From: Deltaproteobacteria bacterium | Lineage (GTDB): Bacteria; Myxococcota; Kuafuiibacteriia; Kuafuiibacteriales; Kuafuiibacteriaceae | Length of the DNA: 64,000 nt | Assembly: GCA_040218735.1 (NCBI GenBank) | Contig: JAVJQW010000070.1 | Coordinates: 160,001-224,000 of the forward strand | Direction of reading: 5' to 3' | Shown: one piece after another, positions 1 to 64,000 of the stretch | Layout of the letters: each line of letters starts with the position of its first letter | Position numbering within the stretch: the stretch's first letter is position 1 | Position numbers and translations under genes: made by a program | Notes under the pieces: generated by a model | The model's database searches: none | Seen by the model: the letters and a program-made list of their open reading frames with translations, nothing else | What the model was told of the DNA's origin: nothing

Positions 1-1
1 C

Positions 2-262
2 TTCGTCGGCGACCCGCCACCCCCCATCGCGCTGGACGACGGATGGATCGCGCCTCGCCGGGTCGCGGAGGTGCACACGATGGCTGTCTGCGTCCGCACG
101 GGTCCGCCGGAGCGATCCCACGTCGCGTCCGCGCGTGTCGCGCGGTTCGTCGAGGCCCGGGGTTATCGTATCGGCGCACCGACGCGCGAGGTCTTCGTCG
201 CGCCGTTCGATCCGGCGAGGCCGGAGTCGGCCGTCGTCGAGATGCAGTTTCCGCTGCGCTAA
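2..262 (+). CDS. Partial CDS (5' end outside window), GyrI-like effector-binding domain, probably the C-terminus of a transcriptional regulator
   Basis: Frame is open from base 2. The ending 'GYRIGAPTREVF...VVEMQFPLR' resembles GyrI-like domain C-termini. Stop overlaps the convergent TPR gene. Confidence 0.5.
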   Translation, partial: FVGDPPPPIALDDGWIAPRRVAEVHTMAVCVRTGPPERSHVASARVARFVEARGYRIGAPTREVFVAPFDPARPESAVVEMQFPLR

Positions 263-2724
263 CGCAGCGAATCACACAACACGCGCGCGCTCTTCGAGTA
301 GCGCAGCGAGTTGCCGGCCTCGAGGTACTCGTCGCAGGCCTTCAGCGCCTTGTCCTTGTCGGTGCGGTTCTTCGCGAGGGTGTACGCGAGCCGGTACCAG
401 CCCTCGAGCGCGCCCATCTGCGCCGCCTTCTCGAAGGAGTTCGCCGCCGTCACCGCCTCGCCGCGGTCGTCCATGAGGCGCCCGTAGGAGATGAGGACGT
501 CGGCCTGCTCCGACAGCGGGTGACGGCTCATGTTCTCGATCGCCGTCTCGAGCTCCTTCTTCGCCTCGTCGAGGCGGTTGAGGCGCCGGTAGTGCCGACC
601 CAGCTCGAGGTGCACGTTCATGCGCATCGTCGGGTGTTTCTCGAGGAGCCCCTTCAGGTAGCTCTCGGTGTTCGCCTGCTTCGTGCGACGCAGCCACCGC
701 GCTTTCGCGATCAGCGCCTCGGAGTCGTTCGGCGCCTTCGCGAGCGCATCGTCGATCGCCTTCTTCGCCTCGTCGTACTGGCCGTTGCGCATCTTCGCCT
801 CCGCCAGCTCCACGAGGAACGCCCAACGGTACGGCTCCATGTCGACCGCCTTCTGCAGCGGCTCGATCGCTTCCTTCGCGCGATCCTGTTCGAGCAACCA
901 CCGGCCGAGCCCGAACGGGAAGTCTGCGTTGCTCGGGTCGAGGCGGACCGCCTGCTCGTAGGCCCCGGTCGCCTTCGCGTCCTCACCCGCCGAACGCAGG
1001 ATCTCGCTGCGCGCGAACTCCGCCATCGCTTGGTCACGCGGCGAGATGTTCTTCGGCTGCTCGCGGGCGAGTTTGTCGAACCGCAACAGGTCCGCCGCCG
1101 CGAGCTTGAGGTTGCCGCGGTCGAGCCGCGCGAGCGCAAGCCCGGCCAACGCACCGGGGTGACTCGGCTCCGCGCGCAGCGCCGCCGAGAAGCCTGCGAC
1201 CGCGGTCCCGGTACGGCGCGCACGATACGCCGCGCGCGCGTGCCAGACCTTCGCGCGCACGCTCCCCGGGAGGACCTCCTTCACGCGCGCCAGCGATCGC
1301 GTCGCCTGCTCGTACTCGCCGAGCCGCAACTCCGCGAGCGCGAGCGCGACGTCCGCGTGCGTCGGTGCGGCGCCGCCGGCCTGATTCTCTTGAATGTAAG
1401 GCTGCGCGATCTTCGCCGCCTTCTCAGCGGACGCGTGACGATCGCTGCCGTCGTACAGCGCCGTGAGCGCCGCGGCGGCCACGGTGTGGGAGACACGCGG
1501 CGCCTTGGCCTGGGCCTTCGCGAGGATCGCGTCGAGCTTCGGCTTCAGGTCGCTCTCGCCGTGCTCGCCCCAGAGGATCGCGTACGTGTGCGCGAGCCGC
1601 CCGAGCGACAGCGCGTGGTCTTCGTCGTGGTCCTCGACGATTTCTTCGAGGTAACCCGCCGCCGCCTTGTAGCTGCCGTAGGTGTCGCGGTTGAACGCGG
1701 GCACGGCCTTCGTCGTGAGTTGATCGATCGCTTCGACCGTCGCCTTGGAGATCAGCCGCTGCGCGATGAGCCCGAGCCCCACGACCGTGAGGACGGCGAC
1801 GAGGATCAACGTCGTCTTCGGACGACCGCGATCCGGCTTCTCCTGCGCGACGGCCTGCGCGATCTTCTCCAGCTCGTCCTCGCCCTCGAGGATCTGCGGC
1901 ACGACCGAGTTCGCGCGCCCCGGCAGGATCGAGTTGGAGCGCGGCAGCGGCGCGGGTCGTCCGGACAACGGGGCCGCGCCCGAGATCGGCGCCCCACCGG
2001 AGATCGGCGCCCCACCGGAGATCGGCAAGTCGCCGGTGCTCGACGACGGCGCCAGCACGGGCGAGATCTGAACGCCGGATCCGGGCCGCGCTTGCGCGGG
2101 CGTGACCGACACGCCGCGCGGCGGCATCGACGGGAGATCCTGCGAAGCTGCGACGAGATCGACGCTCGCGGGCGGCGGAGGGGGCGGCGCAGCGGGCGCG
2201 GGCTCCGGTTCGGGCTCCGGCTCCGGGTACGTGATCCCGTGTTCGGCGAGGAGGCTCGACGCTTCCGCGAGTCCGCGATCGAGATCGACGGCGCGCTTCA
2301 GATCCTCGACGCCGTCGTCCTTGGATCCACTCGCGATGCGCACACGCCCGCGCGCGAGGAAGACCGGCGCGGCCTCGCCGTGCGACTCGGCGAGCTTGTC
2401 GAGCTCGGTGAGCGCGCGCTTGTACTTCTTCTGCTCCGCGTACACGCGCGCGAGCAGAATCCGGCCATCAATGGCATCCGGATGCGCCTTGATGCCCTTC
2501 TTGCAGACGACCATCGCCTCCATGAAGCGGCCTTGCGCCAGATAAGCCTCACAGAGATCTACGAACGCGTTCGACTCCGGATTCTGCGCGAACTGAAGCT
2601 CCAGCTCCGTGATGGATGCGTGCGTCTTCGCGGCATCCTTCGGCGCTGCGCCGTTCGCGCTCTTTCCGTTGCCTGCGCTTTCTTCGACCTCTGAGGAGGG
2701 GGACTCGGTGTCACCCGCCGACAT
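259..2724 (-). CDS. Membrane-anchored tetratricopeptide repeat protein
   Basis: 821 aa: N-terminal TPRs, Pro-rich linker, one TM segment (TLILVAVLTVVGLGLIA), many C-terminal TPRs. Strong GC3 codon bias. Confidence 0.8.
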   Translation of the reverse strand: MSAGDTESPSSEVEESAGNGKSANGAAPKDAAKTHASITELELQFAQNPESNAFVDLCEAYLAQGRFMEAMVVCKKGIKAHPDAIDGRILLARVYAEQKKYKRALTELDKLAESHGEAAPVFLARGRVRIASGSKDDGVEDLKRAVDLDRGLAEASSLLAEHGITYPEPEPEPEPAPAAPPPPPPASVDLVAASQDLPSMPPRGVSVTPAQARPGSGVQISPVLAPSSSTGDLPISGGAPISGGAPISGAAPLSGRPAPLPRSNSILPGRANSVVPQILEGEDELEKIAQAVAQEKPDRGRPKTTLILVAVLTVVGLGLIAQRLISKATVEAIDQLTTKAVPAFNRDTYGSYKAAAGYLEEIVEDHDEDHALSLGRLAHTYAILWGEHGESDLKPKLDAILAKAQAKAPRVSHTVAAAALTALYDGSDRHASAEKAAKIAQPYIQENQAGGAAPTHADVALALAELRLGEYEQATRSLARVKEVLPGSVRAKVWHARAAYRARRTGTAVAGFSAALRAEPSHPGALAGLALARLDRGNLKLAAADLLRFDKLAREQPKNISPRDQAMAEFARSEILRSAGEDAKATGAYEQAVRLDPSNADFPFGLGRWLLEQDRAKEAIEPLQKAVDMEPYRWAFLVELAEAKMRNGQYDEAKKAIDDALAKAPNDSEALIAKARWLRRTKQANTESYLKGLLEKHPTMRMNVHLELGRHYRRLNRLDEAKKELETAIENMSRHPLSEQADVLISYGRLMDDRGEAVTAANSFEKAAQMGALEGWYRLAYTLAKNRTDKDKALKACDEYLEAGNSLRYSKSARVLCDSLR
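1982..2026. repeat. 18-bp tandem repeat (about 2.5 copies) encoding PISGGA in the TPR protein linker
   Basis: GAGATCGGCGCCCCACCG twice, followed by GAGATCGGC. Confidence 0.85.
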
Positions 2725-2780
2725 CGGATGGCAGTGCTATCAGACGACCGATACCGCCGTCAAAATACGCTGAATTTTCC

Positions 2781-2809
2781 TTGCCCTTACGACGGACACT
2801 GTGTAGAGA
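2781..2809 (+). promoter_or_regulatory. Putative sigma70-type promoter for tRNA-Ala
   Basis: TTGCCC-17 nt-TAGAGA in an AT-enriched intergenic region 14 nt upstream of the tRNA. Confidence 0.45.
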
Positions 2810-2823
2810 CCTGGTCCTCCGTT

Positions 2824-2896
2824 GGGGGAGTAGCTCAGCTGGGAGAGCGCTGCGTTCGCAATGCAGAGGTCGTGGGTTCAAGTCCCATCTTCTCCA
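2824..2896 (+). tRNA. tRNA-Ala (anticodon CGC), CCA not encoded
   Basis: Cloverleaf: acceptor GGGGGAG/CTTCTCC with the G3:U70 Ala identity pair, D-arm AGCTCAGCTGGGAGAGC, anticodon arm CTGCG-TTCGCAA-TGCAG, T-loop GGTTCAAGTCC. Confidence 0.95.
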
Positions 2897-2960
2897 TCCT
2901 AAAATCGCTCCAGAGGTTCTTCACATGCGGCCCGGTGGCAAGAAGGACGAAGAGCGAGCC

Positions 2961-3146
2961 ATGATGTCGAGCCAACAGCTCGAGATCACCAAAGCCGCCA
3001 TCGAGGCGACCGCCCAGGTCACCGCTGCGATGGTCAGCGTCACGAACGAAAAGAACCCGGCCAAGATCAGCGAGGCCTACCGCGTCATCTACAAGACGGT
3101 GATGGACGTGGTGAAGGGCCAGCAGAAGAAGGGCCCCGGCGTCTAA
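2961..3146 (+). CDS. Small hypothetical protein (61 aa)
   Basis: ATG after a purine-rich leader; typical GC3 codon usage; MMSSQQLEITKAAIEAT...KISEAYRVIYKTV. The ORF-track start at 2616 overlaps the tRNA, so I moved it. Confidence 0.65.
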   Translation: MMSSQQLEITKAAIEATAQVTAAMVSVTNEKNPAKISEAYRVIYKTVMDVVKGQQKKGPGV

Positions 3147-3194
3147 GACCCGCCTCGGGTGATTCGCGGTCCCAAGACCGGGTATCCTGCGTCC

Positions 3195-4121
3195 ATGCGG
3201 CGCATCCTCGTCGGCCTCCTCGGCCTCCCCGCCCTGCTCATGACCTCGCCCGCCTGGGCAGAGGACGACGTCCCGGACCTCGTGGACGCCATGGGCGTCG
3301 AGGAGACCCGCTTCGAGGTCGTCCCGCGCGACGCCGCCGACGGGCGCACGCAGGCGCCCATCGAGGCCGACGACCCCGTCACCATCCCCCTCGTCCGCGA
3401 CATCGCCCACCGCGACGAGGGCCGGGTGTACCTGGATCCCTTCCTCGGCCGCGAGATCTACCCCGAGCTGTCGGCTCGGGTGTTCACCGCGTTCGGGCGC
3501 AAGCGCTTCGCCAACGGCGGTGAGCCAGGCGGCGGCGACGGCACGATGGCCCTCGTGGGCCGCGCCGACGTGTCGCTGTGGTTCTTGGACCTGCGGCTCC
3601 CCGTCGACTCCTCCGCGCGCGAGGACTCGGGACCGTTCGAGCTGGTCCTCAAGGCCCCCTTCGGGATCGGCCACCACCGCTTCGCCCCGCTCCTCGTCGT
3701 CCACGTCGCGGATCGGCTCGCGACCTCCGTCGTGGAGGCGGGTATCGGCTACCACTACGCACGCCAGGGCCTGGCGCTGAAGCTGGAGGTCACCGCGTTC
3801 GACGGCGCGCCGGATCGCACCCGCGTCGGCGCGATCGGCGGCAAGCTCGGCTGGAACGCGCAGGTCTCCTACCTGCTCACGGATCACGTCGGCTTCGTCG
3901 TCGAGGCCGACGGCGTCACCGCGATCTCCGAGCGCGAAGGACAGCCGCCCCCGGCGGTCGGCGACACGATCGTGCGGCTGCTCCCCGGCGTTCGCTTCTT
4001 CCTCCCCGAAGCGGACGGCGTCGAGCTCGGCGTCGCCGGGCTCCTCACCTTCGTTCCGGACGGCTACGGCGTCGCGCGCACCGAGGGGCTGCTGCTCGAC
4101 TTCGCGTACACCTTCTTCTAA
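3195..4121 (+). CDS. Secreted protein, probable outer-membrane beta-barrel
   Basis: Signal peptide MRRILVGLLGLPALLMTSPAWA, alternating beta-strand pattern, aromatic C-terminus (DFAYTFF). Confidence 0.65.
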   Translation: MRRILVGLLGLPALLMTSPAWAEDDVPDLVDAMGVEETRFEVVPRDAADGRTQAPIEADDPVTIPLVRDIAHRDEGRVYLDPFLGREIYPELSARVFTAFGRKRFANGGEPGGGDGTMALVGRADVSLWFLDLRLPVDSSAREDSGPFELVLKAPFGIGHHRFAPLLVVHVADRLATSVVEAGIGYHYARQGLALKLEVTAFDGAPDRTRVGAIGGKLGWNAQVSYLLTDHVGFVVEADGVTAISEREGQPPPAVGDTIVRLLPGVRFFLPEADGVELGVAGLLTFVPDGYGVARTEGLLLDFAYTFF

Positions 4122-4134
4122 CCACACGCCCACG

Positions 4135-5853
4135 GTGGCCTTCGACGACAGCGGCCTCGACGCCGACCAGCGCGCCGCCGTCCTCTGCGACGACGAACAG
4201 ATCCTGGTCCTCGCGGGCGCGGGGAGCGGCAAGACCAACACCCTCGTCCACCGCGTCGCGCGGCTCGTGGATCGCGGCGTGGCCCCAGAGCGGATCGTCC
4301 TCGCCACGTTCACCAACCGTGCGGCCCGGGCGATGATCCAACGGGCCGCCGCCCACCTCGGGTCGCGCGCCACGCGTGTCCGCGCCGGGACCTTCCACCA
4401 GCTCGCGTACCGCCACCTGCGCGAACGAGGCGCCGAGATCGGGCTCCCGGAGCGCCTCACCATCCTCGACCGCCGCGGCGCCGCCGCCGCGCTCGCGGAG
4501 GCCATCGAAGGCCCGCCACCGCCCGGGCTCCTCGACGTGCTCTCCTACGCCGTCAACGCGGACGTCGATCTCGCCCACGCCGCCCGCGTGCGCCGGTTCG
4601 AGTCGAACCTACCGCTCGAGGAGGTCGCGGACCGCTTCGCCGACGCCAAGGCGCGGCGCGGCGCGTTGGACTTCGACGACCTCCTGGTCGCCTGGGAGCT
4701 CCTCCTCCTGCGACGCCCCCCGACCGACGTCGACCACGTGCTCGTCGACGAGTTCCAGGACACCAACCCGATCCAAGCGCGCATCGCCGCGCGGCTCGGC
4801 GGTCATCGCTTCGCGGTCGGCGACGCGCTCCAGTCGATCTACGCGTTCCGCGGCGCGCGCCACGCGAACATCCTCGAGCTCGCCGACGATCCGCGCACGA
4901 CGGTCTTCACCCTCACCACGACCTACCGATGCCCGCCGGCCGTGGTGCGGATCGCCAACGCGATCGCGGCGCCGCTGCCGCGCGCGGAGCCTCTCGTCGC
5001 CGCACGATCGTCCGGGCCCGACGTCACCCACCTCGCGCCCTTCGACGAAGCCGACGAGGCGGAGCAGCTCACGAACACGATCCGCCGCCACCTCGAAGCG
5101 GGCGCGCGCCCCGGCGACATCGCGGTGCTCTTTCGCCTCCACAGCCACGGCGAAGCGATCGAAGCCGCCTTGGCACACGCCGCGCTCCCGTACGCGCTCC
5201 GCGGCGCGCGACGTTACTTCGACGCGACCCCACTGCTATCGGCCTACCTCGCGGTGCTCGCCGGCGAGGCGGACGACGACGCCTGGCGCGCTGTCATCCG
5301 CGCCGAACCCGGCGTCGGCGCGGTCACCGCGGATCGCGCGCTGGTCGCGACGAACCGCGAGGCCCCGTTCACGTTCCTCCGGCGCGTCCCGAACCTCGTC
5401 CCCCTCGCCCATCGGCTCGACGACCTGCTCCATCGCTCACCCGCCGAAGCGATCGAAGCCCTCCTCGACTCGCCGCCGTTCGCCGAGCACCGCGCCGTAC
5501 TCGGGCCCGTGGCGCACCTCGCGCGCGAGCACTCCCGGTTCACGGACCTGCTCGCCGACGTCGCGCTCGCATCGGAGCCTCTCGACGACGGACGCGACCA
5601 CATCACGCTCAGCACCGTGCACCAGGCGAAGGGTTTGGAGTGGCCGATCGTCGCGGTGCTCCGCGTGAACGACGGCGCCTTCCCACCGTCCCACGCGGAG
5701 GACGAAGACGAGGAGCGCCGCCTCCTCTTCGTCGCCGCGACGCGCGCGAAGGACTCCCTGATCCTCTCCGTGCCGCGCGCCGCGATGACCCCGTCGGGCC
5801 CCCTCCCCGCCGCGCCTTCGCGGTTCATCGCGGGCCTGCTCAGCGAACGGTGA
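4135..5853 (+). CDS. UvrD/Rep/PcrA family SF1 ATP-dependent DNA helicase
   Basis: Motifs AGAGSGKT, VDEFQD, VGDALQSIYAFRGA, TVHQAKGLEW, EERRLLFVAATRA. Confidence 0.9.
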   Translation: MAFDDSGLDADQRAAVLCDDEQILVLAGAGSGKTNTLVHRVARLVDRGVAPERIVLATFTNRAARAMIQRAAAHLGSRATRVRAGTFHQLAYRHLRERGAEIGLPERLTILDRRGAAAALAEAIEGPPPPGLLDVLSYAVNADVDLAHAARVRRFESNLPLEEVADRFADAKARRGALDFDDLLVAWELLLLRRPPTDVDHVLVDEFQDTNPIQARIAARLGGHRFAVGDALQSIYAFRGARHANILELADDPRTTVFTLTTTYRCPPAVVRIANAIAAPLPRAEPLVAARSSGPDVTHLAPFDEADEAEQLTNTIRRHLEAGARPGDIAVLFRLHSHGEAIEAALAHAALPYALRGARRYFDATPLLSAYLAVLAGEADDDAWRAVIRAEPGVGAVTADRALVATNREAPFTFLRRVPNLVPLAHRLDDLLHRSPAEAIEALLDSPPFAEHRAVLGPVAHLAREHSRFTDLLADVALASEPLDDGRDHITLSTVHQAKGLEWPIVAVLRVNDGAFPPSHAEDEDEERRLLFVAATRAKDSLILSVPRAAMTPSGPLPAAPSRFIAGLLSER

Positions 5854-6259
5854 AGAACATCGCGGCGCGCGCGGAGAGCTTCACGCCGATCCCGCGCACG
5901 CGTCGAAGATCTTCGACGGACGTGAACGGACCGTAGAGCGCGCGGTCCTCGACGATCCGCGCCGCGAGCTTCGCGCCGATCCCGGGCACCATCTCGAGGT
6001 CTTCGGCCGTCGCCTCCGCGAGCGCGATCTTGCGTCCCGCCCACAGCCCCTGGACCGGCGCGAGCGCAGCCCCCGCGACCCCACAACGCACGGCGCCGTC
6101 CACCCGCGCCGCGTCCTCGCAGACCGGCATCGGCGTGAGCGTCTCGGCCGGGAGCCACAGCCGACCCACCGACGGGACCAGACACAGCACCGCGAGGATC
6201 GCGAGCGCGTAGACACGCGTCACTTCGCGGGTGTTGAGGCGGACCACCGCGGCGAGCAT
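5840..6259 (-). CDS. ComEA-like helix-hairpin-helix DNA-binding protein
   Basis: N-terminal TM segment plus 'ATAEDLEMVPGIGAKLAARIVEDRALYGPFTSVEDLRRVRGIG'. Confidence 0.85.
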   Translation of the reverse strand: MLAAVVRLNTREVTRVYALAILAVLCLVPSVGRLWLPAETLTPMPVCEDAARVDGAVRCGVAGAALAPVQGLWAGRKIALAEATAEDLEMVPGIGAKLAARIVEDRALYGPFTSVEDLRRVRGIGVKLSARAAMFFTVR

Positions 6260-6295
6260 AGCCGACCCGCGGCCCGCCCCGCGCGCGGAATTCGT

Positions 6296-9200
6296 TCAGT
6301 GCCGCAGCTTCGCCTCGAGCTTTTCGATGCGGGCCTCGACGGCGCCGCGCTTCTGCGATTTCGGCGCGAGCACGAGGAAACGTTTGTAGGCGTCGAGCGC
6401 CGCCCGGAGGTCGGAGAGCTTTTCGTACTTCCGGCCGAGGTTCCAATACACACACGACGCGTTCGGGTGCTGCCCCTCCAACGCCTCCAGCGCGCGGACC
6501 GCCTCGCGGTTGTTGTCGAGGTGGTTCCGGAGGATGGCGACGCACTTGTCGTTCGGCGTCATGTCGTCGGTGATCGGGATCGTCTTCTTCTTGTTCTCGA
6601 CGGGCGCGAGCTTCGCCGCCGGAGCGCTGCGTTTCGGCTCCGTCGACGGGGGCGGCGCCGGCGGCGGATCCGCGCGCCGCGGCCGCCACGCGCCCAGCGC
6701 GGCGAGCGCGACCTTCGCCTTGTCGGCCTCCAGCGTGGTCGAGTGCAGCCTGCGCAGCTCGCGGTAGTGTTTGATCGCCTCGGCGTTGTCGCCGGTGTCC
6801 CGCAGCGCGTCCGCGTAACCGAGGAGCGCCTCCGCGTGCAGCTCGTCGGACGGGTCGAGCTGCGCCACCGCCGCGGCGTACAGACGCACCGCGTCCTCCA
6901 GGTGGTTCGACGCACGCGCCGCGACGGCGTCGCGGTACTGCTCCTTCGCCGCGCGCGGCCGCTGCAGCGGCGGGTCCATGGTGTCGGAATTCACCGTGAC
7001 CACGCGGGGCGCGATCTTCGGGCCCCCCTCCTCCGCCGTCTCGGCGGCGCCCGTGTAGGTGACCTTCTTCGGTGACGGCTGTTTGAGCCGGCCGAGGAAC
7101 AGCCCGATCGCCACCGACGCGAGCGTGGCGGACAGCAGCAGGATCCCGCGGCGCCGGATCATCCGCATCCGGTCCTCGGGCGCGTTCGACAGCGGCTTGC
7201 CCGTCACGCGCACCTGCACGGGGTTCGGGCGCTTCCGCTCCGCGTTCGGCGCGCGGTCCGTGCCAAACGTCTTGCGCGCCACCGCGGCGCTGCGCGGGAC
7301 GTCCAGCTCCGGCATCGAGCCCGAGCCGGGGTCGAGCTCGATCTCCCGCCCGACGCCCTCGACGTGCACGTCCGTCGGGTTCGCCTCCGCTGGATCCTGC
7401 ACCTGGCTGTCGCCGCGCGCCCGGACGACGTCACCCGTGACCGGCGCGCCCGTCACCACCGGCGCCTCCCCGCCCTTCGGGAGCTGGAACCCGGTCTGCG
7501 TGGGGAGCTCGTCCGGCTTGAGCGCTTCGAGCGGCGCCGGCTTCACGACGACATCGTCTTCGTCGACCAGCGACGCCTCGATGCGCGACGAACGTTTCTT
7601 CTTCGCCGGCTGCGCGCGGATGACCTGCTCGGTCTCCACGTTGCCCTGGTGCGATCGCAGCGGCGCGTTGCGAATGTTCGAAGGCACCCGCCGCGACGGG
7701 TCCGCCACCGTCTCGGCGTCGTGGCCCTCGTCGGTCGATTCGTCGTTCGACAGCGAGTGCGAAGCGTAGATGTCCGGCGCCGGCTCGCCATCCGCGGTCT
7801 TGTCGCTGTCGCCGAGCGGCACCGCGAGCGAGGGTGAAGTGTCGTCGCCCGGCATCGGGCCGAAGGACGGTTCGAGCTCCTCCGCGATGAGGTCCGCGAT
7901 TTGCGGCTTGCCGCCGGGCATCAGCTCGCGCGTCTCGCGCTGCAGCGCGAGCTCGGGCCGCGTACCGAGGACGTCCGCGACGCGCACCGGCGCCTCGCGA
8001 TGTGAAGGCGCGATCTCCGTCTCGCCGTCCGAGATGCCCGACGACGTCACCGCGTCCACGTCCGACGCCGAGGGCCTCGGCAGCGGTGGGGGCGTCACCT
8101 TCGTCGGCATCGGCGGCGGCTGGACCGCGTTCTCCAGCAGCTCCGTCTCGGGCGGCGCGCTGGGCGGACGCGCCGGCAGCCGGTGCTCCGCCTCCGTCTC
8201 CTCGGGGGGCGGCGCGGCGACGCGACCGGTGTCCTCGTCGTCCGCGTGGTGATGCGGCGCGAGCGGCGTCGGCGCCGACGGGCTCGTCGTCTCGCGCTCG
8301 CTCGTCGCCTCCTCCTCGAGATCCCGCGGCGTCGCCGCGTCCGAGACGAAGAAGAGCGACTGGACGTGCCGCAGCGCCTGCGCGGCCTCACCCGCCGTCG
8401 CGTAGCGCGCGGCCGGGTCCTTCGCGAGCATCCGGTCGATGACCTGCGAGAGCGCCTGCCCGCTGGGTGTGTCGCGCCCGAGCTTGGGGTGCGACGCCTT
8501 CGCGATCTTGTCGATGACCTCGTAGACGTCCTCGCCGACGAACGGCGCTTCACCGGTCAGCATCGTGAAGAGCAGGACGCCGAGCGAGAAGATGTCGGCG
8601 CGCCCGTCGATCGCGATCTCTTTTTCGCGGAGGCGCTCCGGCGCCAGATAACTCGGCGTCCCGAGGATCTGCCCCTGACGCGTCAGCGCGACGCTCCCGG
8701 TCTTGGCGATGCCGAAGTCGAGCAGCACCGCCTCGCGCTCTCCGCGCAGGAAAATGTTCGAAGGTTTGATGTCGCGGTGGATGATCCCGCCGTCGTGACT
8801 CAGCTGGAGCGCCTCCGCGATGTCCGCCGCGATGGTGACCGCGACGTCGTCCTCGAGGCGGTGCTCCTCGCGCAGCACCCGCGCGAGCGAGCGCCCGTCG
8901 AGGTACTCCATCACGTAGTAGTACAGCGACGGGACCCGGCGGTTCGTCACCGGGTCGAGCTCACGCTCCATCCCCGAGTCGTGAATCGTGACGATCGCCG
9001 GGTGGTGCAGCCGACCGACCACCTTCACTTCGCGCTTGAAGCGTTCGATGACCTCCTCGCGCTCCTCTTCGGGCACGAGGTCGGGTTCGATCGTCTTGAT
9101 CGCGACGCGCCGATCGATGCCCGGGTCCCAGGCCTCGTACACCACGCCCATCCCGCCGCGGCCGAGCTCGCCGACGACGACGTAGCGCCCGACGGTCAGT

Positions 9201-9349
9201 CGCGATTCGGGGTGCCGAGTCCGCGCCGCCAGACGCTCCACCACCGACGACGGGAGGTCGTCCACGTCGAGCCCGACGCGGTCGAGGACTTCATCGACGC
9301 GGGCTCGCACCTGGCCGTCGGCCAGGGCGGCTGAAGAGGGATCGACCAC
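6296..9349 (-). CDS. Membrane Ser/Thr protein kinase with C-terminal TPR region
   Basis: LGRGGMGVVY, VAIK, HRDIKPSN, DFG, GTPSYLAPE; long acidic/Pro linker, TM segment, TPR-like helices. Confidence 0.9.
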   Translation of the reverse strand: MVDPSSAALADGQVRARVDEVLDRVGLDVDDLPSSVVERLAARTRHPESRLTVGRYVVVGELGRGGMGVVYEAWDPGIDRRVAIKTIEPDLVPEEEREEVIERFKREVKVVGRLHHPAIVTIHDSGMERELDPVTNRRVPSLYYYVMEYLDGRSLARVLREEHRLEDDVAVTIAADIAEALQLSHDGGIIHRDIKPSNIFLRGEREAVLLDFGIAKTGSVALTRQGQILGTPSYLAPERLREKEIAIDGRADIFSLGVLLFTMLTGEAPFVGEDVYEVIDKIAKASHPKLGRDTPSGQALSQVIDRMLAKDPAARYATAGEAAQALRHVQSLFFVSDAATPRDLEEEATSERETTSPSAPTPLAPHHHADDEDTGRVAAPPPEETEAEHRLPARPPSAPPETELLENAVQPPPMPTKVTPPPLPRPSASDVDAVTSSGISDGETEIAPSHREAPVRVADVLGTRPELALQRETRELMPGGKPQIADLIAEELEPSFGPMPGDDTSPSLAVPLGDSDKTADGEPAPDIYASHSLSNDESTDEGHDAETVADPSRRVPSNIRNAPLRSHQGNVETEQVIRAQPAKKKRSSRIEASLVDEDDVVVKPAPLEALKPDELPTQTGFQLPKGGEAPVVTGAPVTGDVVRARGDSQVQDPAEANPTDVHVEGVGREIELDPGSGSMPELDVPRSAAVARKTFGTDRAPNAERKRPNPVQVRVTGKPLSNAPEDRMRMIRRRGILLLSATLASVAIGLFLGRLKQPSPKKVTYTGAAETAEEGGPKIAPRVVTVNSDTMDPPLQRPRAAKEQYRDAVAARASNHLEDAVRLYAAAVAQLDPSDELHAEALLGYADALRDTGDNAEAIKHYRELRRLHSTTLEADKAKVALAALGAWRPRRADPPPAPPPSTEPKRSAPAAKLAPVENKKKTIPITDDMTPNDKCVAILRNHLDNNREAVRALEALEGQHPNASCVYWNLGRKYEKLSDLRAALDAYKRFLVLAPKSQKRGAVEARIEKLEAKLRH

Positions 9350-9426
9350 CGGCCCGAGCGATCCTAGGGGCCCGAAAGATCTCGGTCAATCGAGCGGTCA
9401 AACGGGTGGTGCGCCCGAAGGCTCGG

Positions 9427-10365
9427 TCAGGGGACCTGAACCTGCACGGGGCCCGGCACGAGCGTGAACTTCGCGGGGAGACGGCCCGGTTGCTCGCCGT
9501 CCACGTCCAGCAGCACACGATCGGAGGACTCGGCCTCCACGGTGACCCCTCGGCGTGTGTTCACGGAGTCCCACTGCGCCATCTTGCCGCTGTAGAGGTC
9601 CCCCACGTTGAGCACCTCCTTCACCCCGGTGCGCTCTTGGACCACCACGTCGAACTGGCCGTCGTCGATCTCGGCGTTCTGCGCGAACCGCATCCCACCC
9701 CCGAAGTACTGCCCGTTCGCCACGGCGCAGGTGACCAGGAGCCCATCGTGCAGCGGCGCGCCGTCGACCGAGATGCGCACCGACGTCCGGCGGTAACTCG
9801 CCATCGCCCGCCCCACCCCGAGCATGAACGACGCCTTGCCGCCGAGGGCCTTGCTGCTGTGGTTGACCTTGTCGACCACCACGCCCGACAGCCCGAAGCT
9901 CGCGATGTTCAGGAACGCGCGCCGCCCGGGGCGGCCGTCGTGGTCCACGTACTCCACCAGCCCCAGATCACACGTGCGGGTCTTGCCGCTCTTCAGGTGC
10001 GCGACGGCCTCCGGGATCTTGTGCGACAGGTCGAGGTAACGCGCGAAGTCACCGCCGGTGCCGGCGCGGATCGACGCGAGGACGAGGCCGGTTTTGGTGG
10101 GGGCGTCGCCGATCCCCATCGCCTCGTCCGCCGGGAACAGGCCGTTCACGACCTCGTTCATCGTCCCGTCGCCGCCGACGCAGGCGATGCGCTCGTACCC
10201 GGCCTCGACCGCTTCGCGCGCGAGCCGCGTCGCGTCGCCGGGCGCGACGGTGAACTGGTTGTCCCAGCGCTCCAGCACGTCGTCGAGGGCCGCGCGGATC
10301 TCCGGCCAGTGGCGACCCGTCGCGCCGTTGGCGCTCGCGGGGTTGACGATGACGCACGTGTACAT
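9427..10365 (-). CDS. Diacylglycerol/lipid kinase family protein (YegS/DgkB-like)
   Basis: NPASANG, GGDGTMNE, GTGGDFAR, NGQYFGGG, DGE motifs. Confidence 0.9.
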   Translation of the reverse strand: MYTCVIVNPASANGATGRHWPEIRAALDDVLERWDNQFTVAPGDATRLAREAVEAGYERIACVGGDGTMNEVVNGLFPADEAMGIGDAPTKTGLVLASIRAGTGGDFARYLDLSHKIPEAVAHLKSGKTRTCDLGLVEYVDHDGRPGRRAFLNIASFGLSGVVVDKVNHSSKALGGKASFMLGVGRAMASYRRTSVRISVDGAPLHDGLLVTCAVANGQYFGGGMRFAQNAEIDDGQFDVVVQERTGVKEVLNVGDLYSGKMAQWDSVNTRRGVTVEAESSDRVLLDVDGEQPGRLPAKFTLVPGPVQVQVP

Positions 10366-10380
10366 GGCTGGCCCTCGGTA

Positions 10381-11511
10381 TCAGATCTGCGCGAGCAACG
10401 TCGTCGGATCCACGATCTCGATCCGGGGGTCGACCGACTTGAGGTGCGCCGCGCAGCGCGGGCTCGAGACCGCGAGCCGCTCCGCGCCCGTCGCGCGGAA
10501 GGCTTCGATGCGGGCCTCGGCCATCGCGGTCGCCGTGCCGGGCGCCGACAGCGGCAGCAGGCCGGCCGCGCCGCAGCAGTCCAGGGGCCCGCCCGTCGCG
10601 GCCGCGCCCAACTCGATCGGCGGTGTGCCCAGCGCGTGCGCGAGGATCGTCCGCGGGGCGTCGCGCTCGCCGAGGCCGCGGCTCAGGCCGCAGGTCTCGA
10701 GCAGCGCGGTCTTCGGGATGTCGGGGCGGACGCTGTGGTTCGGGAGGCGGCGCGCGAGGAACGTCGACACGTGCTCGATCTTCGCCGTCACCTTCACCCC
10801 GACGTCGGCGTACCGGTGTTTCAGCGCGTGCCCGCAGGCGGCGTCGTGCACGACGATCTTTTCGGCGCCCTGAAGCTGCGAAGCGAAGCGCGCCGCGTGC
10901 CCCGCGAACCCGTCGAGCTCCCCCGCCCAGAACAGCGGCAGCCCACAGCACCCGCTCGAGCTCGGCGTCAGCGCGACCTTCCGCGCGCCGAACAACGACG
11001 CCGCGCGGAGGAAGCTCACCGCCGCGTCCGGCTCGGAGGCGATCGTCTCGCAGCCCGGCAGGTACACGGTCGGCGCGGTGCGGTGGACCGGCGCGCCGGC
11101 CGCCTCGGCGATGCGTCGCACGGGCCCCTCGAGCGAGGTCCCCTGCGGGTTCCCGGAGACACCGAAGTGTCCGCACACCTCGCGCACGCCCGCGGGCGCC
11201 CCGCCCTCCGTCACGACCCGCTGGCGGGCCATCGAGAGGACGAGCGGGACGTCGTTGTCGTGCAGGCACGTCTCCGTACACGCGTGGCAGTGCGAGCAGT
11301 GGTACGGCAGCGTCCGCACCGTCTCGACCGTCGCCCGGCGGGTCTTGAGGAGCCCGGAGAGGATCGTGAGGCGGTGCGGCGAGCTCGTCTCGCGCGCCTC
11401 GGCCTCCGCGACCGGGCAGGACCAGCGACACAGCGTCGGGCACGTGGTGCAGGTGTCGATCGCCTTGTCCTCGCGTTCGTCGAGGACCGCGAGCAGCGGG
11501 GACTTGGTCAC
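10381..11511 (-). CDS. Fe-S oxidoreductase subunit (GlcF/GlpC-like, two 4Fe-4S motifs plus CCG domains)
   Basis: CTTCPTLCRWSCP and CSHCHACTETC ferredoxin motifs, GCCG and DCCG; 4-bp overlap with the upstream gene. Confidence 0.85.
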   Translation of the reverse strand: MTKSPLLAVLDEREDKAIDTCTTCPTLCRWSCPVAEAEARETSSPHRLTILSGLLKTRRATVETVRTLPYHCSHCHACTETCLHDNDVPLVLSMARQRVVTEGGAPAGVREVCGHFGVSGNPQGTSLEGPVRRIAEAAGAPVHRTAPTVYLPGCETIASEPDAAVSFLRAASLFGARKVALTPSSSGCCGLPLFWAGELDGFAGHAARFASQLQGAEKIVVHDAACGHALKHRYADVGVKVTAKIEHVSTFLARRLPNHSVRPDIPKTALLETCGLSRGLGERDAPRTILAHALGTPPIELGAAATGGPLDCCGAAGLLPLSAPGTATAMAEARIEAFRATGAERLAVSSPRCAAHLKSVDPRIEIVDPTTLLAQI

Positions 11512-14390
11512 GGCGACACCTCCCGCTCGCGAAACACCCCCGTCGGATCGAGCGCCTCGGTGAGCTTCTCGCGGATGTCGTCCCAGGTCGCGGCGCGCCG
11601 CTCGGGATCGTCGATCGGGACGTCGCGCCAGTTGTCGCCCGTGGAGGTGCTGAAGTTGTCTTCGTCGCTCGCCATGTCCCGCGTCCCCGCGAGGATACGC
11701 CCGCCGGACTCCGCGCCGGCCTTCGCCGTCGCCAGCCGCGTGTCGCGGTCCACGACCCGGGCCACGACCGTCACGCCCTCGGGGGCCATGAAGTCGAGCC
11801 AGGCCTCACCGCCCGACGCCGCCTGCATCGCCTCGAAGGTCGCCGCAGCGCGGGTCCACAGCGCCGCGACCTCGACCACCGCGTCGAACCGCCCGCCCTC
11901 TGCGGAGTGATCGTCCGACGCCTCGTGGGAGGACGACTGCGCGACGGTGGACGACACGATCGTCTGCTGCGCGCGCATGATGGAGGGCTCGGCCGCGACG
12001 AGGCGCAGCGACAGCACCGCGCCGCCGTCCTCCGCGAAGACCCGGCCCGCCGCCGGTTTCACCCCGCGCTGCAGGATGATCCGCGCGCAGTCCGTCGCCT
12101 CTGCGATCGACGCGAGGCGGTACGTCACGTCGCGCACGTGCCGAGGCCGCGCGGCGACCCGGAGCGTGGCCTTGGTGATCACGCCGAGCCGCCCCAGCGC
12201 ACCGATCAGCGCCTTGTCGAGCTCCGGGCCCGTCGCGGAGCGCGGCACGGGGCGGGTCTCGATCGGCGCACCGTTCGCGAGGAGCCCGCGCACGGCGAAA
12301 CACGGGTCCGCGATGTCGCCGAACGCCACACCGCGCCGGACGAGCAGGTTCCGCGACAGCGCCGCCCCGACCGAGCGCATCACCGAGCGCGGGTGCACCG
12401 GACCGAGCGTCAGGTCGTGCGCAGAGAGGAGCGCCTCCAAGCGATCCACGATCACGCCGGACTCCACCTCGACGAACAGCGAGTGCTCCGAGAGCCGCGC
12501 GACGCCCTCCAGGCGCCGCAGATCCACGTGAACCGCACCCGTCGGTGCGCGGAACCCGGTCTGGTCCGTGACGACCGCGATCCCGCGCGGGTGCGCCACG
12601 CGCAGCACGGCGGCCAGCGCGCTCTCGTCCGGCGGGCGCACCGTGGTGCGGCTGCCCGAGACGATCAGGTTCTTCTCCCCGACCGCCGCGACGATCTTCT
12701 CCGGGAAGTGCTGCTCCGCGCCGACGGCCGTCGGCGGGACACGCCGCGGCGGTGGGCGGCGGTGCCGCTCCAGCCCGAGTTTGTTGGGGTTGAGGATGCC
12801 GGTGGGATCAAACGCGTCCTTGAGCGCCGACAGCACGCGCATCCCGCCCGGCCCGTGCTCGCGCGCCATCCCCGCGGCCTTCGACTCGCCGACACCGTGG
12901 TGGTGGGAGATGGTGCCCTGCGACTCGTGCACCGCGACGAGCGCGTTCTTCCAGATGCGGTCGTAGCGCTCGAGCGCCTCCTCGGGGTGCTTCGGATCCG
13001 AAGCCACCCCCGCGAACGTGAAGTAGATCGAGCAGCCCTCACCGTAAGCGTGAGAGAAGTGCGCCATCACCACGGCATCCTTGGCGATGGCGCGCCGGAC
13101 GGCCTTGAACATCGGCAGCAGCCGATCCCACGTGCTCGCGACCTCCATCGTGTCGACGAAGAGCCCCGAGGCGTACACCTTCGAAGCCTTGAAGGACATG
13201 TTGTAGCGGTTCGCCAGCCAGTGCTCGCCGGGGCCCGGCCCGAGATCCTTCGCGCCCTCCGCGGCGCAGATGACCTTCGCGGTCTCCATCTCGGCGGCGA
13301 CCAGCGCGGGGTGGCCTTCGAAGCCGAGGATCAGGAGCGCGTCGTCGGGGAGCACGTCGATCGCCCGGTTGAGGACCAGCGGCGATCCCATCACGGCGCG
13401 CACCGTCCCGCGCATCAGCGAGCCGCGCAGCCGTTCGGAGAGGTTCGTGACGCCGAGCTTCGGGATGCGGCGCGCGATGTCGTCGAACATCCCCTGCGCG
13501 CGGGTCGCGAGGGCGTCGATCGAGCCGACGCCGTCGTCGGCCTCCTCCTCCGCGCCGTGCCCTCGGCCGAGCATCGTGTCGAGCGCGTCGTACAGGCGGA
13601 CGACGGACGGCCGCAGCCCCGCGCGGAGCATCCGGCGAATGGCGTCGAGGCCGGCCTGCACGCTCGGGAACTCCATCCCGGCCATGCGTCGCGCCGCGGG
13701 GATCGGGCGTATGCGCAGCTCCGCCGCGGTGATGATCCCCAGGGTCCCCTCGGACCCGACGACGAGCTGGTTGAAGTCCGGCCCCTCGACGGGGCGTGGG
13801 CCGAGCATCATCCGCCGCACGCGCCCGCGGGTCACGACCTCCAGGCCGTGGGTCATGTCCTCGATCTTCCCGTAGAGCGTCGACATCTGCCCGGCGCTGC
13901 GCGCGGCGAGCCAACCACCGACCGTCGAGCAACCGATCGACGACGGGAAGTGACCGAGCGTGAACCCGCGCGCGTTCAACATGCGCTCGAGGCGCTCGCC
14001 GATGATGCCGGACTCGACCTCCAGTCGCAGGTTGTCGCCGTCGAGTTCGCGGATGCGGCGCATCCGCTTGAGGTCGAGGACGATGCCCCCGTCGGTCGGG
14101 CGCGCGCCGCCGCAGACCCCGGAGCCCGCGCCGTAGGGCACGATGGGGACGCCGACCTCGTCGGCGAGGTGCAGGATTCGCGCGACCTCCTCCGCGGACT
14201 CGGGCCACACCACACACGAGGGCGCCGAGGGGACGGTGCCGGCGCGCATCTGCAGGATGTCGCGCGGCCAGCAGTCGTGGCTGTACGCGATGCGATCCGC
14301 GTCGAGGCTGGACACGTGCTGGGCACCGACGATGCGAGCCAGGTCTACGATGAGCGCGGCATCCGCCGCGGGTCGAGCCAACAGCGCCAA
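11508..14390 (-). CDS. FAD-binding oxidoreductase, alkylglycerone-phosphate synthase-like, with a second degenerate FAD-binding module
   Basis: PYGAGSGVCGG, GHFPSS, STVGGWLA, GSEGTLGII, GCSIYF, TISHHHGVG, DPTGILNP; C-terminal repeat of the fold. Start is uncertain (TTG at 14390 chosen because the track start overlaps hutH). Confidence 0.8.
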   Translation of the reverse strand: MALLARPAADAALIVDLARIVGAQHVSSLDADRIAYSHDCWPRDILQMRAGTVPSAPSCVVWPESAEEVARILHLADEVGVPIVPYGAGSGVCGGARPTDGGIVLDLKRMRRIRELDGDNLRLEVESGIIGERLERMLNARGFTLGHFPSSIGCSTVGGWLAARSAGQMSTLYGKIEDMTHGLEVVTRGRVRRMMLGPRPVEGPDFNQLVVGSEGTLGIITAAELRIRPIPAARRMAGMEFPSVQAGLDAIRRMLRAGLRPSVVRLYDALDTMLGRGHGAEEEADDGVGSIDALATRAQGMFDDIARRIPKLGVTNLSERLRGSLMRGTVRAVMGSPLVLNRAIDVLPDDALLILGFEGHPALVAAEMETAKVICAAEGAKDLGPGPGEHWLANRYNMSFKASKVYASGLFVDTMEVASTWDRLLPMFKAVRRAIAKDAVVMAHFSHAYGEGCSIYFTFAGVASDPKHPEEALERYDRIWKNALVAVHESQGTISHHHGVGESKAAGMAREHGPGGMRVLSALKDAFDPTGILNPNKLGLERHRRPPPRRVPPTAVGAEQHFPEKIVAAVGEKNLIVSGSRTTVRPPDESALAAVLRVAHPRGIAVVTDQTGFRAPTGAVHVDLRRLEGVARLSEHSLFVEVESGVIVDRLEALLSAHDLTLGPVHPRSVMRSVGAALSRNLLVRRGVAFGDIADPCFAVRGLLANGAPIETRPVPRSATGPELDKALIGALGRLGVITKATLRVAARPRHVRDVTYRLASIAEATDCARIILQRGVKPAAGRVFAEDGGAVLSLRLVAAEPSIMRAQQTIVSSTVAQSSSHEASDDHSAEGGRFDAVVEVAALWTRAAATFEAMQAASGGEAWLDFMAPEGVTVVARVVDRDTRLATAKAGAESGGRILAGTRDMASDEDNFSTSTGDNWRDVPIDDPERRAATWDDIREKLTEALDPTGVFREREVSP

Positions 14391-14475
14391 GACGTGCCGC
14401 GATCTACACCGTCGGCGCACCCAGAGCAAAAGGACGGGCTTGCCTCGGCCCCGCGCCCTCGGCATGTGAGGGCGC

Positions 14476-16002
14476 GTGGAATCCATCATCATCGACGGCC
14501 GCTCGCTCACCATCGAAGACGTCGTTCGCGTCGCGGCCGGCGGGTGCACGGTCTCCCTCGGCGACGACGCGCGCGAAGCGGTGGTCGCCGCGCGCGACCT
14601 CGTGGAGGCGCGGGCGCGCTCCGGGCAACCCGTGTACGGCGTGAACACCGGCTTCGGTTTCCTCGCCAAGGTACGAATTCCCGAGGCGGATCTGTCGCAG
14701 CTTCAGGTGAACCTCATCCGCTCGCACGCGGTGGGGCTCGGCGATCCGCTCCCCGCGGATCAGACCCGCGCGCTCATGCTCCTGCGCGCGAACGTGATGG
14801 CGACCGGCAACTCGGGCGTGCGGCTCGAGACCCTTCAGCTGCTCCTCGACTTCCTCAATGCGGACATCCTCCCGGTCATCCCCAAGAAGGGCAGCGTCGG
14901 CGCCTCGGGGGACCTCGCCCCCCTCGCCCACCTCGCGCTCGCGATGATCGGCGAGGGCGAGGTCGTCGTGAACGGGCAGCGGCGCCCGAGCGCCGAGGTC
15001 ATGGCCGAGCACGACCTCGCGCCGCTCACCCTCGGGCCCAAGGAGGGGCTGTGCCTGATCAACGGCACGCAGGTGATGAGCGCGCTGGGGGTCCTCGCGC
15101 TCCACCGCGCCGAGCGCCTGACCGCGTTCGCCGACGTCGCGGGAGCGATGAGCCTGGAGGGCAACAAGGGCACGGTGGTCGCGTTCGATCCGCGCATCCA
15201 CCAGGTCCGCCCTCACGCGGGCCAGCTGCAGAGCGCCGAGAACCTCCGCAAGCTCCTCGCGGACAGCCGCATCGGCGACAGCCACGCCGACTGCGACCGC
15301 GTGCAGGACGCGTACAGCTTCAGGTGCATGCCGCAGGTCCACGGGGCGACGCGCGACGTGCTCGGCTTCGTTCGCAAGACGCTGGAGGTGGAGATCAACA
15401 GCGCCACCGACAACCCGCTCGTGTTCGCCGACGACGACGTGATGCTCTCCGGCGGCAACTTCCACGGGCAGCCGCTCGCGTTTGCGCTCGACTTCCTCGC
15501 GATCGCGGTGAGCGAGCTCGCGAACATCTCGGACCGGCGCGTCGAGCAGCTGATCGATCCCGCGCTCTCCGACCTCCCCGCATTCCTCGTGAAGAACCCC
15601 GGGCTCAACAGCGGCTTCATGATCGCGCAGGTCACCGCCGCGAGCCTGGTGAACGAGAACAAGGTGCTCGTGTATCCCGCGAGCGCCGACTCGATCCCGA
15701 CTTCGGCGAACCGCGAGGACCACGTCTCGATGGGGATGACGAGCGCGCGCAAGGCGCTGGAGGTCGTCGACAACACCGAGGCCTGCCTCGCCATCGAGCT
15801 GCTCTGCGCCTGCCAGGCGATCGACCTCATCGGTGAATCACCGGGCGTCGGCGTCGCGGCGGCCCACCGCGCGGTCCGGGAGGTGGTGCCGTTCATGGAG
15901 ACGGATCGCGTCCTGCACCCGGACGTGGAGGCCGTCATCGACGGGTCGCGCTCCGGCCGAATCCTGGCGGCGGTCGAAGAGGTGATCGGGGCGCTGTCGT
16001 GA
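14476..16002 (+). CDS. hutH: Histidine ammonia-lyase
   Basis: VYGVNTGFG, NLIRSHA (HAL-type Ser-His), MIO-forming GSVGASGDLAPL, VQDAYSFRC, SGGNFHGQP, EDHVSMG. Confidence 0.93.
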   Translation: MESIIIDGRSLTIEDVVRVAAGGCTVSLGDDAREAVVAARDLVEARARSGQPVYGVNTGFGFLAKVRIPEADLSQLQVNLIRSHAVGLGDPLPADQTRALMLLRANVMATGNSGVRLETLQLLLDFLNADILPVIPKKGSVGASGDLAPLAHLALAMIGEGEVVVNGQRRPSAEVMAEHDLAPLTLGPKEGLCLINGTQVMSALGVLALHRAERLTAFADVAGAMSLEGNKGTVVAFDPRIHQVRPHAGQLQSAENLRKLLADSRIGDSHADCDRVQDAYSFRCMPQVHGATRDVLGFVRKTLEVEINSATDNPLVFADDDVMLSGGNFHGQPLAFALDFLAIAVSELANISDRRVEQLIDPALSDLPAFLVKNPGLNSGFMIAQVTAASLVNENKVLVYPASADSIPTSANREDHVSMGMTSARKALEVVDNTEACLAIELLCACQAIDLIGESPGVGVAAAHRAVREVVPFMETDRVLHPDVEAVIDGSRSGRILAAVEEVIGALS

Positions 16003-16024
16003 CGTTTATTCCACCCCCGGGTCC

Positions 16025-17470
16025 GTGCCACACTCCCCCCGACCGATGCCCGTCCCACAGATAGGCTTTCGGGCGGCCTACGGCTCGAACCGCGCGCTCG
16101 ACGCGGATTACTCGGCGTTCATCACGCACGGCGCGCTGATCGTGAGGATCCGCGCCACGGACGCGCCGGACCCGGACACGCCAGTGCGCCTGCGGATCGT
16201 CGCCCCCGGCGAGCACACCTTCGACTTCGACGGCGTCGCCGGCCAGATGCTGAAGAAGGGCCTCATGGTCTCCTTCGAGGACGCTGCGGAGGCCCGCACC
16301 GCCATCGCTGGGTTCATCGCGAGCGAAGGGTTCAAGCGGGCCGTGAGCGGCGAGCCCGAGGACGCGATGAAGCCGCCCACCTTCGCCAAATTCGATCCCG
16401 CGAGCGCGCCGGCGCCCGCACCGGCCGACGATCCCTTCGACGACGCGACCCCGATCGACCAACCCGGTGCGCCGCTGCACCCGGACATCGATACGGCGCC
16501 GCAGGTGATCGAGCGGGACCCGACGACCGGGCTGCACCCGGACATCGACACGGTCGCGCGGAAGAAGCGGAAGAAGAAGGCGGCCGCGGTCGGCCTGCAC
16601 CCGGACATCGACAAGCTCCCCGCGAAGCGCGGCGCGGCCGCACAACGCGCGGAGAAGGGCTCGACGACGATCCGCAAGCCGGCGCCGAGCTCGGAGTTCA
16701 CGGTGTTCGTCGTGAAGTACGCGACGGTGGCGGACTTCGTGGAAGTGAAGGACGACTTCGAGCGCGACGCGACGCTCCCGATCCCGGCGGATCCGTCGGA
16801 CCTGGAGATCAACGACGTCGCGCGCGTGAAGGTCACCCTCCCCGGCCGCAACGTCTACGAGCTCGACGGGGTCGTCGAGGGCCTCGGCGCGGACACGGTG
16901 CTGGTGCGCGTCGACGAAAACGACGAGACCTTCCGCAAGCTGGTCCTCTACCCGACGACGATCGCGGCGCGGAAGCGGCTCGAGACCGAGCGCCCCGAGG
17001 ACCGCGGGCCGCCGACGGTGATCAAGCTGACGGACGTCGCGCCGGACGAGGACTTCGACAAGATGCCCATCCGGCGCCGCCTGGCGCGCATGGGCATGGA
17101 CGACAAGATCAACATGGCGCTCTCCGGCAACCGCGAGGAGCGAATGGCGCTCGCGATGGACGGCAACCGCGCCGTCCACCACTACCTGCTGAAGAACGCC
17201 AAGATCACCCTCGACGAGATCGCGTTCATGTCGCGCCTGCCGAGCCTCAACCCGGACGTGCTCGACAAGATCGCCGAGAACCCGATGTACACGCAGAACC
17301 CGACGGTGACGAAGGCGCTGGTCTACAACCCGAAGACGCCGATCCGCACCGCGATCCGGCTCCTGGATCGGCTGCCGCGCCCGGAGATCATGAACCTGGC
17401 GAAGCGCTCGAACATGAACCTGCGCCTGGTGATGGCGGCGAAGAAGAAGATCGAGCGCTTCAAGGGCTGA
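16025..17470 (+). CDS. Hypothetical protein: possible PilZ-like beta domains, LHPDID repeats, conserved-looking helical C-terminal domain
   Basis: Strong GC3 bias; C-terminus 'KINMALSGNREERMALAMD...ALVYNPKTP'. The PilZ-like call is tentative. Confidence 0.7.
   Translation: MPHSPRPMPVPQIGFRAAYGSNRALDADYSAFITHGALIVRIRATDAPDPDTPVRLRIVAPGEHTFDFDGVAGQMLKKGLMVSFEDAAEARTAIAGFIASEGFKRAVSGEPEDAMKPPTFAKFDPASAPAPAPADDPFDDATPIDQPGAPLHPDIDTAPQVIERDPTTGLHPDIDTVARKKRKKKAAAVGLHPDIDKLPAKRGAAAQRAEKGSTTIRKPAPSSEFTVFVVKYATVADFVEVKDDFERDATLPIPADPSDLEINDVARVKVTLPGRNVYELDGVVEGLGADTVLVRVDENDETFRKLVLYPTTIAARKRLETERPEDRGPPTVIKLTDVAPDEDFDKMPIRRRLARMGMDDKINMALSGNREERMALAMDGNRAVHHYLLKNAKITLDEIAFMSRLPSLNPDVLDKIAENPMYTQNPTVTKALVYNPKTPIRTAIRLLDRLPRPEIMNLAKRSNMNLRLVMAAKKKIERFKG
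16475..16612 (+). repeat. Three dispersed copies of CTGCACCCGGACATCGA (LHPDID)
   Basis: Copies start at 16475, 16532 and 16595. Confidence 0.85.
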
Positions 17471-17499
17471 GGCCGGCCCGAGGCCTGACACCCAGAGGC

Positions 17500-18699
17500 T
17501 CAGCCGATCACGCGGTCGTTGATCAGGTCGGCGAGGATGCGCACAGTGTCGAGGCGCGGCATCCCGGAGAGCGCGATGAGGTCTTCGTAGGTCACGGCGC
17601 CGTCGATCTGCGAGAGGATGAACCCGGCGCGGTGGTTCAGGTTCAGCCAGATCACCTCTTCCCCCGAGATGAGCACGCGCGGCGTCCGTTCGAAGTCGCC
17701 GATCTTGGACTCGTACATCTTCAGGAGGTTCTGCCGTGCGGTCGCGACGAGGCTCTTCGCCGTCGAGGCTTCGGCGGCGTCGTCCGGGATCTGCTCGAGG
17801 AACTCGAGCGCCCCGTTGAAGTCGTGCAGCTGGAAGCGATCCCGCGCGGCGTCCAACAGCGCGGCGGGTGACTGCTGCTGAGGCGGCGGCTCGTAGGCCT
17901 GCCCCTGGACCACGGGGACCTCCTGGTGGGCCGGCACGTCCTGATGGGCGGGACCGTGCTGCTGCGCGGGGACGTCCGGCGTCGGCGGCATCTCCACCGG
18001 ATCGTCGAAGACGATGTCGGCGCCGAGCGGGCCCGGATCCATGTCCGCCGGGAGGTCACCGGTCGCCCGGAGGAAGTCGACGATCTCTTCGCGCGACTGC
18101 GGATCGCCGCGGTTGAAGAACCGATCCCGGTCGAGCTCGGGGAGCGGCGTCGGCTCCGGGACCGCCTCGAAGTCACCCTGCGAGCGCACCGTCACGACCG
18201 AAGTCCGCGACGGCCCCTCGTCCCACGGGTTCGACGACGCCGGTGGGCTGTCGATGCTCGACGGCGTCCGGTAGAGCTGCTCGCCACGCTCGACGAAGTC
18301 GAACGGATCCGTCGACATCCCCTGCGCCGCGGGCGTCGGGATCGTCGGGGCGACGAGCCCCGTCGCCGGGGTCGGCGCTTCGGAGGCCGCGTACGGATCC
18401 AGCGGCGCCGGCTCGCTCACGCCGAGCGGGTTGGACTGCGGACCGCCCGCCATCGGATCGGCGCGGTGCGCGCGGGGGTCTTCGAACGGGTTCGACGACG
18501 AGGCCGGGCCTTTGAACCCGGTGCTCGAAGCGCGCTGGAGCAACCGCAGGCACTCGTGCGCGCGCTGGTTGTGCGGTTCGAGCTCGACGGCGCGCTGCCA
18601 CCACGCCTCCGCCGCGACGAAGTCACTACGTCCGAACCAGTACATGCCGGCCCGTATGCATTCGTCCGCCGTCGGATCGGGCTGCTGGTCGTCCGTCAC
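17500..18699 (-). CDS. Hypothetical protein: N-terminal TPR, Pro-rich linker, C-terminal winged-helix-like domain
   Basis: Starts 4 bp after the dnaK stop; C-terminus 'LNLNHRAGFILSQIDGAVTYEDLIALSGMPRLDTVRILADL'. Confidence 0.7.
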   Translation of the reverse strand: MTDDQQPDPTADECIRAGMYWFGRSDFVAAEAWWQRAVELEPHNQRAHECLRLLQRASSTGFKGPASSSNPFEDPRAHRADPMAGGPQSNPLGVSEPAPLDPYAASEAPTPATGLVAPTIPTPAAQGMSTDPFDFVERGEQLYRTPSSIDSPPASSNPWDEGPSRTSVVTVRSQGDFEAVPEPTPLPELDRDRFFNRGDPQSREEIVDFLRATGDLPADMDPGPLGADIVFDDPVEMPPTPDVPAQQHGPAHQDVPAHQEVPVVQGQAYEPPPQQQSPAALLDAARDRFQLHDFNGALEFLEQIPDDAAEASTAKSLVATARQNLLKMYESKIGDFERTPRVLISGEEVIWLNLNHRAGFILSQIDGAVTYEDLIALSGMPRLDTVRILADLINDRVIG

Positions 18700-18703
18700 G
18701 CGC

Positions 18704-20533
18704 TCAACCCATCTTCTGTGCGACGCCCCTCAGCATGCGCAGCGTACGTTCGAGCGGATCGCGCGCGGTGTTGAGCGCCTCCATCGAACGCCCCTGAGTC
18801 GCGGTCTTGGCTTTGTTCAGCGCCGCCTCGGCCTTGAGGAGCGCCTCCTTCCCGAAGTCCGATCCGCCCATGAAGCTGCGGACCTGCGGGAGGATCGTCT
18901 CGACGTCGCGGATGATCGCATCCACCTCCGCCCGCGCCTTCTCGAAGGCGTCGGCGTGTTTGACGTCCACCGCGTAGTCCGCGGCGTCCTTCGCCATGCG
19001 CTTGATCTCTTCTTCCGTCAGCCCGCTCGTCGCGGTGACGGTGATGCTCTGCTGCTGGCCCGTCTCGAGGTCCTTCGCGGAGACCGACACGATACCGTCC
19101 GCGGAGATCTCGAAGGTCACGTCGACCTCGACCTCCCCGCGCGGTGCCTCCCGCAGGCCGGAGAGGATGAACTCGCCGAGCAGCTCGTTCTCCTCCGCGC
19201 GCAGCGAGTCGCCCTGGAACACCATGATGCGCACCGAGGTCTGGTTGTCCCGGACCGTCGTGAACACGTGGCCGGCGCTGGTCGGCACCGTGGTGTTCTT
19301 CTCGATGATCGTCTGGAAGTACCCGCCAACGATCATGATGCCGAGGTTGTGCGGCGTGACGTCGAGCAGCAGCACGCTCGACTTCTCGTCGAGGAGCGAA
19401 GCGCCCTGAATCGAAGCGCCCAGCGCCACGACCTCGTCCGCGTTCACGCTCTTCGAAGGCGTCAACCCGAAGAACTCCCGCACCATCTCCTGCAGCTTCG
19501 GCGTGCGCGTCTGACCGCCGACGAGGATGACGTCGTCGAGCTGCGTCTTGTCGATCGCGGCGTCCTTGAGCGTCTTGTCGCAGATCTGCAGGCAGCGCTC
19601 GCACAGGTCGATGACGAGGTCTTCGAACTTCTCACGCGTCAGCGTGCGCTGCAGGTGCAGGGCGTCGTTCTTGCCGGTCGAGATGATGAACGGGAGGTTG
19701 ATCTCCGTCTGCGGCGCGCCGGACAGCTCGACCTTCGCCTTCTCGGCGGCATCGCGGATGCGCTGCAGGGCCATGCGGTCCTTGCGGAGGTCGATCTTGT
19801 GTTCCTTCAGGAACCCGAAGACGAGCCACTCGATGATGCGATTGTCGAAGTCCTCGCCGCCCAGGTACGTGTCGCCCGCGGTCGCCATCACCTCGAAGAC
19901 GCCGCTGCCGATCTCCAGGATCGAGATGTCGAACGTGCCACCGCCGAGGTCGAACACCGCGACCTTCCGCTCGACGGTCTTGCCGTACCCGTACGCAAGG
20001 GATGCGGCCGTCGGCTCGTTGATGATGCGGACGACGTCGAGCCCCGCGATCCGCCCGGCGTCCTTCGTCGCCTGACGCTGCCCGTCGTTGAAGTACGCGG
20101 GCACGGTGACCACGCACTTTTCGACGTCGCGCTCGAGGTACTGCTCGGCGATGAGCTTCATCTCCGAGAGGATCATCGAGCTGATCTCCGGGAGGCTGTA
20201 GATGGTGTCGCGCAGCGCGATGCGCACGTCGTGGTGCGGGCCCTCGATCAGCTTGTAGCTGCACGTTTCGAGCGCCGCCGCGACGGCGGGTGAATTCCAT
20301 TTGCGCCCGATGAGGCGCTTGGAGGCGTACACCGTACCCTCCGGATTGGTGATCGACTGCCGCTTGGCGATGTGACCGATCAGCCGCCGACCGCTCTCCG
20401 CGATCGCGACGATCGAGGGCGTCGTCCGGTATCCCGCTCGATTCGGGATCACCTTCGGGACGCCGTCCTCCACGATCGCGACACAGGAGTTGGTCGTGCC
20501 GAGATCGATGCCGATGATGGGCTCATTTGACAC
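18704..20533 (-). CDS. dnaK: Hsp70/DnaK family chaperone (probably a paralog)
   Basis: GIDLGTTNS, TVPAYFND, RIINEPTAA, DLGGGTFD, LVGGQTR, LLLDVTP, TVRDNQ; no grpE nearby. Confidence 0.93.
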   Translation of the reverse strand: MSNEPIIGIDLGTTNSCVAIVEDGVPKVIPNRAGYRTTPSIVAIAESGRRLIGHIAKRQSITNPEGTVYASKRLIGRKWNSPAVAAALETCSYKLIEGPHHDVRIALRDTIYSLPEISSMILSEMKLIAEQYLERDVEKCVVTVPAYFNDGQRQATKDAGRIAGLDVVRIINEPTAASLAYGYGKTVERKVAVFDLGGGTFDISILEIGSGVFEVMATAGDTYLGGEDFDNRIIEWLVFGFLKEHKIDLRKDRMALQRIRDAAEKAKVELSGAPQTEINLPFIISTGKNDALHLQRTLTREKFEDLVIDLCERCLQICDKTLKDAAIDKTQLDDVILVGGQTRTPKLQEMVREFFGLTPSKSVNADEVVALGASIQGASLLDEKSSVLLLDVTPHNLGIMIVGGYFQTIIEKNTTVPTSAGHVFTTVRDNQTSVRIMVFQGDSLRAEENELLGEFILSGLREAPRGEVEVDVTFEISADGIVSVSAKDLETGQQQSITVTATSGLTEEEIKRMAKDAADYAVDVKHADAFEKARAEVDAIIRDVETILPQVRSFMGGSDFGKEALLKAEAALNKAKTATQGRSMEALNTARDPLERTLRMLRGVAQKMG

Positions 20534-20557
20534 GCGTCGAGTGCTCCCCGGCTCCGC

Positions 20558-21832
20558 CTAAAAGCCCCACTTGAGCTCGCGCAGCCTCTTCTTCGCCTCT
20601 TTGTAGTTCGGTTTCAGCTCGACCGCACGCGAGAGCTCACGCGCGGCTGCCTTCGCCATTCCGCCTCTCTCGTAGCACAATCCCAGGACAAAGTGCGCCT
20701 CCGGGTCGTCCGGAAGCAGCTGTACGCCCTTCTGCGCATGCGGATTGGCGTCCTGCGGATCCCGGCCGCACATGAGGAGATTGTACGCGAGGCGGACCCG
20801 CGCCTGGCCGTTCTCGGGCGCGATGCGCACGGCGTCCTCGAACGCCTCCACGGCCTCGCGGAAGTTCGTCATGTTCTCGCGGGCCAGCCCACGCTTGATA
20901 TACGGCGCCACGCGGAACTCTCCGGCGGCGGCCTTGAGCTCCTCGACCAGCGCGTCGTATTCCGGCCGGCTGTCGAACGCCGCCGCCGTCTGCGCCGCAC
21001 GGAGGGCGTCGAGCAGCTCGCCGGCGTCGCGCTTGGCCTGCGCCGACTCGTACATCTTCTGCGCTTGCGCGATCCGTTTCACGATCGGGTTCTTCGCCTT
21101 GCGCCGCGCCTTGCGTTCCTCCTCACGCTTGGCATCCCGCTCCCGACGCTTCTGCTTCTTGAGCATCTCGGCGAGATCGTCGTCGCCGACCATGAAGACG
21201 TGTTCTTCGTCGTAGGCCTCGCGTTTTTCGGCGTTCGACAGGATCCCGTAGGCGACCTGCACCTGCTTGAAGATGTCGTCGATCATCTTCTTGAACGAGC
21301 CGAGGTTCCCGCGCCGGAAGCGGTCCGGGTGCCACTCCTTGCTGCGCGCGAAGTAGACCCGCTTGATCGCCTTGGTGTCGTCCGTGCGGCTGGCCTGCAG
21401 CAGCTCGTAGTGCGTCCACTTCTCGAGGTGGGCGTGGAAGAACGCGATCCGCTTCCGCTCGGCGACGGACAGGTCGTTGTCCTCCTGCATCAGCGCGACG
21501 GGGAAGATGTAGTCGCCGAAGTCGATCGTCCCGTCGGCGCCGCTCTTCGCGGAGGGCGCCGCGGTCGGCGCGTCGTCGCCGTAGTACACGACGCCGACCT
21601 TCTCGAGCCGGTCGAGGACGCGGAGGATCTCGGGTTCGGGTTTGCCGACCACGAGCGCGAGCTCGCCGATGGTCGTACGTCCGTCGACGCGGGACGCGAG
21701 GAACCCTTCCTCGACGTTCAATCCGAGCTTCGTGAGGTCGACGTCCTCGCGGATCTTGGGGACGTCGTTTTTGTCGTTCGTGGCGCCCAAGGGCCTCGAA
21801 CCCGATGTTCCACGCTCCCGAGACGTCGTCAA
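20558..21832 (-). CDS. J-domain (DnaJ-like) protein with N-terminal wHTH-like domain and C-terminal TPRs
   Basis: THYELL...SKEWHPDRF...AYGILSNAEKREAYD J-domain with HPD motif; TPRs; adjacent to dnaK. Confidence 0.85.
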   Translation of the reverse strand: MTTSRERGTSGSRPLGATNDKNDVPKIREDVDLTKLGLNVEEGFLASRVDGRTTIGELALVVGKPEPEILRVLDRLEKVGVVYYGDDAPTAAPSAKSGADGTIDFGDYIFPVALMQEDNDLSVAERKRIAFFHAHLEKWTHYELLQASRTDDTKAIKRVYFARSKEWHPDRFRRGNLGSFKKMIDDIFKQVQVAYGILSNAEKREAYDEEHVFMVGDDDLAEMLKKQKRRERDAKREEERKARRKAKNPIVKRIAQAQKMYESAQAKRDAGELLDALRAAQTAAAFDSRPEYDALVEELKAAAGEFRVAPYIKRGLARENMTNFREAVEAFEDAVRIAPENGQARVRLAYNLLMCGRDPQDANPHAQKGVQLLPDDPEAHFVLGLCYERGGMAKAAARELSRAVELKPNYKEAKKRLRELKWGF

Positions 21833-23037
21833 GACAGCGACGTGAGCGCCTCTTCGACCACCGCCAACCCCTCGTCGACGTCCTCTCGGGTCAAGACGAG
21901 CGGGGGGACGAAACGCACGACGTCGGGCCCCGCCACGTGGACCAACACGCCGCGCGCGCGGCAGGCGAGCACGACGTCTTTCGCGCCGAACGACAGGCCT
22001 GGCTTCAGCTCGGCGCCCCAGATCAGACCCCGCCCGCGCACCTGGTGTACGACACCGGTGCGCCCGGCGATCGCCTCGAGTCCCGACGCGAGATGGGCGC
22101 CGACCTCCCGCACGCCAGCGAGGAATCCGTCCGCGAGGATGGTGTCCATCACGACGTTACCGGCCGCGCAGGCCATCGGGTTGCCGCCGTAGGTCGTCGC
22201 GTGCGTGCCGTACGCGAGCGACTTGCCGACGTCGCCGCGCGCGACCATCGCGCCGAGCGGGAGCCCGCCGCCGATCCCCTTCGCGAGCGACATGATGTCC
22301 GGGACGACGCCGTCGTGTTCGTAGGCAAACACGTGGCCGGTGCGGCCGACGCCAGCCTGCACCTCGTCGAAGATCAACAGCGCGCCGTTTCTGTCGCAGA
22401 TCTCCCGGACCCGCGCGAGGAAGCCGGCCGGCGGGACGTTCACCCCGCCCTCCCCCTGCAGCGGCTCGATGATCACCGCCGCGGTGTCCTTCGAGACCGT
22501 GGCCTCGAGACCCTCGAGGTCGAACGGCCCGACGTAGTCGAACCCGCCCGGCATCGGCCCGAAGCCCTCGTGGTACTTCGGCTGCGCCGTCGCGGTGAGC
22601 GCGCCGTACGTGCGCCCGTGGAACGACTTCTCGAAGCTGACGATCCGGTTTCGCGTCTTGTCGCCCTGGTCGTGGTGGTAGCGACGGGCGAGCTTGATCG
22701 CGGACTCGTTCGCCTCCGCGCCCGAGTTGCAGAAGTAGACCATGTCCGCGAACGAGCTCGCGACGAGCTTCTCGGCCAGCTCGATGGACGGTGTGTTGTA
22801 GTAGAGGTTCGACGTGTGGAGGATGCGCCCGGCCTGTTCGCGGAGCGCCGCCACCAGCGCCGGGTGTCCGTGCCCCAGGGCGCTCACCGCGATCCCGGAG
22901 GTCAGGTCGAGGTACGGCTTGTCGTCGGCGTCGTAGACGCGGCAACCCTCGCCGCGCACGAGCACGATCTCAGCGGGGCGGATGTTCGGGAAGAAGGGGT
23001 GTTGGGCGCGCTGGACCCAGCCGGCGTTGTCGGTCAT
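21829..23037 (-). CDS. argD: Acetylornithine aminotransferase (class III PLP)
   Basis: [51 protein letters not shown]. Confidence 0.85.
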
Positions 23038-23047
23038 CGCCCCGGAT

Positions 23048-24424
23048 TCATAACACGAAGCGCGACAGGTCTTCGCTACTGAGCGCGGGCTTCAGCTGCG
23101 CTTGGACGAACGCCGCGTCGATGACGATCGTCTTCTCGCGCCGCTCGGGGGCGTCGAACGAGATGTCGTCGAGGAGCGTCTCCATGATGGTGTGGAGGCG
23201 CCGCGCCCCGATGTTCTCGATCGTCGAGTTCACCTGCGCGGCGATGCGGGCGATCTCCGTCACCGCGTCGTCCGTGAACGACACGTCGAGCCCCTCCGTC
23301 GCGAGGAGCGCGGTGTACTGCTTGAGGAGCGAGTTCTTCGGCTCCTTCAGGATCCGCTCGAACTCGTCGGACGCCAGCGACGACAGCTCCACCCGGATCG
23401 GGAAGCGCCCCTGCAGCTCGGGGATCAGATCCGACACCCGCGCGGTGTGGAACGCACCCGCCGCGATGAAGAGGATGTGGTCGGTGCGGATGCGCCCGTA
23501 CTTGGAGCTGACGGTCGACCCCTCGACGATCGGCAGCAGATCCCGCTGGACCCCCTCCCGCGACACGTCGGGGCCCGAGCCCTTCTTCGCCTGCCCCGAC
23601 GCGACCTTGTCGATCTCGTCGATGAAGATGATCCCGCTCTCCTCCGCGAGCTTCAGCGCGTCGCGGTTGATCTGGTCCATGTCGAGGAGCTTGCCGATCT
23701 CCTCCTCCTTGATGACGTCCTTGGCCTCCGCGACGGTGGCCTTGCGGCGCTTCTTCGGCCCCCCGCCCCGCGACCCGAGCATGTCCTGGAGCTGGAACAC
23801 CATGTCCTGCACGCCCTCGGCCGAGAAGTTCTGCACGAGCGACACCGGCGGCTTCGCCGACACGTGGATCTCCACGGGGCGATCGTCGAGCTTCCCCTCG
23901 CGGAGCATCCGCCGGAACGTCTCGCGGGTCTTGCTCTCCGAGTCCTCGTTCGCGGGGCCGTCCGCGGTGTCCTCGAAGCCCTTGTTCTTGGCGCGCGGGA
24001 GCAGCAGGTCGAGGATGCGCTCCTCCGCAGCCTCCTCGGCGCGGACCTCCACCGCGACTTGGGCCTCCTCCCGCGTGAGGTTCACGGCGACCTCCACGAG
24101 GTCGCGCACCATCGATTCCACATCGCGGCCGACGTAGCCGACCTCCGTGAACTTCGACGCCTCGACCTTCACGAACGGCGCCTTGATCAGCTTGGCGAGG
24201 CGCCGCGCGATCTCGGTCTTACCGACGCCCGTCGGCCCGATCATCAGGATGTTCTTCGGGTGGATCTCGTCGCGCAGCTCCTCGGGCACGCGGTGACGCC
24301 GCCAGCGGTTCCTCAGCGCGATCGCGACGGCGCGCTTCGCCCCGTCCTGACCGATGATGTAGCGGTCGAGCTCGCCGACCGTCTCGCGCGGCGTGAACGC
24401 CTGTCGCATCTGCGCGTCCGTCAT
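23048..24424 (-). CDS. hslU: HslU ATPase subunit of the HslUV protease
   Basis: [46 protein letters not shown]; ATG overlaps the hslV stop (ATGA). Confidence 0.96.
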
Positions 24425-24951
24425 GAGCCCAGCTCCTCCACCGTGATGTTCGTGTTCGTGTAGATGCAGATGTCCGCCGCGATCAGGAGGGACTTCTGCA
24501 CGATCTCGGTCGGCGCCAGCTCGGTGTGGGCTGCGAGCGCGCGCGCCGCAGCGAGCGCCATCGGGCCGCCGCTGCCGATCGCCGTGAGGCCTTCGTCGGG
24601 CTCGATGACGTCGCCGTTGCCGGAGATGACGAGGGTCTTCTCGGTGTCGGCGACGAGCAGCATCGCCTCCAGGCGCCGCAGGTAGCGGTCCGTGCGCCAG
24701 TCCTTGGCCAACTCGACGGCGCTCCGCAGGAGCTGTCCGCCGTACTCCGAGAGCTTGCCCTCGAAGCGCTCGAACAGCGTGAAGGCGTCCGCCGTCGCGC
24801 CCGCGAAGCCGGCGAGGACCTTGCCCTCGTGCAGGCGCCGGACTTTCCTCGCCGTCGCTTTGACCACGGTGTTGCCGAGGCTGACCTGGCCGTCGCCGCC
24901 CACCGCGACCAACGGGCCGCGCCGCGCCGTCACGATGGTCGTGCCGTACAT
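24421..24951 (-). CDS. hslV: HslV protease subunit
   Basis: MYGTTIV (catalytic Thr), [26 protein letters not shown]. Confidence 0.95.
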
Positions 24952-25022
24952 TCGATGTTCGTCGTGGCCTGTGGACACGGGGCCTACTCAGCAAACCACC
25001 CCGTGTGCGTCAAGCGTGGGGC

Positions 25023-25982
25023 CTACGAATCGTCGCCGAGGGGGTGCGCGTGATCGTAGACGGCCCTCAGGCGCTCCACGGAGACGGACGTGTACCGCTG
25101 CGTGGTGCCGAGGTTGGCGTGTCCGAGCAGCTCCTGGATGGTGCGCAGATCCGCGCCCCCGTCGAGGAGGTGCGTGGCGAAGCTGTGCCGCAGCATGTGC
25201 GGCGTGACGTTCCGACCGAGCGCGACCTGGAGGACCCGTCGGCGCAGGCGGAGGCGAAGCCCGCGCGTCGAGAGCCGCCCGCCCCGCGCGTTGAGGAACA
25301 ACGCGGCCGTGGGGGCCTTCACGAGCTCGGGCCTACGTTCGAGCCAACGTTCGAGCGACGCCGCGGCCTTCCTCCCGAACGGGACGATCCGCTCCTTCTT
25401 CCCCTTGCCGAGCACACGCACGGTGCGGCGCTTCAGGTCGCAGCCGTCGAGGTCGAGCGCGACGAGCTCCGCGGCGCGAACGCCGGCACCGTAGAGCAGC
25501 TCGATCATCGCGAGGTCGCGACGGTCGAGGGGGGTGTCGGCCATGTCGGCCTCGAGCATCGAGAAGATCTCGTCGGGGGTGATCGAGCGCGGGAGCCCCT
25601 TCGGGAGCTTCGGCGACATCACCTCTTCGCCGATGTTCCGCGGCGCCAGCCCGTTCCTCACCAGGTACCGGTAGAAGCTCCGCAGCGCGGAGAGCTTGCG
25701 CGCGCGGGTGCGGGCCTCGGTCTTCTCGTGGATCGTCGAGAGCCAGGTCTGCACCTGGTACGTCTCGAGCTCGGCGGGCCCTCCCGCGAAGCCCATCGTC
25801 TCCAGGTGCTCGGCGAGCAACCGGAGGTCCGCGTCGTACGCGGCGATCGTGTGGTCGCTGTAGCGCCGCTCGAGCCGCAGGTAGTCGAGGAACGGCACGA
25901 TCGCCGCGCGAAAGTCGGAGCCCTCGGGCTTCGGGGCGTCGTCGAACTGCACGCGACGACGCGTCTTGCGGCGGGTCGCCAC
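25023..25982 (-). CDS. xerC: Tyrosine recombinase XerC
   Basis: ELLYGAGVR, GKGKKER, TPHMLRHSFATHLL, LGHANLGTTQRYT; conserved trmFO-xerC-hslVU context. Confidence 0.9.
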   Translation of the reverse strand: MATRRKTRRRVQFDDAPKPEGSDFRAAIVPFLDYLRLERRYSDHTIAAYDADLRLLAEHLETMGFAGGPAELETYQVQTWLSTIHEKTEARTRARKLSALRSFYRYLVRNGLAPRNIGEEVMSPKLPKGLPRSITPDEIFSMLEADMADTPLDRRDLAMIELLYGAGVRAAELVALDLDGCDLKRRTVRVLGKGKKERIVPFGRKAAASLERWLERRPELVKAPTAALFLNARGGRLSTRGLRLRLRRRVLQVALGRNVTPHMLRHSFATHLLDGGADLRTIQELLGHANLGTTQRYTSVSVERLRAVYDHAHPLGDDS

Positions 25983-25991
25983 GCCGACAAT

Positions 25992-27380
25992 CTACTGAAT
26001 CGATCGGCGCTCGCCAAGAAAACGGACGTGGGAGACGAGGAGCTCGCGATGTGCCGCCCACCAGTCCTCGAACGTCTGCACCGCGCGCTCGCCGTAGAAG
26101 CGCTTCTTGTCGCGCTTGCCTACGCGCCGCTCCGGCGGCGGGCACAGGCCCCAGTGGATGTTCGAGGGCACGTGCCCTGCCTTCTCGGTGCCGGGGGCCT
26201 TCGCGAGGCCGAGGATGTGCCCGTGCAGCGCGCCGAGCGTCGACGTGTGCGGGGGCATCGGCAGGTCCACGCCGCGTCGCTTCGCGATCAACATCCACGC
26301 GGCGAGCAGGCCACACGCGGTGCTCTCGACGTAGCCCTCCACGCCCGTGATCTGCCCAGCGAAGATGAGGTGCGGCTGGGTCTTCAGCCTGAGCGATCCG
26401 TCGAGGAGCTTCGGCGAGTCGAGATAGGTGTTCCGGTGCACGGAGCCCATCCGGAGGAATTCCACGTTCTCCAGCCCCGGGATGGTGCGAAAGACCTCCT
26501 TCTGCGCGCCCCACTTCATCCGCGTCTGGAAGCCGACGAGGTTGAACGCCGTCCGCTCGCGATCCTCCGCGCGTAGCTGCACGACCGCGTGCGGTCGCCG
26601 CTCGGTGCGCGGATCGGTCAGGCCGACCGGCTTCATGCAGCCGTAGCGCAACGTCTCTCGCCCGCGCGAGGCCATCACCTCGATCGGCAGGCAGCCCTCG
26701 AAGAAGCGCTCCTCCTCGAAGTCGCGCGCGGGTGTCTTCTCCGCCTCGACCACCGCGGTGACGAAGGCCTCGTACTGCGCCTCGTCGAGCGGGCAGTTCA
26801 CGTAGTCCTTCCCGTCGCCCTTGTCGTAGCGCGACTGGTAGAACGCCTTGTCGTAATCGATGCTGTCCGCGTCCACGATCGGCGCGATCGCGTCGTAGAA
26901 GTACAGGCCGCTCGCGCTCCCCGTCGCCGCCGCGATGTCCGCGTGCAGCGACTCCGCCGTGAGGGGGCCCGTCGCGACGACGACGTCCGACGCCTCCTCG
27001 GCCGACGGCAGCTTCTGAACCTCCGCGTTCACGATCTCGATGTTCGGCTGCGCGTGGAGCGCCGCGGTGACGGCCGCGCTGAACTTCTCGCGGTCCACGG
27101 CGAGCGCCCCGCCCGCGGGGACCTGCGCCTCGTCCGCGAACCGGATCAGCGCACCCTCCCCTCGCCGCATCTCCTCCTTGATCGCGCCGACGGCGTTCTC
27201 GAGCGCCGCGCCGCGGAAGGAGTTCGAGCACACCAGCTCCGCGAAGTGGTCGCTGACCTGCGCCGGCGTCCGCTTCGCGGGTTTCATCTCGAACAGCCGC
27301 ACGGGGATGTCGCGCCGCGCGAGCTGCAGAGCGACCTCGGCCCCCGCGAGGCCCGCACCAATGATCCAGACCGGCTCCAT
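25992..27380 (-). CDS. trmFO: tRNA m5U54 methyltransferase TrmFO (Gid)
   Basis: GAGLAGAE, AELVCSNS, FYDAIAP, FEGCLPIE, HRNTY, AGQITGVEGYVES. Confidence 0.95.
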   Translation of the reverse strand: MEPVWIIGAGLAGAEVALQLARRDIPVRLFEMKPAKRTPAQVSDHFAELVCSNSFRGAALENAVGAIKEEMRRGEGALIRFADEAQVPAGGALAVDREKFSAAVTAALHAQPNIEIVNAEVQKLPSAEEASDVVVATGPLTAESLHADIAAATGSASGLYFYDAIAPIVDADSIDYDKAFYQSRYDKGDGKDYVNCPLDEAQYEAFVTAVVEAEKTPARDFEEERFFEGCLPIEVMASRGRETLRYGCMKPVGLTDPRTERRPHAVVQLRAEDRERTAFNLVGFQTRMKWGAQKEVFRTIPGLENVEFLRMGSVHRNTYLDSPKLLDGSLRLKTQPHLIFAGQITGVEGYVESTACGLLAAWMLIAKRRGVDLPMPPHTSTLGALHGHILGLAKAPGTEKAGHVPSNIHWGLCPPPERRVGKRDKKRFYGERAVQTFEDWWAAHRELLVSHVRFLGERRSIQ

Positions 27381-27414
27381 CGCGCGTTGGTGTGCGGTGC
27401 GCGGGCCGACGCCG

Positions 27415-28707
27415 TCAAGACGTCGTCGCGGTCTTCGTCGGCGTCGGCGCGCTCTTGGTCGGGTTCAACAGGAACACCGGATCCTCCTGCGACCTCCGAA
27501 GCTGCCACACCACGGCGAGCGCGATGCCAGCGATGAGGCACAACGCGATGAGCGCCCAGACCAGCCCGTTCGAACCGGCCGGAGGCGCCTCGGGCGCGGG
27601 TTCCGCCGCCGGCGGGGGCGTCGGCGAGGTCGGCGGCGGCTCGGGGACACCGAGCGGGGGCGTGTCCGCGACGTCGACCGGCTCCCGCACCCGCGCCGCC
27701 GGCGCGCGCGGGTTCTCGGCGCGCACGGGCCCGACGGCGAACAACACCATGTCCGCCTCGCGCAGCGCGTTCGCGACCCGAAACGCCTGGTCCGGACGCA
27801 GCCCGGGCTTCAGCTGCAGACAGGCGTCGACCACGTCCGTGAGCTCCTGCGGGAGGATCTCCTTCTCCGGGTTCACCGTGATCCGCGGGGCGCCCTTGAG
27901 CTTCGCGAGCACGACGTCCCGCAGCGAGTCCCCCTCGTGCGGACAGCGGCCCGTGATCATCTCGAAGAGCATCACACCGATCGAGAACAAGTCCGCGCGC
28001 GCGTCGACCGTCGCGCCCGCCGCCTGCTCGGGCGCCATGTACCGCGGCGTCCCGACGAAGGTCCCCGGCTTCTCGTCGTCGACCCGCGGCTGCGTGCGGT
28101 CGACGGGCAGGAACTTCACGACGCCGAAGTCCAACAGCTTCACGCGCGGCTCCGAGCGCCCCGGCTCGTCGATGATCAGGATGTTCTCGGGCTTGAGGTC
28201 GCGGTGGATGATTCCGTTGTCGTGCAGCGAAGTGAGCGCGTCGCAGATCTGAATCGCGATCTGGATGCTCGTCCGCAGGTCCAGCGCCCCCTCGCGCTTG
28301 ATGCGCGCGCGCAGCGCCTCCCCCTCGACGTACTCCATCACGTACGCCAAGCGACGCGGGTGCTCCTCCTCGATGAAGTCGAAGACGCGGATGAGCCCCG
28401 GGTGTTCGACCGAGCTCGCGGCGCGCACTTCATCGAAGAAGCGTTGGACGATGCGCGCGCGTTTGACCTTCGAGGCCGCGAGCACCTTCATCGCGACGAC
28501 GGCGCCGTCTTCGAGTCGCCGCGCCTTGAACACGGACCCGGCGCCGCCCTTCCCGAGCAGCGACTCGAGTTGATAACCGGCGACGCGATCCCCCGCCGAA
28601 GGGTTCGGTGCGACCGCGCCGGTGTCGACGCGAGGTTTCGGCGTCGGCAGCGCCGGTTCTTCCAGGCCCGGACCCGCCGGTCCGCGTCCGTCGCCGCCCT
28701 CGGCCAT
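27415..28707 (-). CDS. Ser/Thr protein kinase with C-terminal TM anchor
   Basis: LGKGGAGSVF, VAMK, HRDLKPEN, DFG, GTPRYMAPE; TM LVWALIALCLIAGIALAVVW. Confidence 0.88.
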   Translation of the reverse strand: MAEGGDGRGPAGPGLEEPALPTPKPRVDTGAVAPNPSAGDRVAGYQLESLLGKGGAGSVFKARRLEDGAVVAMKVLAASKVKRARIVQRFFDEVRAASSVEHPGLIRVFDFIEEEHPRRLAYVMEYVEGEALRARIKREGALDLRTSIQIAIQICDALTSLHDNGIIHRDLKPENILIIDEPGRSEPRVKLLDFGVVKFLPVDRTQPRVDDEKPGTFVGTPRYMAPEQAAGATVDARADLFSIGVMLFEMITGRCPHEGDSLRDVVLAKLKGAPRITVNPEKEILPQELTDVVDACLQLKPGLRPDQAFRVANALREADMVLFAVGPVRAENPRAPAARVREPVDVADTPPLGVPEPPPTSPTPPPAAEPAPEAPPAGSNGLVWALIALCLIAGIALAVVWQLRRSQEDPVFLLNPTKSAPTPTKTATTS

Positions 28708-28749
28708 CGCGTCGCGAGCGTGCCTCCGTCGCAACCGCGTCGCAACGCC

Positions 28750-29577
28750 TCAGATGCCCCGGCGCGGGAAGAACCGACCATTCCGCGCCACGACGCAGCC
28801 CGTCAGCTCCAGCTGCAGCAGCTCCGCCAGGACCGACGCGATCGGGCGCTGGTGTTCCCGCGCGAGCGCCTCCGCGCTCGTCGGCGCGCGGGTGATGCTG
28901 TCCAGCAACGCAGACGCCGGCGCCGCACGCGGGCGCTTTCGCCTGCGCTTCGGGATCTGGAGCGCACGCAAGAGATCGTCGGGGGTGTTCATCAGGGACG
29001 CGCCGCGTCGCGCCCAGACCCGACCGGCCTCCCCCCGCGGATCCTCGAGGCCCCACGGCAACACCCACAGCGGACGGCCCAGACGCACCGCGGCGTCCGC
29101 CGTGTAGAAGGTCCCCGAACGCGCGCGGGCCTCGACGACGACGGTGAGGTCCGCGAGCGCCGCGATGATGCGGTTGCGATCGCGGAACGCGCTCTTGTGC
29201 CCCGGCGTCTCGCGCTCGGACAGCCAGGCGCCGCCGGCTTCGAGGACGCGTTCGAACAGGAGGCGGTTCGTCCTCGGCGACGGTCGATCCAGCGGCGTGG
29301 GGAGCACGACCCAGGTCGTGCCGCCGCCATCGAGCGCGCCGGCGTGCGCGGCCGCGTCGATCCCCAGCGCGCCCCCGCTCACGATGGTGACGCCGTACGA
29401 GGCGAGGTGGGCGGCGAGGCGCCGCGTGAGATCACAGCCGTGTTCGGATGCACGTCGGGCGCCGACGATCGCGACCGCTGGCGCCTTCAGATCCAGCGGG
29501 CCTCGCAGGTAGAGCGGGTCCGGGGGATCCGCGAGCTCGCGAAGCCGTGGGGGATAGTCGGGGTCGGTCGGGCGCAC
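28750..29577 (-). CDS. dprA: DNA-processing protein DprA (Smf)
   Basis: YPPRLREL..PP..LY, AIVGAR, VSGGALGIDAAAH, FRDRNRIIAAL, VVEA..RSGT; C-terminal wHTH. Confidence 0.92.
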   Translation of the reverse strand: MRPTDPDYPPRLRELADPPDPLYLRGPLDLKAPAVAIVGARRASEHGCDLTRRLAAHLASYGVTIVSGGALGIDAAAHAGALDGGGTTWVVLPTPLDRPSPRTNRLLFERVLEAGGAWLSERETPGHKSAFRDRNRIIAALADLTVVVEARARSGTFYTADAAVRLGRPLWVLPWGLEDPRGEAGRVWARRGASLMNTPDDLLRALQIPKRRRKRPRAAPASALLDSITRAPTSAEALAREHQRPIASVLAELLQLELTGCVVARNGRFFPRRGI

Positions 29578-29674
29578 TGTGCGAGCGAGCCGCGGCGGTG
29601 GCGCTGCGTCAATCGCTTCGCTTCAATGGAACGAATTTCGGATCGATGAATTTCGTTCGTCGGCTGGCGCCGAC

Positions 29675-30751
29675 TTACGAAGAAGGACGCATCGCGATCT
29701 TGTCACCCACGCCGAACTCGCGGAGCGAGTGGGTCACGATCGCCGTCGACGCGTTGTCCTGCACGTCGATCACCATCAGCACGCCGATCTCCTCGTTCGG
29801 GAGATCTTCGACCTCGCGCGTGAAGCCGTCGCCGCGGTCGAGCACCACGAACGTGTTGCCCTTCTGCACGCCGTGCGAGCGACCGCGGTCGATGAACACG
29901 TACGTGTACTCGCCGAGCGGGCCGAGCACGTCGCCGACCGTCTCGATGATGTACCCCTGGGTCTCGCCGCTGTTCGGCGCGGGCGCCACGCGGTCGCCGA
30001 AGCCCTCCGGCCACGGCCCGACGAAGTCGCCGCGCTCGATCGGGCGGAACGCCTGCGCGATGATCGCGGTCGCGACCTTCGGGCTGGTGTCGACGATCTG
30101 CACGCCGCCGATGATCTCGACCGCCGCGCCCATCGGATCGCCCGTCACCGGGTGGTTGATGCTGCGCACGAGGCGGTAGACCGCGTAGCGGTCGCCCTTC
30201 TTCGCGGGCTGTTTCAGCTTCACGTACATCTTGTCGTAGTCCGACAGCATGATGGCGCCCGGCTCGGCGTTCACGATGTCGCCCGACTTCGCGAGCTGTT
30301 TGGCGGACACAAAGGAGACGAACGAGCTCCACACCGAGTCCGGCGCCGTGCGCCCGACCTGGATGCTGCCGGTCGTCCGAACCAGCTCGTCCGCGTCGAG
30401 CTCCTCCGGCACGTCGCTCTCGTCACCGTCGATGTTGATCCCGCGCGCGACCTCGACGTTCGTCGGCAGGCTCTCGTCGCCCGGGTAGAAGCGCAGCTCG
30501 TTGCCCGGATAGATCCAGTGCGGGTTGGTGATCTGCGGGTTGTAGCTCCAGATCTTGGGCCAGTACCACGGTGAGTTGAGGTACTTGCTGCAGAGATCCC
30601 ACAGCGTGTCGCCCGACTGGACGACGTGGGTCTCCGCGACCTGCGGCGCCTCTCCCTCCGGCGCTCCGCCGAAGTCGTCCTGCGCATAGGCCGCAGAGAC
30701 GAACAGCAAACTCGCCCCGATCAGCGACGCCTGCATGGAAGTCTTCATCAC
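29675..30751 (-). CDS. LysM peptidoglycan-binding protein
   Basis: Signal peptide, HVVQSGDTLWDL...PWYWPKIW..NPQITNPHWIYPG; typical lysM-dprA adjacency. Confidence 0.88.
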   Translation of the reverse strand: MMKTSMQASLIGASLLFVSAAYAQDDFGGAPEGEAPQVAETHVVQSGDTLWDLCSKYLNSPWYWPKIWSYNPQITNPHWIYPGNELRFYPGDESLPTNVEVARGINIDGDESDVPEELDADELVRTTGSIQVGRTAPDSVWSSFVSFVSAKQLAKSGDIVNAEPGAIMLSDYDKMYVKLKQPAKKGDRYAVYRLVRSINHPVTGDPMGAAVEIIGGVQIVDTSPKVATAIIAQAFRPIERGDFVGPWPEGFGDRVAPAPNSGETQGYIIETVGDVLGPLGEYTYVFIDRGRSHGVQKGNTFVVLDRGDGFTREVEDLPNEEIGVLMVIDVQDNASTAIVTHSLREFGVGDKIAMRPSS

Positions 30752-31671
30752 TCACTCTCCTTCGCGCCGAGGAGCAAGCTCGCCTCGTTCGCCGCTTCAC
30801 TCGTCGGATACCGTTCGATCACTTCGCGCAACAGCGCCTCAGCCTTGGCGCGGTCGCCGAGCATCATGCGCGCGCGACCCAGCCCCACCTTCGCGTAGGG
30901 CACCTTCGCCGAACGCGGGTGCGAACGCAAAAGTCTGCCAAAAGTCACCGCCGCCGCGGACCACTGCGACAGCTCGAGCTCACACTCGCCCGCCCAGTAC
31001 ATCGCGTTGTCGGCCAAGCGCGAACGCGGATACGCGTCCACGAACGCCTCGAACTGCTCGAGCGCGCCCGCCGCGTCCTTGTCGTCGCGCAGCAGGCCGA
31101 GCGCATCGTCGTACGCCTTCCGGATCTGCGCGCGCGTCGCCTTCTTGTTGCGCTTGTGCTTCTTGCGCTTCCGTTCCTTCTTCGCCGCGACGTTCGGGTC
31201 CGGCTTCGCGAGCACGGCGTGGTCGACCGCGAGCCGCTCCGAGGTCCGCACCGGATCCTTCGAACGCGACGGGCCGAGCTTGATCACCACCGGCGGGCTC
31301 CCGTCGTCCTGCGCGCCCGGGTCCTCCCACGGCACGACGACGTCGTTGCCCTGCGCGTCGGCCTTCGCCGTCATGCGCACCACCGGCAACGCGCGCTCCG
31401 GGCCGCGCTCGGGACGCACCGTCTTCGGGACGGCGGTCTGCGACGATACCGGCGCGGTGGGCTGCGCGCGCGCGGGCGCCGCGTCGAGCGACATCAACGT
31501 CACGCGGCCCTCGAGACGCTCGATCTCGAGGCGCTGCTTCTGCACCTGCTGCTGAAGGCCGTGCATCTGGCGCCGCAGGTTCGACAGCTCCTGTTCGACG
31601 GCCGCGTCCGTCGCGCACGCCGTCGCCAAACAGAGCGGCAACACCAGCAGGGGTACGTCGGCGACACGCAT
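30748..31671 (-). CDS. cpoB: CpoB/YbgF-like Tol-Pal-associated lipoprotein
   Basis: Lipobox LATAC, coiled coil, TPRs with 'YPRSRLADNAMYWAGE' and 'VIERYPTSEAA'. Confidence 0.75.
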   Translation of the reverse strand: MRVADVPLLVLPLCLATACATDAAVEQELSNLRRQMHGLQQQVQKQRLEIERLEGRVTLMSLDAAPARAQPTAPVSSQTAVPKTVRPERGPERALPVVRMTAKADAQGNDVVVPWEDPGAQDDGSPPVVIKLGPSRSKDPVRTSERLAVDHAVLAKPDPNVAAKKERKRKKHKRNKKATRAQIRKAYDDALGLLRDDKDAAGALEQFEAFVDAYPRSRLADNAMYWAGECELELSQWSAAAVTFGRLLRSHPRSAKVPYAKVGLGRARMMLGDRAKAEALLREVIERYPTSEAANEASLLLGAKESE

Positions 31672-31723
31672 GTGGGGTGCGATTCTAGAAGAGTGCGGGA
31701 TCCAGTCAAGAAACGGCCCCCGC

Positions 31724-31789
31724 ATCATTGCCCTATCATTGACCCATCATGAGGCCTCATTTCGCCATCAATTCGAGCCCAATGAGGCC
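31724..31789. promoter_or_regulatory. Phased ATCAT direct repeats and a 9-bp inverted repeat in a divergent promoter region
   Basis: ATCAT at 31724, 31735, 31746; CTCAT at 31756; ATCAA at 31767; GGCCTCATT (31753) / AATGAGGCC (31781). Confidence 0.55.
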
Positions 31790-31844
31790 GGAACCGCCGC
31801 CCCCCTGGCGGCGACCCCCGCCTTTTGGGTCTCATGGGCTCCCC

Positions 31845-34574
31845 ATGCGTGCCTCACCCGTCGCGCTCGCCCTCCTCTTCGCCTGCGCGACGCCCCCGCC
31901 GGGCGGCGGATCGGGCCCCGCCAGCCGACCCGCCGCTCGACGCGCTGCGGCGTCGACCGATCCCGGCGAGGTCCGGGCCGTCGCCGCGACCGCGGACACC
32001 CTCGGGACCCAAGCGCCCGCCGACCGCTGCGCGCGCACCCGGTTCCCGTTCAAGCAGCCCCTCGCCGTCGGGAACGACGCCGACTTCGAGCGCTACCCGC
32101 CCATCGTGGGCTTCCCGATCGCGTTCCCGCGCGGCGCGAACCTCGACTCCCCCTCGGGCTTCTTCGCGTCGACGCGCGACGGCGTCGCCCTCGCCACGCA
32201 GATGGAGGTCCTCAGCCGCTACGGCGAGGGTCCGACGGCGTGCGGTGCGCCGGTGAAGTTCGCGTACGGGTTCGCCGTCGCGGAGGTCCCGCCGACGCCG
32301 CGCGCCTTCTTCCTCCTCGAGCATCGCCCAGGCTTCGACCCGCCCGTCGCCCACCGCGTCGACGTCGCAGATTCGAAGGACGCGATCGTCGTGACCACCG
32401 GCGCCGCCCGGTTCGCGCTCCGCAAGGACTGGTTCAACGGGCTGTGGCAAGTCGGCCTGCGCGACGGGCGCGGCTACCGCACCGTCGTCCCCGCGTCGGC
32501 GAAGGCGGACGTCGGGATGCTGGTGCTCGAAGGCAGCGCGACCGCCTCGCCGCTGCACGGCAAGATCCACGCGATCGAAGTCGAGCGCGCGGGTCCGGTC
32601 GTCGCGACGATCCTCGCCAAGGGCACCTACGCGCGCCGCGGTGAGCCGCCGACGTTCCGCTTCACCGTGCGCTACCACTTCTACGCGGGCACCGCGGTGC
32701 TGCAGATGGACCACACATACTACCACGGCGCGGTGATCGACATCGGCGCGACGGGCGCGATCAACCGCGTTCGCACCGACCGCGTCTTCTACCGGATGCC
32801 TCTCGCGCTCGGCGGCGCCCCGGTCGTCACCGCGCGCGCCGCGGAGCGCCTGCACACGGTGACGCCGACGGGGCTCGTCAGCGTGCAGCAGGACAAACGC
32901 TCGCCGGCTCGACCGAACGTCGTCTTCGCGGTCCGCCACGACAAACAGGATCTGGAGGTCGGCACGTTCGCGGACCGCCCGATGCTCGCCGTCACCGGGA
33001 CCGCCGCCTACGCGGTCGCGACGATCGCACACCTCGGCCCCCGCGATCCCCAGGCGCTTCGTTACGACCCGAAGACCCGCGCGCTCGAGCTCGACTGGCA
33101 GAGCGAAGCGCTCTTCGTCGGCGGGGCGCGCGGCGTCTGGTCCAAGGCCGTGCTCGACTTCGGCGCCGCGGGGTCCACCGAGCTGTCGCGGCGCGCGTCG
33201 CAGCTGCAAGCGCACGGCGAGCGCCCGCTGATCGCGGTGCCGAACCCCGCCTACCTGAACACCACGCGCGCCTACGCGCCGCTCCCCGCGACCAGCCTCC
33301 CCGCGTCGTTCGCGAAGCTCGACGAGGACATCGATCGCCTCCACACCAACACGACGCTCTACCTGCGCGAGAAGCGCATCACTGGCACGCAGGTCTGGCC
33401 CGACCTTCCGCGGCGCAGCTGCGTCGTCGACAACGCGTGCCGCCTCTCGACGGAGGGCTACTTCGGCGGCGGCGACTGCAACTATTGGGACTGGAGCCTC
33501 GCCGAGCTCGAAGCGTTCCTCCGCACCGGCGACCCCGCCTTCGCGCACGACTTCGCGCTCCCCGAGGCGCTCACCATGGCGGAGACGGTGAGCTACCGCC
33601 CCGACCCGTACAACGAGTACAAGAACAACTCCTTCGCCGGCTTCTCCCCCTGCTACGGCAGCGGCGACGACGGCGAGACCCCGTGGCGCGAGGGGCTCAA
33701 CCACCGCGTCGGCAACTGCCCCGGCGACTACGGCTACAACAAGGTCCACCGGCTCGCGTACCTGCTCACCGCGGACCGGCGCTTCTTGGACTTCTTCGAG
33801 ATCGGCGCGGACACCGTCGTGCGGCTGTACACGAAGAAGCCGAAGGACCGACCGCCGCACTGGTTCGAGCTGTCGGCGGCGCGCCAGACTTCGCAGTACC
33901 TGGAGTCGCTCCTCACCGCCGCCGAGTTCGCGCGTAGCGGCAACGTGAAGAACCGCGAGCGGCGGGACGTCGCGCTCGCGTGGTTCGACTTCATGCGAAC
34001 GCGCGCCCTCGAGCGCGGCCACACCTGCAACCTCCAGGGCAGCGGTTTCTCGAACCCGAAGGTGAAGGGCGACTGTCAGTCGGCGCAGCAGTGGATGCTC
34101 CCGATCTTCGTCGACTGGGTGCTGCGTCTGTACAACCTCTACGACCACGCCCCGGCGCGCGCGTGGCTGCTCGACTTCGTCCGCACGAGCACGCGGTTCA
34201 CGACCGAGCTCGACGGCGCCGGCCTCCCCGACTACGGCGCCCGCAACGGCGGCGACGGGTGGCGCACCGCCTACCGCTGCCGCGCGAACCGCAAGGGCAT
34301 CCAAGACGACTCCTGCGAGAAGATCACCGACTGGGAGAACGGCAACTACTTCTACGCCAACGGCATGCTCGCGTACCTCAACGCGCTGGCGCTGGTGCGC
34401 GAGGTCGACGCAGACGACTCGACGAAGCTGTGTCGCTGGCTCCCCGGCGCCTACGCCTCCGCGCTCCGCGCGATGGACGCGGGCGAGCTCAACGCCTACA
34501 CCTGGGGCAAGTCACCGGGTCAGGCGTACGCGTTCGCGCAGCGCGCCGTCGCGAACCTGATGACGTGTCCCTAG
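31845..34574 (+). CDS. Large lipoprotein, YetA/exo-rhamnogalacturonan lyase (PL26)-like architecture
   Basis: Lipobox LLFAC; 'GFPIAFPRG...TQMEVLSRY', 'IEVERAGPVVATI', 'FTVRYHFYAG' recall YetA-like proteins; aromatic-rich helical C-terminal half. The family call is tentative. Confidence 0.55.
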   Translation: MRASPVALALLFACATPPPGGGSGPASRPAARRAAASTDPGEVRAVAATADTLGTQAPADRCARTRFPFKQPLAVGNDADFERYPPIVGFPIAFPRGANLDSPSGFFASTRDGVALATQMEVLSRYGEGPTACGAPVKFAYGFAVAEVPPTPRAFFLLEHRPGFDPPVAHRVDVADSKDAIVVTTGAARFALRKDWFNGLWQVGLRDGRGYRTVVPASAKADVGMLVLEGSATASPLHGKIHAIEVERAGPVVATILAKGTYARRGEPPTFRFTVRYHFYAGTAVLQMDHTYYHGAVIDIGATGAINRVRTDRVFYRMPLALGGAPVVTARAAERLHTVTPTGLVSVQQDKRSPARPNVVFAVRHDKQDLEVGTFADRPMLAVTGTAAYAVATIAHLGPRDPQALRYDPKTRALELDWQSEALFVGGARGVWSKAVLDFGAAGSTELSRRASQLQAHGERPLIAVPNPAYLNTTRAYAPLPATSLPASFAKLDEDIDRLHTNTTLYLREKRITGTQVWPDLPRRSCVVDNACRLSTEGYFGGGDCNYWDWSLAELEAFLRTGDPAFAHDFALPEALTMAETVSYRPDPYNEYKNNSFAGFSPCYGSGDDGETPWREGLNHRVGNCPGDYGYNKVHRLAYLLTADRRFLDFFEIGADTVVRLYTKKPKDRPPHWFELSAARQTSQYLESLLTAAEFARSGNVKNRERRDVALAWFDFMRTRALERGHTCNLQGSGFSNPKVKGDCQSAQQWMLPIFVDWVLRLYNLYDHAPARAWLLDFVRTSTRFTTELDGAGLPDYGARNGGDGWRTAYRCRANRKGIQDDSCEKITDWENGNYFYANGMLAYLNALALVREVDADDSTKLCRWLPGAYASALRAMDAGELNAYTWGKSPGQAYAFAQRAVANLMTCP

Positions 34575-34576
34575 CG

Positions 34577-35779
34577 ATGTCACTCACGCAGAAGATCGTC
34601 GACATCATCGAAGCCCCCGACCACCAGCTCGCGGGCGCGGCCGCGCTCGTCTGGCGGCGCGGGGAGCTCCTCGCGGTCGCGTGCGGCGGCGCGCGCGACG
34701 TCGAAGCCCAGCGGCCGGTGGAGCGCGACACGCTGTTCCGGATCGCTTCGATGTCGAAGCCGATCACCACCGTCGCCGCGTTGACATTGCTCGAGGAGGG
34801 GCGGTTCGGCTTGGACGATCCCATCACGCGGTGGGCGCCCGAGCTCGAGGACTTTTGTGTGCTCCGCGACGTGAACGGCCCGCTCGACGACACGGTCCCC
34901 GCGGAGCGTCCCATCACGTTCGAAGACCTCCTCACGCACCGCTCGGGGATCACGTACGGCGCCTTTTGGCCGGGCTCGCTCGGCGACGCCTACGCCGAGG
35001 CGCTCGGCGCGGAAATCGACTCGACGGTCCCCGCAGAAGACTGGATCGCTCGCCTCGGCACCCTCCCCCTCATCGATCAACCCGGCGCGACGCTCCACTA
35101 CGGTCACTCCACCGATCTGCTGGGCCTGCTGATCGCGCGTATGGAGGACACGTCGCTCGACGAGGTCCTGCGGCGTCGCGTCTTTGCGCCGCTCGGGATG
35201 AAGGACACGCGCTTCGTCGTGCCGCGCGAACATCAGGAACGGTGCGCGAAGGCGTACGGATTCGACGCCGACGGCCGTCGCGTCGAAGTGCGCGAAGGCC
35301 CGGGCGGCTCGTTCCTCGCCGAGCGCCCGCCAAAGATGACGTTTGTCTCGGGCGGCCAAGGCCTGTGGTCGACGGTCGACGACTACCTCGCGTTCGCGCG
35401 TGCCCTCCTCGGACACGCGCCCCACATCCTTCGTCCCGAGACGCTCACCTCGATGCGGACGAATCGCCTCACGCCCGCGCAGCGCGCGAGCGCGGAGGTG
35501 GGCGGCATGTCGCTCTTCGCCGCGGGGCACGGCTTCGGTCTGGGCGTCGCGGTGGTCCTGGAACCCGACGACGCGTTCCCCACGATCTGCCGCGGCCACG
35601 CCGGCACGGTGGGGTGGCCGGGAGGTTTCGGCGGCTGGTGGCAGGCGGACCCGACCGACGACGCGATCGCGATCTTTCTGACCCACAACATGGTCGAGCG
35701 CGAGCAGCTCGCGCTGGGGATCGGACACGGCGCGTTCGCGGCGATCGCCGCGTTTCAGCGCATCGCGTCGGGCGCCTGA
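34577..35779 (+). CDS. Serine hydrolase, beta-lactamase class C / family VIII esterase-like
   Basis: FRIASMSK (SxxK), LLTHRSG, YGHSTD, PLGMKDT, WPGGFG; ATG 2 bp after the previous stop. Confidence 0.88.
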   Translation: MSLTQKIVDIIEAPDHQLAGAAALVWRRGELLAVACGGARDVEAQRPVERDTLFRIASMSKPITTVAALTLLEEGRFGLDDPITRWAPELEDFCVLRDVNGPLDDTVPAERPITFEDLLTHRSGITYGAFWPGSLGDAYAEALGAEIDSTVPAEDWIARLGTLPLIDQPGATLHYGHSTDLLGLLIARMEDTSLDEVLRRRVFAPLGMKDTRFVVPREHQERCAKAYGFDADGRRVEVREGPGGSFLAERPPKMTFVSGGQGLWSTVDDYLAFARALLGHAPHILRPETLTSMRTNRLTPAQRASAEVGGMSLFAAGHGFGLGVAVVLEPDDAFPTICRGHAGTVGWPGGFGGWWQADPTDDAIAIFLTHNMVEREQLALGIGHGAFAAIAAFQRIASGA

Positions 35780-35782
35780 GCG

Positions 35783-37723
35783 CTACCGTCGACGCCGACG
35801 CATCACGACGAGGCCGAGCATCGCGAGCACGCCGAGCGCGGCCGAGCCGCGGCCTTCGGCGATGTGGCAGCCGCAGCCGCCCTTGTTGTCCTCGTCGTCA
35901 CCACCCTTGGCGAAGCCGCCGTCGCGGACCGGGTCCGTGGTGCCGGCGTCGCGGTCGGGGTTGGTCGTCATGCCGGCGTCACGATCCGGGTCGACGACGC
36001 CCGAGTCCACGACGCCGCTGTCGACGACACCCGCGTCGACGTCTTCCATCGCGGGGAGGATGTCCATCGCCCCGCGCGGCTGCACGCGGTAGCCGCTGAA
36101 CGTCTCGGTGAAGATGCCGCGCATCGAGAACGTGTCGGTGGGCACGGGCGTCCCCTCGAGACCGGTGGCGGAGGCGACGCGGACTTCGAGCCGCGTGCCG
36201 TCCGAGATCCACGCCGTCATGTTCGACATGAACGTCGTGGGGATCGGCTCCCCGTTCGGCCCCATCGCCATGTCGACGTTCGGAATCACGACGAGCTGCC
36301 CCTCGTAGGCTTCACCGTTCGCCATCAGGGTCGCGATCGTCACGGTCTGCTCGGGCGGGGTGTCCGTCCCGAGTTTGTCGATGACCAGCTCGAAGCCGCG
36401 GAACCGCGCCTGCCCCATCCCCGTGTCCTCGCCGACGAAGCGCTGCCCGTTGAACTGACCGATCTTCCCGGTCACGCGGATGACGTCGCCCATGTCGACG
36501 CGCACGGCGTTGAGGATGTTGTCCTGCACGAGGACGGCGTCCAGGTTCGCCGGGTCCGAGAGGAACGCGTTGAACTCGACCTGCGAGAACGCGGTGTCGT
36601 TCGTGGTGGCGACACCCTCGACGCGTACGGTGTGGCCCTCGTACATGAGCATCCTCTGCCCGTCCTGCTGACGTGCTTCGGCGATCGTCGCAACGCCCGC
36701 CGACGGGAGGACGTTCTCCCAGAAGAAGCTCGTGTTATTCGCGTCCGGCGTGGCGTCCTCGGGGAGCAGCGCGACGGCGCCGCGGCCGTCGGTCGCCTCG
36801 ACGTACCAGCGGATGTAACGCTCGGTGAACGTCGTCGGGTCGGTGAACGAGAGCGACGCGTCGAAGTTCTCGGTCCGCGCGCGCGCGAACCAGAAGAGGT
36901 CCGACACCGTCCCCTGCACCTCGACGTAGGGCGTGTCGGCGGGCCCATCGACGCTGGACGCGATCGCGACGTGGAAGGTCACGTCCGCGACGCCGTCCGA
37001 GTCGACCACCGTCGCGGTGAGGGTGCTGTCCTGCCCGAACACAAACGCGAGCGGCTCGTGCCCGTGGGAGATGATCATCGGCGGCGTCCCGACCCCGACC
37101 TGGTACCCCATCGTCGGGTCGCCGGTCGCGACGACGGCCCAGTCGTCCTCGGAGGTCCCCGCCGCGGTGTCGACGCGGCGGATGGCGGCGCCCTCGTTCT
37201 GGATGGACATCGTCGGCCAGAACAGGACCGGCGCGCCTGCCACCTGGGTGGAGTCGGCGCCGTACTCGACGCCGTCCATGTACGCGCCCAGCCCGTCGCG
37301 CAGGATGACCGCGTCCATGTTGTCGTCGAGGTTGAAGTTCGGCCCGCCGGTCAGGTTCGGGACCATCGGGTCGTCCGCGTTGAACGCGAGCTCGAAGTCG
37401 GGGGGCATCCCGCCCCACTCCACCGCCGAGCGGCTCTTGAAGGAGAACGACTGACGCGCCACGACGATGACCTGGTCCGGCGCGAGCAGGGTGCCGGTCG
37501 GGAACGCCCACTGCGTCGACTCGTTGCCGGCGAGCAGCTCGCTCAGGGTCCAGTCGCCGATGTCGACCATCGTCGGGCCGATGTTCTGAATCTCCACCCA
37601 CTCCGCGAAATCGGACCCGGTCGGGTTGGGCTGGATCTCCGTCAGGACCACCTGGGCGCTGGCCGTGGACGCGGGGAGCACGAGAGCGAGAGCGGACAAG
37701 AGCACGCGAGCCGACGTCTTCAT
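35783..37723 (-). CDS. Surface protein with lamin-tail domain, OB-fold-like repeats and MYXO-CTERM sorting signal
   Basis: Signal peptide; 'VVLTEIQPNP...EWVEIQN...VDIGDWTL' lamin-tail domain; C-terminal GGCGC-TM-RRRRR. Confidence 0.8.
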   Translation of the reverse strand: MKTSARVLLSALALVLPASTASAQVVLTEIQPNPTGSDFAEWVEIQNIGPTMVDIGDWTLSELLAGNESTQWAFPTGTLLAPDQVIVVARQSFSFKSRSAVEWGGMPPDFELAFNADDPMVPNLTGGPNFNLDDNMDAVILRDGLGAYMDGVEYGADSTQVAGAPVLFWPTMSIQNEGAAIRRVDTAAGTSEDDWAVVATGDPTMGYQVGVGTPPMIISHGHEPLAFVFGQDSTLTATVVDSDGVADVTFHVAIASSVDGPADTPYVEVQGTVSDLFWFARARTENFDASLSFTDPTTFTERYIRWYVEATDGRGAVALLPEDATPDANNTSFFWENVLPSAGVATIAEARQQDGQRMLMYEGHTVRVEGVATTNDTAFSQVEFNAFLSDPANLDAVLVQDNILNAVRVDMGDVIRVTGKIGQFNGQRFVGEDTGMGQARFRGFELVIDKLGTDTPPEQTVTIATLMANGEAYEGQLVVIPNVDMAMGPNGEPIPTTFMSNMTAWISDGTRLEVRVASATGLEGTPVPTDTFSMRGIFTETFSGYRVQPRGAMDILPAMEDVDAGVVDSGVVDSGVVDPDRDAGMTTNPDRDAGTTDPVRDGGFAKGGDDEDNKGGCGCHIAEGRGSAALGVLAMLGLVVMRRRRR

Positions 37724-37934
37724 GTAGGCGCTTTGACTAACCTAGGTCCGTGGTCTGTGTCACCTCCGAGCCCGGCGTCACACGTGAGCCGGTCCGAGCC
37801 ACATACTTTTATGGGGGTCGGTCGGCTGTCCGATGGTCACGCCGCGCCGGGTCCCCGTCCGAGATCCGAAATTCGTCACACGAACGGCGGACCGGATCTG
37901 GGGTGGGCGACGTAGAGATCGAAGAAACGACAAT

Positions 37935-37955
37935 TTGCTCGGAACGTTCGAGCAA
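37935..37955. promoter_or_regulatory. Palindromic candidate operator TTGCTCG-N7-CGAGCAA
   Basis: Perfect 7-bp arms in the divergent intergenic region, about 57 bp upstream of the ATG at 38013. Confidence 0.45.
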
Positions 37956-38012
37956 GTGCCGATGTTGATCAGCAGGGGGTCGGCGAGAAGGTCGACGCCC
38001 CAGGAGGGTGCG

Positions 38013-38366
38013 ATGACCAGTCTAGGCGTTCAGGTTCCAGAGGCGACGATGATCGCACTCGAGAAGAAGGCGAACCGCTTCGCGGAGCTCGTCGAGGCGG
38101 CGACGACCGAGTCGCCCCACAAGTACGTCCGGGATGGCGGCAAACAGCTGATCGAGCGCATCGGGGAGTGGCTCGACGAAATCAAGGACCTCCGCGAGGT
38201 CGGTGACGAAGACGTCCACGACAAGATCCAGAGCTTCGCGATTCGGCTCCACCTGGCCGAGGAGAAGACCAAGGCCTGGCCGATTCCGGAGAAGGTGCGC
38301 ACGCGCATCCTGAACCCGGCCAAGAAGCGCCGCGGCCGCCCGAAGAAGGTGCGCTCCGCTGCGTAG
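38013..38366 (+). CDS. Small helical protein with C-terminal AT-hook-like motif
   Basis: RBS AGGAGGG before ATG; 117 aa ending KKRRGRPKKVRSAA; good GC3 bias. Confidence 0.7.
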   Translation: MTSLGVQVPEATMIALEKKANRFAELVEAATTESPHKYVRDGGKQLIERIGEWLDEIKDLREVGDEDVHDKIQSFAIRLHLAEEKTKAWPIPEKVRTRILNPAKKRRGRPKKVRSAA

Positions 38367-38375
38367 ATATCCTCC

Positions 38376-38409
38376 GCGGTGCGGCTTGTGTTTCCCCGAG
38401 CCGCACTGC
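38376..38409 (+). terminator. Stem-loop after the AT-hook gene (possible terminator or stabiliser)
   Basis: GCGGTGCGGCT...AGCCGCACTGC; no clear U-tract. Confidence 0.4.
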
Positions 38410-38460
38410 GTTGAAACCACAGTAGCGCTCCTCGCATGATCCGCGCTAAGGACTCGGGCC

Positions 38461-40719
38461 ATGAGCGAGTCCATCAACCTGATCCAGCGCGTCTACGAAG
38501 GCCTCGGCACCAAGCACGAGGCCGCCCGCAAGCACATCGGCCGGCCCCTGACCCTGGCCGAGAAGATCCTCACCGCCCACATGAAGGACCCTGCCGGCCA
38601 GGGCCCCCTCGAGCGCAAGAAGAGCTACGTCGATCTGTACCCGGACCGCGTCGCGATGCAGGACGCCACCGCCCAGATGGCGCTGCTCCAGTTCATGCAC
38701 GCCGGTATGGACCAGGCGGCCGTCCCGTCCACGGTCCACTGTGACCACCTCATCCAGGCCCACGTCGGCGCCGACAAGGACCTGCTCCGCGCGACCGACG
38801 AAAACAGCGAGGTCTACGACTTCCTCAAGACGGTCTCGGCCCGCTACGGCATCGGCTTCTGGAAGCCGGGCGCGGGCATCATCCACCAGGTCGTCCTCGA
38901 GAACTACGCGTTCCCGGGGGGCATGATGATCGGCACCGACTCCCACACCCCGAACGCCGGCGGCCTCGGCATGGTCGCGGTCGGCGTCGGCGGCGCGGAC
39001 GCGGTCGACGTCATGGTCGGCGACCCGTGGAACGTCCGCTGGCCGGGCGTCATCGGCGTGAAGCTGACCGGCAAGCTCTCCGGCTGGACCTCGCCGAAGG
39101 ACGTCATCCTCAAGCTCCTCGGCATCCTCACCGTGAAGGGCGGCACCGGGTCGATCGTCGAGTTCTTCGGCGACGGCTGCGCGTCGTTCTCCTGCACCGG
39201 CAAGGGCACGATCGCGAACATGGGCGCCGAGCACGGCGCGACCACGTCGGTCTTCCCGTTCGACGACTCCATGGCCCGCTACCTCCGCGCGACGAAGCGC
39301 GAGGACATCGCGGAGCTGGCCGAGAAACACGCCGCCGCGCTGCGCGCCGACGACGAGGTCTACGCGGACCCCGACCAGTACTACGACCGCGTCATCCACA
39401 TCGACCTCGACACCCTCGAGCCGCACCTCGTCGGGCCGCACACGCCGGACCTGGCGCGCCCGGTCTCGGGGATGAAGGACGCCGTGAAGAGCGAGGGCTA
39501 CCCGGACGACCTGCGCTACACGCTGATCGGCTCGTGCACGAACTCCTCGTACGAGGACATCGACCGCGCCGCGTCCATCGTGAAGCAGATGAACGCGGTC
39601 GGCGCGAAGATGAAGGCGCCCCTGATGGTGACGCCCGGCTCCGACCAGATCATGCAGACCATCGAGCGCGACGGTCTGATGAAGATCTTCGAGGACGCCG
39701 GCGCCACGGTCCTCGCGAACGCGTGCGGTCCGTGCATCGGACAGTGGAAGCGCGACGACATCGAGATGGGCGACCGCAACTCGATCGTCACCTCCTACAA
39801 CCGCAACTTCGCGGGGCGTAACGACGGGAACGCGGAGACGCTGTCCTTCATCGGCTCGCCGGAGACGACGGTGGCGATGGCGTACGGCGGCAAGCTCTCC
39901 TTCGACGCGGCGAACGACACCATCGACGTCGACGGCAAGGCCGTGAAGCTCCCGGTGCCGGAAGGCGCCGAGCTCCCGGCGAAGGGTTACGAGTTCCCGA
40001 TGGCCGGGTTCGAGGCCCCGCCCGCCGGCGGCGCGCCCGACGTGCAGGTGGATCCGAACAGCAACCGCATCCAGCTCCTCGAGCGGTTCGCCGCTTGGGA
40101 CGGCAAGGACCTCGAAGGCCTCCCGGTGCTGGTGAAGGCCGTCGGCAAGTGCACGACGGACCACATCTCGGCGGCGGGCAAGTGGCTCCGCTTCCGCGGG
40201 CACCTCGACAACATCTCCGACAACATGTTCCTCGGCGCGAACAACGCGTTCACCGACGAGCGCGGGACGGCGATGGACGTGCGTGACGGGACCGTCGACA
40301 AGGTCCCGGCGATCGCCCGCAAGTACAAAGCGGATGGCATCGGCTGGGTCGCGATCGGCGACGAGAACTACGGCGAGGGCTCGAGCCGCGAGCACGCGGC
40401 GATGTCGCCGCGGTTCCTCGGCGCCAAGGCGGTCATCGCCCGCTCGTTCGCGCGCATCCACGAGACGAACCTCAAGAAGCAGGGCGTCCTGCCGCTGACG
40501 TTCGCCGACCCGGCGGACTACGAGAAGATCGGCCCCAAGGACCGCATCAGCATCGAGGGGCTCGCGGACCTCGCGCCCGGGAAGAACGTGAAGGTCGTCG
40601 TCAAACACGAGGACGGCTCCACGGACACCTTCGAAGGCAAACACACGCTCTCGGAGCAGCACATCGCGTGGTTCAAAGCGGGCAGCGCGCTGAACCACAT
40701 CGCCAGCAACCAGGGCTGA
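38461..40719 (+). CDS. Aconitate hydratase, mitochondrial-type
   Basis: [73 protein letters not shown]. Confidence 0.93.
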
Positions 40720-40819
40720 CCGTCGTCGCCGCGCGGTGACGCTCCGTTACCGCGCGGTACCACTCGGCGGAGGCCATCAACGGCCTCGTCTTGGCACGCC
40801 GCTTTCAATGCGGGCGGCC

Positions 40820-41191
40820 ATGCTGAACAACCTCTCGATCTCCTCCCGCCTCACCCTCGCCGCCTCCGGGCTCGCGCTCGCGAACGTCGCGCTCCTGGCG
40901 GTGTTCGGGCTGCCGATGTGGCACCCGATGGCGCTGGTCACCCACCTCGTGGTGTCGACCCTCGCGATCTTCGCCATCGGTCTCGCGATCGAGGAGGACA
41001 AGGCGTTCTACTGGATCATGAGCTACCCGACGCTCGCGGTCGGCCTCGCGACCGGCGCCTACTTCGCGCCGTACCTGAGTGGCAGCATCGCGACGTTCCT
41101 GCTCGTGGTCGCCGGCCTGTCCGTCGCGGCGGCGGCGCTCTCGGGGCGTCGCACCGCGGAGCGCACGCACACCGTCCACGCGCACGCCTGA
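40820..41191 (+). CDS. Small integral membrane protein (about 4 TM)
   Basis: Four hydrophobic segments; GC3 bias. Confidence 0.65.
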   Translation: MLNNLSISSRLTLAASGLALANVALLAVFGLPMWHPMALVTHLVVSTLAIFAIGLAIEEDKAFYWIMSYPTLAVGLATGAYFAPYLSGSIATFLLVVAGLSVAAAALSGRRTAERTHTVHAHA

Positions 41192-41194
41192 CGC

Positions 41195-42820
41195 TCAACC
41201 CTTGCGCTGGGCCTCACGCCAGCCGCTGAGCAGATCGGCGTGCAGGAGGGGCCCAGCCTCGCGGTCGAACGCGTAGGCCTCCATCACGATCTTCGGCGTG
41301 GTGTGCCCCTCGTCGAGCCGCAGCTTCGGCGCGACGCCGAGCACGGACCACGGTGAGCTCGACGCGAGCTCGCGCGCGAGGTCGAGCGCCTCGACGGCGT
41401 CGAGGGTCTCCGGCAGCTCGAGCGTGAGCGCCACGGCATGTGCGGTGCGCCGCCCGCCGCGGCGGACGTCCGTCGCGCCGCTCACGTGCCGGTAGGGGAC
41501 GCGCACCACGTGGCCGTCGTCGGTCTCGAGCTCCAGCACTCGCGTCCGGAAGTTTCGCACCTGCCCGGCGGCGTCGCCCACGCTGACGTGGTCGCCCACG
41601 GTGAACGGGCGCTCCGCGGAGATCATCAAGCCCGCGATGACGTCCTTGATCGCGCCCCACGACAGCGCGATCAGCGCGAGCACGACGAGGCCCGCGAGGC
41701 CCGCCGTCACGGTGCTCTCGGTCTGCGAGAGGCGGGTGAAGAGCCACACGCCGATCGCCGCCCAGCCCGTCGCCTCGACGAACACCCACAGCCGGCTCAA
41801 CACCAGCGCGAGCTGATGGTTCGCGCGCGCCATACGCCGCACGACGAGCGCGGCGATCCTGAAGACGATGAACGCAAACAGCAGGACGCGCAGGAACGAC
41901 CACTGGGCCTTCACGATTCGGGCGATGAGATCGCGGAGGCCCTCCTCCTGAGGCTCTGTCGGAGCCTCGCGCGGCGGCGGACCGACGAACGCCTCGCGCG
42001 CCCCGCCGTCGCGGACACCCGCGTCCGGGGGATCCGATTCGGCGGGCTCGGGGTCCTTCTTGGCGACGGCGACCTTGTCCCGCTTGGTGCGCGAGCGTGC
42101 CGGCCCCGCCGGGCGAGCGAGCTTGGGGCCCATCGTCGGCGGCGGGGGCACCGCGGACATCGGCGGACCGACGAAGGCGTCGATGTCGACCGGAGTCCCG
42201 CCGTCGCGGGCAGGCCCTGCGCGAAGGGCGCCGGAGGCGCTCGCGTCGTCCCCGGCGGTCGTGTCCGTCCAGGCCTTGCCGTCCGGCGCTCCTGGCGCGG
42301 CACGCGTGGGGCCAGCACCGTCGTTCGGCGGTGACGCATCCCCGTCGGCGTCGGCGCCGCGCGGAGCGCTCCCCTGCTCCCCGTCCGAGGCGCGCGGTGC
42401 GGTTTTGGCGGAGGGCGGCTGGTCCCCGTCGGTCGCGCCCCCCTCGCCTTCGCGAGGTGTGCCCTTCGCGGCGGGCGGCGTGTCGGAGGCGTCTCCCTCG
42501 GCGTCGCGCGAGGTGGCCTTGGCGGAGGGCGGCGCGTCGGAGGCGCCACCCTCGGCGTCGCGCGGTGTGGCCTTGCCGGAGGGCGGCGCGTCGGAGGCGC
42601 CCCCCTCGGCATCGCGCGGCGTGGGCGGCGTGTCCCCGTCGGCCTTCGGCGCGGAGCGCGCAGCCCCACCGCCGTCGCGGTCCGCGGGTGCTTCCTTCTT
42701 CGCGCGTGGACCGGCGGGAGGCGCGACCGAACCACCGTCGCGCGCGCCGCCGTCGGAGGGCTGCGCGTTCGCCGGAGCGGCGACGGCCCACAGCGCCACC
42801 ACGATCCACCACGCCCTCAC
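41195..42820 (-). CDS. MscS-family mechanosensitive channel with signal peptide and long low-complexity N-terminal extension
   Basis: GTG overlaps the upstream TGA; MRAWWIVVALWAVAAPANA signal; 3 TM then 'DVIAGLMISAERPFTVGDHVSVGDAAGQV...DGHVVRVPY' MscS signature. Confidence 0.8.
   Translation of the reverse strand: MRAWWIVVALWAVAAPANAQPSDGGARDGGSVAPPAGPRAKKEAPADRDGGGAARSAPKADGDTPPTPRDAEGGASDAPPSGKATPRDAEGGASDAPPSAKATSRDAEGDASDTPPAAKGTPREGEGGATDGDQPPSAKTAPRASDGEQGSAPRGADADGDASPPNDGAGPTRAAPGAPDGKAWTDTTAGDDASASGALRAGPARDGGTPVDIDAFVGPPMSAVPPPPTMGPKLARPAGPARSRTKRDKVAVAKKDPEPAESDPPDAGVRDGGAREAFVGPPPREAPTEPQEEGLRDLIARIVKAQWSFLRVLLFAFIVFRIAALVVRRMARANHQLALVLSRLWVFVEATGWAAIGVWLFTRLSQTESTVTAGLAGLVVLALIALSWGAIKDVIAGLMISAERPFTVGDHVSVGDAAGQVRNFRTRVLELETDDGHVVRVPYRHVSGATDVRRGGRRTAHAVALTLELPETLDAVEALDLARELASSSPWSVLGVAPKLRLDEGHTTPKIVMEAYAFDREAGPLLHADLLSGWREAQRKG
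42441..42620. repeat. 54-bp tandem repeat (3-4 copies) encoding TPRDAEGGASDAPPSxKA
   Basis: CCCTCG anchors at 42441, 42495, 42549 and 42603. Confidence 0.8.
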
Positions 42821-45800
42821 GCCAGCACCCCACGGTTCGCGAGCGCTTCGAGCACGAGCGGCTGCAGCAGCGGGTCGATCGACCACGCGCCGTTTTTGTC
42901 CGAGGCGAGCAGGCCCGCGCGTTCGAGATCGCCGAGGAGCCCCATCGCCTCCTCGCGCCCCACCCGGCAGATGCGCGCCATGCGCTGCGCCGTCACGGAG
43001 CGATGCAACATCACGTTCGCCAGCGCGGCGTACCACTTGAGCGGGAGCCGCATCAGGACGGAAGCGTCGGGCGCGGGCCGCACGGAGAGCGTCACCTGCC
43101 GCTCGCCCACGCTGACGATCGAGCGGCGCCACAGATCGATCGCGTCGCCGACGTTGCCGCGCGCGCGATCGTAGAGCGCCGTGAGGTGTCGGCGGTCCTC
43201 GAGCGAACGCACCGCCGAGAAGCGGCGGCGCTCGAAGTTGAGATCGAAGTCACTCGTCCGCTGCCGTAGCGAGAGCATCTCGATCATCTGCCGCTTCGCG
43301 AGCGGACGCAGGAACGCCGCACCGAGGAAGCTCCCCTGCAGCTGCAACAGCTCGTCGGCGTAGCGCCACGCGACGTCCGTCGAGGTGAGCAGGAAGAGGT
43401 GCCGATCCCCGAGGCGACGGAAGAGCTTCATCCACTGCTGCAGGGCCGCCAGGCCGCCGGGGGCGCGCTCGATCCATCGCCCGAGGTCGTCGATCAGCAC
43501 GACCGCGCCCGGCGGCAGCGCACGCAGGGCGCCCTCCGCGCTCTGGCCTTCACGCGCCTGCAGCGCCGACGTCACCGCTTCGTTCACCGCGTCCGGCGAC
43601 GCCGTACCTCCGGCGGGTGCGTTCACGCGCACTACGGTGGCCTCCGGGAGGAGCTCGCGCGCGACGATGTTCGCCATCGATGTCCGCCCGGAGCGCGGCG
43701 CACCGACGATCGCGATCGGGCCCGACGCGGTACCGCCCCAGCGTTCGACCATCTGCGTGACGCGCGCGATCTCCATCCGGCGGCCCACGAGCAGATCCGA
43801 CGTTTCGAGCGCAGCCCGCCCGAACAGGCGGCGGTAGATCAGCGGCAAGCTCGCTTGCACTTCGCTCTGCGGCGTGAGCGCCTCGCGCAGCTCGAGGAGC
43901 TCGTCGAGGAGCGTCCCGTCCGAAGTGCCCTTCACCCCGCGAACGCGACGCTGCGCGATTTCGTCGACCTTTCGCTCCACCCGCCCGCGGGCGCGCTCGA
44001 ACGCACGCGAGGCGCCGCGGACGATCGACTCACTCGGAATCTGCACACGCCCGGGCGACGACACCGCCGACGACCCCGCGCCGATAACGGCGTCCCGCGC
44101 GCCCTCCAGCGACCGCGCGGCGTCTTCGAGCAACCCGGCGCGCAGCGACACGACGTAGCCCTCGATGTCCTTGCGGGCCGCGGCGAGGCGCCCGAGGCGG
44201 TCCTCGACCACGCCACCGAGCGCGAGCGGGCCCGCGGCGTCCGGATCTTCGTCCTGCGAGGTCGCCGCTTGCTCCAGCTCGAACGCGACGAGGCGGACGC
44301 CGTCCACGAGCGCCTCTTGCGCGTCACGCACGCGGCGCGGCAGCTGATCGATCAACACGCGCGCCGGCTCGGCGAGCTGCTTTTCGACGAACACCTGCGC
44401 GAGGCGCCGCACCGGGTAGACGAGCTTCTCCCGCTCCGGGTTGCCCTCGGCGGCGGCGTCGAGGGCGCGTTCGGTCGAGGTCGTCACCTGCGACGGGAGC
44501 TTCTCGGCGGCGCGCGCGAGCGACGCGAGGAGGTTGTCGAACAACTCACGCGGCTCGGGGCGGTAGCGCTGCTCCCAGGTCGACCGCAGCTCGTCGGCCG
44601 CCGCGAGGAACGCCGCTTCGAAGTCGGGGCCCTCCTCCGCCTCGGCCTCGGCGGGCGCCTCGGGCTCGGCCGGCTCCGCGGGCGTCGACTCGGAGACCTC
44701 CTCCGCCTGCTCGCGGAGCTCGATCACCCGCTGCATGATCGCCTCGGCGCTCTCGATGGCGGCGATGGGCCCCTGCTCCAGCTCGCGCCGAACGCGCTGG
44801 AACAGCTGGTAGAGCGCGCGCCGTGAATCGATCGTCAGCGACGCGACGAGCAGATCGAGCTCCAGAGCCGAGACGATCGCGTCGTGCTGCTGCCGCCACA
44901 ACGCCGGGAGCTCGTCGAGCGCCTGCGCCGCCTTGCGGGACTGCCGCTGCTCCTTCGACGGCGACCACTCGGCCGCCTGTTCGACGATGTCTTCGCGCTC
45001 GAGCGCAGCGACGACCCGCTGCGCCGTTCGCGCCACAAGCAGGCGCGCGGAGCGGAACGACGCCTCGTTCGAGGACTCGAAGCGCTCCTTCACCCCCTCC
45101 GCCACGTCGAGGAGCGAGATCAGCTCCCGCGCGACGAGGTCCGAGAACGCCGCGACGTCGAGGGTCGACGACGGGTCGCTGTCGAGCTCCGCGAGCAGGT
45201 TCGCGAAGAACCGATCCGTGTCGTACGCGAGCCGACGAACGCGTCGAATGGCGTCGAAGCGGCGAACGCCGACCTGTCGCACCGCCTGATCGAGGTGCGC
45301 GAGGAACGGCGGCCCGAGGTGGTGCAAGGCAACTTGCCGCGCCGGGACGCGGCGCGGTGGCGGCCGTCGGTGCAGCCAGCGAATGCCGAGGCGCACGCGG
45401 AGCTTCTCCAGCCGTACGCCGAAGCGGTCGTTCGGTCGCGACTCCCAGTCGGCGGCGTCGGTCGGGACGAGCACCCACTCCGGCACCTCCTGCACCGCCG
45501 CCCACACGTCGCTCCGGAGCCGGTTGATTCCGTCGCGCGTCCGCTTCGGCCACGGGGGCTCGCGCCCGCCTACCCCGTCGCGCAGGGGGCGAATGCGTTC
45601 CATCGCCGACGTCGCGAAGCGGCTCTTCGCCCAGTCGACGAGACCGCGCGCCGCCTCTCGCCGACCGCCGCGACGGGCGAGCCGTCGCTCGAGCTGCGTG
45701 ATCTGCCGGACCTCGCGTGCCACCGCGTCGATGGCGACGTTCTCCTCGCGCATCGACGGCACCTGCACGCTGGTGTGGAAGCGCTCCGTCGCCTCGGTGA

Positions 45801-48099
45801 GCTGCTGCACCAAACGCCGCGTCACGGACTCCAGCTCGGGGATGGCGGGGGCGGCGACGTCGAGGATGTCGAACGTGTCCGTGTGCTCCTTCACGGCCGT
45901 CGCCTTCTCGAAGATGACCGGCGCCTCGGAGAAGATCTTCGCGGGGCGTACCAAGAGCGCGGTCCCGAGCGGCGCGAGCACGGCGTCGTTGCGCTGCACG
46001 AAGCCCTCGTCGTCGGTCGCCTCGAGCGCGTGCACCATGACGAGGTCCGCGAACTGCGACTCCTGGCGAATGCGGTCGGCGAGCGAGCCCTCCTCGGAGA
46101 GCGGCGCGAGCAGGACGGCCTCGGCCGTGACCCGTGCGTCCTCGATCATCGCTTCGAGCCGCTTCTTGGCGTCCGCCTCGTCGGCGCCGCGGCGGCCGTT
46201 CACGAGGATGCGCAGCTTCGAGTGTTTCCACTGCGCGCTGGTGAGGATCATGTGGGCGAGCGTCAGCATCAGCGGCCCGGTCGGGGCCTCGCCGTCCCAC
46301 CAGATGTCGATGCGCTCCCGTTTGCCGAAGCCGCGCGCGTCGTCGAGGCGGAGCATCAACACGCTGATGTCGAGCTCCAGCAGCCGCGTCGTCATGTCGG
46401 CGTACTCGATGCGGTGCCCCGCCTCGCGCGGCCACCCGAGGAGCACGACGTTCGACTCCATCCCTGCGAGCCCGAAGCTCGAGACCAGGTTCGGGATCGC
46501 GGTGTACGGGTTGTCGCAACCCTGCGAGCGCGCGAACAAGCCGGGGTACTCGGCCTCCAGCGCGGAGTCGACGCGCGCCTTCCGCGGCGCGCCCGGCACG
46601 AGGTCGAAGTGCGTGAGGATCCCGCGGTCGCCGACGATCGACTGGCCGAAGCGAATCATGTCGCGCCGACGCCGCCCGCGCGACAACAGGATCATGTTCG
46701 GACGCCAGTTGCGCGTGGCCGCGGTGGTGTCGGACTGCCTCAACCGCAAGAGCCCAGCGCGCACGACGGCCGACCACACGCCGCCCCACGTGTCACCCGA
46801 CTGCAAGACGAGTTGACGGCGCTTCAGGACCAAATAGATGAGGCCCATAATCACGATCGCGCCGAACATCGCGAGCGCGTTGATCTGGAACATCACCATG
46901 AAGCAGGCGACGGCGCCGAGCAGACTCACCCAGATCGGCACGCGGAACTGCGGGCGGAAGTCCGGCGACGCCCACCGCTCGAGTCCGCAGGCGAGGCACA
47001 AGAAGCCGTAGCAAGTGAGGAAGAACATCGAGATGATCGAGCCGACCAGCTCGAGCTCACCGACGAGGATGCCCGCCTCCGCGATCAGGATCGTGACGAC
47101 CAGCGCGACGCGCGGCTCCTCCCGCCCACGACCGAGGAACCGCGGGACGATGCCGTCGAACGCGAGCGCCTGGAGCGTCCGGGGCGCGCCAAGGATGCTG
47201 CCGAGCGCGCTGGAGAGCGTGGCGGCGAAGACCCCCGCGGTGACGAGGTGCGGCGACAGCGAGGTCCGCAGCAGGATGTTGTTGTCCTGCTGGAGCTGCT
47301 CGATCGTCGCCATGTCCGACAGGAGGAACGGCAGCCCGAGGTAGATGACCAAGCCGGTGACGATCGCGGCCATCGTGCCGATCGGGATCGCGCGCTTGGG
47401 ATCCTTGAGGTCCCCGGACATCCCGACGCCCGCCGTGAACCCGGTGACCGCCGGAAAGAACACCGCGAACACCGCCGCAAAAGCCGGCGCATTCGCAGGG
47501 GGCGTCAGCGCGACCGCGGTCTCCCCCGCGATCGCCGGGACGCCGGAACCCGCGACGATCGAGACCAACGACAGGACGATCGCCCCGAGCACGAACAGCT
47601 GCGACTTCAGCGCGATCGAAGTGCTGTAGAGCGTGAGGAGCGCCATCAGCACCAACGCGACGCTGCCGATGACGCGCAGGTTGTTCGTGTAGCCGTCGAC
47701 CGGCGTGAAGCCCGTCGCCGCGATGAACGCCTCCGCGAAACCGATGAGGTACAGACTCACACCGAGCGCGAGCGCGACGTACAGCGCCAGCCCGATCGCA
47801 CCGCCGATCGACAGGCCGAGCGAACGCGAGATGATGTAGTAGTTACCGCCCGTCTTGACGGTGTGGTTGGTCGCGATGGACGCGACCGAGAGCCCGGTCG
47901 TCACGCTGATCACGTGGGCGAGGAGCACCACGCCGATCGCTCCGCCGAGGCCGGCGTTGCCGACGACCCAGCCGAAGCGCTGGTACATGATCACGCCGAG
48001 GATCGTCAGGATGGACGGCGTGTAGACGCCGAGGAACGTCCCGAACTTGGCCTGTGAGGTCGCCTCGGCGGGCGTCGCTTCGACGGCGAGATCCTGCAC
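42817..48099 (-). CDS. Cation-chloride cotransporter (SLC12/CCC, APC superfamily) fused to a helical region and a C-terminal P-loop NTPase
   Basis: FGTFLGVYTPSILTILGVIMY, GGNYYIISRSLG, FFPAVTGFTAGVGMSGDL, NWRPN; Walker A-like GAPRSGRT and Walker B-like VLIDD near the C-terminus. Confidence 0.85.
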   Translation of the reverse strand: MQDLAVEATPAEATSQAKFGTFLGVYTPSILTILGVIMYQRFGWVVGNAGLGGAIGVVLLAHVISVTTGLSVASIATNHTVKTGGNYYIISRSLGLSIGGAIGLALYVALALGVSLYLIGFAEAFIAATGFTPVDGYTNNLRVIGSVALVLMALLTLYSTSIALKSQLFVLGAIVLSLVSIVAGSGVPAIAGETAVALTPPANAPAFAAVFAVFFPAVTGFTAGVGMSGDLKDPKRAIPIGTMAAIVTGLVIYLGLPFLLSDMATIEQLQQDNNILLRTSLSPHLVTAGVFAATLSSALGSILGAPRTLQALAFDGIVPRFLGRGREEPRVALVVTILIAEAGILVGELELVGSIISMFFLTCYGFLCLACGLERWASPDFRPQFRVPIWVSLLGAVACFMVMFQINALAMFGAIVIMGLIYLVLKRRQLVLQSGDTWGGVWSAVVRAGLLRLRQSDTTAATRNWRPNMILLSRGRRRRDMIRFGQSIVGDRGILTHFDLVPGAPRKARVDSALEAEYPGLFARSQGCDNPYTAIPNLVSSFGLAGMESNVVLLGWPREAGHRIEYADMTTRLLELDISVLMLRLDDARGFGKRERIDIWWDGEAPTGPLMLTLAHMILTSAQWKHSKLRILVNGRRGADEADAKKRLEAMIEDARVTAEAVLLAPLSEEGSLADRIRQESQFADLVMVHALEATDDEGFVQRNDAVLAPLGTALLVRPAKIFSEAPVIFEKATAVKEHTDTFDILDVAAPAIPELESVTRRLVQQLTEATERFHTSVQVPSMREENVAIDAVAREVRQITQLERRLARRGGRREAARGLVDWAKSRFATSAMERIRPLRDGVGGREPPWPKRTRDGINRLRSDVWAAVQEVPEWVLVPTDAADWESRPNDRFGVRLEKLRVRLGIRWLHRRPPPRRVPARQVALHHLGPPFLAHLDQAVRQVGVRRFDAIRRVRRLAYDTDRFFANLLAELDSDPSSTLDVAAFSDLVARELISLLDVAEGVKERFESSNEASFRSARLLVARTAQRVVAALEREDIVEQAAEWSPSKEQRQSRKAAQALDELPALWRQQHDAIVSALELDLLVASLTIDSRRALYQLFQRVRRELEQGPIAAIESAEAIMQRVIELREQAEEVSESTPAEPAEPEAPAEAEAEEGPDFEAAFLAAADELRSTWEQRYRPEPRELFDNLLASLARAAEKLPSQVTTSTERALDAAAEGNPEREKLVYPVRRLAQVFVEKQLAEPARVLIDQLPRRVRDAQEALVDGVRLVAFELEQAATSQDEDPDAAGPLALGGVVEDRLGRLAAARKDIEGYVVSLRAGLLEDAARSLEGARDAVIGAGSSAVSSPGRVQIPSESIVRGASRAFERARGRVERKVDEIAQRRVRGVKGTSDGTLLDELLELREALTPQSEVQASLPLIYRRLFGRAALETSDLLVGRRMEIARVTQMVERWGGTASGPIAIVGAPRSGRTSMANIVARELLPEATVVRVNAPAGGTASPDAVNEAVTSALQAREGQSAEGALRALPPGAVVLIDDLGRWIERAPGGLAALQQWMKLFRRLGDRHLFLLTSTDVAWRYADELLQLQGSFLGAAFLRPLAKRQMIEMLSLRQRTSDFDLNFERRRFSAVRSLEDRRHLTALYDRARGNVGDAIDLWRRSIVSVGERQVTLSVRPAPDASVLMRLPLKWYAALANVMLHRSVTAQRMARICRVGREEAMGLLGDLERAGLLASDKNGAWSIDPLLQPLVLEALANRGVLA

Positions 48100-48123
48100 G
48101 TGGGGGGTCCGCGGACCGGCGTA

Positions 48124-48945
48124 TCACCGCCAGTCGTTCTCGCCTTCGTCCACGACGCCGGGCGTATCGAGGACGATGCGCGGCATGTCGCAGCCGCGGA
48201 TGGTGATGTTCGGGACGTGGGCCGGATCGACGACGAGCGGGAGCCCCAGCGGGACGTCCTCCAGCCGCACGCGCTCGAACGCGAGTGAGGCCGGCTGCTC
48301 CGCGCGGCTGTCGACGTACAGCGCCTGCCCGCCCTGCGCCGCCGACGCGCGCGCCTTTCGGATCGTGACCCCGACGAGGCGGACCTCGGCGCCGGGTTTC
48401 AGGAAGAACGCCCCTCCCCGGGCGGCTTCGGTGTCCTCGACTTGGCTGTCCTCGAGCAGCAACGTCGCACCCGCGCCGACGCCGACGCCGCCGCCCTCGT
48501 CCGCGAAGGCGTGCCCGACGCGGAGGCGGTGCGCTTCGACGTTCCCGCCGTGCACGGTGAGCGCGCCGCCGAACGTCGAGCGCGCGTTCTGGACGTGGAC
48601 GTTGTGGAGCCGAACGTCGCCCGCGCGGACCTCGACGCCCTCGCCGCCCTCGATCGCCAAGGAGGACAGCTCGACGGCCCCGTCCACCTCGATCGAGACG
48701 GCGCCCTCGCCCAGCTCGATGCGCGTCAGATCGCCCGCGCCGCGTAAGGCACACGCGCGACGAATCGCGACCGGACCGTCGTAGCGGCCCGGCGCAATCT
48801 CCAGCACCGCGCCGATCGGCAGCTCGTCGAGGGTCTCGCCCAGCGAACGACCGGAGTCGTCCGGAAAGCGCAGGACGGATGTTTGCGATGCCTCGCTCAC
48901 AGGGACGCGGGTGCCACGGTGGCACGACTTGGGGGTCCGTTCCAC
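48124..48945 (-). CDS. Right-handed beta-helix (pectin-lyase-like fold) protein
   Basis: 'GAVLEIAPGRYDGPVAI' plus repeated GGA/GGG beta-helix turns; start uncertain. Confidence 0.65.
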   Translation of the reverse strand: MERTPKSCHRGTRVPVSEASQTSVLRFPDDSGRSLGETLDELPIGAVLEIAPGRYDGPVAIRRACALRGAGDLTRIELGEGAVSIEVDGAVELSSLAIEGGEGVEVRAGDVRLHNVHVQNARSTFGGALTVHGGNVEAHRLRVGHAFADEGGGVGVGAGATLLLEDSQVEDTEAARGGAFFLKPGAEVRLVGVTIRKARASAAQGGQALYVDSRAEQPASLAFERVRLEDVPLGLPLVVDPAHVPNITIRGCDMPRIVLDTPGVVDEGENDWR

Positions 48946-48999
48946 TCGGCGACCGCCTCTCGAGCGCGGCCCGAATCTTCGGCCCGAAGGCCCCCTCGT

Positions 49000-49533
49000 T
49001 CAGGGTTTGGCCACCGACACCCGGACCGCTTCTCGCACCTGGTCGCCTCGCTCCACACGAACGAGGCCGAACCCGGGCGCGTAGGTGCTCCGGGAGATGA
49101 CGCGGTCGAGGCCCACCGGGCGCTCGGCGACGACGACGCACCCCGTGAAGGTCCCCGCCTTCACGGTGACCTTCGCGTCGGCCTGCTCCACGGTGTAGCG
49201 GGTCCGGTTGAACTGCCAGGACTTGCCGGCCGTGAGCGGCGCGACGAGGAGCGGCGGCCGGAACGCCGTCATCGTGTCGAGCCAGCCGGCGTCGCTCACG
49301 CGATCCTTCGTGCGCTCGAAGACCCAGGCCTCCGAGCGCTTCTTGTCGTCCTTCTCGACCACGGCGCGGTCGACGACGCACTCCACCGCCCGCTTCGGGT
49401 GTGGACCGCGCACGACGTCGGTCCACGTCGCTCCATTCGATAGACGATATTCAATGGTGTGACCCTTCTCGCACGGAAAGAAGTCCGCCGGGGCCGCGCC
49501 GACGAGGGCGAGGGTCAGGACCGGGACGATCAT
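49000..49533 (-). CDS. Exported hypothetical beta-rich protein
   Basis: Signal peptide, 'DFFP', 'VTVKAGTFTGC', 'YAPGFGLVR'; ATG overlaps the phosphatase stop. Confidence 0.7.
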   Translation of the reverse strand: MIVPVLTLALVGAAPADFFPCEKGHTIEYRLSNGATWTDVVRGPHPKRAVECVVDRAVVEKDDKKRSEAWVFERTKDRVSDAGWLDTMTAFRPPLLVAPLTAGKSWQFNRTRYTVEQADAKVTVKAGTFTGCVVVAERPVGLDRVISRSTYAPGFGLVRVERGDQVREAVRVSVAKP

Positions 49534-50591
49534 CGTTTCTTCAACGCAACGACGCGGCTCTTGCTTCCGCCGGGGCTCCAGGACTCGATCTGCCCGCGCT
49601 CGACGACCAGGGCGCTCCCAGCGTCCCCCGGCTCGCCGATGCCGACGTCGGTCATGATCAGCCGCCCACGCTGCCGAACGAGCGGAACCCCGGGCTCTCC
49701 GTGCTCGACGGTGTCGGTCCGCGTGTGTCCGACGACCATCTGTGTCGTGTCCGTCATCGCGAGCGCATCCGTCAGGTCCCGGCGCACCACGCGCGCGTTG
49801 GCGACGCAGTAGGCCCGGTGCCACAGCGGGCCGAGCGGGTCGCGGAACAGGCCGTTGGGGTCGAGCTCCTGGTAGAACTTCGGACGCGAGCCCCACCCCT
49901 TCTGGGACATCGTCTCCAACCCCTCGATGCCGTGCTGCGCCCAACCCGGCGACAGGCCGCCGTGCACGAACAGGAGCGTCCCCACGCGAAACGCGATCGG
50001 GAGCGAGCGGATGTACGCGCCGTACGCGCCGTCCGGCCCCATCGCCGACCGGTAGGTTTCCTTGCCGGGGGCGTGGGCTTCTTCCCACGCGCGGAGTCGA
50101 CCGCCGATCGGCTGCACGAAGGCCGGCACGTCGGGGGCACCGAGTAGCTCGTAGAGGAAGCGCGTCCGATCCGCGTAGAACCGATCGATCTCCGCGTTCG
50201 TCGCGAACTCCATGTACTCGTCCGCCGAGACGTACGCCTCGTGGCCGAGCACCGACATCACCTCGTGGTTGCCGAGGAGCCAGTAGACCTCCCCGCCGGC
50301 TTCGCGCGCCTCCTCGCGGAGCCGCATGATCAGGTCCATCGACGCACGCGCCATGGTGCCGCGGTTGGGGATGTCGCCCATCTGGACGAGCACCGTGCGC
50401 CCCCCGCACCACGCGCCGTTCTTCTTGATGAGCTTGAGACCCATCAGCATCCGCGTGAGGACGTTGTATTGCGCGTTGAGGTCCCCGATGATCACCAGCC
50501 GCTGTGGCAGATCGATCTCGAGCTCCCAGGGAGGACACGGCCTTCGCGTCTCGCCGAGGTCTTGTGCTTCTGCTGTCTTTGGCCCCGCCAT
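49530..50591 (-). CDS. Metallophosphoesterase, Shewanella-like PPP phosphatase family, with atypical motifs
   Basis: GDLNA, GDIPNRG, LGNHE, VHGG, GPLWHR, VGHT, TDVG. Confidence 0.82.
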   Translation of the reverse strand: MAGPKTAEAQDLGETRRPCPPWELEIDLPQRLVIIGDLNAQYNVLTRMLMGLKLIKKNGAWCGGRTVLVQMGDIPNRGTMARASMDLIMRLREEAREAGGEVYWLLGNHEVMSVLGHEAYVSADEYMEFATNAEIDRFYADRTRFLYELLGAPDVPAFVQPIGGRLRAWEEAHAPGKETYRSAMGPDGAYGAYIRSLPIAFRVGTLLFVHGGLSPGWAQHGIEGLETMSQKGWGSRPKFYQELDPNGLFRDPLGPLWHRAYCVANARVVRRDLTDALAMTDTTQMVVGHTRTDTVEHGEPGVPLVRQRGRLIMTDVGIGEPGDAGSALVVERGQIESWSPGGSKSRVVALKKR

Positions 50592-50653
50592 CGAATTCGC
50601 CCGGCGTCGAGCGGCGGCGACTATAGCCCACAGTGCCGTCGTCGTCGCAATCC

Positions 50654-51331
50654 GTGCGCCGCATCTGGCGCCACCTCCGGGTCCCGCTCGTCGCGCTGCA
50701 CGTCGTCGCGATCGGGCTGATGGCCACACCCGACCCCGGGCCTGGCCTTCAGCGGAGCGCCTGGAAGAACCCCACCGTCCAGGCCGAAATCCAGGCGTGG
50801 GCCGAGCGGTTGAACGGTTTCGGTGTCGAGGTCACGCCCAAGGCGCTCGAAGCCTGGGCCTGGGCGCGCGCGAAGGCGCTGCACCGCCTGCGGGATCGGC
50901 TCGTCCGACCGTTCCGTCCGTACCACGACTACGTCGGCATCCGGCAGCCGTGGAACATGTTCGTCGCGCCGCACCGCAACCCGGCGGTGCTCGGCGTCGA
51001 CATCCTCGTCGACGATGAATGGACCCCGCTCTACCGCACGCGCTCCGACGTCTACGACTACCGACGCGCCTTCTTCGACCACGACCGTATCCGCGCGATG
51101 TTGTTCCGCTACGGCTGGCCGTCCTACCGACACACCTACAACGACTTCGCGCGCTGGCTCGCCAAACAGATCGCCGTCGACGTCCCCGAGGCCACCAAGG
51201 CCCGCATCTTCTACACGCGCTACCGCACGCGCTCGCCCGACGAAGTGAAGGACGGCACCGAAGTGAAGACGGTGCGCGACCAGTACGTCATCTTCGACCT
51301 CGCCGTCTTCCGACCGGAGCCTTCGCCGTGA
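50654..51331 (+). CDS. Membrane-anchored hypothetical protein, partner of the HTTM protein
   Basis: N-terminal TM; 'GIRQPWNMFVAP' motif; stop overlaps the next ATG. Confidence 0.7.
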   Translation: MRRIWRHLRVPLVALHVVAIGLMATPDPGPGLQRSAWKNPTVQAEIQAWAERLNGFGVEVTPKALEAWAWARAKALHRLRDRLVRPFRPYHDYVGIRQPWNMFVAPHRNPAVLGVDILVDDEWTPLYRTRSDVYDYRRAFFDHDRIRAMLFRYGWPSYRHTYNDFARWLAKQIAVDVPEATKARIFYTRYRTRSPDEVKDGTEVKTVRDQYVIFDLAVFRPEPSP

Positions 51332-52278
51332 TGCGCTGGTACCGATCCCTCGTCGCGTACCTCGACGAACGCGAGCGCGGCGAGGCCCTCGCCCTCTTCC
51401 GAATCTTCGTAGGGCTCGCGTTGGTGGTCGACCTCGGCGCGACGGCCCCCGACGGCGTGCTCTCGGCGATCTGGATCGACATCCACCACGGCGGCTACCG
51501 CCCGCTGGGTTTTGGTACCTTCCTCGTGCAGGCCCTCGGCGGCCCCACGCCTACGGTGATCTGGGGCCTCTTCGGCGCGACCGTCGCGGCGGGCCTCGCG
51601 ATGATCGTCGGGCTCGGCGGGCGCTTCACCGCGCTGATCGCCGCGCAGGGGTTCTTGGCGCTCTCCGGTCTCAACGGCCACACCCGCGGCAGCTACGACG
51701 CGCTGCTGTCGAACCTCCTCTGGCTGAACGTCCTCGCGAACGGCACCGCGACGTGGTCCCTCGACGCGAAGCTCTTTACCGGCCGCTGGTCCACGGACCG
51801 CCTCGTCACGTCGTGGCCACGCCGCCTCGGGATCCTGCAACTCGTCTTGCTCTACTTCTCGACGGGCCTGCACAAGATCTCCGCCCATTGGACGCCGGCG
51901 GGCGGCTTCTCGGCGCTCTACTACATCCTGCAGCAGCCCTCGTGGCACCGCGTCGACATGGCGTGGGCCGCGTACGTCTATCCGCTCACGCAGCTCGGCA
52001 CCGCGATCACCTGGGCCTTCGAGGTCGGCGCCCCGATCCTGCTGTTCATGCTGTGGCGGGAGCGTCGGCGCGGCCGGCGGAACAACTACCGAAGGTGGTT
52101 CGCGCTCGTCGGCGTGCTGCTGCACACCGGGATCTTCGTCTTCATGGAGGTGGGACCGTTCACGGTCATCATCTGGTCCCTGTATCTGTGCCTGTTCACC
52201 CCGGACGAGGTGCGGCGGCTCTTCGACGCTACGGTTTATCTGAGTCCCGCTGAAGGACGAAGCTGTAGCTCGGCTTGA
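51331..52278 (+). CDS. HTTM-domain membrane protein (gamma-carboxylase/SdpB-like)
   Basis: 'LALFRI', 'WSLDA', 'LQLVLLYFSTGLHK..HW..G', 'LLHTGIFVFMEVGPF'. Confidence 0.78.
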   Translation: MRWYRSLVAYLDERERGEALALFRIFVGLALVVDLGATAPDGVLSAIWIDIHHGGYRPLGFGTFLVQALGGPTPTVIWGLFGATVAAGLAMIVGLGGRFTALIAAQGFLALSGLNGHTRGSYDALLSNLLWLNVLANGTATWSLDAKLFTGRWSTDRLVTSWPRRLGILQLVLLYFSTGLHKISAHWTPAGGFSALYYILQQPSWHRVDMAWAAYVYPLTQLGTAITWAFEVGAPILLFMLWRERRRGRRNNYRRWFALVGVLLHTGIFVFMEVGPFTVIIWSLYLCLFTPDEVRRLFDATVYLSPAEGRSCSSA

Positions 52279-53335
52279 GCTGCTCGGGCGCGATGTCCTG
52301 CTCGATCTTCACGTAGCCGCCCGCCTCGATCGTGATCTTGTGCGCGGCCTTCGGGTCGAGGTTCGGGATCTTCAGCGTGCGCTTGCCGGGGTAGGTCTGG
52401 CCGTCCACGACGATCTGCGCCGCCACCGGCTGCACTTCGATGCCGACCGTCAGCAGACCCGGCTTGCTCAGCGGGTCGAGGTCGATGTCGACGCGCTCGG
52501 CTTCCTCGCCCGCCTTCACCTTCGCGTTGAGTGTGTACGGCGCGTGGCCGTCCAGCGTCACGAGGATCTCGTGGTCGCCCTCGGGCAGCGTCAGCTTCAC
52601 GGGCGTGGTCTGCTCGTAGGCCTTGCCGTCGACCGTCAGCGACGCGCCGTCCGGCGTGGTGTGCAGCTGGATGACGCCGCGCTCCTTGTTCGTGAGCGTC
52701 ACGAACAAGAGGCCGCCGATGATCAGGATCAGGAGCGCGCCGACCCCGAGCTTCGCGAGGCGTCGCTTCGCGACCTCGGCGGGGGACGCCTTCGGGAGGA
52801 TGTCGCCCGTCGCCGCACCGGCCGCGCCCACGTTGGCGCTCGGCGGCGGCTTCGGCGGCTGCATCCACAGCAGCGTGTTCTCACCGAAGCCGGGCTGGCC
52901 GACCCGCGGGCCGTCCGGTCCGGGCGGCTGCGCGCCCTGCGGCGGGGTCCCCTGCGCCATCGGCGCGGTCTGGCCGCCACCGGCCATGCTCATCGGCTCC
53001 GTCGGCGCGACGCCGCCGGGCGGCTGCGAAGCGGGATCCCGCGCAGCGCCGGAGACGACCTGCTGCGGGCCTGTACCGATCTGGTCCAACGAGACGTTGC
53101 CCTCGAACGAGGGCAGCGCAGGCATCGCGCGCGTGGGCGCGTCACCGATGTCCTCGCCCGAGTCCGGGCCGATGACGATCTGGTGCGCGACGGCGCTCCC
53201 GCCTCCGCTCTTCTTCGCCTGCATGCGCTGGCGCGCTTCACGCAGCGCCTTCAATTCGTCGTTGCTCAGCGGGTCGAGCAGCGTGCGGTCGTCACTCGGC
53301 GGCTGTCGTTTGCCACCACCTTGGCCGTCGCTCAT
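52229..53335 (-). CDS. PEGA-domain membrane protein
   Basis: Disordered N-terminus, TM segment, 'TTPDGASLTVDG...TPVKLTLPEGDHEI' PEGA domains. Confidence 0.8.
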   Translation of the reverse strand: MSDGQGGGKRQPPSDDRTLLDPLSNDELKALREARQRMQAKKSGGGSAVAHQIVIGPDSGEDIGDAPTRAMPALPSFEGNVSLDQIGTGPQQVVSGAARDPASQPPGGVAPTEPMSMAGGGQTAPMAQGTPPQGAQPPGPDGPRVGQPGFGENTLLWMQPPKPPPSANVGAAGAATGDILPKASPAEVAKRRLAKLGVGALLILIIGGLLFVTLTNKERGVIQLHTTPDGASLTVDGKAYEQTTPVKLTLPEGDHEILVTLDGHAPYTLNAKVKAGEEAERVDIDLDPLSKPGLLTVGIEVQPVAAQIVVDGQTYPGKRTLKIPNLDPKAAHKITIEAGGYVKIEQDIAPEQLKPSYSFVLQRDSDKP

Positions 53336-53388
53336 CGGGAAAAACTCCGATCCGTTGGATACCATATGTCCAGGTCTATCGACAGGCT

Positions 53389-54483
53389 TTACGGATCGAA
53401 CACCGAAAGCCGGTCGACTGCCCCAAACGCTTGCACCGTCGCCCCGCCCGGCAGGTAGATGCGATCGCCGACCACGGCGGCGCCCGTCCCGTGGATCGCC
53501 GGGTCCATCGGCGCGAGGACATCCCACGCCCCGCGCGCGACGTCGAACGCCTCGACCTCCACGAACAAATTCGTCGGCGGGTTCGCCCCATTCCCCTCAC
53601 CGCCGAACACAAACAGGCGCCCGTCGTAGAAAGCCCCGGCCGTCCCGGCGCGCCCGGTCGGCATCGCGGGGCCCGTCGACCAGGTCGCCGTCGCGATGTC
53701 GTAGATGTCGAGGCGCGGCACGTGGGAGCTGATACCCCCGGCGCGCCCGCCCGCGACGTAGAGCTTGCCGTCATGGATGTCGCCCGCGCCGTGGTCCATC
53801 GCGCGCGGGATCGGCGCGAGGGGACGCCAGGTCTGCGTCTTCGGATCGTAGACGTCGAAGTCCGCGGTGGGCACCGCGTTCTTCAGACCGCCGACGACGT
53901 AGATCTCGCCGTCGTGCACGCCGACCACCGACGAGCCGCGCGCGCGCTGGGGCTCCATCGCGGTCTGCTCCGTCCAGCCGTCGGTGTCCGGGTCGTAGAC
54001 GAACACCCGACCGTCGTCCTGGAACCCCGCGACGAGAAAACCAACGACGTAGATCTTGTCGTCCACGACCGCCGCGTTCGCGTGGTGGAAGTTGGCGGGG
54101 AAGTCGGCGACGGAGCGCCACTGGTCGGTGCTCGGATCGTACGCCTCGACGCGCGCGCCGAAGCCGTTCGTCCCGTAGCCGCCGAGGACGTAGACCTCGC
54201 CGCGCAGCGCGACGACCGCGGTCTCCTGCAGCGGCGCGAGGAGCGAGGGCCCCTCGGACCACGTCCCGGTCGATGGTTCTTCGCCCCCGTCGCGCACACC
54301 GCCGTCGTGATCCGGAGGGAGGGGCCCGGCGTCGCGCGGCGGTCCGGCGTCGCGCGTCCCGCCATCACGCACGGCACCATCGAGGGACGGCCCCGCGTCG
54401 CGCGCGCCGGGATCGAAGTCGTCGTCGGCGTCGGTGCCCGAGCAGGCGACGAGGAGGCAGAGCGGGAGCAGACGGATCTTCAC
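53389..54483 (-). CDS. Kelch-repeat lipoprotein
   Basis: Lipobox LVAC; six Kelch repeats (VYVLGG, IYVVG, IYVVGG, LYVAGG, LFVFGG, IYLPGG). Confidence 0.88.
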   Translation of the reverse strand: MKIRLLPLCLLVACSGTDADDDFDPGARDAGPSLDGAVRDGGTRDAGPPRDAGPLPPDHDGGVRDGGEEPSTGTWSEGPSLLAPLQETAVVALRGEVYVLGGYGTNGFGARVEAYDPSTDQWRSVADFPANFHHANAAVVDDKIYVVGFLVAGFQDDGRVFVYDPDTDGWTEQTAMEPQRARGSSVVGVHDGEIYVVGGLKNAVPTADFDVYDPKTQTWRPLAPIPRAMDHGAGDIHDGKLYVAGGRAGGISSHVPRLDIYDIATATWSTGPAMPTGRAGTAGAFYDGRLFVFGGEGNGANPPTNLFVEVEAFDVARGAWDVLAPMDPAIHGTGAAVVGDRIYLPGGATVQAFGAVDRLSVFDP

Positions 54484-54553
54484 ACCCCCTTGGACCGTGC
54501 GGCGTCGCTTCACCCGCCAACCGTAGGCCGAGGTCGGCCACGAATGCGACCGG

Positions 54554-57500
54554 TCAACGCACGAAGACGTCCTCCACGCCGTCTCCGCTCGGCGGCAACG
54601 CGTGCAGCCGCGTCGGTGGGGTGACGCCGCCATCGACGAAATCGACCACGTACGCCTCGTTCCTCCCCGGCGTCACGACATCCCCGACGAAGACCAACCC
54701 CGCATCGTCACGCAAGAGCCGCCACCGGTCGTCCCAGATCCGCCCCGCGCGGTTCGGCCACAGACGAACCGGCAGCGAGGGGGTCGTGCTGTCGAGGTGC
54801 ATCACCACGAGGTCGAAGTGGCCCCCGCCCGTGAAGTCGCCCCAGGTCACGAGGCGCGCGCCGTCCGAGGTCCAGCGCATGTCGAGGAACGCGGCTATGG
54901 GGATCGCACCCGCGCCGGGTGTCGCCTGTGTGAGGTCGAACGGTGGTCCCCCGCTGAGGTCGGCCACCCAGGCGTGGTCGTTGCCGGTCACCCCGTCGCG
55001 CTGCGTGAACGCGATGCGCGAGCCGTCGGGCGACCACAGGTACGACTTGGCCGGGCGCGAGTCGCGGCACTCGACGTCGCTCCCCGCCGAGGGATTGCTG
55101 ACCCGCACGGGGGTGGCGGGGAGCGGCTGCGTCATGTCCGCGATGTAAAGATCGTAGAGCCCCGGCCGATCGATCTGGGCGCAGAACGCGACGTGGGTCC
55201 CCTGCGGGTTCCAGCGCGCGGTCTCGGAGCCCTGCCCCGCGGGGAGCGGCGCATGGAGCGGAACCGGGGGCGTGAACGACGAACCGGTCAGCGTCGTGAT
55301 GTGGACGGCCCTGTCGCCCGAAGGCGCTTGCACGACGAACGCCAACCGGTGGGGCAGGTTCGGGCTGAAGTCGGCGCCCTGGCGAAGCGCGTCCGGGTGG
55401 ACGACGAAACGTTGCGGCGGACTCGCGCGGACGTCGATGACGTTCAGGATCGACGGCCCCAGCGCCAACGCGTAGCGGGCGTCGTCCGACCAGTCGGGAT
55501 CCAGCGAGAACGCACCGCCGGCCCCGAGCGCGACCACGTTCGGTGGCGCCGCGAAGTCCATGAAGTCGACGTAGAAGATGTGGTCGCCGGAGGGGCTGCC
55601 GGTCTCGAGGAGCACGCCGTGCCCGTCGGGCGCCAAGTTCTGACGTCCGGTGTTGAAGCCCGGCGGATCGATGTTGACCGGGGTGCTCGACACCGTTGGG
55701 TCCTCGACGTTCGAGACGTAGAGACGAGCGCCGGGCATCGACGAAGCCGTCAGCACCGCGCGGGAGTCGGCCGTCCACTCCAGCGGCGGGCGCGTGTTGG
55801 AGGAGGAGGGAATCGAGCCGAGCAGGTGGGTCGCGCTCGACCGCGGCGTCGCGTCCAGGAAGAGGAAGGTCAGGTCGTTTCGGCCCGAGACCGCGAAGTC
55901 GGCGACGTACGCGAGCTTGGAACCGTCCGGCGACAAAGCCGACGCTCGCACGCTCCCCGACGTGCCCGTCGGGCTGACGCGCGACGGGGGAACGCCGGCC
56001 GTTCGGCAGAGGTCCACCTCGAACACCTCGTTGCGCGACGGATCGAGCAGCGCACCCACGATCACCGCGGACCTCGGCGGCTGGGTCCCCAGCGCGACGG
56101 CGACGGTGTAGCTGCGTTCGTCCGAGAGCATCGTCGCCAAGTCGACGACGCGAACGCGGAACGCGTACGTCCCCGGCGTCCCGGCGCGCCCGTACAGCTG
56201 CCCGTCGGCGAGGACCCACCCCGGCGGCAGCGCGCCGCTCACCACGCTCCAGGAACGCGGCCCGTTCGGTACCCCGCCGGTCGTCTCGATGGTCTGAATC
56301 CCCGGCTCACACGCGGGGCGGCCGTCGAGGCTGGTGGTGGTGATCTGGATCGGCTCCACCACGACCAGGTCGAACAACGCCGAGTCGGTCTCGCCGGTCG
56401 CGTCCTCGACGTGCAGCGTGAACGCGTAGCTGCCCGGGCTGCCGGCGGTGCCGACGAGCGCGGCCAGCGACGGCGTCCCCCCGGGCTCCAGCGTGATGCC
56501 GAGCGGGAGCCCTCCGTCCACGATCGTGAAGACGTAGGGCGCTGTGCCGCCGACGACTTCGATCGCGGTCGTGTAGGGGACCCCGACCGACGCCGCGGGG
56601 ACGGAGGGCGTCTGAATGGCGAGCGCGCGGCGAACCTCGATCGTCATCGTGCCTTGCGCGGTGACGCCGTTGGTGTCCTCGACTTCGATCGCGAAGGGGT
56701 ACGTCCCGGCCTGCGTCGGCGTCCCGGAGACGACGCCCCCGCCGCCGTCGAGGCTCAGGCCTGGCGGGAGGCTCCCGGTCACGACCGTCCACGTGTGCGG
56801 CCCGGGCGCGCCGCCGGTCGCGGCGAGGGTCGCGAGGTACGGCGTTTCGACGAAGCACGACCCCGACGCCCCCTGCAGGTCGATGCCGAGCGGCTCGAAG
56901 ATCATGCCGGTGTAGCGCCGACGCGCGGAGGAATTCGTCGCGCGCGCCTCCAGCGTGAAGTCGAACGTCCCCGCCGTGGTCGGCGTTCCGGTCAGCGTGA
57001 AGGGCTCCGCCGTCGTGCTCGCGGTGAGCCCGGCCGGGAGCGCGCCGTCGACCACGGACCACGCGTAGGTGCCGGCCGTCCCGCCCGAGATCTCGAACGC
57101 GATCGCCACCGGCGTCGCGACGTACAGATCGTCGATCTGGTTCGGCCGAATAAGGAGCTCGCCGCCGGTGACGAGGAGCTGGTACGTGCGCTCCGCTGTC
57201 CTTTCCGCGTCGTCGCGGACCTGGATCGTGATGGAGAAGGAGCCGCCACGCGTGGGGGTGCCCACGAGCATCGTCGCGGGCGTCCCGTCCGATTCGAGCT
57301 GGACGCCGTCGGGGAGGCGGCCCGCGGGGATCGACCAGGTGTAGCCCGCCTCGGTTCCGCCGCGCGCTTCGATCGTCTGGGTGTACGGCGTGTCGTAGGC
57401 GGCCGCCTCGAGACGCGGCGTGGTGATGACGAGGGGATCCGGGACGTCGTCCGCGGGGAGGACGAGGATGCTCAGCTCGGCGCGCGCTTCGCCGGAGTCG

Positions 57501-57799
57501 TCGCGAACCTCGACGGTGAAGGTCGTCGTCCCCGCGACGGTGGGGACCCCTTCGATCGTGACACCGCTCAGCACGAGGCCCTCGGGGAGCGCGCCGGCCA
57601 CCACCGACCAGGTGGGCGTCCCGACGCCGCCCAAAGACGCGAGCGTCGCGCGGTACGCCACGCCCACGGTGCCGTCCGGGAGTGAAGCCGTGTCGATCGC
57701 GACGGGCGTGGGCACGTCCGACGGCGTGTCGTCCCCGACGGGGTCACCGCCACCGCAGGCCACGAAGAGGAGCGGCACCAACCCGGTGACTTTGCGCAT
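54554..57799 (-). CDS. Lipoprotein with about 6 putative-Ig (He_PIG-like) repeats and a TolB-like beta-propeller
   Basis: Lipobox FVAC; repeats 'WSVVAGALPEGL..GTPT..GT..F'; 'LSPDGSKLAY' and 'WSPDGSRIAF'. Confidence 0.82.
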   Translation of the reverse strand: MRKVTGLVPLLFVACGGGDPVGDDTPSDVPTPVAIDTASLPDGTVGVAYRATLASLGGVGTPTWSVVAGALPEGLVLSGVTIEGVPTVAGTTTFTVEVRDDSGEARAELSILVLPADDVPDPLVITTPRLEAAAYDTPYTQTIEARGGTEAGYTWSIPAGRLPDGVQLESDGTPATMLVGTPTRGGSFSITIQVRDDAERTAERTYQLLVTGGELLIRPNQIDDLYVATPVAIAFEISGGTAGTYAWSVVDGALPAGLTASTTAEPFTLTGTPTTAGTFDFTLEARATNSSARRRYTGMIFEPLGIDLQGASGSCFVETPYLATLAATGGAPGPHTWTVVTGSLPPGLSLDGGGGVVSGTPTQAGTYPFAIEVEDTNGVTAQGTMTIEVRRALAIQTPSVPAASVGVPYTTAIEVVGGTAPYVFTIVDGGLPLGITLEPGGTPSLAALVGTAGSPGSYAFTLHVEDATGETDSALFDLVVVEPIQITTTSLDGRPACEPGIQTIETTGGVPNGPRSWSVVSGALPPGWVLADGQLYGRAGTPGTYAFRVRVVDLATMLSDERSYTVAVALGTQPPRSAVIVGALLDPSRNEVFEVDLCRTAGVPPSRVSPTGTSGSVRASALSPDGSKLAYVADFAVSGRNDLTFLFLDATPRSSATHLLGSIPSSSNTRPPLEWTADSRAVLTASSMPGARLYVSNVEDPTVSSTPVNIDPPGFNTGRQNLAPDGHGVLLETGSPSGDHIFYVDFMDFAAPPNVVALGAGGAFSLDPDWSDDARYALALGPSILNVIDVRASPPQRFVVHPDALRQGADFSPNLPHRLAFVVQAPSGDRAVHITTLTGSSFTPPVPLHAPLPAGQGSETARWNPQGTHVAFCAQIDRPGLYDLYIADMTQPLPATPVRVSNPSAGSDVECRDSRPAKSYLWSPDGSRIAFTQRDGVTGNDHAWVADLSGGPPFDLTQATPGAGAIPIAAFLDMRWTSDGARLVTWGDFTGGGHFDLVVMHLDSTTPSLPVRLWPNRAGRIWDDRWRLLRDDAGLVFVGDVVTPGRNEAYVVDFVDGGVTPPTRLHALPPSGDGVEDVFVR

Positions 57800-57896
57800 C
57801 AGTCGGTGAGATGGCCGGCCCCCTCCCTTTTCGTCGTTTTTTCTCCGGGCCCGAGTCCATTGCCCCTGAACATCCTTTCCTTGTATCGCTCGCAGC

Positions 57897-60053
57897 GTGC
57901 GGCGCGAGGACCCCACGACGATCGAGGGCATCCTCGAGCGCATCCTCTACGCCAACGACGAGACGGCGTGGAGCGTCGTGCACGTGCGCGTGGAGGGGGA
58001 GCGCGATCCGGTCAGCGCGACCGGCAACCTCCTGGGCGTGCGGGTCGGGGAGCGCATTCGTCTCAGTGGAACGTGGGAGCACAACAAGAAGTTCGGGCGG
58101 CAGTTCAAGGTCGACAGCTACCTCACGGTCCGCCCCACCACGAAACACGGCATCGAGAAGTACCTCGCCTCGGGGTTGGTGGAGGGGATCGGCCCCGCGA
58201 TGGCGGAGCGGATCGTCGCGCACTTCGGCGACAAGACGCTCGACGTCCTCGAGCAGACCCCGCAGCGCCTGACGGAGGTCGAGGGGATCGGTCCGGTGCG
58301 CGCGGCGCGCATCGACGCCGCGTGGGCGGAGCAGCGCGCGATCAAGGACGTGATGATCTTCCTCGGCGAGTTCGGCGTGACGCCGGCGTACGCCGTGCGG
58401 ATCTTCAAGCGTTACGGCGACAAGACGATCGCGACGGTGCGCAGCAACCCGTACCAGCTCGCGCTCGACATCGCGGGGATCGGCTTCAAGAAGGCCGACG
58501 CGATCGCGCTGCGCCTCGGGCTGGACCGGCGCGCCCCCGCACGCGTCGAGGCAGGCGCGCTGCATGCGCTGATGGAGGGGTCGTCCGACGGCCACGTGTA
58601 CCTCCCCGCGCCGGAGCTCGCGGGGCGCGCGGCGGAGTTGCTCGGTGTGGAGGCGCAGCTCGTCGACGACGCGATCACCACGCTCATCGCGTCGCGCCAC
58701 GTGCGCCGCGACGGCGACGCCATCTACCTGACCCCGCTCTACGACGCGGAGCTGGAGGCCGCGCAAGCCCTCTTGCACTTCGGTCCCGACACGTTCGAGG
58801 CGGACGTCGACCAGGTCATCGCGGCGTTCGAACAGGACATCGGCATCACCCTCGGCGACGCGCAGCGCGACGCCGTACACGCGGCGCGCACGAATCGCCT
58901 GCTGGTGATCACCGGCGGCCCCGGCACCGGCAAGACGACGCTGCTGCGCGCGATCCTGCGCCTGTACGAGACCCAGCGGCTGCAGATCAGCCTGGCCGCC
59001 CCCACGGGGCGCGCGGCGAAGCGGATGCACGAGACCACGGGGATCGAGGCGAAGACGATCCACCGCCTGTTGGAGTTCGCGCCGGAGGACAACGCGTTCG
59101 TCCGCAACGACGACAACCCGCTCGAGACGGACGTGCTGATCGTCGACGAGGCCTCCATGCTCGACGTCGCGCTCCTCGCGGATCTGATGCGCGCGGTGCC
59201 GCGACACGCGCGGGTGGTCTTCGTGGGCGACGTGGATCAGCTCCCCTCCGTCGGGCCGGGGAACGTGCTCGGCGACATCATCGACTCCGGCCGCGCGACG
59301 GTGGTGCGGCTCGAGCAGATCTTCCGGCAGGCGTCCGCGAGCCGCATCGTCACGAACGCCCACCGCATCATCCACGGCGAGCCGCCGGACATCCGCCCCG
59401 CGAAGGACGAGCTGTCCGACTTCTACTTCATCCGCCGCGAACGCCCCGACGACGTGCTCGACGCGATCGACAAGGTCATCGCGGAGCGCATCCCGAAGCG
59501 CTTCGGGCTCGACCCCGTCGACGACGTCCAGGTCCTCACGCCGATGCACCGCGGGCCCCTCGGGGGGGCCGCGATCAACCGTCGGCTGCAGGCGCTCCTC
59601 AACCCGCGCGGCGCGCCGTTCGAGCGCGGTCAGACCACGTACCGCGTCGGCGACAAGGTGATGCAGACGAAAAACGACTACGAGCTCGGCGTGTTCAACG
59701 GCGACCTCGGGCGCATCGCCTCCGTCGACGAGGAGGAAGGCACCGTCGACGTCGTCTACGACGGGCGCCGCGTGCGCTACGAGCGCCGCACGATGGACGC
59801 GCTGGTGCTCGCGTACGCCTGCACGATCCACAAGTCGCAGGGCTCGGAGTACCCCGCGGTGGTGCTACCGGTGAGCACGCAGCACTACGTCATGCTCCAC
59901 CGGAACCTGTTGTACACGGGCGTGACGCGCGGGAAGCGGCTCGTCGTGCTCGTGGGGAGCGAGCGCGCGCTGCGCCTCGCCGTCGACAACCGCCGCGAGC
60001 TGCGCCGCTACTCGGGCCTCGCCGAGCGATTGAAAGCCGCGTCGCCGATTTGA
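57897..60053 (+). CDS. recD2: ATP-dependent RecD2 DNA helicase
   Basis: N-terminal OB/HhH (GIGP), NPYQL, TGGPGTGKT, APTGRAAKR, VDEASM, GDVDQLPSVGPG, TIHKSQGSE. Confidence 0.92.
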   Translation: MRREDPTTIEGILERILYANDETAWSVVHVRVEGERDPVSATGNLLGVRVGERIRLSGTWEHNKKFGRQFKVDSYLTVRPTTKHGIEKYLASGLVEGIGPAMAERIVAHFGDKTLDVLEQTPQRLTEVEGIGPVRAARIDAAWAEQRAIKDVMIFLGEFGVTPAYAVRIFKRYGDKTIATVRSNPYQLALDIAGIGFKKADAIALRLGLDRRAPARVEAGALHALMEGSSDGHVYLPAPELAGRAAELLGVEAQLVDDAITTLIASRHVRRDGDAIYLTPLYDAELEAAQALLHFGPDTFEADVDQVIAAFEQDIGITLGDAQRDAVHAARTNRLLVITGGPGTGKTTLLRAILRLYETQRLQISLAAPTGRAAKRMHETTGIEAKTIHRLLEFAPEDNAFVRNDDNPLETDVLIVDEASMLDVALLADLMRAVPRHARVVFVGDVDQLPSVGPGNVLGDIIDSGRATVVRLEQIFRQASASRIVTNAHRIIHGEPPDIRPAKDELSDFYFIRRERPDDVLDAIDKVIAERIPKRFGLDPVDDVQVLTPMHRGPLGGAAINRRLQALLNPRGAPFERGQTTYRVGDKVMQTKNDYELGVFNGDLGRIASVDEEEGTVDVVYDGRRVRYERRTMDALVLAYACTIHKSQGSEYPAVVLPVSTQHYVMLHRNLLYTGVTRGKRLVVLVGSERALRLAVDNRRELRRYSGLAERLKAASPI

Positions 60054-60168
60054 GCGCGGTCACGATGCGGACCGTCGCGTCGCGCGGCGCGTATCGATCG
60101 TCCAAGGAAGTGGCTGACGCGACGGGACTAGGATCCGAAATCGCCGTGTTGGAATCGACGAAGGGAAA

Positions 60169-60783
60169 GTGAAGAACGTGAAAGCTCGAAGAAGTCGCGG
60201 TGTCCGAGGTCTCGTCGAGGCCTCTCGCACAGATCGCGGTCTCATCGAGCGCCTCTTCCGCGAGAACTGCGCGCTGCGCCGCGAAAACGCGCGCCTGCAG
60301 CGCTTCGAGACGCTCGCGTGCCAGGACGCGCTGACCCAGCTCGGCAACCGCCGGCACTTCGACGACCGCCTCGCGTCCGAGCTTGCCCGCGCGCAGCGCA
60401 GCTACGCGCCCCTCTCGGTGCTCTTCATCGACCTCGACCGCTTCAAGTCGATCAACGACGGCGCCGGCCACATCGCCGGCGACGAGGCGCTCGCCTGGAT
60501 GGGCCGCTTCCTCGCGGGCGCGATACGCACCAGCGACGTCGCCTGCCGCATCGGCGGCGACGAGTTCGGAATACTGTTGCCGGACACGGACGCCGACGGC
60601 GCCGAGATGATGGCCGAGCGCCTGAAGGCCGCCCTGGAGGCGGCGCTCGACGCGCCGCGGATGCCGGACGGGACGCGCATCAGCCTGTCGATCGGGATGG
60701 CGACCGCGCCCGAGGACGGTGTGGCGCCGGCCACGCTGCTGGGGCGCGCGGACTCGCGGATGTACGACGACAAGGCCGCCTGA
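60169..60783 (+). CDS. Diguanylate cyclase (stand-alone GGDEF)
   Basis: DALTQLGNRR, DLDRFKSIND, GHIAGD, RTSD I-site, RIGGDEF. Confidence 0.9.
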   Translation: MKNVKARRSRGVRGLVEASRTDRGLIERLFRENCALRRENARLQRFETLACQDALTQLGNRRHFDDRLASELARAQRSYAPLSVLFIDLDRFKSINDGAGHIAGDEALAWMGRFLAGAIRTSDVACRIGGDEFGILLPDTDADGAEMMAERLKAALEAALDAPRMPDGTRISLSIGMATAPEDGVAPATLLGRADSRMYDDKAA

Positions 60784-60827
60784 ATTTTCTTTTTCCACCG
60801 CAGGCGTCTCGGGCGGTCCGTATGGAC

Positions 60828-61817
60828 ATGAAGACCTGGACGCTCCCCCTGGCCACCCTCCTCCTCGTCGCCTGCCAGCCCCCGGCGGACGAGTACCGAA
60901 ACGCCCTCCCCGACCGCGAGACCATCGAGGTCGACGTCCCCGCGCAGGACAGCACCGCGTCCGGCCTCGGCTCCAAGACCTCCGCGCTCGTCGGCGAGCC
61001 GGCGGACCTCTACACGAACACCTACTACACGGCGCGCGACATCAACGTGCTCGGCAAGTTCGTCGTCGAGCTCGTCGAGACGATCGCCTCCTACCCCGCG
61101 ACCACCCTCGACGAGACCTCCGCGACATGGGGCCCCTTCTCCGACGAGCGCGAGCCGAACGAGTTCAAGCTGACCATCCAAAAGGACGCCGACGTCGCCA
61201 CCCGCTACGACTGGGCCATCGAGGGTCGGCACAAGAGTGAGAAGGACTTCCTCGCCCTCGCGCGCGGTTCGTTCGAGCCCGACGAGGACCCCGACTTCGG
61301 CCGCGGCTGGTTCGTGCTCGACTTCGACACGATCCGCACGCTCGACCCGTCCGAGGATGGCGCCGGCCGCGTCGCGTACGCGTTCGAGAAGAACGCCGAG
61401 AGCGTGAGCGTCCGCGTCCACGTCGCCGGGACCCACCGCGGCGAGCGCATCGAGGCCGGCTACGCCTACGGCGAGGACAAGTCCGGCGCCGGCTTCATCC
61501 TCTTCTCCACCCCGATCGACGTGCACGAAGGCCCCGCGCTCGAGGACGTCATCATCCGCACGCGCTGGACCCCGTCGGGCGCCGGCCGCGCGGACGTCAT
61601 CGCCTCCGGCGGCGACATCGGCGACGACGTGTTCGAAGGCTCGCAGTGCTGGGGCGACGACTTCGTGTCGAGCTACGAGCAGTTCAGCGTGAACCGCGAG
61701 ATCGTCGCGAACGAAGGTGAAGGCAAGACGTGTGTGCTCGACGTCGCCGCGCCGCCGCGCGCCGACGAGCTGCCCACCGCCCACGATGTCGAGGACCCGA
61801 ACGGCTCCACGATTTGA
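60828..61817 (+). CDS. Hypothetical lipoprotein
   Basis: MKTWTLPLATLLLVAC lipobox; beta-rich with a C-terminal Cys pair. Confidence 0.8.
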   Translation: MKTWTLPLATLLLVACQPPADEYRNALPDRETIEVDVPAQDSTASGLGSKTSALVGEPADLYTNTYYTARDINVLGKFVVELVETIASYPATTLDETSATWGPFSDEREPNEFKLTIQKDADVATRYDWAIEGRHKSEKDFLALARGSFEPDEDPDFGRGWFVLDFDTIRTLDPSEDGAGRVAYAFEKNAESVSVRVHVAGTHRGERIEAGYAYGEDKSGAGFILFSTPIDVHEGPALEDVIIRTRWTPSGAGRADVIASGGDIGDDVFEGSQCWGDDFVSSYEQFSVNREIVANEGEGKTCVLDVAAPPRADELPTAHDVEDPNGSTI

Positions 61818-61903
61818 GCTACGCCGACGCCAACGGGGCGGCTTGTCCGCCCCCAGTCGAGGTGACACCATGCGCGCCGCGAACCCACGGACGACCCCTC
61901 TCG

Positions 61904-62419
61904 ATGTCCGATTCGAAACCCTCGCGGCGCGCCGAGATCGCCGAGCTCTACGTCACCTACGGACCGATGGTGTTCACGCGCTGCCGGTACCTGCTCCGGG
62001 ACGAGGAAGCCGCCCGCGACGCGACGCAGGAAGTCTTCGTCAAGGTGATGCGCTCGCTGGACGGCTTCCGGCAGGACTCGGCGCTCTCCACCTGGATCGT
62101 ACGCATCGCGACGAACCACTGCCTCAACGTCATCGCTTCGAACAAAGCGAAGTGGCGCGAACGGTTTCAGCGCTACATGGAGCACATGGACGAGGGGGGC
62201 CTGCTTGCGGGCGTCGACCCGGAGCGCGCTCGACTCGTGCAGCAGGTGCTCGGCAAGGTCGACAAGGAGACGCAGGCGGTGGCGGTTCACTACTACGTGG
62301 ACGAGATGACGCAGCAGGAGATCGCAGACTTGATGGGCCGTTCGCTCCCCACCGTTCGCAAGCGCCTCGCGAAGTTCACGCGGGTCGCGAAGAAGGAGCT
62401 GGCGCATGGCCAAAGATGA
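61904..62419 (+). CDS. ECF sigma factor
   Basis: Region 2 'ARDATQEVFVK...STWIVRIATNHCLN'; region 4 'MTQQEIADLMGRSLPTVRKRL'. Confidence 0.9.
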   Translation: MSDSKPSRRAEIAELYVTYGPMVFTRCRYLLRDEEAARDATQEVFVKVMRSLDGFRQDSALSTWIVRIATNHCLNVIASNKAKWRERFQRYMEHMDEGGLLAGVDPERARLVQQVLGKVDKETQAVAVHYYVDEMTQQEIADLMGRSLPTVRKRLAKFTRVAKKELAHGQR

Positions 62420-62429
62420 GGAGGACGAG

Positions 62430-63191
62430 GTGATCGCGCAGCACCCCGAGATCCGACGCACCGAGCTCGTGCAGTACACACTCGGCGAGCTGGCGGACCC
62501 GACCGCGTTCGAGACGCGGCTCGAGAACGACCCCGAGGCGAAGCAGCGCCTCGAGGCGGTCGAAGCCGGACACGCCGAAGCGGCGAAGCACCTGAACGTC
62601 GCGACCGACACCGCGCGCATCCTCGCGCGCCTGGAGGCCGAGGAGACGAAGCCCTCTTGGGTCCGCAAGTGGTGGCCGGCGGCCGCGCTCGTCACCGCAC
62701 TCGCCGCGGTGCCTCTGGTCGTTCTGCAGGGCCCCGGCGAGACTTCGACCACGCGCACGAAGGGGCTGGCGCCGGCGCTGGAGCTGTACGTCGACGATCC
62801 TTCGGGGCCGCGGCGCGCCGAGGACGGCGTGCACCTCGGCGAAGGCGACGCGATTCAGTTCAAGTACCGCGCGGACGGTCACGCGTACCTGTTCGTGCTC
62901 TCCGTGGACGAGGCGGGGCGCATCTCGCCGCTGTACCCCGACGTGCCGACCGAGAGCATCGCGGTGGAGCCCGACGGCACGAACGTGTTGGAGGGGAGCA
63001 TCATCCTCGACGACGTGGTCGGCGCCGAGCGCATCTTCGCCGTGTTCTCCAAGGCCCCCCTCGCGTTCGGCGATCTGGAGGCCGCGATCGAAACCAACCG
63101 GCGGGATGGGACGGACGTCACGGCCTTGCCCGCGCTCGGGATCGGGCGCGACGATGTCTTCGAGACGAGCGTCCTGATCATCAAGGAGTGA
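62430..63191 (+). CDS. Putative anti-sigma factor: cytoplasmic N-terminus, TM, DUF4384-like extracytoplasmic domain
   Basis: Directly follows the ECF sigma; TM WWPAAALVTALAAVPLVV; 'RTKG', 'GDAIQF.Y', 'VLSVDEAGRISPLYP', 'ERIFAVFS'. GTG start after GAGGA. Confidence 0.7.
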   Translation: MIAQHPEIRRTELVQYTLGELADPTAFETRLENDPEAKQRLEAVEAGHAEAAKHLNVATDTARILARLEAEETKPSWVRKWWPAAALVTALAAVPLVVLQGPGETSTTRTKGLAPALELYVDDPSGPRRAEDGVHLGEGDAIQFKYRADGHAYLFVLSVDEAGRISPLYPDVPTESIAVEPDGTNVLEGSIILDDVVGAERIFAVFSKAPLAFGDLEAAIETNRRDGTDVTALPALGIGRDDVFETSVLIIKE

Positions 63192-63192
63192 C

Positions 63193-64000
63193 TTGAGAGC
63201 GGCCGCCACCATCCTCGCCGCGCTCGCCGCGGTGGCCCTCGCGGGCAGCGCCCACGCCGCGCCGTCGCGCCGGTTTGCGCTCGTTGTCGGCAACAACGTC
63301 GGCGGCGGCGACACCGTCGACCTGCGCTACGCCGAGGACGACGCGAAGAAGATGCGAGCGGTCCTGTCGCAGATCGGCGGGTACCGCGGCGAGGACATCG
63401 TCACTCTCCTCGGCCGCAGCGCCGACGACGTGCTGCTCGCGGTGAGTGATCTGGAGAGCCGCATCCGCACCGCCAAGGAGGCCGGCGACCACACCACGCT
63501 GCTGCTGTACTACTCGGGGCACGCGAAGGTCGGGCAGCTGTACATGGGCGCGTCGCGGCTCGCGATGGACCACCTCAAGAAGCAGATCACGGAGTCCGCG
63601 GCGGACATCCGAATCGGCATCATCGACAGCTGCGAGTCCGGGGCGATCACGCGCGAAAAAGGCGGGCGCCGCGGGCCGTCGTTCCTGTTCGACACCGACG
63701 ACCGCGAAGCCGCGCGCGGGCTCATCCTCATCAGCTCGTCGAGCGAGGACGAGTCGAGCCAGGAGAGCGACGAGCTCGGCGGGTCGTTCTTCACGCACTA
63801 CCTCGCGAGCGGGCTGCGCGGTGACGCCGACGAGTCCGGCGACCAGCGCGTCACACTCGGCGAAGCGTACGTCTACACGTACCACCGCACGGTGAGCATG
63901 ACCGCGAACACCCGCTCCGGGACGCAGCACCCGACCTACTCCTACGACCTCGAGGGTCAGGGCGACATCGTGTTGACGGACCTGTCCAAGGGCACCACCG
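63193..64000 (+). CDS. Exported caspase-like protease (peptidase C14), 3' truncated by the window end
   Basis: Not in the ORF track because it has no stop in the window. TTG start, signal peptide (..AGSAHA), RFALVVGNN, LRYAEDDA, YYSGHA (His codon 63520), IIDSCESG (Cys codon 63631), SQESDELGGSFFT. Confidence 0.88.
   Translation, partial: MRAAATILAALAAVALAGSAHAAPSRRFALVVGNNVGGGDTVDLRYAEDDAKKMRAVLSQIGGYRGEDIVTLLGRSADDVLLAVSDLESRIRTAKEAGDHTTLLLYYSGHAKVGQLYMGASRLAMDHLKKQITESAADIRIGIIDSCESGAITREKGGRRGPSFLFDTDDREAARGLILISSSSEDESSQESDELGGSFFTHYLASGLRGDADESGDQRVTLGEAYVYTYHRTVSMTANTRSGTQHPTYSYDLEGQGDIVLTDLSKGTT

Follow-up and report, generated by a model that had tools for sequence, protein, structure and literature searches.

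A 64,000-nucleotide window of a myxococcotal genome (contig JAVJQW010000070.1, positions 160,001 to 224,000) encodes a 1760-aa protein composed of four parts: an SLC12/cation-chloride cotransporter (CCC) permease with its cytosolic domain (aa 1-734), a 650-aa helical arm, an Orc1/Cdc6-like AAA+ domain and a C-terminal winged helix. It is followed by a gene for a small MscS-like protein (mini-MscS). We find that the arm, the AAA+/winged-helix module and the mini-MscS gene are conserved as a unit, whether the module is joined to a CCC or a Na+/H+ exchanger in one protein, placed behind trkA-trkH or standing alone. This switch-plus-channel pair appears to be a control unit of cellular salt and turgor that has not been described before. 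Judging from sequence and structural models, we consider it probable that in the fusion the CCC, the rigid arm and the Orc1/Cdc6-like switch, with a docked mini-MscS, link a tension-sensitive channel to K+/Na+ transport. The features of the locus are given in Table 1.

Table 1 Features of the CCC-AAA+ fusion locus, in positions of the window
Feature	Position	Strand	Evidence
Upstream gene, 273 aa, beta-helix-like	48124..48945	-	GC3, conservation
Fusion gene ORF, 1760 aa, uninterrupted	42817..48099	-	ORF call and translation
CCC/SLC12 transmembrane permease domain, aa 15-455	46735..48057	-	PF00324, KCC4/NKCC1 alignments, ion-site residues
CCC cytosolic C-terminal domain, aa 456-734, from RNWRPN	45898..46734	-	PF03522, KCC alignment
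Helical arm, aa 735-1384	43948..45897	-	AF2 model; no specific fold match
Orc1/Cdc6-like AAA+ base, lid and winged helix, aa 1385-1760	42820..43947	-	AF2, Foldseek, profile against PDB
Walker A GAPRSGRT, aa 1466-1473, Arg (R1472) for the usual Lys	43681..43704	-	translation, family alignment
Walker B VVLIDD, then LGRWIER, aa 1533-1545	43465..43503	-	translation, family alignment
GTGA overlap of fusion stop (TGA) and MscS-like start (GTG)	42817..42820	-	sequence
MscS-like N-terminal part, aa 1-290: signal-peptide-like start VRAWWIVVALWAVAAPANAQ, then low-complexity, P/A/D/G-rich	41951..42820	-	translation
MscS-like core, aa 291-541, and stop	41195..41950	-	PF00924, family profile

The initial annotation had described the fusion as one uninterrupted ORF of 1760 aa, and the reading frame holds up as such. 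Third-position GC (GC3) lies between 0.87 and 0.97 in 17 of 17 consecutive 100-codon blocks and, because it is uniformly high in all of them, the ORF is read as one continuous coding frame. Complete fused ORFs of 1638-1828 aa were found in other genomes (n = 44), and identity with the fusion over aa 760-1760 is 38-72% in 19 homologues with lengths of 1711-1805 aa. Furthermore, a 13,069-nt contig from an independent sponge-metagenome run spans positions 42556-48945, so that the entire fusion ORF is included; the indels reported on this contig are in-frame only and all lie within the neighbouring MscS-like gene. The search for spanning contigs also gave contig joints with sides of 20-27 letters, which came from other organisms or repeats and were given no weight. 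High-GC DNA can yield long spurious ORFs, such as the 1057-aa ORF on the opposite strand, and one could suppose that assembly or annotation had wrongly joined two or three genes. No support for this was found, and we count such an artefact, to which we attach virtually no credence, as already refuted by the uniform GC3, the 44 full-length orthologues in other assemblies, the 19 long homologues and the independent contig across the entire ORF.

The SLC12/CCC transmembrane motifs noticed earlier were borne out by a match of the AA_permease family (PF00324, Pfam) to aa 25-426 (E 3.8e-45) and, among solved structures, by matches of aa 1-734 to KCC4 (E 2.6e-80), NKCC1 (E 1.1e-71) and NCC (E 1.6e-55). 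Beyond RNWRPN the KCC alignment carries on through the cytosolic domain as far as aa ~665, and the SLC12 family (PF03522, Pfam) matches aa 593-664 with 27.0 bits, at its cut-off of 27, in agreement with a CCC cytosolic domain beginning at NWRPN. Against TIGR00930 (NCBIfam) the CCC part scores 371 bits and does not reach the curated cut-off of 953.4; from its sequence we class it as a distant member of the superfamily branch, outside this eukaryote-trained subfamily. NKCC1, NCC, KCC1-4 and the plain prokaryotic CCCs of ~730 aa have the permease fold and cytosolic domain in common with the fusion, but none of the known CCCs (TC 2.A.30) carries a 1000-aa arm and AAA+ module, whereas the fusion has both. 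Eukaryotic CCCs are regulated via phosphorylation by WNK-SPAK. The CCC C-terminal domain of Methanosarcina acetivorans has a structure, as recorded by an entry in the reference list of PMC4301019.

Ion-site residues of the CCC part (T32, I33, Y117, P216, T219, A293, S296, S297 and Y364) were mapped by means of printed KCC alignments and NKCC1 table coordinates. Relative to the human NKCC1 residues given in PMC9713717, the Na+, K+ and Cl2 sites are retained as S296/S297/A293, Y117/T219/P216 (together with I33) and Y364, respectively. The K+-site asparagine is replaced by threonine (T32); in NKCC1 the ligand is the main-chain carbonyl of this asparagine, according to the same paper. The two serines of the Na+ site in TM8 of NKCC1 are likewise present in the fusion, whereas the printed KCC alignments show Gly-Ala at that place. 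The ion-site residues are invariant in 66 relatives (44 fused, 8 with CCC and arm, 14 with CCC only), although the scan patterns included the TM6 motif, whose conservation is partly a product of locus selection. We infer that the CCC part is a cotransporter of the Na+/K+/Cl- type, similar to the animal Na-K-Cl transporters.

The last 376 aa of the fusion were modelled with high confidence (pLDDT 92.6, pTM 0.90; AF2). The top eight Foldseek matches of this C-terminal module were Cdc6/Orc1 proteins (E 3e-11 to 2e-9), the best of which (E 3e-11 to 3e-10) aligned from the base through the lid to the winged helix, along ~400 columns; CED-4 was also among the matches (E 9e-9). Pfam places an AAA match at aa 1464-1578 (E 1.6e-4), and the module profile against the PDB found 2qby_A (E 1.3e-5) and a MarR/SlyA-type winged helix (E 2.4e-4). 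The region had been proposed to be a P-loop NTPase with a wHTH-like tail; the Cdc6/Orc1 fold, winged helix included, bears this out, and the LVGR..E, GAPRSGRT and VLIDD motifs were all found as given. Orc1/Cdc6 initiators (2qby, 2v1u, 1fnn, 7jgr_G) have the same base-lid-winged-helix layout as the module, together with the LVGR..E start, the Walker A and B positions and the lid-helix motif, at 13-18% sequence identity. In contrast to these initiators, the module lacks the sensor-2 arginine, carries an arginine in Walker A, is tethered to a transporter and has as its predicted partner a channel rather than DNA. Its genomic context contains no pointer to replication.

Across 114 modules, the Walker A lysine position is occupied by K in 103, R in 9 and M in 2, and the arginine is, on this alignment, a trait of the fusion's lineage and not of the module family. 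The initial annotation had taken this arginine as a sign of nucleotide sensing or scaffolding; the residue is there, but the argument does not carry over to the family, in which 103 of the 114 modules have lysine. The first acid of Walker B is variable (H in 32, D in 30, N in 24 and E in 13, with D next). The sensor-2 arginine is missing: the fusion copy reads GNVG, 87 of the 114 modules read GN[IPV]G, and an arginine at this position occurs in a single GNLR copy among the motifs listed. Because of the missing sensor-2 arginine and the variable Walker B acid, and not because of the Walker A arginine, the module is better seen as a switch than as a motor, and we infer an Orc1/Cdc6-like nucleotide switch. 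Given the Walker A arginine, ATP handling in the fusion copy may depart from the family norm. W1542 and R1545 are part of the family's signature WWER motif after Walker B, where the signature column holds Trp in 110 of 114 modules, and an LH[KR]-type histidine is found in the winged helix of at least 99. C-terminal sensor repeats (TPR/WD40/LRR) are absent, with no Pfam repeat family matched and the protein ending at the winged helix.

Between transporter and module lies the arm, noted previously as ~650 aa of helical sequence and modelled accordingly as long helices throughout (pLDDT 87.8, pTM 0.81; AF2). Foldseek against the PDB returned nothing at E<=0.001 for this region, the best match having E 0.06 and TM scores being 0.15 or lower. 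A wide VIA-align search, whose result covers mainly model residues 350-598, gave generic four-helix bundles only, with a designed bundle at the top (Z 14.3). The modelled arm matches no specific known fold, and fold novelty is not claimed. Mean column identity of the arm is 21% across 45 sequences.

The gene downstream of the fusion encodes a 541-aa product (whole-gene GC3 0.90) in which PF00924 is matched with E 1.2e-12 (48.2 bits; cut-off 20.2), so that the reported overlap of the fusion stop with the GTG of an MscS gene is correct. The two genes, joined by GTGA, are read as translationally coupled. The core has three hydrophobic helices, then a beta-domain and then an alpha/beta domain with a PW motif, and a family profile built from 31 partners aligns with residues 30-241 of E. 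coli MscS (E 9e-16). The order of TM1-TM3, beta-domain and alpha/beta domain is common to E. coli MscS and mini-MscS; compared with E. coli MscS, YnaI, MscK and MscM, mini-MscS has a shorter core (217-273 aa in Bacteroidota) and a PW motif of its own and sits behind an AAA+ module. The fusion's partner copy adds a low-complexity head of ~290 aa, not mentioned in the initial annotation, that is presumably periplasmic. Strain differences in this N-terminal part are in-frame indels of 6, 3 and 6 nt. In the mini-MscS family the TM3 consensus is rich in Leu, in contrast to the Gly/Ala-rich TM3 of E. coli MscS, and for this reason channel activity of mini-MscS is not assured. The neighbour had also been taken for the cell's hypo-osmotic release valve. 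Its membership of the MscS family stands, but the genome holds 12 other MscS-family matches, and the partner is therefore better viewed as a specialised paralogue than as simply the release valve.

The linkage between module and channel gene was surveyed in genome and metagenome contigs, and mini-MscS lies within 300 nt of the module in 107 of the 122 judgeable loci. In genome contigs this holds, on the same strand, for 38 of 44 judgeable loci, with the gene further off in two and missing in four; in metagenome contigs the figures are 69 of 78, three and six. Since four genome and six metagenome loci have no channel gene, pairing cannot be obligatory. With Pfam alone the partner went undetected in L001, L004, L005, L041, L071 and L075, where the HMM from the 31 partners recovered it. 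One carrier of the pair, Agaribacillus aureus BMA12 (L057), is culturable. Complete loci that encode a CCC without the ATPase (CCC only, or CCC with arm) contained no mini-MscS (0/22). Conservation of the mscS linkage among homologues, anticipated from the single locus, is thus confirmed, but it is not tied to the cotransporter as had been supposed: the mini-MscS gene tracks the ATPase module.

The fusion's own genome carries four paralogous modules, each with its own mini-MscS partner (4/4), in four settings: the CCC fusion, a Na+/H+-exchanger fusion, behind trkA-trkH and standing alone. Mini-MscS was likewise present at 20 of 20 further module loci of the same phylum, three of which have the module fused to Na_H_Exchanger, three have TrkA and TrkH directly upstream and two more have TrkA upstream; 11 of the 20 showed no transporter family upstream in the frames scanned. 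All 19 genomes sampled from the fusion's taxonomic family contain the module. Its relatives form 1515 representative clusters at E<=1e-30, and 80 of the best 150 representatives are at least 1600 aa long.

On the other side of the fusion, the upstream 273-aa gene ends 25 nt before the fusion ORF and has a GC3 of 0.89. Pfam assigned it no family. L001, L003, L004 and L005 have it in the same place, directly 5' and on the same strand (42-47% identity), and in the fusion's subclade, but only there, it probably opens the operon. A look-up of expression data listed no RNA for the locus. An Atlas feature search pointed to right-handed beta-helix clusters (score 0.95), which we treat as a lead only.

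Complex prediction supports in silico the physical pairing with the channel that had been suggested for the locus. Module and mini-MscS gave ipSAE values of 0.79, 0.79 and 0.78, against 0.00 for the best of three controls, with a partner pLDDT of at least 71 and at least 83% of contacts in common between runs. The score is the model's own confidence and was obtained with a monomeric channel fragment (251 aa) and a cut arm; of 157 solved complexes 116 attain the tool's calibration mark, as do 2 of 215 mismatched pairs, rough counts here, where our own alignments were used. We know of no solved MscS-AAA+ complex, and for this reason we judge it unlikely that the score stems from the model's memory. 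The AAA+/winged helix is predicted to dock on the cytoplasmic alpha/beta domain of mini-MscS through aa 1545-1549 (opened by R1545), winged-helix residues 1687-1698 and 1710-1712 and the C-terminal tail, facing channel residues 458-460, 483-497 and 518-537 (renumbered from the 251-aa fragment). Both signature motifs, WWER following Walker B in the module and PW in mini-MscS, take part in the predicted contact. A covariation analysis of this interface gave no signal, since both motif columns are near-invariant, with W/W in 97 of 114 pairs. MscS proteins normally form heptamers, and the mismatch in symmetry between a CCC dimer and an MscS heptamer counts against an explanation based on docking.

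In the mechanism that we favour, mini-MscS would report membrane tension, and hence turgor, and the ATP/ADP state of the docked nucleotide switch, together with the arm, would relay this to the attached K+/Na+ transporter. Low turgor would raise salt uptake, restored turgor would switch it off, and upon downshock the channel could vent. The reverse direction, in which the switch gates the channel, would be equally possible. We hold more tentatively, at somewhat less than an even chance, that module and mini-MscS form a portable turgor-to-transport transducer for a CCC, a Na+/H+ exchanger or TrkAH, in which mini-MscS would sense membrane tension, the docked switch would read its state and the arm would set the activity of whichever K+/Na+ transporter is fused or co-encoded. 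A cytoplasmic nucleotide-binding module also governs a K+ transporter in the nucleotide-regulated systems TrkA/RCK-gated TrkH and KefC with KTN domains, and the AAA+ module may by analogy act likewise; it is itself found in a trkA-trkH operon. Those systems use a Rossmann-type RCK ring, whereas here an AAA+/winged helix sits on an arm with an MscS-type partner.

The switch might instead regulate the channel, with arm and AAA+ domain forming a nucleotide-dependent gate or lid for mini-MscS and the transporters merely co-located. In its favour, the channel gene accompanies the module regardless of which transporter is present, stand-alone modules included, more than half of the phylum loci (11/20) have no transporter family in the scanned upstream frames, and it is module and channel that are predicted to touch. 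We nevertheless consider this reading unlikely, as the module is mostly transporter-fused in the sampled relatives, where lengths of at least 1600 aa predominate (80 of the best 150), and is tightly operonic with trkAH, and a rigid 650-aa arm would hardly be maintained by co-localisation alone.

Two further explanations start from the fold of the module. Its nearest folds are DNA-binding initiators and its winged helix matches MarR/SlyA-type regulators, as would be expected of a membrane-tethered DNA-binding regulator that controls transcription by transporter state. This is improbable, however, given that the winged-helix surface (1687-1698, 1710-1712) and C-terminal tail are occupied in the predicted channel contact and that the usual neighbour is a membrane protein. 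Slightly less probable again is an abortive-infection or defence device, in which a STAND-like NTPase, on sensing a phage cue, would kill or arrest the cell by opening ion pathways. The hhhhDD Walker B and the conserved winged-helix histidine recall STAND NTPases, and a paralogue in L165 has a weak nSTAND_NTPase5 match; against this, PADLOC assigned no family to any of the three proteins (fusion, channel and upstream gene product), the ion sites of the transporter do not vary, the C-terminal sensor repeats are absent, and the module occurs in operons with trkA-trkH and in all sampled genomes of the family, a distribution that looks vertical and housekeeping-like.

In the open-access literature we found no paper on a fusion of CCC and AAA+ or on MscS paired with AAA+. 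How bacterial cells perceive turgor and use it in feedback on K+ uptake has long been an open question, and CCC transporters, medically central in animals, are almost unstudied in bacteria. In this compact two-gene system, genetic linkage and prediction tie a transporter, a putative nucleotide switch and a mechanosensitive-channel homologue to one another, and the switch-channel pair plugs into three unrelated cation transporters, which makes a specific mechanism testable. If module and mini-MscS do form a portable turgor-to-transport transducer, they would give bacteria an equivalent, assembled from unrelated parts, of the way in which volume sensing controls animal NKCC/KCC.

The fusion gene described by the initial annotation, a cation-chloride cotransporter (CCC) joined to a P-loop NTPase, proved to be genuine on the evidence of uniform GC3, full-length relatives and an independent metagenome contig that spans it, and the sequence features listed for it were all found where that annotation had placed them in the window. 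GC3 lies at 0.87-0.97 in 17 of 17 successive 100-codon blocks of the 1760-codon ORF, indicating that the whole frame is coding, without sign of a join. The database holds 19 proteins of 1711-1805 aa that are 38-72% identical to aa 760-1760 of the fusion protein. The independent contig, from a sponge metagenome, spans window positions 42556-48945 and differs from it at 63 letters; the three reported indels (6, 3 and 6 nt, in frame) all fall within the low-complexity stretch of the adjacent MscS-like gene, a P/A/D/G-rich head in which strains from other metagenomes vary in this way. This 541-aa gene opens with a GTG that overlaps the TGA of the fusion ORF (GTGA). On the other side, a 273-aa gene ends 25 nt ahead of the fusion gene; it occupies the same position at the related loci L001, L003, L004 and L005 (42-47% identity) and is absent from Bacteroidota loci. 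Its Atlas features (score 0.95) provide a lead only, to a right-handed beta-helix protein. The aconitase, HTTM, PEGA, Kelch-repeat and He_PIG/PKD genes nearby seem to have no link to the fusion.

Positions of the fusion gene, its domains, its neighbours and related loci
Feature	Sequence	Position	Strand	Remarks
Aconitase gene	window	38461-40719	+	
P/A/D/G-rich head of the MscS-like gene	window	41951-42760	-	near-repeats (…DAEGGASDAPPS…)
Fusion ORF	window	42817..48099	-	
AA_permease	fusion protein	aa 25-426		Pfam, E 3.8e-45
SLC12	fusion protein	aa 593-664		Pfam, 27.0 bits, exactly the cut-off
AAA, AAA_22, AAA_16	fusion protein	around aa 1437-1578		Pfam, weak matches
273-aa gene	window	48124-48945	-	no Pfam family
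HTTM-domain, PEGA-domain, Kelch-repeat and He_PIG/PKD proteins	window	51019-57943		419, 432, 414 and 1129 aa
Na+/H+-exchanger fusion region (L164)	contig C41 of the window's genome (G000)	4074-8959		then a 245-aa mini-MscS; 603-aa gene without family directly upstream
trkA-trkH-module-mini-MscS operon (L166)	contig C33 of G000	1491-8219		overlapping starts
Stand-alone arm-module gene	L112	4897-8259		1120 aa
Stand-alone arm-module gene	L080	1630-4515		961 aa
Fusion gene as two adjacent ORFs	L009	5986-11342		602+1183 aa
Fusion gene as two adjacent ORFs	L106	3317-7683		723+733 aa

Residues 1-734 match the solved structures of KCC4, KCC2, KCC3 and KCC1 (E ~1e-80 to 1e-77), NKCC1 (1e-71) and NCC (1e-55), and the alignment continues beyond RNWRPN, reaching into the cytosolic domain; the NCBIfam K-Cl cotransporter model gives E 1.4e-110 with 371 bits, far under its curated 953. 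In the ion-site passages of PMC9713717, human NKCC1 holds Na+ through S613, S614, A610 and the carbonyls of L297/W300, K+ through Y383, T499, P496 and the carbonyls of N298/I299, and Cl2 through Y686. We mapped these listed ligands using printed KCC alignments and NKCC1 coordinates, with the same offset at the start and end of every aligned block, to S296, S297 and A293 (Na+), Y117, T219, P216 and T32/I33 (K+) and Y364 (Cl2) of the fusion protein. The fusion protein thus has a Ser-Ser pair at the Na+ site, where the KCCs of the printed alignments have Gly-Ala. None of the relatives compared (44 fused, 8 CCC+arm, 14 CCC-only) departs from the mapped residues, although for the TM6 motif this is partly a selection effect, because that motif was among the patterns used to gather loci. 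Judged by these residues, the permease appears to retain every site of a carrier of the Na-K-2Cl type, a stoichiometry that we infer.

The middle 650 residues are poorly conserved (21% mean column identity), and their model (pLDDT 87.8, pTM 0.81) consists of very long helices and a few short strands. Foldseek returned no match to them at E<=0.001, and VIA-align gave only generic four-helix bundles, within model residues 350-598. We call this region a helical arm, one that, as modelled, appears to have no specific known counterpart, the VIA-align comparison bearing mainly on residues 350-598. The last 376 residues were modelled with AlphaFold from an alignment of the window with 45 loci (pLDDT 92.6, pTM 0.90). 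Foldseek against the PDB placed Cdc6/Orc1 proteins on top (7jgr_G, 3.2e-11; 2v1u_A, 1fnn_A, 7tji_I, 2qby_A) over about 400 aligned columns, followed by RFC, RuvB and CED-4. The sequence profile likewise matched 2qby_A (E 1.3e-5) and, at positions 288-364, a MarR/SlyA-type winged helix (E 2.4e-4). This agreement bears out the NTPase with a wHTH-like tail of the initial annotation and narrows it to an Orc1/Cdc6-like AAA+ domain with lid and winged helix. In a comparison of 114 modules the Walker A position is Lys in 103, Arg in nine and Met in two; the Arg copies belong to the window, its five high-GC relatives L001-L005, the paralogue L164 and the loci L083/L084, making the Arg a lineage trait. 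Other traits extend to the whole family: sensor 2 is without Arg (GN[IPV]G in 87 of the 114), the first Walker B residue varies (H/D/N/E) before an Asp, and at least 99 carry a winged-helix His of the LH[KR] type. Together they are suggestive of a slow ORC/STAND-type switch, not a motor.

Scanning a single genome for each species yielded 527 relatives. Among the best 79 loci, 44 hold a complete fusion ORF (1638-1828 aa), 14 a plain CCC (726-794 aa) and eight a CCC with arm and no ATPase (1309-1345 aa). The complete fusions, among them that of the cultured Agaribacillus aureus (L057), come mostly from Bacteroidota, with several from Myxococcota and one from a Chlorobi-labelled MAG. In a quick IQ-TREE phylogeny built on the CCC region (67 rows, eight of them high-GC and of deviant composition), CCC-only and CCC+arm forms nest within fused clades, and well-supported branches force at least three changes under midpoint rooting without an outgroup; the simplest reading of this midpoint-rooted tree would be repeated loss of C-terminal parts. 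The split genes at L009 and L106 could be frameshifts, broken copies or genuine splits; the second ORF of L009 has a faint Intein_splicing match (E 0.0013). At Bacteroidales loci (L011, L014, L048, with L019 and L029 by ORF size; L031, L032, L035, L053, L054), CCC+arm (~1311 aa) and CCC-only genes are closely followed by a 685-702-aa ADP-forming acyl-CoA-synthetase-like gene (CoA_binding + Succ_CoA_lig + ATP-grasp_5), which also occurs a few kb behind some full fusions; this may be plain synteny. Searched against 1.84 billion representatives, the module profile matched 4763 proteins at E<=0.001, of which 1515 reach E<=1e-30; of the best 150, 80 are at least 1600 aa long and 20 measure 900-999 aa, 17 of which begin with Met and comprise arm and module only.

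Pfam PF00924 occurs in 33 ORFs directly behind the fusion gene, and a more sensitive family HMM was built from 31 small MscS-like partners. Of 47 module loci on genome contigs, 38 have a partner within 300 nt on the same strand, two have one further off, four have none by the family HMM (L020, L022, L046, L077) and three have too little DNA after the gene; the corresponding figures for 80 loci on metagenome contigs are 69, three, six and two. The same HMM found a partner in none of the fetched flanks of 22 complete CCC-only or CCC+arm loci, and at L138 and L157 a stand-alone arm-module gene and partner precede a Na+/H+ exchanger with a Usp domain. The partner is therefore tied to the ATPase module and not to the cotransporter: the linkage of fusion and mscS proposed in the initial annotation is conserved, but its CCC half does not carry it. 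One exception to the pairing is L112, where the 6 kb behind the module gene contain no mini-MscS; the L080 contig ends 247 nt past its module gene.

The window's genome (11.6 Mb, 70 contigs) itself contains four modules, each with its own mini-MscS behind it on the same strand. Besides the CCC fusion, L164 encodes a 1383-aa protein whose N-terminal part is a Na_H_Exchanger domain and which shares the module (E 2e-9, 24% identity across 329 aa), bearing Arg in Walker A (GSGRT) and in sensor 2 (GNLR). L166 is an overlapping series of trkA (479 aa), trkH (498 aa), a stand-alone module (1009 aa) and mini-MscS (258 aa), an order repeated at L167, L169 and L181 from other genomes; L165 is a stand-alone module of 1115 aa. 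Twelve further matches to the MscS family in this genome mark the partners as specialised paralogues. The module occurs in 38 of 301 sampled genomes of the phylum and in 19 of 19 in the window's family. All 20 further module loci from other genomes of the phylum have the partner; in three the module is fused to Na_H_Exchanger (L173-L175), in three more TrkA and TrkH frames immediately precede it (L167, L169, L181) and another two show TrkA upstream (L168, L176), while no transporter family was found in the frames scanned at the rest. The gene pair is modular and associates with CCC, CPA and Trk transporters.

The window's partner has an MscS beta-domain (E 1.2e-12), and the profile of 31 partners aligns with residues 30-241 of E. 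coli MscS (E 9e-16), spanning three membrane helices, beta-domain and alpha/beta domain. The third helix is Leu-rich in the consensus, whereas that of E. coli MscS is Gly/Ala-rich; channel activity is accordingly plausible rather than certain. Bacteroidota partners comprise 217-273 aa only; that of the window adds a signal-peptide-like start and about 290 residues of P/A/D/G-rich sequence. Such a start followed by three helices would leave the C-terminal domain on the cytoplasmic side, next to the module. We predicted the complex of fusion-protein aa 1085-1760 with residues 101-251 of the 251-residue partner core (aa 291-541). Three runs gave ipSAE 0.79, 0.79 and 0.78, the best of three controls 0.00, with partner pLDDT of at least 71 and at least 83% of contacts common to the runs. 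In the tool's calibration, 116 of 157 solved complexes reach the mark, as do 2 of 215 mismatched pairs; for custom alignments such as these the counts are a rough guide. The prediction supports, and does not show, binding of the module to the partner's cytoplasmic part. In the module, confident contacts are predicted for aa 1545-1549, directly after the WWER motif behind Walker B, for 1576-1584, for two stretches of the winged helix (1687-1698 and 1710-1712) and for the five C-terminal residues; in the partner they fall on core residues 168-170, 193-207 (PW motif) and 228-247. The two motifs are signatures of the family, their W being present in 110 of 114 modules and 100 of 114 partners; covariation is not visible across the interface because both motifs are too conserved. 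The predicted docking agrees with the genomic rule that partner follows module.

The module is predicted to dock on the cytoplasmic domain of its partner; we propose that the partner would report membrane tension and that the nucleotide switch and arm would relay this signal to the transporter. The main rival reverses the direction, the switch gating the channel. Other readings are much less likely: that the winged helix binds DNA; that the pair serves in defence, for which PADLOC was negative; or that the arrangement is an artefact, assembly error being excluded by the long relatives in other genomes and the independent contig across the ORF.

A literature search, with subscription journals outside its coverage, found no description of a CCC-AAA+ fusion or an MscS-AAA+ pair. 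New here are four module-partner pairs co-resident in one genome, the trkA-trkH operon form of the pair, the 0/22 count of partners at CCC loci without the module, the restriction of the Walker A Arg to a lineage and a complex prediction, run against controls, that specifies the interface. If tension is relayed from partner to transporter as proposed, salt uptake and release would be coordinated with turgor.
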